Source of the DNA: Catajapyx aquilonaris
Lineage: Eukaryota
Assembly: GCA_000934665.2 (NCBI GenBank)
Contig: KZ538549.1
Span: forward strand, 1 to 62,682
Length of the DNA stretch: 62,682 bases
Reading direction: 5' to 3'
Both the position numbers and the translations under genes were made by a program. Positions 1 through 62,682 of the stretch are shown piece by piece; the first letter of the stretch is position 1; every line of letters begins with the position of its first letter. The notes under the pieces are model-generated. The model ran no database searches and was not told the origin of the DNA. It was given only the letters and a program-made list of their open reading frames with translations.

Positions 1-780
1 CAGGCAGAAGAGACCCGTCGCTGGGTCGTCCGTGTCACTCGTTCGATTTGTAAACAGTGGCAACAATGGAAGCAGTCTCCATGGGCTGATGTTTGAATTG
101 GCCCGCCGGACAGGGTTTCCAGGTAACGCCGCTGCCTCCGCCGCCGGAAAAAAACATTCAGCGACGGCTATTTTGTCCAGCACTGTATGACACGTGACAA
201 ACCCTAGTTTTCTGACTTATCAAAGCATCTGGGGCACCAAGTGCATCAGCAAAAAATGTTTCTTTCGAGTCACTCTTACCATTTTGCAAAAAAACATGCA
301 CTTATTTCATTTACACCCTGTATGAATGTACTTGAGCATCAGTGTAAGGTCCCAAAAAACCAATCCCCTGGAAATACAGCAGGTCAACTGTAACTACTAC
401 TGCTACTTTTCTTCCTCCCCATTCTGATACTGTCATGTTAAATTCTACTTGCCAATTTGTTGATATTTCATCGTCCACAAACAACCCACCTTCTACACTC
501 AGAGAGCAAGCCATTAGAAATGTCCTGCTAACAAACTGGGATAATTTGCGACGTGCCCCCTTAAATTGAGATTGAATGTCAAACTATGTTTTTGTAACTA
601 AGGAAGTGAATAAGTTTTCCCTATTTACCATAAATGTCTCAAGGTGTACTACATAATCCAAAAATCAAATGCCACATCAAACTCTCAATGCTGTGGTATG
701 AGATACTTCATGACTAACTTATTTAACACACACCCTGACAAGCACTAGTTTAAACTGTAACAAGCAACCAAGGAACTTAC

Positions 781-3700
781 TCCCATGCAGTAAGGCTTCG
801 GCCTGTCCACGTTCCACTGCATGAAACCACGAGAAGCTCCTCAAGTCTCTTGGTGTTGAGCCACTTGCTGGTGACACACTTCCACTACCTAAATACACAT
901 ACCCCAAAAAATTCCAATCACTTCTCACAGTACAACAAAAACGTGTGAAAACAAACCAGAATTATTGGGCCTGTGCGGCATTGTCCACGGTCCCTGCCCA
1001 GCATCTCCAAAAGGGACTGAGGGAGTGGAGTCAGGGGTAGTTGGGGCAGAGTTGTGGGTGGAGTTACGCTTGCTATTGCCGATGCTATTTGGTGGAGTAA
1101 AAGGTGGTGGTGGTGGGAGGGGTCGGCGGTTTAATACTGGATGGTCTAAGGAAGGCCGAGAGAGCTTGGATATAGCAGGTGGTGTAGGTGCACTGGACTG
1201 AAAGGGAGCAGATGATGGGGGAACTGATGATGGGGGAGCTGATGATGGGGGTGCAGGCAATTGGACAGGAACAGGAGCAGGACTGGTGGTGGGACCAGGG
1301 GTAGGTGGAAGGGGTCTCTCATGCCCTCTGCTTGGTGACCCTGCTTGTCTTCCTGAAGTGAGGGTAGACAGCTGAGAAGGAGGGCTGATTGCAACGGTCT
1401 CTGAAACAGCGTTACGTCTCACATAATAAAATGTGGGCATGAATTCAACTCTGAGGATCAATGGTGCATACAGCTGTCTCAAATGGTGCAAAATTTTGTT
1501 GAGTGAACTTCCTCTGGATTAAGCATATCTAGTTCTCCTTGTGTAAACAGTGACGTTGCCTGATATGAATTAACCTCATAAATTTCTAGAGGAACAGGTA
1601 TCAACAGCCCATGTCTGTTGCCTGACCTGCTGCATTGACAATAAAAAACCCAACACCTTCCCTATTGTACAATACAATAATAAAATGAGGTAATTATCAT
1701 TATTACATTTCTCTCCCACCAAAACAATGCTTGTCAATTTTCGGATAATTTTCCTGCATTCAGAATGTGTATTATCATAACACTTGCCAGTCTCAGTTTA
1801 GTGTTATTAAGGGCAGGAGGGGAGGATGGGACACTCAAGTCTGATCAACCACACCGGCAGCCACTGGACCACTGGACAATGCTTTGCAGAACATTATTTT
1901 CCCAAGCTTGCCTATACCTCGCCTGAACCTGGCAGACAATCTTTGCCCTAAGGCCAGTCCTCTTTGCCACAGTCTAGCAGCACAATCCACACAAGATGTC
2001 TGAAATCGCTTGATCACACTGCACAGGAGGGTCCCCATCTGTCTTGCGTAGAAACCTGCCCCTTCTGAGGACAGTCGCTCCTCTGACCCTCTGTTGTTGG
2101 CACTCATCTCTCTATCCTGCTCCATTCAACCAATGAGGAAATTTTCTTCATTAAGGGCAGTTGAGCTGCACCCTAAAAAGAGGCCATTGTGCCTATATGT
2201 CAAGGTCCCAACAGTAACTTTTCTCATTCACGACCTTCTGATATCAGCTTACTCCTATCCCTCCTCTCTACTGTAATCTCTTCCCTCTTGTAAAAGATAG
2301 CCTGCCTGCTGCACATTTGCTTGGTTTACCCCTCCCCCCTCCCCCCCTCACAATTGATTCATCTGGTTCACTTTCATATCTGCATAGAAGATATCAGTTT
2401 TCCTGTTGGTTACGTGAAAACAACTGACTCGTAGTCAGTGAATGCGCATTTTTCAATGTAACTCTTTTTGCCCAAAATTCCTCTTATTGGTTTCTAATCA
2501 GGTACTAATCTAGAACAAATGTTGCATCCAATCGTGCTATACTAGACTGACAGAGTGGCCAAGTGCAACAAGTAACCAAGTGACATTGACCAAGTACATT
2601 GATATCTAATCGTACATTTTGTAAACACTCTCTATGTATATATTAGATTTGACGAATTACTAAAAAACGACTGAAAATTTTGCTCTTGCCTTTGCTAGTA
2701 AAAGCCTTGACAACACTTACTCTTAAATCTGACACGAAACTACTTCTATTGGTATTTTTAAGCATGACTTATATTAGAATTCTCCTTGCAGCCAGAGTCA
2801 CCCACATCCTTGACAGTCAGCAGCACAGTAAAAACCACTTCCTGCACAAAAACATGTGGGGGTGATTCACTTAAAAAGGGGCAAGCATCCCACTTATTAG
2901 TGGTAGTTGAGCACTTGAGGCAGGCAGGAAATGAGGGCAGAAAAGACATGGAAGGGGGAGTCGTAATCTTCTAAATTCACCCCCATTCATCAGAAGGAAT
3001 TACAATAACATCCAAGATGTGGTTGAAGGGCAGGGGGTGAGGGGGAGGGCAGGGGGCATTGATCAGCCATATAAAAGGTAAATTTTTCCATTACCTTGCA
3101 GTAACGTTTACTACAAGGCATTGTGGGTTTAAGACTGGCAAGCTATTGCTAGCAGTTGGGTTTTAAATGACTTAACAGTATTTTAGTATTGTATGGATAT
3201 GTGTGTCAGTATAAATCAACTAAGTCACTTACCTTTAAGCTTGTAGAAGAATTGGCTCTGTTTTAGCTCTGACACCACTTGACTCTAAAGATAAAAAGTA
3301 GAGTCAGTGAACCAAAGTAAATTCTTCCAAGGAGTAAATTCAAGTCATCAAATATCTATCCTGCTCTGTAAAATGACATTTTAAAAATGCCTAGTTAGGA
3401 CGCACACACTCATACTTGCACTACATTAATGGTATACACTGACATAAATCTGAGGATCAGTCATTGTGGAGGCACAGTGTGACTGAACTGAAAGGACAGA
3501 CTGGCAATGAACAAAAAGAGATATCTGAACTGAAAGAGGCAAGGAAAATAAATAATCTACCTCTAATCTTCATCACAAATAGGCTACATGCTATTTTCAT
3601 AAACTGAAACTCACACCTTATCTGTTAAGGGGGCGCAGTAGCAAAAATACAGTAAACCAGACAGCTCTGCAGCTCTAGCGGGTGAAGTGAGCCTACCAAG

Positions 3701-6700
3701 TGTTCGCACAACAATATAAGGCATTGTTGCCCCTTGTCAAATGATCCCCATCCCGTTGCCATGATGCCTTTCCCCACTTCTCCTGCCCTACATTTGAACC
3801 TTATAGACTCGCATTGTAGCTTCGCGTCTCTCCCACAACAATTGGCGCCCCTGGCGATGACCAGATGACCACAACAAACTTTTTTATGTATGCAGCGTAG
3901 GAGGATTCAACATGTCTCTGCTTCTGCAGCCGTATGGCCTCAAAAATGGTTCAATCAACACAGAAATTGCACCAAAAAATTGTAGATTATCTGGTGCAAG
4001 GCACCTTGTTAGTATTTTTCCAATTTTCGGCCTAGAAATGACCTTACGGCGAGTTGAAGTGAGAGGAAAACGGAGTTTCCGAAAAGTCCATTTGAATAAA
4101 TCGCGACAAAATCGGACATTCTTCTGCGCCCATATCTCCACAATTCTAATGCAATCATGTTGAGGATGGTACCCCTGTAAAGGCCAAACCTTGCGCAGGG
4201 CACCTAGTTCGTGTTTTCCCGGATTAATGACGTGTTTCGCTACAAATAATTAAGATCCCTACGAAATGCATTCTACCTTATTTTTGCTACTGCACCCCCT
4301 TAAGATCTATCAATTTTTAGCAAAGGGAATTATGCAATAGTGCTCAATGATGCTGCAGTCACATCCTTTCTCCCACCGTTATTTTTCCCCCAGAAGCAGA
4401 AACGTATGAATAAACCCACTAATGGAAAAATCCAAGTTCAAACTTTTTCATGAAGTGAAACTGACTATTTAAAAAAAAACACACACACACATATTGTAAT
4501 TTGCAGAATATTTAGGCTACCTTGTCTTGCCTAGTTGGCAATGGAAGTGCAGGCTTTTGTGGCACCTGCCTCTCAACTTGGGATGACAAGCTTGAAGTTG
4601 AGGAAGAAATAGAGCTTCCTGAACCATGATCATCTTCGTTCGTAACGTGTGAGTCTGGAATCTCATATGGCTCTGTTGGAGTTGGAATTGGTGGCCTCTC
4701 CTCCTACAAATGTGTAACTTTCAACCAACAACAACAAAAAAGAGAACAAGGTTGTTCACAGTGTAAAATACAGAACTTGCATGCTGAGGTATGATCTGGA
4801 GAGAAATAATTGAGGAAGAGAAAGTTAACACAGAAATCAATGCACTTTCAATTTCAGCACCAATTAGCATCAGTTTGTTGTCATGTGTATTTTCCCTCCT
4901 GCAATTGGTTCCCCTTATCATATATCAGGCTGCATGGAGTGTAAACATTTTGTGTAAATAGGGGTCATGTACTGAGCAGGTTCTGTAGAGATATGGGGGA
5001 GGAGATTTTACATTGAGCCAAAGTTAATATAGTACTGTATTTAAAGAGTCACAATATTTAAAACTATTCCATTGACTATTCCTAAGGGTTGCTCGAGTGG
5101 AAAGAGTTTGCAAAGTAAAACCTATGTATCACAGACCCTTGTACAATTTGCCTGTCACGAAACTTATGTTTGGTCCTGATGTCTTCTATGTACTTGTATT
5201 TCTGTCACATACAGTAGAAACAGGCCAACTGCATAAATTTTGCTGATCGTTAAAACACAATAAGCAGGTTTCATGTATGGGTGGTTCAAATGAACTGTAA
5301 AGTGAGGCTAAATCTGCAGTGTCTGGAAATTTAATCTACCATCGCTTTGGGAAATGATAGAGGGATTCTAGGGGATCGCTTTGAGTATAATTATGCAACA
5401 TGGGTCTCTGACGCATAGTCACCAAGATAATTAGCATTAAATAAAAAGTGCATTATCCCAGCTTATAGGTTTTGGATACTGCTTATAACACTTCCATCGC
5501 TGAGGACATTCCCTGCGACACCTAGCAGGATAATAAATTTAAATTAAATTTCATGGTAACACCTTATTTAAATGAAAAAGGTAAGGTCACGTGGAGGGAT
5601 GCATACATGCCAGGATATTTTATACCTTGTGTGAAGCACATTATCTTGGCAACTGTGCGTCAGAGACCCACGTTGCATATCCTTAAAGTGATCGCCTGGA
5701 ACCCCTCCATCATTTCCCAAAGCGATAGTAGATTACATTTCCAAACCCTGAATAGGCATGTGTACAGCCTTACAAGCCTTACAAAATGCATGGGACTGTT
5801 TCAAATCCTCCTTAGTTATCACTGCTACAGATGTTTGTGATGTGGCCATGGTAGGTGATAAGAAATGTAACCATTAGTGGAATAAAGAGGTGACCAAGGC
5901 TCTCAGTCATAAGAAGGTTTACTGAGATATACTGCAGGGTAGTGTCCCTGAAGAGGAGTGTAACTTCTAGAAGAGGGAGACAAGGAGGTTCAATTGTTTG
6001 AAAAAGTAAAAAGAATGTAGAGGTAGCAGAGAGTGAGAGGCTGGAGAAGGCCGGAAAGTGTTCTTGGAGAGCACAAATCATATGGTGTAAGTCTGGCTAT
6101 TTAGAAGATTCTTATCAGCCATCCTCTGCTGCTACCATTTTATGATTCCTCCCCTTATGCCTTCAGAACACTGTTCAGTTCACTTGAACAACACTTAAAT
6201 GATGCTTAAATGTTAAACCATCACGACTTTGTGAAATTCATCACTGAAAGCAATAGTGAACATAATTCTTCAGCATTCTGAGAAGGTTTTGAGTTATTTG
6301 TCACATGAGAAATTGCACAACAACATAGGAAAGTATCAGGCCACCACTGCTATAAACACGTACATGATCCTGGATGGTTTCATACTCGTTGTTGTCTGGA
6401 TCATCTTCAACTGGGTTTTTGAATGGTTTTGGGGGTAAAAGTGTGGTAGGAGGGGGCCTTGGAGTTGTAGGTGGGTTTGGTATCTCATAGGTCCCATCGG
6501 AGTCATCAGATTCCCATGGCTGTGGAATGAATAAACATGCGCACATGCAACATGCGAGAAAGCTCTATTGATGCATATGGATCATTATAAGACTTACCTT
6601 TTGTCTGAATGAGGGTGATCCGGGAAAATCTTTTGGAGGTTTTGGCAATGTGGGGGCTTGGTGGTTGTTGGCCAGGGTTCCTTGCAGTCCTGGGCTTTTT

Positions 6701-9700
6701 GGAATACGTGGATTCATCCGAGCCCCTTGAGGGCGTTGACCAATCAAGATGCGAGGCTTGGTTGGGATTGAAGGCTTTGGTGGTTGCTGATTGAACTTGT
6801 CTCTCAATGATGCCACTGTTGTCTGGAAGTATAAATGAGTATATTTATGTACTGCACAATCACGAAATACTTAAGAGCTTTGCGGCATCTGGTTTACATA
6901 GTGAGTGTAGCAATTTTTCAATTGGTATTTTCAATCGTGCACTTCAACCAGTGCTGAAGTTATTGCAGGCTTTCTTCCTTTCCTGAAACTTAAAAGTCAC
7001 AGCCCGTTTGTCAGTTAATTATCCATCTACATGAAACTTTATGCTTTGTGAATAACTCGAGATCATGTCAATGCACTCCACTGACGCCCCAAGCAAAAAC
7101 CCTGTACATGCAAAAACCATGTATGTTCAGATAAGCAATTAAGCATACCACTGGACTCCCATTTATGTGGCCCACATAATGGTAGACACCTTGTTTCTCT
7201 ATGAGCCTCCGTTGTAAAGTTAGGGACATAGTAAAGCCATGTATGTATATGTACGAGGTAAGGCAGGCACGCAAACTTCAAATGTGATTATCTTGAAATG
7301 ACAAAAACCACACATACAGGGTTTTGCTTGGGGTTGCTTCTCTCCACTACACACATACGAGGTGCTACTCAGGAGTTCGCGAAACGATGCCAATACTTTT
7401 GAACCGCGTATAGTGTGTCGCTTCCACTCTAGGTAGTGTTGCAGGTGACCTTTCTGAACTGCTCAGCCAAGTGGCAGCGTCCGAGGTTGAAGGGATCAGT
7501 TTCTTTGTAGTGTCATGCTTGGTGCGTTCTGCGAGGGTCCCTCTTGGGTTTGTAACATGTGTAGGTTACCTTTTGTTAGAGGTAGGCTATGATTGTCATG
7601 AAATTAATGTGTAATTTTCGACGTCAATTAACAAGAACAAACAAATAAATTTCGACTTTCCAATTGCTAGAATGATGCGGGGCCCTTATAAATTCATATA
7701 AATTATCAGAAAATGGCAGCAAATTTTTTTAGTCGTGCTGGAGCTCTAGTGATAAAGGTACAAGCTTCTGCATAATGTGGAATTGTCATTGTGGTGCTAA
7801 GAGCAATGGTTGGTCCTCCAAGTCAAAGATGAGGCCCCCCTCTCTGGGCCCGGAAATGCAAGGGCCCCACTCAGACTGCTTGTGTTGTTGATTTTTGCTC
7901 ACGCAGCCGCCGAATCTGTCTTTTTAAAAAAAATTGGACCTTGTGCTTGACCGCAAATATCTTACAAATGAAAAATACAAAATATTCATGCAAAATGTAA
8001 TTGGAGACCTTCTTTTTAAATACTGTACATGTAAGGGTGTAACATCTCAGAATGGCTACATTCAGTATAATTCGCTATTTTTATCGGAGAGCTAACAAGT
8101 GGCAATTTTTGATGGCTCTGCGAGATGATCGTTTAATAATAGTGCAATTAAGACAAGAAAAACTCAGGCATCTTGTCTATTTGCGGTGCAAAAAATTCGT
8201 CGATTTCAATGTGAGAGCCTGGGCATTACTTCCCAGCACGATAATTAAGCTATGTATTTCCCGAAAATTACCGAAGCAGTAGTAGTGGAGTGGATATGGT
8301 GTCCGACTGCTAATCGGGAGGTCCTGGAATCAAATCCCGGGGCCGGCAACTCTGACCGTGGTTTTCTGTGGTTTCCCACGGTCCTTCCAGGAAAATTTCG
8401 GAGTTGCTTCCATAATTAATAGGCCACAGCCGCTTCCTTCCGTCCCTATCCTATCCCAAAGAGCACAGTAAAATGAAAAGCAAAGAGTTCCAGGCAAAAC
8501 AAACTTCCCCCTAAAGAGCCGAAAAAGGCTGAAAATGGGGTATGAATTATTATCATCATCATCATCATTATTATTATTCCCCGAAAATTTCTGGCCTGAC
8601 CCAGCTAGATTAGGCCATATTAATTCGCGTCGTCTTCACTCTTGCCTCCTCAAAAAAGGTTATAAATGTAAGTCCAAGACTGTCCTATTGTCTCGCAAAC
8701 AAAGAAATGTAACAGACTTTTTCCAGCTAGGACAAATTAAAACGATATGACAAGTTCTATTATTATGCAGCATACGCTACGTGCCGTAGTTTGGTAATAA
8801 CCCAGGTGAATATCTCATTTTTACTGTATCTAGGACCATGGATTTATCAGTGTTTTGCAATTATTATCCAGGCACACTTCATTAGCACAGATAATCAGGA
8901 GTTCAGTGTATTCCAAAATAACTCCTTGAAACAAGCAGATTAGTGACAAACAATTGAATCACCAAGATGGCACACCTCCCAAGTCCATACGGGACCCTCT
9001 TAGAATAGTGAAAATTACAAGACAAGTGTCCCAAGTCCAGGACATGGAACTGCGGCATCTTGACTACCTATAAGGGGGGGGTCTGTTTCCAACCTTTCCG
9101 ACTGGAGTTGGCATTTTCTGCTTCTTGGACAGCTAACCCGCTGATAAAGCAATTTCAGGAAAATTGACTTGCGAGGTGTTCCCTCTTGGCGATTCAATTG
9201 CTAACTAAAATAGACATTTCAATTGGAACACCCAGCATATCATCCACTGCTGCATTCATGCATATCCTATAATGATGAACTTGATATCACGGGCTGTTTC
9301 CTTTACCAGATCTGCATTTGAGTCTGTCTGTTCTGCAGGGTCCTTCATGAGTTCCTTAAGGGGGCACTACAGTCATCGACCTTCAAAAATTCGGCTTTAT
9401 TTTTATTTTTGAAAAAAATCAAGCGTCACAATAAGCCCGCCGNNNNNNNNNNNNNNNNNNNNNNNNNNNNNNNNNNNNNNNNNNNNNNNNNNNNNNNNNN
9501 NNNNNNNNNNGCCCCCCCCCCCCCCGCCCCCCCACGATACGCCAGTGTCCCCACCTACTCGCTGGCATGAGCGCCATCAGGTGCTGCTCCCGCACAGACA
9601 CGGAGGCACTACGCCGCCGGTCCTGCTGTCAACAGCGCGTATGTGTGACACTAACTTTTTTTAAAAATCGCATTATCGCTCTGTTACATTACCCCTACTT

Positions 9701-12426
9701 TTAACTATAAACACATTTTTCTCAGTTTGCCGGATTTGGACACTGTCGACATCGCCCAGGCCACAAAAATTTAGCTACGGACTTCCCACTTCACCAGATT
9801 TATCCTCAAACATGGCGCTATCCATTGGTCTAAAAGATTTAGCCTGCTCGAACTACTTCTCTTTTAACTTTAATTAAATGCTGTCCCAAAACTGAGTCAT
9901 CTTTCTGAAATAGTAAAAAAAAAATCTAAACGATTTCAAAAATTATAATTCTAGGTCAATGGAAAACTACATGCTCAAGGAAGCCTAAGGTCCAATCTGA
10001 CGCTTGTAGGTTGACCCCAGCGTCCTAAATCATGTCGACAGTGGCCCTGGAGGGCCTGTGACACACGAACGTGATTCAGTTATAGGCGCTAATAGGTCTT
10101 TGACTTATGTACATTCATGAAAATGAAGTCCCAACTTCTTGTCTCTAGTATTTTTTTTTTGCAATTTTTTTTTACAAAACCCTTGATTTTGACTGTAGTG
10201 CCCCCTTAAAAGGTATCACTAATACTGCTTAGATTAGAACATAGAGTCCATATGGCATAATTTCTTCACTAGAATATGACCTAGAGTTCTGGACTGTAGA
10301 ATACCACTAGTTTTATTTATTTATTTATTTTATTTTTTGTACCCCGTGATGACCCTTACAGGTTCTATAGGGGGGTGGTACATCACCATTTCTCAATCAA
10401 TTTTCGCATTTAAAAAAATCTTCACTCCGGTGCAGGGAAACAAGGACATTGGGTAAGGATAGGGATTTTTGGGGAGGGAACATGGGTGCAAGTGCATTGT
10501 CAGAAAAGGGGTCATGTGCTGTTCCCCAGGAGGTTAGGTTCCCAGACACCTCCTTGGTGCAGGTCAGAGACCCTCCTGAAGAAAGTGGAAGGGAACTCCC
10601 AGGCGGGGATCAAACCTGGGACCTTCCACTCAGCAAGCCGAGACGTTACCATCTCAGCCACCACACCTCCCCCAGAATACCACTAGTGTCTAAGATTGTA
10701 TCTAAAGGTTGAATACAAATTCCAAGCCTTTGCTACTGGTAACAAAAGATATAACAGGAGTAATCTCAAATGAGTATGTTTACCATGGTTGTAGCTGATT
10801 GGGTTTCAGACCCCAACTCTTCATCAAATTCTGATGAACTCCATCCACTCTCTTCATCATCACTACTAGGATAAGTTGTGCTGAAAACAGAATTTAATAA
10901 ATGGTGTATTTGAGCAACAAAACAATGCTAATGAGAGAGTAACTTGCCCATTCATGCTCTTTCCTAGGTTTTGGTTGATATCTGTGACCAGTTTTGTGAT
11001 CTTCCTATAATATAAAAGAAACAACAATGTACATAGTTATCTGTCAAGTTAAAAATAACTCACAAATTTATCTTTGCTATCACTTGCACCTTTTAAATCA
11101 GAATCTATATTTGCAAAGTCAATGCAGGAAGGCCTAGCTTTACTCCACATCCTATCCCTTCTGATTACAACATTTCCTCAAGAGTGACCTCACACGCCAA
11201 CGCTAAGTTGAAGAAAAAAAACTACGAACCTTATGTTTTTTATTTTCAACTCCCGTGTCCACCTCAGCAGCTTGTCCTCAGTAAGCTCCTGACAGGAGAA
11301 TTAAGTGAGGGCTCAGACTGTATAATCATATCGTTACACTGTTATATGACTTGGCTGCAAGTCCCTTATCAACCAACTTACAAGGAAAGAATATCCGTTT
11401 ATCTGGTGCTTCCTAAATGCCTCTGCGCAGTCGCTGAGGTCATTCTGAAAAACAATGCAGTACGTTTTTATGGCAGTAGTTGCAATAAATTAACATAAGA
11501 TAACACACGACAAAGAATGGATAAGCATTTGAATCACTATCTACTATTTAAAAAATCGTTTCATTAACCAAACTTTCATTCAATTGGCAGTTACATGCAC
11601 TGCAGTTTGGTAATTTTTGAATTCAACCTTGCCCCCATGACCAGGGCATTCATGAATTGCCATTATCATATCTGTTCCTTTATGTTTCCCCATATCAGTC
11701 ACATTATTTCAGTGCAACCTGATAGCTAGTTTCTTCTTGACAACCCATGCCATCCATGAATGGGCCTATGGCAAAAGGGAACCAACAGGTGGTAATGAGT
11801 ATTATCACATTATTGGAATAAACATCTTAACCTGTCAAATCCTAAATTCTGAGAAATGGCAGTACCTATATGACTGGATCATTATAAGGACCAGTTGCAT
11901 GAATTGATGATAAATCCAGAACAAGTGGTTGATCCATGTTACGTCACATAGGATCCCACAAATAGGCCAAGATTTGACGAATTCAGTAACAATGTTTGTG
12001 CAATATTTACTTTAATACTGGCTTAGTACATGCTATACAAGACATAAATTACAACCTTGCCCATGCAGCTTTCACGATATACTTAGCCCGTACTTTCTCT
12101 GTAAGTTGATATTCTACTCACAATAAATTGTCCTGAGTCAAGCAACATCTAATTAAAACTCACAAGAAAATATGTGCTGATAATTTTGATTGCCATTAAT
12201 ACTCATGAGTAGCCTACTAATTAATATGTCAATTGCAATGCCAGGGCGCAGGCGAGACTTGCAATATATATATAAAAAAAACGGTGTGACTAGCCCAGTA
12301 ACCCTAGACCTCTACTAGAGCAGGGGGGGGTTGTACCTTTTGCAAGAGAGTGATGACCTCATCTTCTCCCCATCCCTTGACATCTTGCGCGCGGGGAAGG
12401 AACCTGCCGGCCGACGAGCCCAACAT
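781..12426 (-). CDS. SLP-76/LCP2- or BLNK-like adaptor (SAM, acidic Tyr motifs, Pro-rich, start of SH2); 3' end lies beyond the window start
   Basis: Phase-consistent exons 12426-12337, 11444-11382, 11288-11230, 11004-10948, 10880-10784, 6822-6598, 6519-6364, 4703-4521, 3284-3233, 1400-957, 888-781 (about 511 codons). N-terminus MLGSSAGRFLPRAQDVKGWGEDEVITLLQKNDLSDCAEAFRKHQINGYSFLELTEDKLLRW...RKITKLVTDINQN is SAM-like. Then ESGWSSSEFDEE, YEIP/YETI/YEIP, a long Pro-rich stretch, and SWFHAVERGQAEALLHG (SH2 start). Confidence 0.85.
3629..4299. mobile_element. Non-autonomous DNA transposon, TTAA target, Kolobok-like
   Basis: 21-bp TIR GGGGGCGCAGTAGCAAAAATA / TATTTTTGCTACTGCACCCCC (1 mismatch); TTAA at 3625-3628 and 4300-4303; purine-purine start argues against piggyBac. 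Confidence 0.8.
5317..5750. mobile_element. Degenerate MITE with about 110-bp inverted arms
   Basis: 5317-5432 (CAGTGTCTGGAAATTTAATCTACCATCGCTTTGGGAAATG...) is an imperfect reverse complement of 5640-5750 (...CATTTCCCAAAGCGATAGTAGATTACATTTCCAAACCCTG); no clear TSD. Confidence 0.65.
7087..7333. repeat. Short inverted-repeat element, possible old MITE
   Basis: CCCCAAGCAAAAACCCTGTA at 7087 versus TACAGGGTTTTGCTTGGGG ending at 7333. Confidence 0.4.
8273..8458 (+). mobile_element. tRNA-derived SINE
   Basis: A-box-like TAGTGGAGTGG (8283) and B-box-like GGAATCAAATCC (8326), followed by a body GTTTTCTGTGGTTTCCC...GGCCACAGCCGCTTCCTTCC resembling insect SINEs. Confidence 0.65.
9360..10205. mobile_element. 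Non-autonomous DNA transposon, TTAA target, Kolobok-like; contains N gap 9443-9510
   Basis: Perfect 16-bp TIR GGGGGCACTACAGTCA / TGACTGTAGTGCCCCC; TTAA at 9356-9359 and 10206-10209. Confidence 0.8.
10312..10673 (-). mobile_element. Full-length tRNA-derived SINE with target-site duplication
   Basis: Minus strand: A box TGGCTGAGATGG, B box GGTTTGATCC, (AAAT)n tail; exact 14-bp TSD AGAATACCACTAGT at 10298-10311 and 10674-10687. Confidence 0.85.
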
Positions 12427-12965
12427 TCGCCCTTCTATTTCGAACACCCTCTGCAGCTGACCACCCAACGTCACAGTCGGCCTTTCGCACTCGGTTTTCC
12501 TGCCTGTGTGTCTGTTTTTTTTTTATCGCGGGAAGTACGCCCGACTCACCCGCCAAGTCGAAACCGCAATCATTTTCTTCACAGACTGATTTTTTTGTTG
12601 CGCTCCATTCGAACGTGCCGTCTGGAAGTCCATCCGAACTTGGCCAGGTGGCACTGCCTACTCGGATATGTAGCGACATCTACCGGATAAAGACACGCCC
12701 ATCGACCAAATATCAATCGAAATAACGATTTATAATATTTGCGGCAAATAACAAGCTGAGAGGCGAGTTATCCATTTTGCATAAATAACCAAATAACCTG
12801 CAAAATTTTGACGGAGAGGCAGGGTTGCCAAGCGGTGGCTTCGTGTGTTGGCTACACTGCACCGGCAGCACAGGAAGAAGAGTAGCGTGCTTGCGTCGTT
12901 CGGCTGTCGTTCTGGTGGATCTAGATCTTCTTTGTCCCTCTTAGTCCGACTGAATCCCCTGCAAG
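12427..12965. promoter_or_regulatory. Probable bidirectional promoter and 5' UTRs (adaptor gene / SmG)
   Basis: Divergent ATGs about 540 bp apart; region is visibly CpG-rich compared with flanking introns. Confidence 0.6.
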
Positions 12966-14956
12966 ATGAGCAAGGCGCATCCTCCAGAGCTGAAGAAGTA
13001 AGCAGAGTTCATGTGCATGCAAACCAAATGCTAAACCTTCCAATTTTTTTCTGTTTCAGGTTTATGGACAAGAAGCTGTCCCGTGAGTTGCACTCCGCCT
13101 AGGGCCGTCTGATGGACAGTGCCTAGAAAGCGCCTGCAATGGTTTATTCGAAAACTGGGCAATTGTGTGGGTTAATTGGGGAATGGATGTAGAAAATCGG
13201 TGTGGACAAATCATTACACTGTTATTAGAGGAAGAGTCTATTTTCCACGGGAAAATTACCAAGTAGCGGTATACCCCAGAAGGTGTGCTACCAAGTTAAC
13301 AAGAACCAGAGTTTTGTAGTGAACTGGAGGCTTGTTATTATGAGCCAAGAAGTTAGCAACAAATGGGGTTCGAGAATTGGCTTCTTGAGAGCGTGGGAAC
13401 ACACTGTAATAGTGTGCGTAGGCATTTGTCCAGGTAGAACATGCAGCTTTTCTGTATTCGTTGGTCAGCCAATCTCCACATTTAGCGAACATTCATTTGA
13501 TTCGCAAGGAAAGTGCTTAGGGTCAACCCATGGGAGTGTTTTTTTTATCAAATTTGAGGGCGAAAAGCTGGTGGGAAGGCCCAAGTACGGGGAGCTGAAC
13601 TAACCCTGTTTCTAAGTCTACTGTACAAATTATGCCATTATTCTTTGGTAATACAGTAACTGATATGCAGAGGGAGGATCTATAGGATCATGTAAAGCCG
13701 CTTTTACATGTGAGCTATTTGATCGGTGATGTTGCAGTGATGTGCGTTGCTGAGCAATGTAAGCAGTGCTTTGGGCTGAAAGTAGCAATCGTGTTTTAAG
13801 AAGGGAAGGCATGAGCGATGACATACATCGCTGTAATTAGCTGCGTATCCAGGGTGTCAAAGACAAACTGAACGAACTGAACCGAACCGAACAATGAGGG
13901 AGTAGCACACAGTGGTGTATTCGGGTGGTAATACTATGATGGCACGTGGTGACATGAAGGCACCTGATTGTTTCACTGATTGTTTACGTTTGATTCAAAG
14001 TTCCCGTCGTCCTTTGTTCGGGCAATGCTGTAGCGATGCACGTCACTGGCTTGTAAACACGTCCGCGATGTTTAAGCGCTATCCCTTGTGAACGACATCA
14101 GAACCTCTACAACTCACATCACTCAGGAATGACATTGCTGCAACATTACTGATCAAATCACTCGCATGTAAACTTGGCTTTATACTGTGCACAGCCTGGA
14201 AAAACAGGTCATTTAGATTGAAGTACATTAAGGTAGGGGAATTAGGTTAGTGTAATCACTGAATAATAATGTAAGATTTGTGATCAGCTAAGGAGTACAT
14301 TATGGAATGACATGCAGGTATTGCGTTATTCATGTTCTACTGCAAAACTCAAAAACAGCACTGAAATGAAAGAAACAAAATATAATAGCTGACTTGTGAA
14401 AGTGTTGTCAGTTCACTATGTCTGAAATGTCACTTTGTCACTGTCTTCAAGCTTTAAATAATTTAAAGCTTGAAAACAGTGACAAACTACCTTAATGTAC
14501 TTCAATCTAAATGACCTGTTTTTCCAGGCTGTGCACAGTATAAAGCCAAGTTTACATGCGAGCGATTTGATCAGTGATGTTGCAATCCAATCCAATCCAG
14601 CACAAAGCCCACAAGGTTCCCCAAGTACAATAATTGTACTTGGGGAACCTCGTGGGCTTTGTGTGGAGAATAAGCCTCTTGTAAAACATGCAGGTTTCAG
14701 TAATTGTTGCAGGCACTTCCTAGGCTTCTGAGGTATGGTATGAAGGAGTACGAAGCTCATGGCATTTCTTCCTTTTGCAGTTAAGCTGAATGGCGGAAGG
14801 TATGTGGTAGGGATCCTGCGTGGTTTTGACCCATTCATGAACCTGGTGATGGATGAGACCATTGAGGAGTGCAAGGATGGAACCAAGAACAACATTGGAA
14901 TGGTTGTCATTCGGGGGAACAGCATCATCATGCTTGAAGCACTTGATCGGATATGA
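12966..14956 (+). CDS. SNRPG: Small nuclear ribonucleoprotein G (SmG), 76 aa
   Basis: Exons 12966-12997, 13060-13082, 14781-14956 give [82 protein letters not shown] at 15175. Confidence 0.97.
13695..14180. mobile_element. MITE in SmG intron 2
   Basis: Imperfect TIR of about 43 bp AAGCCGCTTTTACATGTGAGCTATTTGATCGGTGATGTTGCAG / CTGCAACATTACTGATCAAATCACTCGCATGTAAACTTGGCTT, flanked by TA on both sides. Confidence 0.65.
14139..14584. repeat. 98-bp inverted duplication (14139-14236 / 14487-14584)
   Basis: Arms are reverse complements with 2 mismatches; 250-bp spacer. Confidence 0.9.
14601..14663. repeat. Near-perfect 63-bp palindrome
   Basis: CACAAAGCCCACAAGGTTCCCCAAGTACAAT-A-ATTGTACTTGGGGAACCTCGTGGGCTTTGTG; 1 mismatch, 1-nt centre. 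Confidence 0.9.
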
Positions 14957-15855
14957 GCCAACCAACTCCTCCAGCATTTCACAGGCAAAGAGCCACTTTT
15001 ATTTTGAATAGGTCTAAAATGTCTCTGTAATTGTAAACTTGAAGAAAGTTAACCTTATAAGTGGTATGAGTTTGTTGCATTTGTGCAACTTATGACATGT
15101 GTAACTGGCCCACCTTCATCTCCATACATAATTAAGGCACAGATACATGATGTAAACATTTCTCATAAAATAATAATAAAATTTTGTATCAACAACTTTC
15201 ACCTCCCCATAGTTTACTTCAAGTGGTAAAGTCATGTAATGTAGATCCTTAGGCCAATTTATATTAAGCAGATTTTCCCCGATAAAGTGCACACTAGCGA
15301 ATGATAGTGATCAAGAGGAATAATATTATGACAACCTCTCAATTGACACTTATGCTTATTTTAGAAGATGTCATTGGTGGGGGAAAAAACTCTGCTGGCT
15401 TGTAGGTAGGTGTCATCCATAATACTGTACAGTGTACTGTACATTGTGCTGGTAAGGGTTTGGGGGGTCAGGAAGGGTTTTAAAAAGCTGAAGGTCACCA
15501 TGATTGTATACTTGATGGATAACCCCTTGATTGTGGTTGATGTGGAATTGATAGTGCATTCACACAGTCTGCAATCTAAACAAGTGTGCATGAAGCAAGA
15601 AAGCATTCACCACATGCTACACTGGGTGGAGCAGGAGAAGAATCATTTTCTGCTTTTTGTCATTTTTTATTTATTTATTAAAAATCCTCGAAGTCCATAC
15701 TACGTCAAGTGGTATGACATTTTATGGATTGTATAATTTTGAAAAACTTGAGTAGGCCTTCAACTGCTGAAATAGGGTCATTAAAGGTGAGCAGTATTTA
15801 TGTATCTTTATGCCAAAATATGTACTGTAGAACATCTGCTAGGCACATTTTCATC

Positions 15856-15904
15856 AATCACAATTTCTAACGACAAAGGTCCTTTGTCGTTAGAAATTGT
15901 GATT
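15856..15904. repeat. Perfect 49-bp palindrome
   Basis: AATCACAATTTCTAACGACAAAGG-T-CCTTTGTCGTTAGAAATTGTGATT. Confidence 0.9.
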
Positions 15905-16839
15905 TAAAACCTTAATAAGAAATTTGAAACCCTGTGTTAGACCTGTGGCCTGTTAGGGAACATTTAAATAATAACCTTCTCTATTCACTCATTGCAATGT
16001 GACAGATTTTGATAGTGGGAGGAAAGAGGAGAACACCCAAAATGCAGAGAATCCGTCTTCTGTGACTGTGACAAATTCCTCTGTCCAATCCAGGGATGCA
16101 GCTTAGTACCTCAGCAGTGGAAGGCCATGACAAACAACCTCTACGACACTAATTTTAAAAATGTTGCTAGTGTGAATAAAAACCTGCATGGAAACCACAC
16201 AACTTTCCAACAGATGACTAAATGAACTGATAGTTCTGCTTGTGGTTCTGCTGATGAAGTGCTCATTGAAGGGAGGCGGAGTGGTGCTGCTGTAACGCAT
16301 GTGCCAACAGATGTTAAGGTCCCGGGTTTAAACCCAACCCGGGGTTCCCCTCTTCATCTCGGATGGAAATTTCCGCTAGACTAATCCACCCATAAGTAGT
16401 GTCGTCAATAATTACAAGTTTACAATAATAACTGCTGATGATTGCTAGGGCAGTTCTTAGGACGGTCGGCAAGTTGAAATTTGGCGGCGTATAGGGAGGG
16501 AGGGAGAGGGAGGCAGGCAGGCAGGGGTTATTGACCAATCTGTGGGAGGGGGAGGCCCAGGCAGGCAGGGCGGGCAGAGAAAGGGAAAGTGTTCGGTTAG
16601 TGGGAGAGGGAGGACGGAGGAGGAGCCTACACATCGACGATCAGTGAGCGAGCGGGGGAAAGAGGGTGGGAAACACCGATACTGTCGGACACGGGCGAGA
16701 AGATTGTCGACGAGGTTGCGGTGGCAGTGGCACACACGCACACATCTGCGGCACAAAAGAGACGGGGCTTGCGCCGAGGGCGGTGGGCGTGCAGACTGCA
16801 GAGAGGGAGAGAGACAGGGAGTGGGAGTCGAGAGTCAAG

Positions 16840-19800
16840 ATGGCCGAAGAGGAGAAGAGCCCAGGATCTGACATGGACAACCCGCACACAAAGAACGGAA
16901 ACTTCATCTGCGGTGTCGTCGAAGGTAATTGGGAACACGGCCGGGTGGACATGCCCAGACTGTGTGGTGCCATCCCAACCGTGTTGGGGGAACACACATT
17001 AATCAATGGGAACATAGGAGCACCCGATGAAAGTTATTTAGTGTGGCCTGGCTGGTCATGGCTTTAGTTGGCCATTAGGCTGGTCACTCTTGGCTAACCA
17101 AGCCAATGACTGGGCTGTACTGGAGTGGCAATCAGGGAACAGTCATATCTGTTTGGATAGTTGTAATTGAATTATTAGCTAGCCGTTTTAATGATGACGT
17201 AATTGACAAATTGGTCATTTCTTTGTTTCATATGAGATGACCACTTTTCCTTGCAGGTTTCTATGGTCGACCGTGGACCACAGAGCAGCGCAAAGATCTG
17301 TTCCAAAAGATGAAGAAGTGGGGCATGGATTCTTACCTGTATGCTCCAAAGGATGATTACAAGCATCGTGCTTATTGGCGAGAGTTGTACACTGTGGAGG
17401 AGGCAGAGCACCTCACAAGTCTTGTTGCTGCAGCTAGAGAGTGCAATGTTACCTTCTACTATGCCTTGTCACCAGGAATCGATATTACCTACTCCAGCTC
17501 CAAGGAGATTGCTTGCCTCAAGAGGAAGCTGGAGCAGGTGGGCCAGTTCGGATGCACTGCCTTTGCTCTGCTGTTTGATGACATTGAATCCGAGATGTCT
17601 GAGGCTGACAAGGAAGTTTTCCAGTCCTTTGCGCATGCTCAGGTAAGAACTGTCTGAGCTAGTGAGCATGGATAGTATTTTTATATTGGTCAATCATATT
17701 TGCTTGAGCGTATCTACTTGTTGAGGCGAAAAAGGATTGCTGATGGTAGTTTCTAAGGACAAATAGCTGCCTTACAGCATTGGCTTGCCTTTGTGTTAAA
17801 ATACCTTTGCCTTGTGTAGATGTCTGTAATAAATTAATTACATAGCTTCCTTCAAGACCATGTCAAATATAATTTTATCAATGTGTAAAGCTCTAGCAGT
17901 TTTGGGTAGACGTAAAAAAGTATAAAATGTAGAGAGAAGTAGAGGGATTGGTTGCATTAGGCATCTGGGGGATTAAGTTATTGACCTCATTAGTCCAAAG
18001 GTTAATATATGCAAGGGTATCAGATTTGCTGTGCTTTCTGATAGTGGAGCACTTGTTAGCTATACGGCCAATAGATAACTAAAAATATTTATGACTACAA
18101 CCAAATGAAGATAATGATATATATATTTTAAGAAATTATGTGGCAGTAGCAGGATGTTCCAGTAATATGCAGGGCAGTTCATTATCTGAGTGCACAGTTC
18201 AAAAGGGTAATAATGGGGAAAATGTTATGTGTATTATTATGTACTCCAGCAACCAGTATACAAAAGCACATGCACACACCCTTCCCCTCCCACACATGTA
18301 CTATGCTATTCTGTATAGTGGTATTTCATGGAGGTGAAACTGCTTGTCCAAATACCTAACAAAAGCATCATTACAGGTGTCTGTGACGAATGAGGTGTAC
18401 CAGCATGTGGGCCAGCCAAAGTTTTTGTTCTGCCCCACCCAATACTGCGAGGTGCGAGCCATTCCAAATGTGTCCAACTCGGAGTACCTTAATACCATTG
18501 GAGCTAAGTTGGCTCCAGGAATTGATGTAATGTGGACTGGACCAAAAGTGATTTCCAAAAGCCTCACCCCAGAATCAGTAGAGGATATCACTGAAGTGCT
18601 GCGAAGGCCACCAGTGATTTGGGATAATCTTCATGCAAATGATTATGACCAGAAACGCTTGTACTTGGGTCCTTATTCTGGTCGAACCACTGACTTGATC
18701 CCAAGGCTGCGAGGTGTTTTGCTGAACCCAAACTGCGAATATGGTGCTAACTTTGTTGCCATTCACACCCTGGCTCAGTGGAGCCGATGCAATCTGGATG
18801 ACCGTAGAGAAGTGAATGATTCGGTTAGTGCTGACATTAAACTTGAGACAGAGGGTGAGGATGGCAGTGTTGAGGATGTACCTGCAACACTACCTGTTAC
18901 AACGTACCATCCACGACGTGCATTGCGTAATGCAATTCATGACTGGCTTGGTGAATTTAAACGTACAAAAGCAGTCTGGGGTCCCATTCAGAGGCCACAG
19001 ATTGTGGCAGCAGCTCCGGTGCCAGTGATGCCATCAGTCAACACGTGTATGACAGTGACAGCAACAACAACAACTGCATCAGGTGGCGCCATCACAGCAA
19101 GTGTTGGAGCCATGCTACTTCCAATGCCAGTAGTGCCGGCAGTTTTGGCTGCTGGTGGAGTGCAGGCAGGCGGGCCAACCTCACCAACAGTGATGATAAA
19201 TGCTAATCAACTACATGTCTTGGCAGAGGTAGGACAACCATTTTGCAAACCATTTTGATTTGTATCTGAAATGTATGCTTATAGCTTATTCATAGATGTG
19301 GGCTTTAATAAGTTCTGCACATCAGTTCTTGGCACATGGAAATAGTTTATGCATGAAAACTGGAGATTTGAGTGTATATGAGAACAGGACTGTCCTTGTT
19401 GAACTCAGGAGTTAGTTTTTAAAGCCTTGATATCGAGGACCAAAGAAATATACCAGTTAATAACATCCCACCTGACTTTGGAAAGTGCCATTTGTGCCAC
19501 TTAGGGCTTGCCAATAGAGCACTCAGGAAATAAAAGTATAAATATTTCTGAAAATCCTTTTGCAATTGGAGGTGAATGGACTATGTACTGTACCTGAATT
19601 TTTTCAAAATCTTGCCGTGAGGACAGCTGTTAAAATGAAATGAAACATTGTCATTAAAATTGAATCTTGAGTAGTGATGACTCCCTGGGTTGATGTAGGG
19701 AGCCATCAAGGCTCAAGATTAAATTGAAATTAGCATGTGGAAAAATATTTTGCATCCAATATATTACATGTCTGGTGTCTTAAGGATACACTCTCTTTAA

Positions 19801-22800
19801 GAGAGTAATTCACAGCTCTGGAGGTTACAATATATTGTCTGCCCTTCATGAAAAGTTGGTCATGAGAGAAAATGATACACCTGGCCCTCCCAAGTTTTTC
19901 TATGTATATGCCAACATGTAACAGTACGAGCAATAGTCGCACATACACATACATTCAGAAGGACTTGGGAGTGGTGCTCACAAGTTAGTGTCCCAGTTTA
20001 AAATCACATTAAATTTTTTAACATAAATATAAACTTTTTAACGTGGTGCACATGAACCAATTGTTCACACAATGTCATTGTAATAGACAGTTTTGTGGAG
20101 TGCATGCCTAGTCTTGTGTGCATGCCTAATTCACCTGTGACTGGGGTACTCCAATTGAAAAGTCCATAGTGGTTTGCAACTCTATTTCACTTCTAGCAGG
20201 TTACTTGGCGTTGCCTGGGTATGTTGGGGTGCTGGTAAAGGTAGGGGTACATATATATTAGGGAGTTTGTTTGTAAAATTTGTGTTCCTTGAGATGCCTT
20301 AAAATAGGCCTTATAAGTAACAATAAGCCAAAGTTTGTCACTATCTGTGATAGATTACCTGCTTCTCTTATAGCGTATAGTCGACACAGATATGCTGATT
20401 GGATGTGTAAAATGAGGAATACGGACAGAGTTGACCCAGGAAAAGACTGCACAGCCATGTGTTTTTCCTCCAGAATATCAGACCCCTTCACCCCCAACCC
20501 CACGTCACACCACTACCTTGTTCCATATGTTTGCCCTGAAGAACTTTAGAAAATAATAACGTATACAGATGCCTGGTGGGCAATTTTGTTTTCAGCACTG
20601 TGAGTAATTTTTGTAAAAAAATTTAAAAAATATATATATTTATTTGTGTCTGGAAGTCTGCTTTCAAATCCCACAAAATCCCGGAATGACCATATGATAC
20701 GAACTCACATGAGGTGGCCAATTAGCTAAATTGGCGGATGCATTGAATTTACGGCGATGGTACGTGTAAAAAAGAGAGGCGGAGGATATACGGTATAGAT
20801 GCAATGTAAATGGAAAACCCTTGATGGTTTAATTTGCTAGGTATTGTTGTATAATAAGGGCATTTCCATGGGATTGCTAACTTGGAAAAAGAGTAATTAT
20901 TGTTGATTTATTGATATTATGTTAATTGTTGAGGCCCGAGTAGTGAGAAGATTCGGGAGTATGCGTGTTGTGGGAGTTAGGCTCATTTTCGCATGCTGGA
21001 ACATGCACCATTAAATTCCTCGAAAAAAGTAACCCCCGAAGAGCTCGTTTAAGGTGGTGTAGGGGCATTCCCCTGGATTTCTGTAGCAAAGGAACAAACA
21101 AACAACTCCACAAACAAACGAACTAAAATATAGATTAAGATCTGCTTATTACCATATTTTAGAACATAGAGCACCATGCCAGTATCAATAGGGGGTGACA
21201 AGTTGGCTGTTATCCAGAGTACATGAATACAGAAGCAGCAGCTATTGTTTAATATTATTTCACTGACCAGGAATCTACTTTCTCTTAGGCTAGTGCAGAA
21301 GCACTACCTCTTCAGACAGGTCCTGTTCCAGTGATGAATTCCCTTGTGGCTGAGAACAAGGTGGTTTGCAATGAGACCACTGGTGTTGGCATCACTCCAG
21401 AGGGCGAAAGGAGTGTATCTCTTGACCTGCCTGCTGTCGCAGCCAGCACCCCTGCCATTGCCAGTCCCTCTGAATCTACCACTGCCCCCGTTCAAGAACC
21501 AATGGACTGCAATCCAACACCAAATAGCTCACCTCCAAGAGCAAAAACAACTGTTGAAGATGTTCCTATGATGGAGCAAAGTGAGTTTATTGGAGATGAT
21601 GATAATCTCGACCATATGAATGCACACTGTTGTATTCAGTTTCCTGCAATTGTAACCAGAAGCATCCCTGAATTTTTTTAAACAAATAATGATGCTGTGA
21701 TTTCTTGATTGACATAATGATACCTGTTGCATCAGAAGACAAAAAATTACATTTTGAAATAATTAAAATTTAAGTGCCCAATTGCCACAAAAAGTCGGAT
21801 TAGCTAACATGAATACATTTGCTTGGTAGATGAGGTGAAGAATGGATTGGAGGTCGATACAGGTGTGAACTCTGAAGCTGCTGCCACCACTCCAACATCT
21901 TCGAGTTCTTCATCTGGCATGCTGGTGGAATCTGCTGATGGGGAGGAGGATGGAAGCAGGGAAGAAGGGGTGGTGGGGGAAGAGGAAGGGGGAGTTGATG
22001 GGAGGGAGGGGTCAGGTAGGAAGGAGGAGGAGGAACTGACCATAGAGGATCTTGCTCTTCTCTGTGACCTCTTCTACTTACCTTTTGAGCATGGGGCTCA
22101 AGGAATGCAGCTGCTTCAAGAGTTCAACTGGCTTAAGGTTAATGCACAGCTTGTAATTGGCTATGGTGGACCTACTGATGTGGATTCCTCCAAGCCAGAG
22201 GTGGGTTGAAAAATGTGCATTCAATCAATTACAGTGATCACTATAACAGTATTGTAATGATGAAATCAATATAATTCGCGCATTTTCTTATGTATTTAAA
22301 ATGTAATGACTTGCTGCTTATGTCAATAATCTAACGGTTGGGCTGTGTATGTTGCATCAATTTTTACATGTTTAAAATTTTCTCAAGTACACAGTGAACT
22401 ATACAGGGTGTCTATTGTAACTCTGCAAAGACTTTCAGGGATAATAGAGGGGACCAAGACAAGTATTTTTGACATAGGAACCCGTGTCCGGAAACGTCAT
22501 CTAGAGGGGGTTCACAGACAAGGAACGGGTGAGCTCAGACGCGTCACGCGGGAGGCGCTAGGGGAGCGGCCTGTTTTGTTGATAGATGGCGCTCGGATAG
22601 TAACCAACGATGCAATGTGTCATAACCTGACAACAGCAGAGCCATCTAGCAACTAAAGTTTGCCTCCTAGGAGACGCGCGGATAGTCAACAGCGGTTCTG
22701 TTGTTGCCATGTTATGGCGTATCGTGCTGTTGTTTTCTTACATAAACTGGCAACAACTGCGCGCCATCTATCAACAAAACAGTCCGCTCGACTTGCGCCT

Positions 22801-25800
22801 CTCGCGTGACGCGTCTGAGCGCACCCGTTCCTCGTCTATGAACCCCCTCTGGATGGCGTTTCCGGACACGGTTTCCTATGTCAAAAATGTTAGTCTTGGT
22901 CCCCTCTATCACCCCTAGAAGTTTGTCGGTTGAATTCATTTACACCCTGTATGCTAGGGTGCACGTGATAAGAAATATTATAGTAGTGCTTTGTTTTTTG
23001 TGTCATGATAAGCCTTCATTGCCCAATGTTTGCAGGTGCAAGAGTGGTTTGAGAGAGTGAGCAAGTTTGAAGAGATGAGCTGCACTTTGAACAGACTGTT
23101 CACACGACTGAGTGGCAGCGCTAATAGGGAGCTCCTGTATGACCTGTACCCTTATGTGTGGGACATGCGAGGAGTGGTGTCCCTCATGAACTCCTACCTC
23201 AGGTGGTTGGGTGAGTCTCAGTGGAAAACAAGTGTCACATACAAGGAGCAACGAGAAACTCCCTATGACCTCCTTAGAGTGGTTACCATCAATACAGCAT
23301 ATATTTTACATGCTCTGAATTTGTAGGGTTTTGCAGGAATTTATGGCATGATTTATTTGTCAGAGGAATGTCAAAGAAAGCGATTGGAGGAAGCATGTGA
23401 TGCTCTCAAGTCCTTTTTTTTGTGCCATGCTGAACTGGAGCAGATGGAAAGCAGTGATACTTAACCCATTTATTTGTTTGGTTTGAGGCATTGATTGGAA
23501 ACGGCCATGCTGCATGGACCCACATATGTTGTATGCTTGAGTGCGGTATTACAACAACAACAACAAAATTAATTGAGCAATGGGTCATGAAGTGGAAGAG
23601 TGGAATAAATCCCATCTTTGCTTTATTCAATCCATGCCTCAACTTTGTTTCTGACCATGTATAAAATAATACACCAAAAAAGCAAGAACCATGCAACAAG
23701 AGTGAACAGAACACTGGACTAATAGATTTGCCCTTTCTTTTCTCTTGTCTCTTTCCGGACAGCGCTGGGTAGCATTCCGCAGATGGTGAGCAACTACGTC
23801 CAGGGCACCTATACATGTACGCATCTGGTACCATCCTTTTCTCTCTCTCTTTCTCTCACTGTGTCTCTTTTCAACGGGACTCTCTCTCCTCCTGGACAAC
23901 ACCTCCCTTTATTGCTTTTCATGAAGTAGTGCCTGCCATCAAAAATCCACGAGAGAGAGAGAGAAAATTAACCAATGGGGTATATGTTTGGTCGGTAGGT
24001 ACGAAACTAGTTGATTATCCCTGCAACGTTTGGAGATGAATTAAAATGGAATACTGGCTCGCTGAAAGGCGTGATGGGGCAATCAACTAGCCACCAAAAT
24101 CTATAAAAGCCGCATTGCGCTTAGGCGTTGGTTTTTCTTTTAAGTGGGGTTATTTTTTGGGGTAATGAACAAGTATTTCAGGTGATGGATGCAGTCCGTT
24201 TGTTATAATAACTCATGTGCAATATTGTCTGCCAGGCCATTCATGTAAATTTTTGTTTAGATCATCTCATTTCCATATTGAAGGCATCATAGGATGTAAG
24301 AACTGTGCCTGGTGGATGGTGTTTTATAGACTGGCACTACCCTACACGAGGGCAAAATAAGAATCAAGGCGATATGTTATGTTTGGTAATTCATGAAGGC
24401 AACACGGTTGCACCTGTTTGTGGGATGGTTCCTCTTCTATAAAACCCCGTCCAAAGCACCGTACCTAATGCTGATTTTCTTGTAAAAATTACTACTGTTT
24501 CAGGTGATGCCCTCAACATGAAAGATGGTTGTTTGGCCTGGCAAGTTTTTATTCCCCTTTTGTTATAATGCACAGTGACTGTGTGTGAAGGGATCCACAC
24601 ACCGTCACTGTTTTGCGCTTGCGTAACTGATAGGACAGAAATGCGGCTTAGAGCGCTTAGAGCGAAATCCCCATTATTTTTTCCACTCATTCCATTCATT
24701 TGGCCTAGCCAATTTGCCTGGACAAACACTCTCCCATTGTATCATTTCTTTTGTTAAGAAAAAAATGGGCACAAGTTTACCAGGCAACTTGACAGTGCGA
24801 ATCAGGCCTCTGTAGTTTGCCAAAGGGGCTTGATTCAGCCTTTGAAGCGCAGCAGCGATTTCATAAATTGTTCACTGTGGACTTCGAATATCAGAAGTAT
24901 GTGAGTCAAGTTTGTGTGGTTTTTTTTATTCTACAGGGTTTTCAAAAGGCTGGAAGGAAGCATTTATGAGTGGTGACCAGGAGCCTTGGGTGTTCAGAGG
25001 TGGGCTAACTGCCGACCTTCAGGTAAGTTGAATTTTGCTTGTCTCCATTATGAGAAACTACAAAATCTTCTCATTACCAACAGAGACTGATACCAGTGGA
25101 TTCTGGTAATGACCTCTTTGTGTACAAGGCTCCTGAACTTCCCTCTACAAAGATATATACCATCAGGCCATACTTGTCAGGTGATCTCAACTCTGTCCAA
25201 GAGGTCAGCAGGCTCACATGCCATAATCCATCTCAAGCTCATCTCCTGGTGGACAGGTCAGTTTACAAACCAGCTGCTCCATTCCACTTTTGGTAGAGCC
25301 AGTGAATTTTGGCTATAGGTCCTCTATGGCAAACCAACGCCACCAAATTAACCAGGGTATTAAGCAGCTTCCCAGTTTGGTTGGAAATGTACTGTCAATT
25401 TTCTCAGCTTGGAATTTGTTTGAATTCGTGTTGGCATGTGCTGGTAATAATATTGTTTAAATGATGAACCCTGCACAAACCTAATGCTAATCCACTAGAT
25501 AGGATCCTACTCTTGCCATTCACTTGCGCTTGTCAGTGCAGCACTAAACAGCGTGAGTTATTTTCTGATTTTCCCAGACTAGTCCAAAGCCTGGTGAGAC
25601 AGAGCCCTGAACTGTGCATGGTGGTGGAGGAGGATGCAGCGGGAGTGATTGGGTATGCACTAGCAGCGTTGGACTCTAAGCAACACCTCAAGCGCCTGGT
25701 AGAGACAACAGTTGCAACACAAAACGGTGCAGATGTCAGCAGTGGAGGAGAGCAGCCACTTGTGGATGAAGGAGGCACTGACTATTGTTGGCAGGGTCTG

Positions 25801-27217
25801 CCCTCTGAGCCTCCTGCAGAGGTCCATGCCCACCACCCAAGCATGCTCCACCTCGCCGTCCTGCCCTCTGTTGATGACCAGAGCGTGGCAAAGAGATTAC
25901 TCACTTGTGTACTTGCATCACTCAGGGCTAATGGTAATAGCTACATTTCATTAGCAGCAGTTTAGCTGACAGAAGGCATGTGCATGACATGATAACTTAA
26001 GAGTGGTAACTGTAGAGTTGTCTTGCCTTGGATATGATAATACATGTATTACGGTGTCTAATGCAAGACATGACAACCATGTAGCTCCTCTGGGTTTTAC
26101 CTGCCTCAGTTATCAAGTTTGGGATGCAGAGGGATTCACAGATAAGGTGCTGGGTCAGGGTTGCCTTTTGAGTCTGGGTGCAGAGTAGTACTTGCTTGTC
26201 ACCAAGTTTTTTTGCCTACTGTTGCAGTGATATCTACTCTATGTACCATGCAGGTCACAGACATGGAAATCTTTATGATATGTGAATATCGGGAGTAAAT
26301 GCCTTCACAATAGTTTACTCCCTGATACATAGCTCATCTTCATACTCTTATGCAAACCAGTAAATCTTGTACCCTGGTTACTGGAATGAGTGAAGACAGT
26401 AATGTCAATCAATGATAATGATAAGCTGATGGCATAAACAGTAGTAGCGAGTGAGACCTGAGAATAGTTTGTAAAACCCAATGCAATTCCCAATTTTTTT
26501 CGTTGCCGGCCCCAGAAAATCATTGCATAAAATTCACGACCCCTAATTGCCAATTCAACCCTACCCCCTCAGCAGTAGTCAATGACAATAGACACTAAAT
26601 TAGCACATCTTGTCATTTATGGACATATTTTTCCAGAGATATACTGTAGAATAATTTGGTAAAAAATACTTTGTTACCCTGAAAAGTGACCAGCACATTA
26701 TGCACAACCAGGAAACATGAAAATGCCATGAGAATGATTGTAGATGAAAAGTGATAACTATGGACACAAAGCTTGGGTCCCAAACTGTAGGTTGTGACCT
26801 CAAATATGTTGTTCGAGACTCCATTTGGGGTCACAACCCACAGTTTGGGAAGTCCTGGTCTAGGTGGTTGCCCCAAAGCTCCAAGCTTTGTGTCCATAGT
26901 TATCACTTTTCATCTCGATCATTCTCATGGCATTTTCATGTTTCCCGGTTGTGCATAATGTGCTGGTGACTTTTCAGATATCTGTCTAGTCATTGCCTTT
27001 AGTTGGAACAACTGGGAGCTCGACTAGTGATAATCCGTATGAATTGTTTGACTTTGGCTAACGTAATAACACTGGCTTCATTGCAGGTTCATTTGGCTGC
27101 TACGTTGAAGCTGCCACAGGGGACAAGTACGCTTTAGACATGTACGGGAAGCTGGGATTTGCAGAGCTGGATGGGGTCCGAACCAAAGATGTCACCTTCT
27201 TGGGACGGACCTTTTGA
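16840..27217 (+). CDS. Oga: Protein O-GlcNAcase (GH84, stalk, C-terminal HAT-like domain), about 986 aa
   Basis: Exons 16840-16924, 17257-17642, 18377-19228, 21289-21580, 21830-22200, 23036-23210, 23763-23816, 24937-25022, 25084-25256, 25578-25933, 27087-27217, all GT-AG and phase-consistent. Motifs [19 protein letters not shown], catalytic [28 protein letters not shown]. Confidence 0.95.
22404..22949. mobile_element. Tc1/mariner-type fold-back MITE in an Oga intron
   Basis: TA-CAGGGTG...CACCCTG-TA ends; arms of about 190 bp (22404-22593 / 22761-22949) are imperfect reverse complements. Confidence 0.85.
26679..26977. repeat. Nested inverted repeats in the last Oga intron
   Basis: Outer arms of about 97 bp (26679-26776 / 26881-26977) enclose an inner hairpin TCCCAAACTGTAGGTTGTGACCTCAAAT / ATTTGGGGTCACAACCCACAGTTTGGGA (26778-26850) resembling a hAT-type MITE. 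Confidence 0.8.
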
Positions 27218-28034
27218 GAATGGCGTTTAAAAAAACATCAAGTGATCATGTGTCAAAATAATGGTATGGGTCAAATGGGGAGAAGTAACTCAATTTTCAT
27301 CTCTTTTATAAAGTAACTACAATTTGAGACTATTGTACAAAAGAGACAATGTATTGAATTATTAAACGATGCCTCCTAAGACAGTCTTTTTATTATCATT
27401 GTTGTTATTATTTCTTACCATATTTTTAGTGCATCAAGTGGCATGAAGTGGGAGTGACAGCAAGCTGGCCAGCTGGTGTAAAATGTAATGTTAGCCCTTG
27501 AGCGGCCCTCAGATGGGCCGGTGAGTCGACACATCTGATGCGTGTTCTAGGAACTTACTAAGTGTTTACTGACAGCACAGATAGAAGGGCTGTCAGTCCG
27601 GTTGCCTCTATCAACTCGCCTACTGCTTTCTTCATTGACGAGTATTTATTCCCAATTTAAATCACTTTTCTTTAAATACGCGATTTGCGAAAAGTGCCAC
27701 ATTTTTTTGGAAAAGTACCATAATTTCAGTGGGTTGGTACCATAACATCGATGCTGCAATCTGCCAAGCAAGGTGCACCTCTAACTATGAACGTAATCAG
27801 TCACCCCTGGTATAGGGGGTGCGACAAGGTCCAACTGTCTTCAAAGGGGTGCGGAGGCCTGAAAAGGTTAAGAACCACTGGCTTAAGCGGATAAATAGTT
27901 GCGGGTGAAACGTGCAATATTGTGTTGATGCTTCACAACAGAACATGCAGTTTTGTACCTGAATGCACTGCTGATATGTAGCATTGTGTTACAGTACACC
28001 TGACAATCTGTGTGCATCAGTCCCTATCACCTCT

Positions 28035-28041
28035 TATAAAA
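28035..28041 (+). promoter_or_regulatory. TATA box candidate of the trypsin-like gene
   Basis: TATAAAA about 120 bp upstream of the signal-peptide ATG. Confidence 0.5.
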
Positions 28042-28065
28042 CTGTCAACCAGTAGCACTGATTAG

Positions 28066-29189
<1,124 letters not shown>

Positions 29190-29715
29190 TAACCATGAAA
29201 TGTGTACTTCCGACTTGCAACTTGGAGTAAAGCTAAAATCAATGAATTAAATTACATCACACCGAACTGGATGTACAAGGTGATAATTATCACAATATGA
29301 TTATAAACAATCAAGAATTATCAAAAAAATTTATGAAATTACACATCAATTCAATAAACTTGTCTTAATTTCTGCATTTACATCTTTGCATATTACCTCT
29401 CCTAAAATCATGTCTCAATATCTATCAGTGTATTCCATTCAGTCCCTGCAGATGCAAGAAAAAACATTGGACTCTATAAGCAGTAGACATTTATTACAAC
29501 AGTTAATGTAACCTCAGTCATATAATTTTATATATTGGTATAAAAATGGGTGCCAGATATTCACAAATCCAACCCAACCAATTTGCATGGGCTAGCTTAC
29601 ATCCCAAATATAAAGTTTGCATTTGAAGGAGAATAAATGTGGCGAGAGGGAAAATATGACTCACACTCATACCAAACCAATTGATGTGTTTGCTGGTCAT
29701 AGCAAAACGAGTCCC

Positions 29716-32700
29716 TCATGAAATGGAAGAGAAGTCATGTAGAACATGATGGAGATCAAGAGAAGCAAAGTCAATGGATTGTCGAGTGGAAGCTGCGATG
29801 GCGCGAACCATACCAGTGAAGAAGGCAGAGTAGCGGGGCTTTTCTGCATACCTCTCATACTGGTCCAAGCTATCCTGCAACTTCAGAGTCAGGCTGTCAT
29901 AGTTGCTCTTCACCACATCGAGGATCTGAAACCGGAAATGGTTTTCCAATGCCCAAATATGGATTTAAAATGTGAAACAAATAAGAATAAGTGCACTACC
30001 TGTTCTTCACTGGGTGTTGAGAGGCTTTGGCTCGACAACCATGCATCTATTTTTGGCGAGAAGTGGTTGATTATAGCCCTGTAAAATATTCCAAATTGAA
30101 TGGCTGTATTATAATGACATGTTTTTTCTGAATAATCGATAATAATCAAGTAATGCAAAGGAGCTTACTATTAGTTTTAAGACAAATTCTTGGCAAGAAA
30201 TGTAAAAACAATATTTGAAAAAAATAACAATAAGCAAATATGAATGACCTAAGTTAAAATAAGAGTTTGGCCCTTTGGCAAGTGACGTCTTCAATTGTAT
30301 TGAGGTAATCTTTGTAATTGCTATGCCAGCTGTACAGTACAAGTTGTCAGTGGACATCAATACACACCTGATGTTGACTAGACTATTTGTGAGCTTCAGA
30401 GCACCTTCCTTAAACTCTCCATCATTTGTTGAATATCTCAGTGCTGAAAATAAGCACAAGCAGTGATTATCACTTACACTCAATTGATTTAGCATCTTAC
30501 ATAGCATATTTCAAGCTTGAAAGTTGAAAACATACAATGCTGCACAATTGCATTGTTTCCTGTAGTTATCAGATCATTGTGGTTTTAACACAAATCTATC
30601 AATAGTCTATTCATCTACATAAATTCCAAGTACTTTTCTTTTAATTGACTCATACCAAGGGTGGGAAAAGAATACAGTCTACTTGACTGGCAGGCACTAG
30701 AGCAACAAATTTAAGCAACAGCCACACAAAAAAAAAAACTTGCCTTTCAAAGGGCAGCATAATGATGAAAAGGATATTTTTCACAATAGTGGGCCTTATT
30801 ATGTGATTAAGTAGGTGGCAATTGAAAGGATCCTTCTGCTCCTTCTGCTCTGCCGTTAATGTAAGAAGACCGTAACTCAAAAACTAGTACGGGCGAAAGT
30901 CGCATGCATGCCCTGCACTAATCCACCCTGACTCAGAGGGGATTAGTGCAGGGCGTGCATGCGACTTTCGCCCTTACTAATTTTTGAGTTACGGTCTTCT
31001 TTCTTCTGACGGTAGTGCTGTGTGTCACAATAATTTTAGCTGAAGTTGTTCCTAATAATTTTAGATGAGAAAAGTGTGTGAAATATTTAAAATTTCACCT
31101 ATTCTCTGAGAGCTTGGCCAGCACACTTGATCCAAGGACTATAACACAACAATATTGGTGGGTTTAACCTCTGTGCTAAAGTTAGCAGAAGAGTTAATAA
31201 AAGGCAACCATGAAAATTCTTGAAAAGCTTTTGGCACTATATCCAATAAGCAGAACCCCACAGCCTGGGACTTGGCAGAAGGATGAAAAATCCAACGCTT
31301 GCATTGATTTAATCTTGAAATAAGGACTTTCGGCCCAAAGATAATAGTACTGTGTGAAATGTAACAACAGGGTGCAGCCCTTTTTAGGGAGCTCGGCTCC
31401 AAAAGGAGGTAATAAAAAAACAAATTCACACACAAAACATGATGGTATTCAATGCAAGCAAAGTGCCCTAGATGTCTTTTCAAGACTGCCATGAAGATGA
31501 CTCACCCATGGAGTAAAGATTGTCAAAAACCTGATGTACTCTGACAATCTCATAATAGAGCTCATCATATGCTGCAGGGGAAGGCAGGAAGGTGTCCCCA
31601 TAAGTGACAAACAGGTTGAAGAGATTGATGACTGAAGTGGCCAGTGGGAAGACATCCATGTGCCGAGTTAGTCCCACTTCATTGGCTAGCACAAATTTAA
31701 GGAGAGCAACCAAGGCAGTCCACAGTTGACGCCACTCATAGCCCAGACGCACTCGGCTCTTCTTCTGATAGCATAATACTCTCTGGACTATTCCAATGCT
31801 GTGCAGGTACAGCTCCAGGGGAAGTTTCTTCAGCATGTGGCTCAAGACAAACTCCACCATCAGGTCTGGTGGAGAGATGATATGTGACTAACAGGGCAAA
31901 TCATAAAACTGGACACATTAAAAATATTACCACAAAACAGGTAGGCTCTTCTGACAAGATGCCAAATGCACCAAACACACAATCCCTATCCATTTAAGTT
32001 ACTGGCATTAACAACCAATCTTTGATGAATACTGACTTTAATTCTTCACAAATTATAATACTGTACGAGGGCCATAATAAAATGATTCCCACTTCATTTT
32101 TTTGTCACAAATACAGGGCCCTTGCAGGTTGGCAGATAGGCACACATTATCAATAGAATCTTCCTGGAGCCGAATGAATATGAGTCGTGAGTGTGTCACT
32201 CTCCTGGAACAAGTTTTTGGTGGTGAGGTGCACCGACTTCCGAACAACGTCTTGCAGTCAACAATGTCCTTGAAATGGCACTGGAGAAGTTGNCCCCCCC
32301 CCCCCCCCCACCCCCTTTCCCCATGGATCTGAACAGGTAAAAGTCACCTGGGTCAAAGCTGGGGGAGTATGGCTGGCGTGGAAGTACCCAAAGCCGCATT
32401 ATGGAAAAAATGCCTTCGCCAATGCCATTTCAAGGACATTGTTGACAGTTGTTGACTGTAAGCAGTTGTCCGGCAGTGGGTGTGTCGCACCTCCAAAACA
32501 TGGTTCCTGGATGGCCTGGATGATGCCGGTGCCTTTGGCTCCAGGAGGATTCTATTGATAATGTGTGCCTATTTGCCAACTTGCAAGGGCCCTGTATTTG
32601 TGGCAAAAAAAAATAAAGTGCAGATCATTTTAGTACGGCCCTCGTAGTAACATCTAAGATCAGTGAATGTAGTTGCAACATACATTCTCTGAGCTAAACA

Positions 32701-35700
32701 CAAGGAGACGATGCCTCACCTAGCAGTGCACATGCCAGTGGCCTAGAAGGTGACAGATGTGCTGGGACCAATTTCCTGTGTCTCATTGGCATACGGTGCA
32801 ACCTGACCCGGAAGGCCAAGTTGGGATCATGCATTAGGGAATTTGCATATTGGTCCTCTGCCACACAAGTCAGTATGAAGAAGCACAACTGAACTGTGGA
32901 AGAGCTGGCCTCAGACTTGGTGTCCTGCATGACTATGGAGCAGTATTCTAGGAAGGTCACCAAGAGGTTGCAGGGTTGGGCATTCAGGTCTGCTGCTGAC
33001 TCTGTTGTGGTGGGTGTTATAACGGCATTGTTGGGAGCATTGTTGCCTCCAAGGGTGGATGTGTTCAGGTCAAACCCACTGGTGGCTGGGGAGGGTGTTG
33101 TGGATGTGTCTGGCTGGGTCGTCGCCAGAGTTGTTATGAAATTGCGATTTAAGTGGACAGCCTCGTACAAGACCATCAGCATTGCATCATTCGCACTGAA
33201 AGTGATTTTGGAAATGGTTTCATTTCAATGCTAATGTGAAACCCCCACAATACAGCTATTATAAGCGAAAGTCAGAGATAGAGAGCCATGTTTAAAGTAA
33301 AACTGTTTCTGCGCATCTAACAGTAAGTGCAATATGTGAGAGGAGCATGTATTCTATTCCTGAAATCATAAAATAAGGATTTGATTTTGAATGTACGCAT
33401 AAATGGACATTTGAGCATTACATCACATTTGGTCCATATCACATGCAGCCATACTCTTCATCCCAATTGTTTTTAAAATAACGTACTATAATTTTTACTG
33501 TGTGAGAAGTTCTACATGCTGCAAAAGGCTCATTCACACGAGCGACCTTCAACCAGGGGGTTTCCTGGCCAAAGGTCGCCAAGACCGTTCACACGCTAGT
33601 GGCCAGGTTCGGCCAGGAAGCGAAGGTTGCCACCCGAGCCAGGAAAAGCTGGCCGAGCTGGCCATGCTCCAGAAGATGGCCAGCCATGGCCAGCCATGGT
33701 TGAAAGGAGTAACGCATGCGCAGTAGCGGCCCTCTCAAGCGCCTCGTGATGCTCACTTGTCCCCCAACAACGTCGCTCGTGTGAACCGTTATTTTCGATT
33801 CTTGGCCAAGTGCTGGCCACGTTTCCGTATTGGCCAGGAATTCCTGGCCAAGGGTCGCTCGTGTGAATAAGCCTACAAGTTCAAGTAGATACACAAACTT
33901 CAAAATAAATGCCTCACCGAAGTCTCTCATTCCTCCCACAGTTGTCATCTGATACGAACATGCTCCCAACCATGCTGGTGAGTGAAGACAACCAACTAGC
34001 AGATGGTGGGTCCTGATGCTGTGAGGCAAACCTCATGCAAAAGTCACTGAGGGCTGCTGTTATGACCTGGCTGAGTCCATTTAGTGCTAGCTCATCATCC
34101 AGTATAGATAGTTTCACCACATATGGGTTGGCTGCCTCTTGCTTCCGGTAGTTGGCCAGCAACATCAATGCAACAGCAGAATCATGCCCATGCTGCAACC
34201 GGCCAGCTGGGGTGCACACCAGTTGGACCAAAGCCTCGAACACACTATTCATCATCAGGTACTCCAGCAGGGTGTTCTGGCTAACATTCTCAGTCCCAGT
34301 AGTTATCACTAGCAGTAGTTTCAGACACAGGGCCTTCAGGCTGTCAGGGTAATCACCTAGAAGGAGAATGTTTTGGACTTTCACTGTACCTGACAACTGA
34401 ATCCCAAACTTGGAAATTATTACTGCTATCAAAATGGTCAACATTGTCAACAGAATTTCACCTGCCTGCCTTATTCATAAATTAATGTCATCAAACTCGT
34501 GGCCCCTACTCAGGAGACCAAATTACTACAAGAGTGCTGGCACCCTTAGTAAAATTTATCTGGCCAGATTTTGGCTACATGCCAACTTTATATGGTGCTA
34601 AGTATTTCCTTAACTTATCTATGTCTAGAAATCCAAAGTTAGGCACATTTTGTTCCTTCAAATTCACAGAGGTTACTCATTAACACTATATTGTGTGCCA
34701 ATTTTAAATCCAAAGACTTTCTCGTAATAATCACCAGGAACATTACTTTGGGGAGTAACCCTGATTTTGGGAACCCCTATTATGTGGCTGAATTAAATGA
34801 GGTGCTTACTGATGCACAATTATCTTACCATTAATTTTTCCTCTTGCAATATGACTATTCTTAGCATTACTGGCGATATCACATGCTAATAAGCTTTTTC
34901 TTTCATTATGGTCATGGAACATTTTACTATGCCAGATGTGTGCACCAACTTTTTCATTTGTAGTGTGGCATTCAGTACCATATCAACTGGTGGTGGTGTG
35001 GTGAATTAATATAGGCTACTGTGCAATTCATAATTAAGTGCACATCTTGTGAAATTGGAGCTCTGATCCCATGAGGTCACATACAGGTTGTGGTCCAGTA
35101 ATACACAGGTTGACCACAACCTATTTATTAGAACCAACCTCTACTGAGGTTGCTTTACAAAAAATTCATATTTAATTGTTAATATACTAGGACACTGATG
35201 GGGTATCTCTAGCATAGCACTTACAATTATTAGACTCAACACAATGGCTATTTCACCCTGAAATTTTACCAGTGAGAAATCTGCAGCAGTGGTCCAACAG
35301 AAGCCTCATCTGGTATTCTGCTGCATCAAAACCCATAAGGATATCGATCACATCATATCCAAAGTCACCAGATGTCTTTTTGTAAACACTCTGGATCAGT
35401 GCACACAGTGTCTGAAAGCAAAGGCAGTGGATGTAAATTACTGGGATGTGCAACTATTGCCCTAGATTTCGAAACTTCATAAACAATCCAATATTAGCAG
35501 TACTGCCTACTAACCTGCAGAGCATAGACTACTCGTATGTTATGCTCATGTCCCAGTGTGTGCACGCACTGAGCAAATAACTGGTTGAGATTGGGTTTGA
35601 GTGCAGCCAGTTGTTCTCCACTAGGCTTCATGACTTCAGCCTCCAGCTGGCCCACCTTCGGTTTCAGGAGGAAGAATTCCTCCCAGAAATTGGGGTTCCC

Positions 35701-35802
35701 TGCAGAAGGATCTTCTCCTCGAAAGAAGCATTCGTAGATCTGGACCACCTTTTCTTTCATCTGCCGTTTTGACCCAGAACCGCTTCTCTTTCTGGTTGCC
35801 AT
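29716..35802 (-). CDS. ARMH3: Armadillo-like helical domain-containing protein 3 (C10orf76/UPF0668), about 689 aa
   Basis: Exons 35802-35515, 35411-35270, 34356-33918, 33195-32720, 31865-31506, 30443-30368, 30078-30000, 29925-29716. Recognisable [14 protein letters not shown]....[39 protein letters not shown] [29 protein letters not shown]. Confidence 0.92.
30863..31001. repeat. Long hairpin (62-bp arms), probable small pogo-like MITE
   Basis: Arms 30863-30924 / 30940-31001 with 3 mismatches; degenerate outer ends TGCCGTTA (30851) ... TGACGGTA (to 31014). Confidence 0.8.
32066..32644. mobile_element. Mariner-derived fold-back MITE with transposase remnant
   Basis: TA-CGAGGG...CCCTCG-TA; inverted arms of about 225 bp; central minus-strand [22 protein letters not shown] matches the mariner YSPDLAPxDxxLF motif. 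Confidence 0.88.
33527..33873. mobile_element. PIF/Harbinger-like MITE
   Basis: TIR GGCTCATTCACACGAGCGACC / GGTCGCTCGTGTGAATAAGCC; internal TTCACACG and TGGCCA repeats; TSD not preserved. Confidence 0.7.
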
Positions 35803-37164
35803 TTTTGTGCTAATTAAAAGCATGAACATTAATAAAATGTTAGTTTGCATCATTAATATGTTAATTAAATGGAAGTGTGTACATCAATCTCCAAATTCCC
35901 TGCTTCATTTTTTATTTTTTCCCCTTTTTTATTACCTTCAAAGTTTTGAACATTTCAAGTGAACTTTTCTGGCTGTCACCTTGAAAGTTGCAGTTTATAA
36001 CAATGGATACCCCATGATAGGCCTCCTTGAAAGTGGCAGTTTATCTACACCATAATGCTGCAAGTGTAGGCTCAGGCACGGGCATACCAGAAGGGTCACA
36101 ATGCTCGAGTTACACGGTGGTATGGCAATCAAATGTTCCATAACCTTTTACTTGGTGTACCACTGGATGACACCCACATCTTGGGAGATGCATAGACCAG
36201 GTGACACATCACAAGGGTAGCATAATATATGTGTAGTTAGATATTACAGCCAGTATGTCGATTCCAGCCCCATGTCACTCCTACGATATGGTACTTTAAT
36301 ATTATAAAAGCCTCTCCCAGAGCTGGAATTTGGCGCTGATGCACCCCCACAGGAAGCTACCGCTGCCAGCCACCCGAACCCTAGTCTGCAAACGCCCTCC
36401 GAGGAAAGGACGGTTTGGGTTGGTTCCGAAGGCGTCCAACCAGGGGGACAAGGGGGTGGTCGAGTCTTTTGAATAACATGGCAACACAGGGCACACTCAG
36501 GCTATACTCAGCCACTAGAGTTAAATAATTGTTGTAATGTTCAGTTTTTACCATGTAACTTTTTCAATGACAATAAAATCATATAAATAACCATGCGACT
36601 GATTCTAGCAGCTAACAGCATGTGATGTACTATATCGCTCAAAAACATAAGAGACGATTTTGAGCGATATTGTACACATCGGCATAGCTTTTTGCGCAAG
36701 CACTGCTTGCTGACCCATCAAACCCACAAACTCCTGGTCATCAAGTGCATGATATAACCATTTTTATGTCACAACAAGAGGACTCACTGTCCACACAGTG
36801 AATATGTCATTTTAAAATATAAAAATATTTCCTGGCAGCTCCCTGACCCTACAGCAGCCTGGTGTGACCAACTCCGACTGACACAATAAGGTGGATGAGG
36901 TCAGAGGTCAAACCCAGCACAGAGCCATTATTACCTCGGGACTGTTCAGGCTTCTTGCAGGGACCACCACTGACCGGCGAGAGAGGACAAGGGGACTGGG
37001 ACTGGGCAGCAGCTGCAGCCGGGTGGACGGTTAATTAGACCGATGCCGACTGAAGAAGGGCAAAGGAGGAGGCCTTTCATCCGCCACACCAGACTCACTT
37101 GGCCACCACTCTATTGCCACTTGCCAGTCAGACCAGCCAGCCAGCCTTTTGAGCCGTCGATTAC

Positions 37165-37230
37165 CTTATGATCATTCTTGTCAACGGGGATTGCTCATGG
37201 CTCGGAGGACGCCATGTTTGATTTAGTCGA
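37165..37230 (-). other. Probable first (5') exon of ARMH3
   Basis: Donor AG|GTAATC at 37165/37164; AACATGGCG (YY1/Pho-like) motif; acceptor TTAATTAG 7 nt upstream of the ARMH3 ATG shows an upstream exon is likely. Confidence 0.55.
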
Positions 37231-39057
37231 AAGTGGAGGCGCCTGAAATGAACTTGCCAAATATTATTATCAAGTAACAGAACTGTGTCTACTCCGTGGT
37301 CTACTCTGAGTCCTGAACATACAGCATGCTAAATACGTAAATTAATGTCATTAGAGTGCCAAAATATTGTTCATGACTGATGTTTTTCGCTCACATCATT
37401 GCGACTGCGGCGGAGAACACAGGTGACTTATTTGCCCTTGGCAGGTATAGGTTCATGGCTGTACATGTTTTCCCTTCTTACTCAAGATGATTCTGGTTGT
37501 TTGCTGAGAAAAGTCTCTTATTCACACACTTGTGCAATAATGTGCTGTGCATATGTGGAGATGTGGTAAAACACATACTCGATGCATGCAAAATGCAAAT
37601 GATTCTTGGGACATTATTTCACACATTGTGGGCACTTACGTCGACTTTTCTGACATCAGCACGGTTAATATTGCAGGTAATGATTTATTTTGTGACGAGG
37701 TTTTACAGTATATATTACGACACAGGACTCAATATGTAACAATTACTGGTCCATGACGGAAATTTTTGTTAGTTTTGTACCAAGCATATTGCCCAGTAAT
37801 CATTGATGGCTAATATGAAAGAGAAGGCAAATAAAATTCACACATTAAGTCTATAACACACTTTAATGGGCTTTAACATAATTGTCATGGACAAGAAGAG
37901 GTAGAACATATTCATTCAAGGCCTTAGTCTGGAAACAGGAGTTAACTGCTTATCTGGGTAGCTTGTTGTTTACATCTATAACATTTTTGATAATTTTCCA
38001 TGGCGGTTACCCAGTGAGCGAGTTACCTTCTGTGTCCAGAGCAGAGCCCTTAGAGTGGCCTCTGTGACAGTATACATAACTTATGCTGCATTCAAGGTTG
38101 GACATGCTTATGTAGTTGGCTGTCGAGAGAGCATTTTTTTTGATTGAAAATAATGAGCTTCACAGCCCTGTAACTGGTACTGAATAGTGATCCTATCCAA
38201 TGTAAGAGGCATCGCTTTTTAAAATGAACAAATACTTATATCATTTCATATGCTACCTTGTAAATAAATAATGGTCGGACACAACACTGGAGCATAAAAA
38301 CATGAAAACTATGTGAGCAATATTCTCGTGTTATTTTGGAAATTAAGATTTCTTTTGAACAAATATTCAGTTTAGCGAACACCTTGGCGAACACTTTCTC
38401 TTTGCAACATGACAATTGCATTTTTGATATTATCCTGTAATTTTATACCATCGGACACAAAGAAAAAAAGTTCCTTCCATGATTTAAAAATTGTAACAAT
38501 AATATTGTGCTTAACAACAAATGAACATGCCATCATTCTCATTATACAGAAGGTACCCTGCGGGAAGGTGTCTCTATTGGGAAGTACCTGCTATGAGCAG
38601 AAGAAGAGCTTGCAGGCTTAATAAGTACAACTGGCCTTGTCTTGAAACTACATACGTATCATCAGTGACTGATTAAGGCAAGAATATTATTATTCTTTTC
38701 AGGTTTATTTGAAGACCTGCCCATGCCCATTGAACTGGACTCTCAAAATTTCGGATAAACAATAATGCCAGACGAGCTCATGAAGATACCGGTAACGATC
38801 GGGTGTAACAGGATAAGTTCGCCTATTATGTTCTTCATCGGTTCTTCCAATTGTTACATATAGGCTTACTGTGCAAAGTTCTACTCTCGTTAGTAATTCA
38901 TATGACTACTGAGATTTAGAACAATTTTTTGAAGGGAGAGGAAGGTCGTAGAAAGGGGCATGTATAATTGAGGAATATTCATGAATGTCTCTTCGAAAGA
39001 TTCGCACCGTGACATTTTGCGATGTCCTGCGGTGCAGTCACGGACTGACCAGACTTG

Positions 39058-42000
39058 TTATGCAAATCTGGTTCGCTTCTTCCTCAGGGCTACGAGAGTG
39101 GCGATTAGGAAGAAGGCAATCCATCCAAGAGACACAAGGAACCCTGGCCAAACTGACATGTGGTCAATACCCCATCCTCTCCCCATGATACTCCTCAAAG
39201 ACTCCGTGGCCAATGTGGACGGAAGCATGTAGCACCCTATTCTCAGAATGGGATGCACAGACTCCAGTGGCCAGAGGGTGCCGCTGAGCAAAAATGTTGG
39301 ATAGAAAATGACCACAGCCAGGTTAGTGACCATAGTCATATCCTGACACACGGCTGATATGAAGAATCCGCAGGCTACTCCGCAGGTCCCTTGAAGTATT
39401 GCCAGGACTATGACCCATGGGATGGAACCCACGATTGGTACACCGAAGATGAAGAGTTGTCCCAACACTCCGGCTATCTGGCTTATCATGAACACGTATT
39501 GTGTGGCCAGTTGGGCAGTCAGAAGCTCTCCAGCGCTCACACCTGCGATCCAGGCTCGTTCCAACATCCCTTCCATCCTTTCATGGACAAATATTCCAGC
39601 AGCCAGGGCCATGGAGAGGGCAAACACAATGCTAGAAACATAACGGGTTGAGTAAGTATTTATCAGTAAACAAATTTGCAATAAACTTACTTGATGAGAA
39701 TACCAGGTGCCACAAATTCCATAAAGAGAGGAGAATTAGATCCGAAGATGGGTTCTCCAAACTGTTGAAATAAAACATAGTTAAAAACAGGCTGCTTATA
39801 ATGTAACAACTTGAAGGGTCAGAAAAATACTGACCTCAACAGGGATGCTTCCAAGAGCTGGGTTCAAATCACATAGCTTCAGTAGGCCGTTGACAAACTC
39901 GCTGAACCGTAGCACAATCATTCGTTGAACCATGAACGCTATCTGCTGATCTGCGAGAGGAACACATGAATAATAAATAGCGTCAATAATAAAAAAATTC
40001 ATGCATGAAGGAATACCGCAAATTAAACTCACTTGACATGTCCATTCGTAACGTGGCGATGGATTTCACAACCGTTTCATTGTCCACGTTAACACCGTCC
40101 ATTATCCGATTGGCGAGAGAGTCTGAGTACTCCTCTGGGAAACTGAGGACTCCCCAAGCATCCCCGTTTTCGACTGCAGCAACGGCACTTGCTTCATCGG
40201 GATATGGCACCAAGTTGACCATTTCGTGATCTAGATGGGTCATGTATCGGCAGCTCAGGTTGAGGAACAGGCAGTCGTCAAATGGCTGGCAAATAGGCTC
40301 GTCCGCCCATTCGCCGTTCACAATGGCTATGTTCAAGTCCTTAGGGTCGCCTCCCACCACCATGCAGAAGAGTAACACCAGAAGCATCGGAAGCACGCAG
40401 AAGAAGATCACAACTCTGCGAAAACAGCAATCAGAATTGATATATTGCATGAATGCCATTGATGATTTACATATTTTTCTGAGGTTTCATAGGTCATGTG
40501 GAAATTTTTAGGCTGGAAAGTGACAGTAAAGTGTCATATTTCCAGTTTAGTCAACAATAATATATCAATGGACGATTTAACTTTTCTGTTATTTGTCCAG
40601 CACTTAACTGACCGCTGTGCAACCGGTCCTAAGTTGTTCCCTTCTGATGATATTATAGTAGACTAATACTAGTCAACAAAAAGTAACAATGCAAATCCAT
40701 CAAAAATCTGTGAAATAATCATCACCATCAAAATGACAATTCTGGCAGAAACTGGATTGCTTGACTGTAATGATCTGTTTGGATCTTCCTCCAACCTCAT
40801 AAGAATCAAACTGTACAGTACTTACGGTATGTTATGCCAAGCTCGGAGGAAGTTCTTTTTGAGCACTGCACTGATCCTATGCCACTGCATTGGCGAACTA
40901 CACATTGAACTCTCCTCCTTATTCTTCGGAGGAGCTTCCAGGGTGGTGGAGAAGGTGTCCACTGGCGGAGACGTGGTGTGTTCCGGAGATATCTTGTTGA
41001 ATCCGATCCCCACGATGCCGTTCTCGGCTTGAGCAAGACACAACCTATCCTCCTTCTTCCCTCCGTATCTAGACACCAGCTGGGTAGGAAGGATGTCCGC
41101 GCTACTCTCTGGAGGATTCCCGGCCTCGTCTCTGACGCAGAGGGAGAGGAAGACGTCCTCCAGGTTGTCCACTCCATGCTGCTCCAGAAGCACGTCCGGG
41201 CAATCCTGGGCCAGGAGGTGACCACTACGCATCATACCCACCATCTGTGCCTGGCGGGCCTCCTCGATGTAATGGGTGGTCAGCATCACAGTCTGTTTGC
41301 CCTTGCCAGTGATGTCGCGCAGGTGATTCCATATTCTGCCAAGGAAATGACGATGACAATGCCATTTTGGACCACCTTTTATTTTATTTTGCCCCATACT
41401 GTACTGAAGGAGTAGTGTGTACAGTACTGAATTTGCTATGGTAATTTATAATGTTAACCAGTCAATCATCTAATAGACAGATCACAGGATGAGATTAAAG
41501 AGTTCAATAGTTTTAAGTGAAGTCATTGCAATATTAGTCGTCTTCGTCTTTTCAGTTGTTTGTGGCTGCACTGTAACCTTATTATGTTAAGTTTGGATTG
41601 ACCTCACTTATGATATCACTGTAACGGTGACTTGCATATATACATGAGTGCAATGTTGAAGTCAGTCCAAACTGAAAATAATTCTCGTTGTGCACTCTAC
41701 AATGCCACAATGACGTCGGCATTTGTCAGTATGTATGACATTATCCTGACGGCGCCATTTCGTTTGAAGGATTTCTTAATTATTCTTCATTACAGACGTA
41801 CATGTTGTTATTGCTGCAAGTACTGTATATACAAACTAGCATATGGCAATGAATGGCTTATGGCACAAGGTCAACCACAAATCCCAAGACATTGGAGCTG
41901 GTTTTTCATAGTTAACCTTGGAAGCAGCAGGGCTGGGAATTCTTCTCATCACCTCTTGCACGTAAAGTTACTATAAAATAAACCAAAATTGCACTCACGT

Positions 42001-43048
42001 CTGACGCAGAAGAGGATCGACCCCTACTGTGGGCTCATCAAGGATGAGCAACTCGGGTTCATGAAGCAGAGCAACCGCAAACGAAACACGCCTCTGCTGC
42101 CCTCCACTGAAAAACAATACAAAATTATAATATGGGATAGTCACGAAATAATGCGACGCAGAATAATTGTAATACAAACCTGAGTGTGTTGATAATCCTC
42201 TTTTTGTGTGGAAGCTGCAGGAATTTGAGCAGAAAGGCCATCTGAGATTTGATTTTGTCGTCGCTCATTCCGTGTATGTGGCCAAAGTATACAAGCATTT
42301 CGTACACCGAGAATTCCGGGTACAAGCTCATGTCTTGTGGCATGTATCCTACTCTGGATCCTGGAACTCCAGCAGCATCTGTTCCAGGCGCGTGGCCAAA
42401 CACGCGAACGGCCCCTGAGTCCATCATGAATCGTCCAACCACGCATGACAAAAGGGTCGTCTTGCCACATCCGCTGGCACCAAGAAGTGCGTATCTGGAA
42501 ATTGGAGAAAAAAAAATTAAATATAAAATTGTAAATATTCCCATCCAGTATTATGCTTTAAAAAATTTCACCATGCTTTTTTATGATGCTAGGCAATTAA
42601 GAATTTTTTCTTCACACCTTACGTAAGGTATATTGAAGTTTTGCAGCGATTGAGTCATAATTGTCACAAAACATACTGGGAATGTCAAACCAGTATTCAA
42701 GGTTCCTTTATGTAAGAATTGCAAGGGAGATCACTAGACAATTAAGACTGCACACATACGGTAGCAGTTTCGCAATTATCACTAGGGCGCAAATTTATCA
42801 ACAACTTTAATTACGTAAGCGTTTACAACGTACTTGCGTAATAAAATCATAACTTTTGCAGTTTTGTTAGCAAAAAATATGATTTATATGGAAATAACTC
42901 ACATGGTGCCTTCCTTGACGGACATGTTCATGTTGTGCAGGACAGGGCAGGCCTTCTTGCCACTGCCGTAAGTCTTGAAGGCGCCTCGAACATAGACGGC
43001 ATCTTGGCGAGATCGAAATTCCTCCGGGACATAAAGTCCCGGATCCAT
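39058..43048 (-). CDS. ABC half transporter, ABCH / ABCG23-like (NBD then TMD), about 740 aa
   Basis: Exons 43048-42903, 42494-42180, 42106-41999, 41335-40826, 40415-40033, 39950-39835, 39761-39691, 39631-39058. Walker [10 protein letters not shown], signature LSGGQQRR, Walker [41 protein letters not shown]. Start uncertain: the frame is open up to an acceptor at 43127. Confidence 0.92.
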
Positions 43049-46000
43049 TTTCGCAACGCCGTTGGCACCGTTGGCAACTGGTGCTGGAAAAAGTAATGCT
43101 TTATCATCTTCATGCTCAAACAATACACTAAAAAAAACTGACAGGTTAGAATTGCGATGAACTCATTTTTGTACGGCTTCTGCTGGAGTTGCTGGAGTAA
43201 ACAACATGTAACTTACTCCCTACCCCCTTTTGAACTGGGATTGTGTACCACCGTGTACTACACGCACAAAAATGTAGCCTTTCAAAATGCCCTGGAGGTC
43301 AGCGTGAAAGTAGCTTCGAATACTACGCATCCAATAATTTCCTAAGATGCCGAGCACAAAATTATTGTGTGTCATGCATTGTAAAGATTCCATCACGTGC
43401 TTCGAAAAAGTGAAGCGCGTCCGTTGCATCAACACTGTAGCGCAAGCATCAAACGAATAAAGAAAATGACGGTGTTATTTCCTCGGCTTGGTTGCGCAAG
43501 CTGCCTATATGTTTTTGTGCTATTCAAAAGTGTATAAAAACAAGCAAATAATATTTTGCCACATATGCCTACCAAAAGGAAGGAAAATAAGCTGATTATT
43601 TATGCAGGAAGTTCTCACACACCCAGATTAAAAGTGACATTGTGACAATTGCGATAAAAACGAGCAGAAATTAAATGTCCAGGTTAGTCACAAAACGTCA
43701 TCGTCGAATGGATTCTAAAGCCAAAAAGTTGATATGTTTCGTGATTCCTCCCTGACAAAGTGTCCTCCAAGTGACGTGACCTTTTCCGCTTAAGTGGTCC
43801 CCAAATGACATTCCTGAATAAATTCTGCTAATGTATATCTTTTGCGTCAGATTTTTAAGCGGCTGACATCCAACTTGGCGCACATGTAGGGTTTTACCAC
43901 GACTCAGGTTATCCTTCAAGTCGTAAATGATGCTGCGAGATATTTTTCGGTTCATGGACGTTGCTAGGGGAGAACCCTTGCAGACCGGTTTACCTCGCCA
44001 GGATGGGGTCCTTACACCCCGTTTAATGATACATTTGGGGGTTTTCCCGTACGATTTTTTTAAAAAAAGTACGTAAAGGTTATATAGGTAAAGGTATTTC
44101 CAAACAATTGGTGGAGGGTAGTCAGTGGAACATTTTTAGAGCCAAAATTAATACGAAACATACATGGTCAAGAGTGCTGAAAGATATTTTCTATCCAACA
44201 TGTCCTTGTAATGTTAACACCATTCCAAGTGCAATTAGTAATAAAGCAATTTTATTAAAGCTAAGAGCGTTGGATCATAAAGATTTCCACTGAACAACTT
44301 TCGCCTTCAATTTTTGAGGAAAAAACCATTATGCTCATTAATTTTACCTAATGAAGCTCTGAAGGTTACAGCAGCATTCTTTTGTAGAAGGCATACTTGC
44401 TTGTCATGTACAGTATAGCATTGAAGAAGAACTTTTCGTATGTGATGCCACACAATTGTTCAAAAATAGAAGGGGGTCAGGCAAGAAAAAAATCTATACC
44501 CGAAATCAGCATAGGCTACCTACAATAATATGAGATTATCTTATCTTCATGTACGACGGTTTAACTGGTGATAATTTCCTTTATTCAAAGTACGGCTTTT
44601 TGGAGAAAAATGATTTTACTTTCCGCCTCTTCAATCGGGGACAGCCCCAGCCACAGCAGGCAAGTTAATGTGAAATACCAAAGTTTCTCAACATCGATGG
44701 CAACCATTGCTAGAGGCATCGTACAGCCCATGCCATGCCCAATATCCGCCCCCCAAATCTGATTATGTAATGTACCGTAACTGCACTAACTAGTAATAAT
44801 TGGGCCAACAAGCGCACTAAGAACTCTAATCATTCCACGCACGTGTACCAACATAATCTAATCAACACGTCTACATCATATCACCAAAGTACACAGATGA
44901 TATTCAGACAGCGAAAGAAACACCTACCTTCCATGTTGATATCCTGGCAAGTAAGATGTCCTGGACAGAAGAACCTGTGCAGTCCTTCTGCGTCTGGGGA
45001 GCTCACTCTTTCGCAAGAACTGAGCCAATCGCGTGCTTGCAGCAACGAGTTTTGGCCTTCTCTAGCTTTTTTTTTCGCGTTAATCACCAGCCTCCAGCAA
45101 GGTCTGCTTGACTCGTTTTTTTGCGGAAGGTGCGGAATACAACTTCAACTCACGTCAGGGGGACCCCCATCTTCCAAGCCCACATTCGCACTTTTTTGCA
45201 CAGTAATATTCATCCGTGAGAACTGTTGGCGTGCTTGCTTCTTTCAAAGGGTGTGCAATGCTCACTGTACGGTCCCCACTACGAATAATACCTGGTGGTC
45301 AGAAATCCGTAGTAAAAAATGGGTCTCCTCGTCCTTGAAGTCACTCTGGCGACAACTTTCGCCACCAGTGTAAGACATAACCCTGGTTATTCCCAGGCTT
45401 AAGCTGCTGTGGCTGGCTATTGCTGACCTGTTCTAAGTGGGATTGAACTGGTCTAGGATTGGCAAAGATACCGCCTCTCGGAATTCTAATCTGGATTGGC
45501 GTTTATTGGCGCGTCCATTGGGTGGTGATTCGGAGAAAAGGATAGCCTGGGATGTGGCGTAGAGTGGACAATGCAAATCAGGATTTACCCCTGACTGCTT
45601 TTTAGCAAATTCCCACATCGGACGTTTACGCACACAGATGTATGTAGAAATGCGTGCGTCACATTATCCGGCAGGGTGTAATGTTAGATGACTCATATAA
45701 GTGTGGTAGTGCCCGATGTAAATTAAAATAGTGATCCATGCAGATTTTCATATTTTGTTATTAGAGTAGCCTACAGGTTAGTACATTGCCCATACATACT
45801 AAATTCTCACCTTACTCTTTGAGTCTATATTGGGTACTGAACTACCCTGTATTTGAAGTCTGGTTCACCTTCGCAGTTTTCAGGATGCAATATAAATTAA
45901 CTTATTCACGTATTGTATCGGATAGCTTATACATGTATGTGAACCAGACCTCCAAAGGCCAATCTCCCCTGCTATGGTGGTACTTCTGTGGACGTGTGGA

Positions 46001-46708
46001 ATGACAGGTATACAAGGGAAAGTATCGAAATTTGAAAGCCTATACTGTATATTATGACCTCTAAACAGAAGCACCCTCTTCCCTACTTGGCTTTCATAAT
46101 CTACTACTGTATATGGGAAATACAACAAGGTATGGGAAAGAAAGCTAGGAAAGTACAAAAAACTTACCGACGCCTCGTTTTCAAAACTGACAAAATTGCA
46201 AACATTTTCAGAGACCGCTTAGTAAATCCGCAGAAATGTTTTGTTTCCACGGGACATCTGTGCTTTAAATTCCGTTTTATTCTCTGGACTTTGCAAAAAT
46301 TATGTGCACGATGACATTAAAATCACTAACTCCTGCAAAAAAAAAAATCAGATGACTTGCCTAAATCATGGCCGACCTCAGAGGTGGTTTTCATTGAATG
46401 TAAAGTTTCTGCAGAATTTCTGGCTGTATGCGATCTTTGTACTTCAAGACAATAGCAATGATTTGTTGCGACATCAAATATTGCGCGTCAGCTTTCACGT
46501 TTACTGTGTCCCTATTCGGAAATACGGTATTTAATAAATAAACAACAACAACCACTCAACTGCAAAGATAACTTACTTGCACATCCGACAAAAGTCAAAG
46601 ACGATTATTGATTTCAGAGAGCCTTGTCTAACAACATCAGCCATTCTGTGGGTTTTAAAAGAACAATACAATGCACAACTTTTGATTTCATCGAATTGAT
46701 TCACTCGA

Positions 46709-46977
46709 AATTAGAGTACTAACGGACAACTGTTAGGCTGATTTAATTATGAAATACACTAAAATATACGGAACAACAACCTTGAGAACCTTCGGAAAAC
46801 TCCAATTCAATTTAGGAGTTTTCCGACGTGTCAAATAGCCGCAAATAAGTATGAATGTATTTTTCGAAAGGTAGGCCTACGGCGATTTCAGCAAATTCGT
46901 CTGGCACGATTTTCAAGGTTGTTGTTTAGTATATTTTGGCTTATTTCATAATTAAACCAGCCTGTAGTACTCTAATT
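46709..46977. repeat. Inverted-repeat element (MITE-like)
   Basis: AATTAGAGTACTA...AGGCTGATTTAATTATGAAATA...AACAACAACCTTGA versus TCAAGGTTGTTGTT...TATTTCATAATTAAACCAGCCTGTAGTACTCTAATT; inner hairpin TCGGAAAACTCC / GGAGTTTTCCGA. Confidence 0.65.
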
Positions 46978-47931
46978 CAGAGTTTCTAAGGCAGTCTTGG
47001 AAATTAATTTGGGTAAAATTGTTCGCCATACATTCAGTGTTTTCATGAATGGGTAAATATATCTGTTATTATTTGTAAAATATCTGTATTTATCTTCAGA
47101 GTAGGCGTAAGCAGCAGCTAAAATCGAGGCGTTTTCGACATAGCTGGTATAGCGAAGGGGTTAATCTATAGTATTTTGCATAAAATTGCATTTCTTGTGC
47201 CCTACACAGATGCATTTCAGAGGTCTTCAAATATTTACTCGAGCTTGGACAAGCTGGAGGTCGTCAACACATCACGGTGTACCATGTTATACTGCGACGC
47301 ACAACTACTAATGAGCTGAATCTTCGATGGCACAATAGCAAATTATAGCAATTATTGCAAAGATCTATGTCTCGTGATGGCAGCAACCGCCCTTCATTTT
47401 ATCTTTCGTGTGGGTTATCACGCTATCAAATCGTGAGAGATCATTGCCTGTCCGGTACTAAAGCCAAGATACGGGGTGCACGTGTCTATCAAATTCAAAA
47501 GGACACCGTACTTCGGTGTCAGCAGGTATCATTCTATCCCTCAAAAACACACACAAAAAAAACATGGCCTACTATTTGCATCCTAGATGGTTACGTCAGA
47601 AGACCAGAGAGGCTCCTCAAAAAAGTAACCGTTTCCTAACACCGTTTTACAAATGCTTGCGATTTACTTCACGGCGACTTTGAGCGTCACTACCATTTGC
47701 CCGGAGGCCATTCTTCCACCTGCATGACGTCAGGAGGAAGATTCTGCACTTTTTTTTCTTTCTTTTTTCTTTGAGCTTGATTAGTATGTCGGTGCGTATA
47801 TAAGCTTCGAGTATGAAATAGCGATAACACTGCAGTGGAATGTGAATTCAGTAGCCTGAGTGAGTTAACGCCAAGTCCATTGTATTCCATTGTCCATCAT
47901 ATATTTTATTCATAAAAACTGCCACTTCAAA

Positions 47932-51099
<3,168 letters not shown>

Positions 51100-51944
51100 T
51101 TTTCTAACTGTCCCTCATCAGCCGTATACAACTTGGACGTACCTAAGTCAGGACGCCAAGATTAGGAACTGGGCCACTTCCTGCCTTATCTTCATCCGGT
51201 ACAGATTTGGTCACGTACACGACAACAAGTTAGTTTCCGACAGCTCCTTTTGCTTTAGGAGTGATATTCCGTGTCTTCTGGTGCCACGTACCAGGTACTT
51301 TTGGTCAATTTTTTGCTCCTGACAAGGCAAGGCCGAGAGAGGGTGAGTTATCAATGTTGCCAAATTTTTGACTGGGTCCGACTTTGTTCCTTCGGATGTG
51401 ACCGGATGGTGGATAATTGCGAGAGGAAAAGACATGAACCCTCCCTACTTACAACTCACCCATCATATATTCTCATCTCCACCGCACCCCTCCCGAGGGC
51501 TGGACAACAACAACAACTGGCAGAGGTTTTTGAACTTGGATAGGCCTACCAAACATGTGTCCTAAATATAGGTCGACGTGTAGAACGACGTATTTTGTAC
51601 GGCATATTCGTTGTATGTTTAGCAGGCGATGACTATTAGTTTCACTGATGTGCATATGGCGTGCAGTATTCTCATATACAACATAATTTTGGTCTTTGTC
51701 AGGATTTGTTACGTAATGTGTCGGGCTCGTAAATATACCGCTTACTGATCCAGTAATTTATATAACTACTTATTGTACTCACTGCACAGCCATATGGCGA
51801 ATAGAACTGGCTAAATGGAGTGCCGGTCATGAATATGGTGGTGTAAGTTGACCCCTCCAACGATGGCGGCTGTATAGCGAGTACCTATCACGTTTTACTT
51901 CGTTGCAAAGTGGGGTAAGATTAATAAGTATACACTGATTTTGT

Positions 51945-51946
<2 letters not shown>

Positions 51947-52030
<84 letters not shown>
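51947..52030. repeat. Microsatellite (AAT)28
   Basis: Read directly from the sequence. Confidence 0.97.
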
Positions 52031-52033
<3 letters not shown>

Positions 52034-54255
52034 GATGATGACAATGTACAGTTTAGCTCAATGTCATGTGCACTGGTAATCTGCACTGATTCTACTGTAT
52101 ACCGTCAGTACTTGCATGACTCTATAGGTACTCAATTTCATGGGTCGGTTAATATGACGCACGTGTACCGCGGAATTCGCGTAATCATATTATATCAGAG
52201 TATTTTTGCTGTTTAGCCAGTCAAGTAACCTCGGTGACACCACTTCACCTAAACATGACCTGTACGAATTAAACGATTTGACCCCAGTGCCCAAAAATAG
52301 CACAATGCGCAGCAAAACATGGAGGCGTGGACAGCACGTGTACACCATGGAGCACAGCGTGTGAATTCACGCTATCACGGGAAAACCAGCGCCTACTTCT
52401 TGCGCCCATACATTCTGGCAATTGGCTAACATCCATATCTCCATGCAGAATCCAAGTTCAACCCATCCCTGGCCTCCATCCCCATTCCAAGTCTCACTCA
52501 AATCAGGCGTTATCCGAATTCTAAATTACGACCTTCATAGCTCATTTGCTAATCCATACTGACTTGTAAATTGCATCCTTTCGTGGAAGGCAACTCTCAA
52601 TCTAATGGCCGCAAATTGATTTAGACAATGACATTAATTTTATGAGCCACTATATAATGGCTATTTTTGAACTCAACCCACAAGTCACAACTTATGTAAT
52701 ATGCACATTCAGCACAATGATGACCGTGAACTCTTACTATCGAAGCCATTAATAATGTGAGTACCGGCTCACATATGCGGTTACGTGGGGTTCTGTAATA
52801 TTGTTGATTCACCAAAGCAAGCGTAGTGCAGCATATAGTGTTATCATTTAGGTTTAGGTTATCATTTAGGCCCGGATGAATCAACTCAAACTATATATGA
52901 AAGTCCGGGTTTATCTCCTCGCTATTTGCATTTGACACCCATTGGTATATACTACTAGTCATCTGTGTATGTAATGATGATGCCGAGACTATCATATGAC
53001 AACTTATTGACCCTTCCTTGAGTCACTCCAGTGACCTGGGTACCATATGCTTGACTTGAGTCGGACAGTTCACATTTCTTTGTTTCAATATGCAACCACG
53101 TAATGTAAATTATGTTAAACTCTTGAGCGTCAATATGGTGTGCATAAAATGTATAATAAAATAAAGATGGGGTTTTTATGTAGCCTGTAGACCTACCCTT
53201 CAATCAAATGCCATGGTGTCTTTAAAAAGTAATAAACCTCTTGAGTGCACGACCGTGTCAGAAGGAAGTGCTTGAAAAGATATGCACACAGTGAGGAAAA
53301 TACCACTTTTAAAGAGAGCATTAACATACATGTTTACAGACCACACGATGGTGCAAATAACATTGAAAAAAAAATCCCACACATGCGACTCGTAGAATAA
53401 ATCTAAAAGTGGACGACCTATTGAAGGCAGACATATTGCAAAGTAGCTTACTACGCATTATACTACAGTAATAACCTGTCGAGGCACCTCGACAAGTGTC
53501 ACATCCATATGACACGTACCAGTAACTTTCATAATATGGGTTCCCAGAAAAATACTGGATTTCATAAGGGTTCGTTTGCCAATACAAAATTCTACCAATC
53601 GCACTGTCGATTGCTCTCATCGTACGCAACAGAATATATCACAATAGCATAACCAATCAACCGATATGCAATTTGTGGAAGTAACACTCACATTTATTCA
53701 TCAAATGATATCATGCTTTATTCGCAACAGCACAGCCAGGTCCGTTCATGTGTTACGAAAACAACTGCACCACTTCCGCAGCCTGGCGGATCCACCGACG
53801 AATGGTTTGCGACAATGCAACACAATATTGTAGTGTACACAGTCGGCTCCCCCTCTGCAGCAGGGATAAAGGGATTAGTTATCAGGACTTCCGTAGCTAG
53901 TTCATCTAGAAAGCATGCATAGTTTTTCGAGATTTGAGAGCAGCCCAAGGTCGTTGGCTGGTCACCACTGATTGGTGAAAGCACGTCTGGCTTGGGTTCT
54001 GGCGGAGTCCAGGCTGCTCTAGGGGGTGCGGGTGGATGACGAGGGGGGGGGGGGGGNNNNNNNNNNGGGGGGGGGGGGGAGACTGCCGGGGTTGGTTATA
54101 AGAGTCTGCCTTGTGTGTTTGTGCACATGTGTGAATAGCATCGGCTCCAGTGTCATACGCTAATGCATGCAGCGCTCTTGACAGGCTCTGTTGCAGTTGC
54201 CATTCTCATCTGAACGTCAACTAGCGTCGCCAGCACAAAGTCTGCGGTTATCATC

Positions 54256-57200
54256 ATGAAGTTTTTCTTCAATTTGGGGCCCAAGTTTGCCCAGGTAAGC
54301 TGATATTGTAATTATATATGAAGACTTGAAATGCCGAATGAGCCTAATCAAAGTGGAATTATTTTGTGGTACAAGAAAGATTTGAAGATTGAATTATTCC
54401 ATATTTATTTATTAACAAATTTTCTAATGGATTGTACGTTCTCTATAGTAGAAGAGTATGATTAAATGGGGCATATGGTAGCGATTCATTTCAGTCTTCA
54501 TAATATTATCTGTCTGTAATGGGTTTGTGCTGTAATATTTTCCGCGTAGAGCCGGCCTTAAACCAGTTAGTAGATAATGATATTCAATGTTGCTGCAAAA
54601 GTTTGCCCTACATTTTGGCAAGGGTGGTTTTGCCGTGGGGCGATAATAACTTTTACCGGAATGTACTGGTAAAAAATGTCGGAATTCAGACAGCCACAAA
54701 GACAATGAGAAATAAATCATGCCATATCATGTACATTGCCACTCCTATCGGAGAAAAACAAATTCCAGACAGTGCAATGGGCATATCATGGAAGACTTAA
54801 TACCCATTGTATGTACGTACGTAAGTCGCAGCCTGCTGTTAATATACGTACCCAAAGGATACCTACAAGTAAATTTCTGTTTCCTTGCGAGTGCAGATAT
54901 ATAATTAAACATGAAACAAGACAGCACATGCAAACGTTGCTGCAATTTACTTTCAGAGTCTATAGAGTCACGAAAATCATAGATTTGTGTGTAGTTCCAA
55001 GGACAGAATCTACTTCCTGGTTTAGAACTGTGGCATTGCAGTGGTAGAGTCATCTTCTTTTAGGCTCCCATAAGTTTTATTGGTATACTGTAGGTAATAT
55101 TACAGGTTATTGCGAATTGGGATCGCGCCATTAAGGGTGTGGCAGGTTTTATTTTTACATTATATAGCTGCTGTTTGCTAAAAATTTTCCTCTATGTAGA
55201 AGCTGGACGAAACTGGTTTTGCTCTTTAAAAGTTTTTTTTTGAAAGCAGTGTCAATCAGTCAGTGCTCGAAAAAATCTGCGAGCAAAATATTCTAAGTTA
55301 TCTTATTTGGCAAATGGTCAGGACTGCTCATTCATCAAAACATGCGTGATCAATATGGTGTGAACGAAGACCTTGCAAAATAAAATTTCAAAATAATTGT
55401 TGAATGAGATGAAAAATTGGCCATAACAAACTTAATGCGATACTGGCATGGCTCTCCTATTGCAGCATCCTAATATTATATCGTGACGTACAAAACTTTC
55501 AGATATTATACCTGCGCACATTGGTAACATATCCTGCGTTAGTACCGTACAAGTCAAACATTATTCCGTATCAGTAACCGGTTTCAATTTGTAATACCAT
55601 TGATTATGGTATCGTGCAGGAAATTGCATGAACCAAATAATTTCCGCATGCTTATGATAACTGTCGTAAATGCCTTTAAACACGAACAGGTCACATACCA
55701 AGTGAATTTCCCTTCAATCCATTGAAATTCTGTATTTCACAACATTAGCTATTAAGTCTAATTGAGTTATCGAAGCGAATGGCCTGCATAGCTGTAAATC
55801 AGCCATAGACATTTACGACAAAATTTATATTCACAATGGTGCATCACAGTCGTGTCATATTTACCACACACGGACTCTTAACACTAACAAATCTGAATAT
55901 GATCCACAGATAGCTACGGCTACAGCAGCATGTTTGGGCTGCCTAGTTTCCGGAACAGTTCTGGGCTACTCCTCGTCTGCTGTGCCATCACTACAAGAAA
56001 ACAGTACGATGAACGGAACTTTGACCATCAGCAAGAGCGAGGGCGCCTGGATTGGTGAGTACTTGCAGACAGAGACAATGACGAAAGAGGGCAGCGTATT
56101 TCTGGGCGTGAGGTCAAGTTCAACCAAATTCTTGGCGGACTTTGCTCTCGGCTGATGATATCAGGCCATGGTCTATACTTAGGTCGTGAAAAATCTATAC
56201 TTGGTGACGCTTATCGCATTCACTTCTAAGCAGCTTTCGTGCTTTCTCTGCCAAGTTCTAATCTTGGAAGCTGCAGTCAGGCACTTAAGCGGATATTGAC
56301 GCCTATCTTATATTGGAGTAATTGGACTTCCGAGAATATGGTGTAACCACGTCTACGTAATTTTTTGCTTACTCTGATGACATGATGACATTTTCATGAC
56401 TATTGCTTATATTGTTCAGAAAAAAAGAGGCAGACATGACTGATGACATGATGACCTCACATCCTTAATCGGTCACTGCTTGCTCGTGCTGTATGACCCG
56501 ACTGATTGTGGAATGGTGATTAATATGTTGCATATTTTCTTCATCATTAGGGAGCCTTCTTCCTCTGGGTGCCCTAGCAGGAAGCCTCCTTGGGGCCCCC
56601 TTGCTATCTATCGTGGGCCGACGACGGAGTATGCTATGGGTAGGAGCACCCTCATTTGCAGTCGGATATGTTCTAGTATCTGCGGCCGTCCATATAGCCA
56701 TGCTGTACGTGGGCCGCTTCATAGGTGGCTTCGGGGTTGGTCTGGCGATAACAGCAGCCCCCATTATGGTCGTAGAAACAGCCGAGGTTAACCTGAGGGG
56801 ATACCTGGGAGCACTGCCTCAAGTGATGACCACTCTGGGCATCCTTCTGAGCTACCTGCTGGGTGCAGCTCTGAACTGGTCTTGGTTGGGATGGGCCAGC
56901 CTGATAACTGTCATCCCTTACTTCATATGCCTGTTGCCCATACCTGAGTCTCCCATTTGGTTGCTGTCGCACCGTGGGCGCCAAGAAGCACTGGAGGCCC
57001 TGACGTGGCTTCGTGGTGGAGATGCTCAGATTGCTAACCAGGAGCTGACTGCCATCGAAGCCGATGCATCTGATGCCAAGTCTTCCTCAGACGGACATGC
57101 CATCAAGCTCCTGGCGCAGAAGCCTTACCTCAGAGCCTTCATGGTGGTCATTGGCCTCATGCTCTTCCAGCAGCTGTCGGGAGTCAACACCGTCATATTT

Positions 57201-57853
57201 TACACCGTGCAAATCTTCCAGGTTGGTTTCTTTCTCTGTGTCCTTTTAATTATGTGATCCGTGGTGCTAACTGGTACATTTACCTGCAGGCTACTGGAAG
57301 CAACCTGAATGCCCACGTTTCGACCATTTTGGTCGGGATCGTGCAGTTCCTGGCGACTGTAGCATCGGTGTCTCTGGTGGAACGTGCTGGACGGCGACCT
57401 CTTCTGACCGGGTCAGCCTTGTTTATGGCTTTGGCCATGGCTGCTTTGGGAACATTCTTCTACCTGCAAGAGAATGGTTCTGGTGCCCCAGGGTGGCTGC
57501 CGATTGCCAGCCTGGGAGTGTACATCATTGCCTTCTCCTTAGGATATGGACCTCTGACATGGCTCGTAGGAGCTGAACTCTTGCCATTCGAGATAATCAC
57601 TGCTGTCAACCCACTGGCTGTGGCGCTCAACTGGACCTGCGTTTTCCTAATCACCTTCACTTTTGACGCACTCACTAGTGTTATATATTCGTATGGGGCC
57701 TTCTGGCTCTACGGGTCTGTGGCGCTCCTGGCTGTGCCATTCAGTCTCATTTGCGTCCCAGAAACCAAGGGTCGCTCTGCTGAAGAGATCAAGCGCATAT
57801 TCCAGGGACAAGAAAATTATGGCTACAGTGGGGATGGGGAATCACCGTCATAG
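54256..57853 (+). CDS. MFS sugar porter, Tret1-like, copy 1, about 472 aa
   Basis: Exons 54256-54294, 55910-56054, 56551-57221, 57290-57853. Motifs GRRR, GRFIGG, PESPIWL, QQLSGVN, VERAGRRPLL, GYGPLTW, PETKG. Confidence 0.93.
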
Positions 57854-58085
57854 GAAATGAAAAAGTAATATTACGTGTAAGCAGTATAAATGTCCTCAAT
57901 TTTTCATCTGTACATATTCATTCACATGACTGTAAATAATGCATAATATAATATGTTGTACGTTTACTTCTCTACCTTCTATTTTCTTAAATATGAGTAA
58001 CCTCTACAGGATAAAAAAACACTCAACTGGGAGATAATTTTGCTATCTTATTGAAGGAGGTATTTGAGAAAGAGAATTTGATTAT

Positions 58086-58216
58086 GGGCCGGTTTCACCG
58101 AGCTCGGTATATGATAAAACCAGGTTTCTTTAGGAAAATCCATACAAATGTGTAGGGATTTTCCGAAAGAACCCTGGTTTTATCATAATAATACCGAGGT
58201 CGGTGAAACCAGCGAC
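58086..58216. mobile_element. Small hairpin MITE, Harbinger-like ends
   Basis: GGGCCGGTTTCACCGAGCTCGGTAT...AAAACCAGG...GGAAAATCC / GGATTTTCC...CCTGGTTTTATCAT...ATACCGAGGTCGGTGAAACC. Confidence 0.7.
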
Positions 58217-59069
58217 TATAATGTAGTATCAGCAGGCCTAGAAGTTATATTTTCAGAAATGCCTCGTTCAATAAGACCAAGTCTGCAAAATAGTAATTTT
58301 GGTGTCGGAACCGGCCGGAGCTATCACATGAGGCACATTTTACGTTCTCTACTGCCTTCCTTATGACACAGTTACCCATTCCCTTTCAGACCAACTCATC
58401 GCCATACGTAGGAGCTGAGCTAACGTTTCTTGCATGCAGGTTCTTTTTTCGGAAACTGTGGCCTCATCTGGCGCCCATATAGGGCACCACAGGAATACAG
58501 TATTTCCGACAATTATTTCCCTTTCTGGGTTCTTTACAACCAGTTAAGCTTCGCAGTAGATCTAATAAGCATTTACATACTGCCATACTGGTACGAGTGG
58601 TACCCTATAATTATATCATAATAACCTTTTCCATTTATAATACAGAAGAGTTCATCTAAATTCTGATAATGTATGTGATATTAACAGCAGTGTTGCACAA
58701 CTAATCAGCATTAACAAGTTACTTACGCTTATGTAATATTGTCCTGCTGACTTCAGCATCAGGAAAAGAGGGTATAAACATTATGAGAAAGAGATGCAAG
58801 TGGTTGTGCGACAGAATGAGGTACCGATGCACAATTTACTATCTCATTCAGCTAAAACAATTAATGGTGTATGAAAATGGGACAGTAGCATGATGGCGGA
58901 ACTGTGGCTACACTTGACGTGAAAACGCCACCAAAATTATGTACTTTTCTACATACGTGTGTATAGAAGGAAATAACTCGCACTGGCCTAGTTATAACTT
59001 ATATTGTGTTTCAGATTTATGCTCACATTCTCTACACTCCTTATTCAGTCCTACAGTTACTAACTTACT

Positions 59070-59240
59070 AGGCGAGACCTTTTCTCCTGGTGCTGCGCAG
59101 AGAACGGAGACGTTATCAGAAGTGCGTGAAAAAGACCCTACCAAGCAAATGTGATGGGGGTGTTAGAACTTTGAACCCTTGCCTTCTCACTTGATGGTTG
59201 GGACATCCACGTGGCATAACCACTAGACCACATAGCTTCT
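59070..59240 (-). mobile_element. Degenerate tRNA-derived SINE fragment
   Basis: Minus strand A-box-like TGGTCTAGTGG and B-box-like GGTTCAAA; boundaries uncertain. Confidence 0.35.
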
Positions 59241-60340
59241 CGGAACGATATGCTACGATCAGCTAGAAATATCAATTCTGAGACCATCGTGCCCCCAAAA
59301 GAATAAAGGTGATCTAAAGGCGATTAAAATTATATTGCCTCTAATTGCCTGTTGGATGGCCCAGAACACAAAAACAACAGCATATGATTGGCAACAACGA
59401 CTATCTTATACAGAATGAGCTCTGAGACTCATTAAATCATTAGTATGTTTATAAATTACTTTAGCTGTCATCCGCATGTTACTAATGTATGTTGATACAT
59501 TTAACTGTGCAAGGAAACATATGATGCTAAATGAATGAAACCGTGCCTTTCCTTCACAATAGAACATTCGTTTTGACAAGTTTAGTTTTGAAGCAATGAT
59601 GTTAAACTGCTGCTAGAATTTAAGTTTAGCTTGGTTAGTCTAACTTTGTTCTATGATTGCGTTGGTACACATGCCCACGAAACAATATTGATGTAAAAAG
59701 TGCAACTAACATTTGTTGACTGAAATAATATAAATATTGTTAAAAATTGACCCAAAAAGGTGAATACTAGTTTAAAGAAATACAGAAAGAAATATCAGGA
59801 ATCATGGGAATACTTAAATGAAAAACGAACCTAGTCACATTTTAGTCGACATTGAGTTAGGCATACTTTAACGTAATTCCAGAATGGCACTTTCTGATGA
59901 TCAAGTAATAGTTCTCTGATAGAAAAATTACATCCTATAATTTATCAATTAAAGGATAACGACATCTTCATCCTTCAAATCGCCGTACGCATATATCGCC
60001 GGAAATCAGCCGCAAACCAGCAAAAACAAATCAACATCTATGTGTAAGTTTAGTGATAATGTTGATTATTTTCGACGAGAGAACATTGTACCCTGCACTA
60101 TATCCCCCATAATAACCCCCCATCTATCCCAGTCTGGACTACAGGGAAACCAGCGTGAAAAAACTAAAATGATGATATAACTTACTGTAGTACGCATTGC
60201 GAGGGCTACATAATTATTCAGTGACCTTCCATACTACTCTAATGTCAGAAAGAAATACAATGGGTGTTAGTAGTTACACATATTCTCGTTATTTTTCTCT
60301 ATGAGGCGCCGGCCTGTTAGAGGATAAACAGAATATCGTC

Positions 60341-62456
60341 ATGAGAATACATATCGCTTTTCGCTCCAAGCTTGCCCAGGTATGTTTTAAAAACTTCACA
60401 CTTCTTTTTTGTATGATTACCACATTACTAACAGTTGAGTCATTGTGCGGGAGTGAACCCAAGTATTACATGCACACGCCTTACCTACTGAAAGTTTCAT
60501 TGGAAGTGAACTCTTTAAGCGTCTTTTGATTTTTTTTTCCCAACATAAATAAAAGCAATACAATTTCATAGCACCCTGTTTGATATAAAACGAACATCGT
60601 CTAACTTATTATTTATTCTGCAGGTCGTCACAGCCACAGCAGCCTCTTTGGGTTGGATGTGTTCAGGAGCTGTTGTGGGATACACCTCATCAGCAATACC
60701 TTCCATGAGGGACGATGAATATGCTCATAAATTTTCCATAACTAACTACGACATTGCCTGGATCGGTAGGTTTCGTAGTTTTACAGTAAGGCGTTCGCAA
60801 TCAAGTTATGTGAATGATCTACGAGTACTTTATAAGGTGGTCGCGTCGCAGTAATAATAATACAGGTGTCTTTTATCTGGATAAATGTGGCATAATTTAG
60901 CTGAGTTTTGACAAGGACGCGGCAATTAAATGGTGACATGTCGCGACATCTCACCTTATTGTCACGCCACACTTATTCTGCATGTCAGGCATGCAACGTG
61001 ACAATCACGTAAAAAACCACATTGTTTCCCAGAGGCTGTTTTTCAGCATTATGCAACCAATAAGAATGGCCTCCATGAAGTAGGGCGCCTTCACACGTAT
61101 TCTGTCGATCTTTCAGGGGGACTTGTTCCTGTTGGAGCCATATGTGGCAGCCTTCTTGGAGGACCCTTGCTGACCGCCATTGGTCGACAACGATGCATGC
61201 TGCTGATAACCGTCCCTCTTTATGCTGCAGGATGGATTTTGATATCTGCAGCCACCCACTTGGCCATGGTATATGTCGGCCGCTTCACAGGAGGCTTGGC
61301 AATGGGCCTGTCCTACGCAGCAGCACCCGTCCTGGTAATGGAAACAACTCAAGTTTCTGTACGAGGATACCTGGGGTCCCTTCCCCAAGTCATGGTCTCA
61401 CTCGGAGTTCTTATAAGCTACCTGTTGGGTGCTGCTTTGAACTGGTACTATTTGGGCTGGGCCACTGCAGCAGTCACTGTTCTTCCTTACTTCCTCCTCC
61501 TCCTCCTGGTTCCTGAGTCCCCAGTGTGGTTGCTCTCTCATCGGGGAAGACAGGAGGCACTTGATGCCCTCACTTGGCTTAGAGGTGGAAATGTGGAGGT
61601 GGCAGAACTGGAGCTCAGGGCCACTGAAGACAACGTCACATCTGCAGCAGGTTCCTTCTGTAAGGGACCTTTCGCCTCCATCAAGCTTCTGAAGCAGCCT
61701 CCACACCTCAAGACGTTTCTGGTAGTTATGGGTCTTGTGGTTTTCCAACAACTTACAGGAACTGCAGCTGTCCTGTTTTATACTGTCGACATATTCCAGG
61801 TTGGTATGTGAATTGTTGTGCACTGCATTTGAATAAGCTTCACCATTTGCTGAATTTCTTCCTCATGTACTGTAAGTTAACGCTTGCTTCAATTGGTGCA
61901 GAACGCTGGAATGTACCTGGATGCTCACTTGTCTGCTATTGTGGTTGGCGCTATTCAATTTGTGGCCGTCGTTGGAGGGACTTCATTGGTGGAGCGTTCT
62001 GGCAGGCGTCCTCTACTGACCATTTCCGCCTCCTTTATGGCACTGTCCATGGGAATCCTTGGAGGATACTTGTACAAAAGGCAGTACCCGCCAACCTTTC
62101 CAAATTGGATTCCACTTCTGAGCCTTGCTCTGTTCATTGTTGCCCATGCGATCGGATATGGGCCTTTGACGTGGTTGGTGTCGGCGGAATTACTGCCTTT
62201 AGATATGAGGGCTGTTGTTATGCCAATTGCAACAGCTGTCAACTGGGGATACTTTTTCCTAGTTACTTTCACCTTCCAAATACTTGTGGATGCTATTCAC
62301 GACTATGGAGTATTTTGGCTTTACGGGTCTGTTGCGTTGCTGGGCATTCCATTCACTGTACTGTGTGTTCCGGAAACTAAAGGGCTTACGGCTGACGAGA
62401 TTAGACAAATCTTCGATGCAAAAGATAGGAGGGAATGTCTGGAGTCACCTACCTGA
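60341..62456 (+). CDS. MFS sugar porter, Tret1-like, copy 2 (tandem paralog), about 472 aa
   Basis: Exons 60341-60379, 60624-60765, 61117-61799, 61902-62456; same intron positions as copy 1. Motifs PESPVWL, QQLTGTA, VERSGRRPLL, GYGPLTW, PETKG. Confidence 0.93.
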
Positions 62457-62682
62457 TTCATCAAGCGATTCTTACGTAACAATCAAGAACTTGAATTTTA
62501 AATATTACTTCCGTATAATATTACTGATAAAATAAATTCGGAAATTGAACCATGTCTGGTACAGTTTAGTTCGGTTTATGATTAATAGTCCAGGTGCTAA
62601 GGGACAAATTTGACCCAAACTTTGCATTTTGTGACAAAAGTATGAAACTCGGTACACTTGTCCCTTGGACACTTCTGATCAT

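Follow-up and report, generated by a model that had tools for sequence, protein, structure and literature searches.

A gene on the minus strand of Catajapyx aquilonaris contig KZ538549.1 almost certainly belongs, judged by its encoded domains, to the SLP-76/BLNK family of adaptor proteins, which in vertebrates pass on tyrosine-kinase signals inside T and B cells. The window, that is the whole 62,682 nucleotide stretch analysed, holds its first eleven exons; with a twelfth from an overlapping contig the predicted protein has 606 amino acids. Its layout is a SAM domain, an acidic tryptophan word, a proline-rich block, three acidic-context tyrosines, a second proline-rich stretch and a C-terminal SH2 domain. 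The gene is an ordinary member of an already known, widely annotated family. It is probably a co-orthologue of the whole vertebrate set of paralogues, and not just of LCP2. We consider it likely that it is the single arthropod representative of SLP-76/BLNK, a non-catalytic scaffold working as proposed below. The find itself is minor, as equivalents are annotated in arthropods, molluscs, annelids, a priapulid, a nemertean and echinoderms. What it adds is a gene model supported by transcripts, together with a map of the family's motifs.

Gene structure and transcript evidence

Translated under the splice model from 12426 to 781 of the window, the eleven minus-strand exons join with matching phases into a single stop-free frame (table 1), as an earlier note on this DNA had proposed. 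Random same-size pieces drawn from the region gave an open frame in 0 of 20000 cases. An in-frame stop lies 32 codons 5' of the ATG at 12426, and a spliced contig starting at 12502 gives the 5' UTR a minimum length of 76 nt. Nine of the introns among exons 1–11 are GT-AG and one is GC-AG (10947-10881). The first four follow coding bases 90, 153, 212 and 269, in phases 0, 0, 2 and 2; we take LCP2 to share these four phases and a 63-nt second exon. Stop-to-stop frames of at least 80 amino acids contain exons 6, 7, 10 and 11 only, so the gene is indeed largely hidden from the open reading frame track. No Pfam family was found in exons 6–8. The second proline-rich stretch covers residues 296-487 (23% Pro).

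Table 1. Features of the gene in the window (positions numbered on the forward strand).
Feature	Position	Strand	Description
Exon 1, coding part	12337..12426	-	ATG at 12426; codons 1-30; SAM start
Exon 2	11382..11444	-	63 nt; SAM core; Pfam SAM_2 E 0.2 for the exon alone
Exon 3	11230..11288	-	59 nt; SAM
Exon 4	10948..11004	-	57 nt; final SAM helix
GC-AG intron	10881..10947	-	67 nt; joint 10880/10948; + strand ends CT..GC
Exon 5	10784..10880	-	acidic, Ser-rich; W-x(1-3)-[DE]-F-[DE] word at 10843-10823
Exon 6	6598..6822	-	first Pro-rich block, basic; residues 123-197, 20% Pro
Exon 7	6364..6519	-	Tyr208 YEIP 6489-6478; Tyr243 YETI 6384-6373; acidic context
Exon 8	4521..4703	-	Tyr262 YEIP 4667-4656; candidate RxxK 4544-4521
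Exon 9	3233..3284	-	52 nt
Exon 10	957..1400	-	main Pro-rich block; R-P-L-P-P-x-P class I SH3 ligands 1317-1297 and 1125-1105
Exon 11	781..888	-	SH2 first part; WFH at 829-821, helix A
Intron 11 start	1..780	-	exon 12 beyond the window, on C305

All ten introns (10/10) are seen as joints in contigs of a public run, X1, with the predicted lengths of 68, 1832, 1236, 1660, 78, 3961, 67, 225, 93 and 892. X1 is a single run of unrecorded type and tissue, possibly from the same source as the assembly, and is taken as RNA because its contigs carry splice joints. Overlapping X1 contigs, none full-length, cover the mRNA. One spans 12502 to exon 6 and so joins the SAM exons with the proline-rich exon, bearing out a connection that the earlier note had made from the genomic letters. 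A second runs from exon 8 to exon 11 and continues for 407 letters, and exon 7 is connected via joints 6519/6598 and 4702/6363. A shorter exon 3 (end 11263) is ruled out by the joint 11229/11230 in spliced contigs. GT donors for exon 4 would break the phase and are ruled out; a spliced contig shows the GC donor in use.

The SH2 domain, expected to be completed past the window edge, is completed there: exon 12, which holds the SH2 remainder and the stop codon, is found beyond the window, at G000:C305:2000-2286 (+). C305 overlaps the window at 184-1133. It is regarded as the same locus because the differences are few and a spliced contig carries its letters, at both exonic differing sites (1017, 1036); a paralogue is ruled out at 5 differences in 434 bases. 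We infer the exon 11–12 joint, which was not directly read, from the 407 extra letters and the C305 alleles.

Domains and family placement

The SAM domain occupies residues 8-86, split across exons 1–4; once joined, it reaches 84.6 bits with a profile built from 7 relatives. Searched against the PDB, the same 7-row profile matches SAM domains only, including LCP2 SAM 2eap at 48.7 bits (positions 2-78), beside SARM1 at 49.7 and Sfmbt at 49.0. For P0032, the second-best SAM-matching relative, LCP2 2eap is the best PDB SAM (E 0.002 vs 0.04). The SH2 domain scores 34.6 bits with Pfam SH2 (cut-off 21). BLNK SH2 2eo6 is the top PDB match both for the SH2 exon (E 2.7e-8; next 1.5e-4) and for a 19-row SH2 profile (89 bits; next 64). 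Arginines of the phosphotyrosine pocket, whose roles there we presume, are retained.

Among 150 SH2 relatives, 29 match the gene's first 125 residues as well, and SAM, acidic tryptophan word and BLNK-type SH2 recur jointly from priapulid to sea urchin. Relatives with the SAM...SH2 layout, from sea spiders to sea urchins, are automatically named BLNK-, LCP2- or SH2D6-like; such a name came from 11 of 30 cluster look-ups, and other SH2 families were named in none. The nearest atlas neighbours of the priapulid relative are SAM+SH2 clusters of arthropods and molluscs, followed by LCP2 and BLNK of chordates; a search started from the priapulid protein ranks tandem-SH2 proteins above BLNK. SH3BP2 has an N-terminal PH domain; the N-terminus here is SAM, and no PH domain was found in 75 longer relatives (0/75), nor was a kinase, phosphatase or GEF family (0/75). 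An atlas search with half the SH2 returned generic SH2 clusters only, the SH2 exon as query in a word-based protein search gave 0/78 candidates (a weak blank), and NCBIfam gave 0/4.

In a 27-row SH2 tree, a hand-picked subset of invertebrates only, the gene is placed among mandibulates with support 90/92. A quick SH2 tree, also of invertebrates only and with 34 of 166 candidate rows excluded for short SH2 cover, puts an SH2 of the same genome (C671), which we take to be SHB-like, on a long branch outside the 132-row ingroup (SH-aLRT 93); that ingroup was gathered by likeness to this gene's SH2, and its monophyly is partly circular. Domain matches, tree and splice joints together uphold the earlier reading of an arthropod SLP-76/BLNK family member carrying SAM, acidic and tyrosine motifs, a proline-rich region and a C-terminal SH2 on a single transcript.

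Linear motifs and their conservation

Motifs were counted in 40 relatives and compared with shuffles. The relatives are not independent (many insects, several Hymenoptera). The shuffles scatter proline clusters and form a lenient null, under which PxxPxR too is enriched (31/40 vs 11.7). The best-conserved linear motif is the class I SH3 ligand R-x-L-P-x-x-P, in 35/40 relatives (shuffles 1.0), and the acidic tryptophan word W-x(1-3)-[DE]-F-[DE] occurs in 29/40 (shuffles 0.1); both patterns were picked after the consensus was seen. The gene's two RPLPP-x-P copies are both retained in its closest relative, P0001. They lie 68 and 132 residues ahead of the SH2, a distance of at most 45 in 31/40 relatives. 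Y-E-x-I/V is present in 31/40 and Y-[DE]-x-P in 13/40 (shuffles 5.9, maximum 11); P0032, P0045 and Daphnia P0013, among these 40, have no Y-[DE] motif. Three acidic-context tyrosines were reached by 3/2000 shuffles of the gene's linker. Conservation of the tryptophan word, Y-E-x-I/V and R-x-L-P-x-x-P points to a docking scaffold for a Src-type kinase.

The motifs named in the earlier note are all where it placed them: the GWSS-acidic word at residues 102-109, YEIP at 208, YETI at 243, YEIP at 262 and PLPTRQDK at 303-310. Its proposal of an SLP-76 order holds for the domains and fails for the tyrosines, the first of which stands about 100 residues past the tryptophan word, after a proline-rich block, and none of which is YESP or YEPP. 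Its proposal of PLPTRQDK as a Gads-type RxxK site was dropped. The Gads-binding consensus is PX(V/I)(D/N)RXXKP in the available part of PMC10453029, and PLPTRQDK has neither the closing proline nor (V/I)(D/N). Such motifs also stay at chance level in the 40 relatives: RxxK in 32/40 (29.6 in shuffles), PxxxRxxK in 10/40 (6.5, maximum 13), PxxxRxxKP in 2/40 (1.0) and absent from this gene, and RxxKP without excess over shuffles. PxxxRxxK arises in 278/2000 shuffles of the gene's linker. This pattern suggests that the old connections of the family are the acidic tryptophan word, the kinase-docking tyrosine and proline motifs, SAM and SH2, and that the Gads RxxK is not among them.

Proposed mechanism and alternatives

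On sequence grounds we lean towards a kinase-docking scaffold that would operate as follows. (i) The SH2 domain would recruit the protein to a phosphotyrosine of an activated receptor or membrane adaptor. (ii) The R-P-L-P-P-x-P ligands near the SH2 would bind the SH3 domain of a tyrosine kinase in the cytoplasm, with a Src-family member the likeliest; the SH3 of Tec/Btk29A, Abl or PLC-gamma are alternatives. A class I ligand does not specify its SH3 partner. (iii) The docked kinase, or Shark, would phosphorylate all three tyrosines. (iv) pY-E-T-I would then retain a Src-type SH2, and both pY-E-I-P sites would attract pY-x-x-P readers (Nck/Dock, Crk, Vav, Btk29A). (v) SAM would cluster the complexes, turning on PLC-gamma/calcium and Rho/Rac-actin outputs. 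The genome has what we take, from their domain layouts, to be candidate partners: Src-type kinases, Shark-like, Btk29A-like, Grb2-like, Crk-like and Nck-like genes, a Vav-like DH and three PLC-gamma loci. Precedents are SLP-76, with SAM self-association and docking of Vav, Nck and Itk (available part of PMC3795252), and p130Cas, where RPLPSPP and YDYVHL form a docking pair for Src SH3 and SH2 (available part of PMC8542790). A mainly hemocyte or immune role for the scaffold is plausible, at somewhat less than an even chance.

The strongest alternative, possible though doubtful, is an adaptor of general use in development or adhesion, employed like p130Cas or Gab/DOS below receptor tyrosine kinases or integrins; its immune role would then be a specialisation of vertebrates. 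Such an adaptor fits the Src-type SH3 and SH2 ligands, which are conserved and similar to the Src-binding domain of p130Cas. It also fits the occurrence of the family throughout bilaterians and in eggs, a relative being transcribed in those of a sea star (PMC11593052, in the part available). Drosophila CG15529 is also a candidate apoptosis modifier in the part of PMC6893197 available. The studied chordate members are nevertheless tied to immune tissues. This adaptor would work by the mechanism of the preferred scaffold, in a different tissue.

A true LCP2 counterpart, recruited by Gads or Grb2 through RxxK in hemocytes, downstream of Syk/Shark and with the vertebrate wiring kept, is unlikely. 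The SAM domain is shared with SLP-76 and not with BLNK, which lacks one, in keeping with the family content of BLNK clusters. The three acidic tyrosines exceed most linker shuffles, and the genome has Shark-like and Grb2-like genes. But RxxK-type motifs remain at shuffle level, the tyrosines stand apart from the acidic tryptophan word and lack YESP or YEPP, and a head-to-head putative SmG housekeeping gene weakly hints at broad expression. From the literature, CG15529 has been called a BLNK orthologue (PMC6893197, in part) and is one of the immune-process genes that virus infection is listed as raising in flies (available portion of PMC5915338), and amphioxus slp76 peaks in intestine and gill (PMC5431462); the sea-star egg transcripts argue the other way.

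Membership of a different SH2 adaptor family, such as SH3BP2 or SHB, or a SAM+SH2 layout independent of SLP-76, is very improbable. In its favour, both domains are promiscuous, LCP2 is not picked out by the SAM profile and the tree ingroup was collected by SH2 likeness. Against it, BLNK leads the PDB matches by 25 bits, the genome's SHB-like SH2 sits in the outgroup, PH domains are absent from the longer relatives searched and the three-part combination recurs across phyla.

Neighbouring genes and significance

A chimeric paralogue of DH-PH plus SH2 lies directly downstream, on the other contig; a word-based protein search with its DH exon gave 0/100, a weak blank. Vav loss as the reason for the GEF fusion was dropped, as a DH on C534 is, by its motif, presumably Vav-like. 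The head-to-head gene, which we take to be SmG, starts 541 bases from this gene's start.

A broader reading is improbable. The SLP-76 scaffold would be older than lymphocytes as a Src docking platform, with R-x-L-P-x-x-P and Y-E-x-I/V conserved and the Gads site lacking. In arthropod hemocytes it would be the missing adaptor that links the Draper pathway, in which an ITAM-type phagocytic receptor works through Src and Shark, to PLC-gamma and Rho-GEF outputs. In this lineage a copy of its Tyr/Pro/SH2 tail would have been joined to a Dbs-type DH-PH. If the reading is true, the fusion rebuilt the SLP-76 and Vav adaptor–GEF pair of T cells in one chain. Under the same reading the fused DH-PH would be without the N-terminal regulatory part.

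The motif map lets a pre-lymphocyte role of the SLP-76 scaffold be put to the test through Drosophila CG15529 or with hemocytes of crustaceans. No functional study of the family in protostomes was found in the literature searched, which leaves most subscription journals outside; SH2 census papers there may list arthropod members.

Comparison with known systems

The p130Cas Src-binding domain is alike in working only: an RPLP-x-x-P class I ligand and a phosphotyrosine site serve one Src kinase (available part of PMC8542790). p130Cas is an unrelated protein, and here the tyrosines lie more than 100 residues before the proline motif and binding is predicted only.

The Gads-type RxxKP of SLP-76 has no supported counterpart here; to our knowledge, LAT and Gads are restricted to chordates. 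The LCP2 SAM 2eap is matched along its length. In SLP-76/LCP2, as far as PMC3795252 is available, an N-terminal SAM, three acidic tyrosines, a proline-rich middle and a C-terminal SH2 are likewise present, with YESP/YESP/YEPP in place of the YEIP/YETI/YEIP seen here, and with tyrosine motifs 35-67 residues past the SAM rather than 122-176. Unlike those of SLP-76, the motifs here stand within the proline-rich region, behind a 75-residue proline-rich exon. BLNK/SLP-65 offers the best structural relative of the SH2 (2eo6), but its clusters have no SAM family, whereas this protein has SAM.

Amphioxus slp76 is also an invertebrate SAM-PRR-SH2 protein of similar length (642 aa), with Gads, Itk and human PLC-gamma1 as binding partners; its WW domain and DYEPPP Itk motif are not seen in this gene (PMC5431462). 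That paper makes no mention of arthropods, insects, Drosophila or protostomes.

Closest are the BLNK-like and LCP2-like proteins of arthropods (Limulus XP_022255875.1, Nymphon KAG1653395.1, Periplaneta XP_069687981.1, Daphnia XP_032778894.2), with which Drosophila CG15529 is counted by literature description, not by sequence. They share a C-terminal SH2 of BLNK type, about 45-59% identical across the last exon, an N-terminal SAM if full-length, the acidic tryptophan word, Y-E-x-I/V and RPLPP before the SH2. Many insect members have Y-E-x-I types only, whereas this gene has two YEIP and a YETI. A further difference from the other arthropod members is the adjacent RhoGEF, to which a second copy of this gene's tail is fused.

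Structure and completion of the adaptor gene

The eleven-exon, minus-strand adaptor gene at window 781-12426 is real and is backed by transcript contigs. Phases agree across all ten introns (nine GT-AG, one GC-AG), and the exons, joined by coordinates, are stop-free; 0 of 20000 random concatenations of the same size drawn from the adaptor-gene region gave an open frame. X1, a single public run of unrecorded type, may share its source with the assembly. Aligned to window 1-12700, its contigs skip all ten predicted introns exactly, bearing out the earlier reading of eleven exons in frame, with none of the contigs spanning the full message. X1 contig 5 starts at 12502 and covers exons 1-6, and so places the SAM and Pro-rich exons on one molecule, a junction set beforehand as a test. 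Contig 1 spans exons 8-11 and continues for another 407 letters, and two X1 joints link exon 7 to the rest of the gene.

The introns hold repeats. High-copy short repeats in intron 5 (window 8290-8530 and 10390-10670; X1 mean depth up to 8553) look like tRNA-derived SINEs. Paired inverted-looking ends, found by eye at 5340-5420/5690-5750, 3620-3660/4260-4300 and 9370/10190-10210, are probably MITE-type elements. An X1 joint skips window 3674-4274.

The window is an entire contig whose left end overlaps a second contig, C305, in reverse; the assembly break falls inside the adaptor gene. The overlap (window 184-1133 against C305:1-935) matches at 95%, with indels. Its ungapped part, 434 bases long, contains 5 differences. 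Two differences are exonic (1017 and 1036, in exon 10) and amino-acid-changing, and the spliced X1 contig has the C305 letter at both; C305 thus carries the alternative haplotype of this locus. Going left of the window finished the SH2, as the earlier note had proposed, through exon 12, which gives a protein of 606 aa by an exon 11-12 joint predicted rather than read directly.

Features of the window and of contig C305
Feature	Location	Strand	Remarks
GC-AG intron after exon 4	window 10881-10947	-	67 nt; confirmed by spliced contig
Acidic Trp word	window 10843-10823	-	family pattern W-x(1-3)-[DE]-F-[DE]
Exon 12	C305:2000-2286	+	phase 1; finishes SH2; ends in stop
Chimeric gene	C305 (stretch L003) 4469-8852	+	same strand as adaptor gene; 2.2 kb behind its stop
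WDR11	C305:12518-19887 (stretch L004:2518-9887)		comes after chimeric gene; Pfam
Short spliced ORF start	window 12967-13090	+	11 protein letters, then second exon
O-GlcNAcase-type gene	window 17241-25965	+	Pfam NAGidase in two exons; C-terminal part diverged
Trypsin-like protease	window 28066-29189	+	Pfam
ARMH3	window 29700-35883	-	Pfam
ABC-2 half transporter	window 39058-43200	-	Pfam
C2H2 zinc-finger gene	window 48983-51114	-	Pfam
Two sugar-transporter (MFS) genes	window 55766-62456	+	in tandem

Family identity

The gene belongs to the SLP-76 family, which is known and widely auto-annotated; the original assignment to it is upheld by the SH2 match to BLNK, the SAM and the names of relatives. 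The last exon scores above the Pfam SH2 cut-off, and in the PDB it finds the BLNK SH2 first (E 2.7e-8; runner-up 1.5e-4). A 19-row profile places BLNK first among 231 PDB matches by 25 bits; with a priapulid protein as query, BLNK is outranked by tandem-SH2 proteins. Residues 8-86 score 84.6 bits against a SAM profile built from 7 relatives, which in the PDB matches the full length of the LCP2 SAM and gives the SARM1 and Sfmbt SAMs scores just as high. The best SAM match of one relative, P0032, is that of LCP2. Another, P0076 (Dimorphilus), has two BLNK-type SH2 domains.

An exhaustive search with an E-value limit of 0.001 returned 421 proteins; among the 150 matches listed, 29 share similarity with residues 1-125 of the gene product as well. 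A Pfam scan of 75 longer relatives found SH2 in all and, at E up to 0.01, SAM in 24; none showed a PH, kinase or RhoGEF family. BLNK-, LCP2- or SH2D6-like names are carried by 11 of 30 clusters looked up (Nymphon, Limulus (two), Daphnia, Periplaneta, Bacillus, Ischnura, Gryllus, Priapulus, Haliotis and Strongylocentrotus) and by 6 of 17 profile-search matches. None of the 30 clusters bears the name of another SH2 family, the remainder being unnamed or uncharacterised. In the Atlas, the priapulid relative lies nearest to SAM+SH2 clusters of arthropods and molluscs, followed by LCP2 and BLNK of chordates.

In a quick SH2 tree, with an ingroup picked by likeness, one branch (SH-aLRT 93) separates the family from ten further SH2 domains encoded in this genome. 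In a second tree the gene falls within a mandibulate group (support 90/92) without joining its insect, springtail or malacostracan subgroups, and has no narrower placement; both trees are of non-vertebrate members. Vertebrates have four paralogues of the family. With one invertebrate gene against these four, co-orthology, rather than orthology to LCP2 alone, is the default, and the adaptor protein, as judged from its sequence, lacks two features specific to LCP2.

Linker motifs

Motifs were counted in 40 of 166 proteins, with SAM and SH2 more than 100 residues apart, against 200 shuffles per linker; the 40 share kinship, many being insects. The acidic word and the tyrosines of the earlier note stand. 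W-x(1-3)-[DE]-F-[DE], kept from priapulid to insects, occurs in 29/40 (shuffles 0.1), and Y-E-x-[IV] in 31/40 (2.2); Y-[DE]-x-P reaches 13/40 (5.9, maximum 11), and three relatives lack Y-[DE] motifs. The acidic Trp word is not known to have a binding partner. The strongest motif, R-x-L-P-x-x-P, had been missed: it is present in 35/40 (shuffles 1.0) and, counted from the listing, lies at most 45 residues ahead of the SH2 in 31. The Trp and RPLP patterns were taken from the consensus before counting, and shuffles understate proline motifs (PxxPxR 31/40 against 11.7). The gene itself carries the Trp word, YETI, two YEIP, two RPLPP-x-P and one PxxxRxxK.

The Gads-binding site proposed at PLPTRQDK is rejected, its pattern being at shuffle level: RxxK 32/40 against 29.6, PxxxRxxK 10/40 against 6.5 (maximum 13) and PxxxRxxKP 2/40 against 1.0. 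PxxxRxxK also arises in 278 of 2000 shuffles of the gene's own linker.

Neighbouring genes

Behind the adaptor gene lies a chimeric gene of eight exons with GT-AG introns and a 703-aa open frame, its 5' end uncertain and its linking splice predicted. It encodes DH and PH domains (Pfam), one YEPE tyrosine, a Pro/Ser-rich block and an SH2. This SH2 is 54% identical to that of the adaptor gene, is split by an intron of the same place and phase and, on a long branch, groups with the adaptor gene and its closest relative (75/91); it is a duplicate of the adaptor SH2. Exon by exon, the DH-PH part shows 42-59% identity to a gene on contig C27 (Sec14-like, spectrin-like, DH, PH, SH3), read as Dbl/Dbs type from its layout, and shares three intron positions with it. 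pS is 0.62-0.90, near or at saturation, and pN 0.27-0.35; these values indicate an old chimera maintained by purifying selection.

The short ORF, which resembles the snRNP protein SmG, lies 541 bases from the ATG of the adaptor gene, in head-to-head orientation; the arrangement suggests a shared promoter. The protease, ARMH3, ABC-2 and zinc-finger neighbours are ordinary, and none of the four is immune-specific.

Proposed mechanism and partners

Phosphorylated Y-E-x-I is a Src-type SH2 ligand, and pY-x-x-P is bound by SH2 domains of Nck, Crk, Vav and Tec. The simplest model has five steps. (i) The adaptor would be recruited via its SH2. (ii) A Src-type (or Tec, Abl) kinase would be captured through its SH3. 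(iii) The three adaptor tyrosines would be phosphorylated. (iv) Actin and PLC-gamma effectors would then be recruited. (v) The SAM may cluster the adaptor, as in SLP-76.

Partner searches of this genome give lower bounds. Judged by domain layout, presumptive partners include Src-type, Shark-like (C635) and Btk29A-like (C113) kinases, Grb2-, Crk- and Nck-like adaptors, and a Vav-like DH on C534. Two loci are presumably Fer/Fes-like SH2-kinases (C5444, C313). At least three separate loci (C519, C537, C456), haplotype duplicates possibly among them, are taken to be PLC-gamma-like; this likely effector of the adaptor may have expanded in the lineage.

Comparison with known systems

An invertebrate SLP-76 has already been described. 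Amphioxus slp76 (SAM-WW-PRR-SH2) binds human PLC-gamma1 and two amphioxus proteins, Gads and Itk, and its level peaks in intestine and gill (PMC5431462). That paper does not mention arthropods, insects, Drosophila or protostomes. Sea-star eggs hold a BLNK-like SAM+SH2 transcript (PMC11593052), and lamprey BLNK rises after LPS (PMC4850452). Drosophila CG15529 appears as the BLNK orthologue in an apoptosis-modifier screen (PMC6893197) and is listed among genes raised under Nora virus infection (PMC5915338). A literature search, with most subscription journals outside its scope, turned up no work on the function of a protostome member.

In outline, the adaptor protein would work like SLP-76, whose SAM clustering is established and whose tyrosines are used by Vav, Nck and Itk (PMC3795252); Vav is recruited by both SLP-76 and BLNK (PMC6562523). 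An immune role for the adaptor protein is possible. The order of parts, which had been thought to match, differs. In SLP-76, Tyr113, 128 and 145 lie between the SAM (1-78) and the Pro-rich region (PMC3795252), whereas here a 75-residue Pro-rich exon lies between the acidic word and Tyr208. R-x-L-P-x-x-P fits the class I SH3 consensus +xXPxXP (PMC10453029), and it resembles RPLPSPP of p130Cas, a Src SH3 site paired with a Src SH2 site (PMC8542790).
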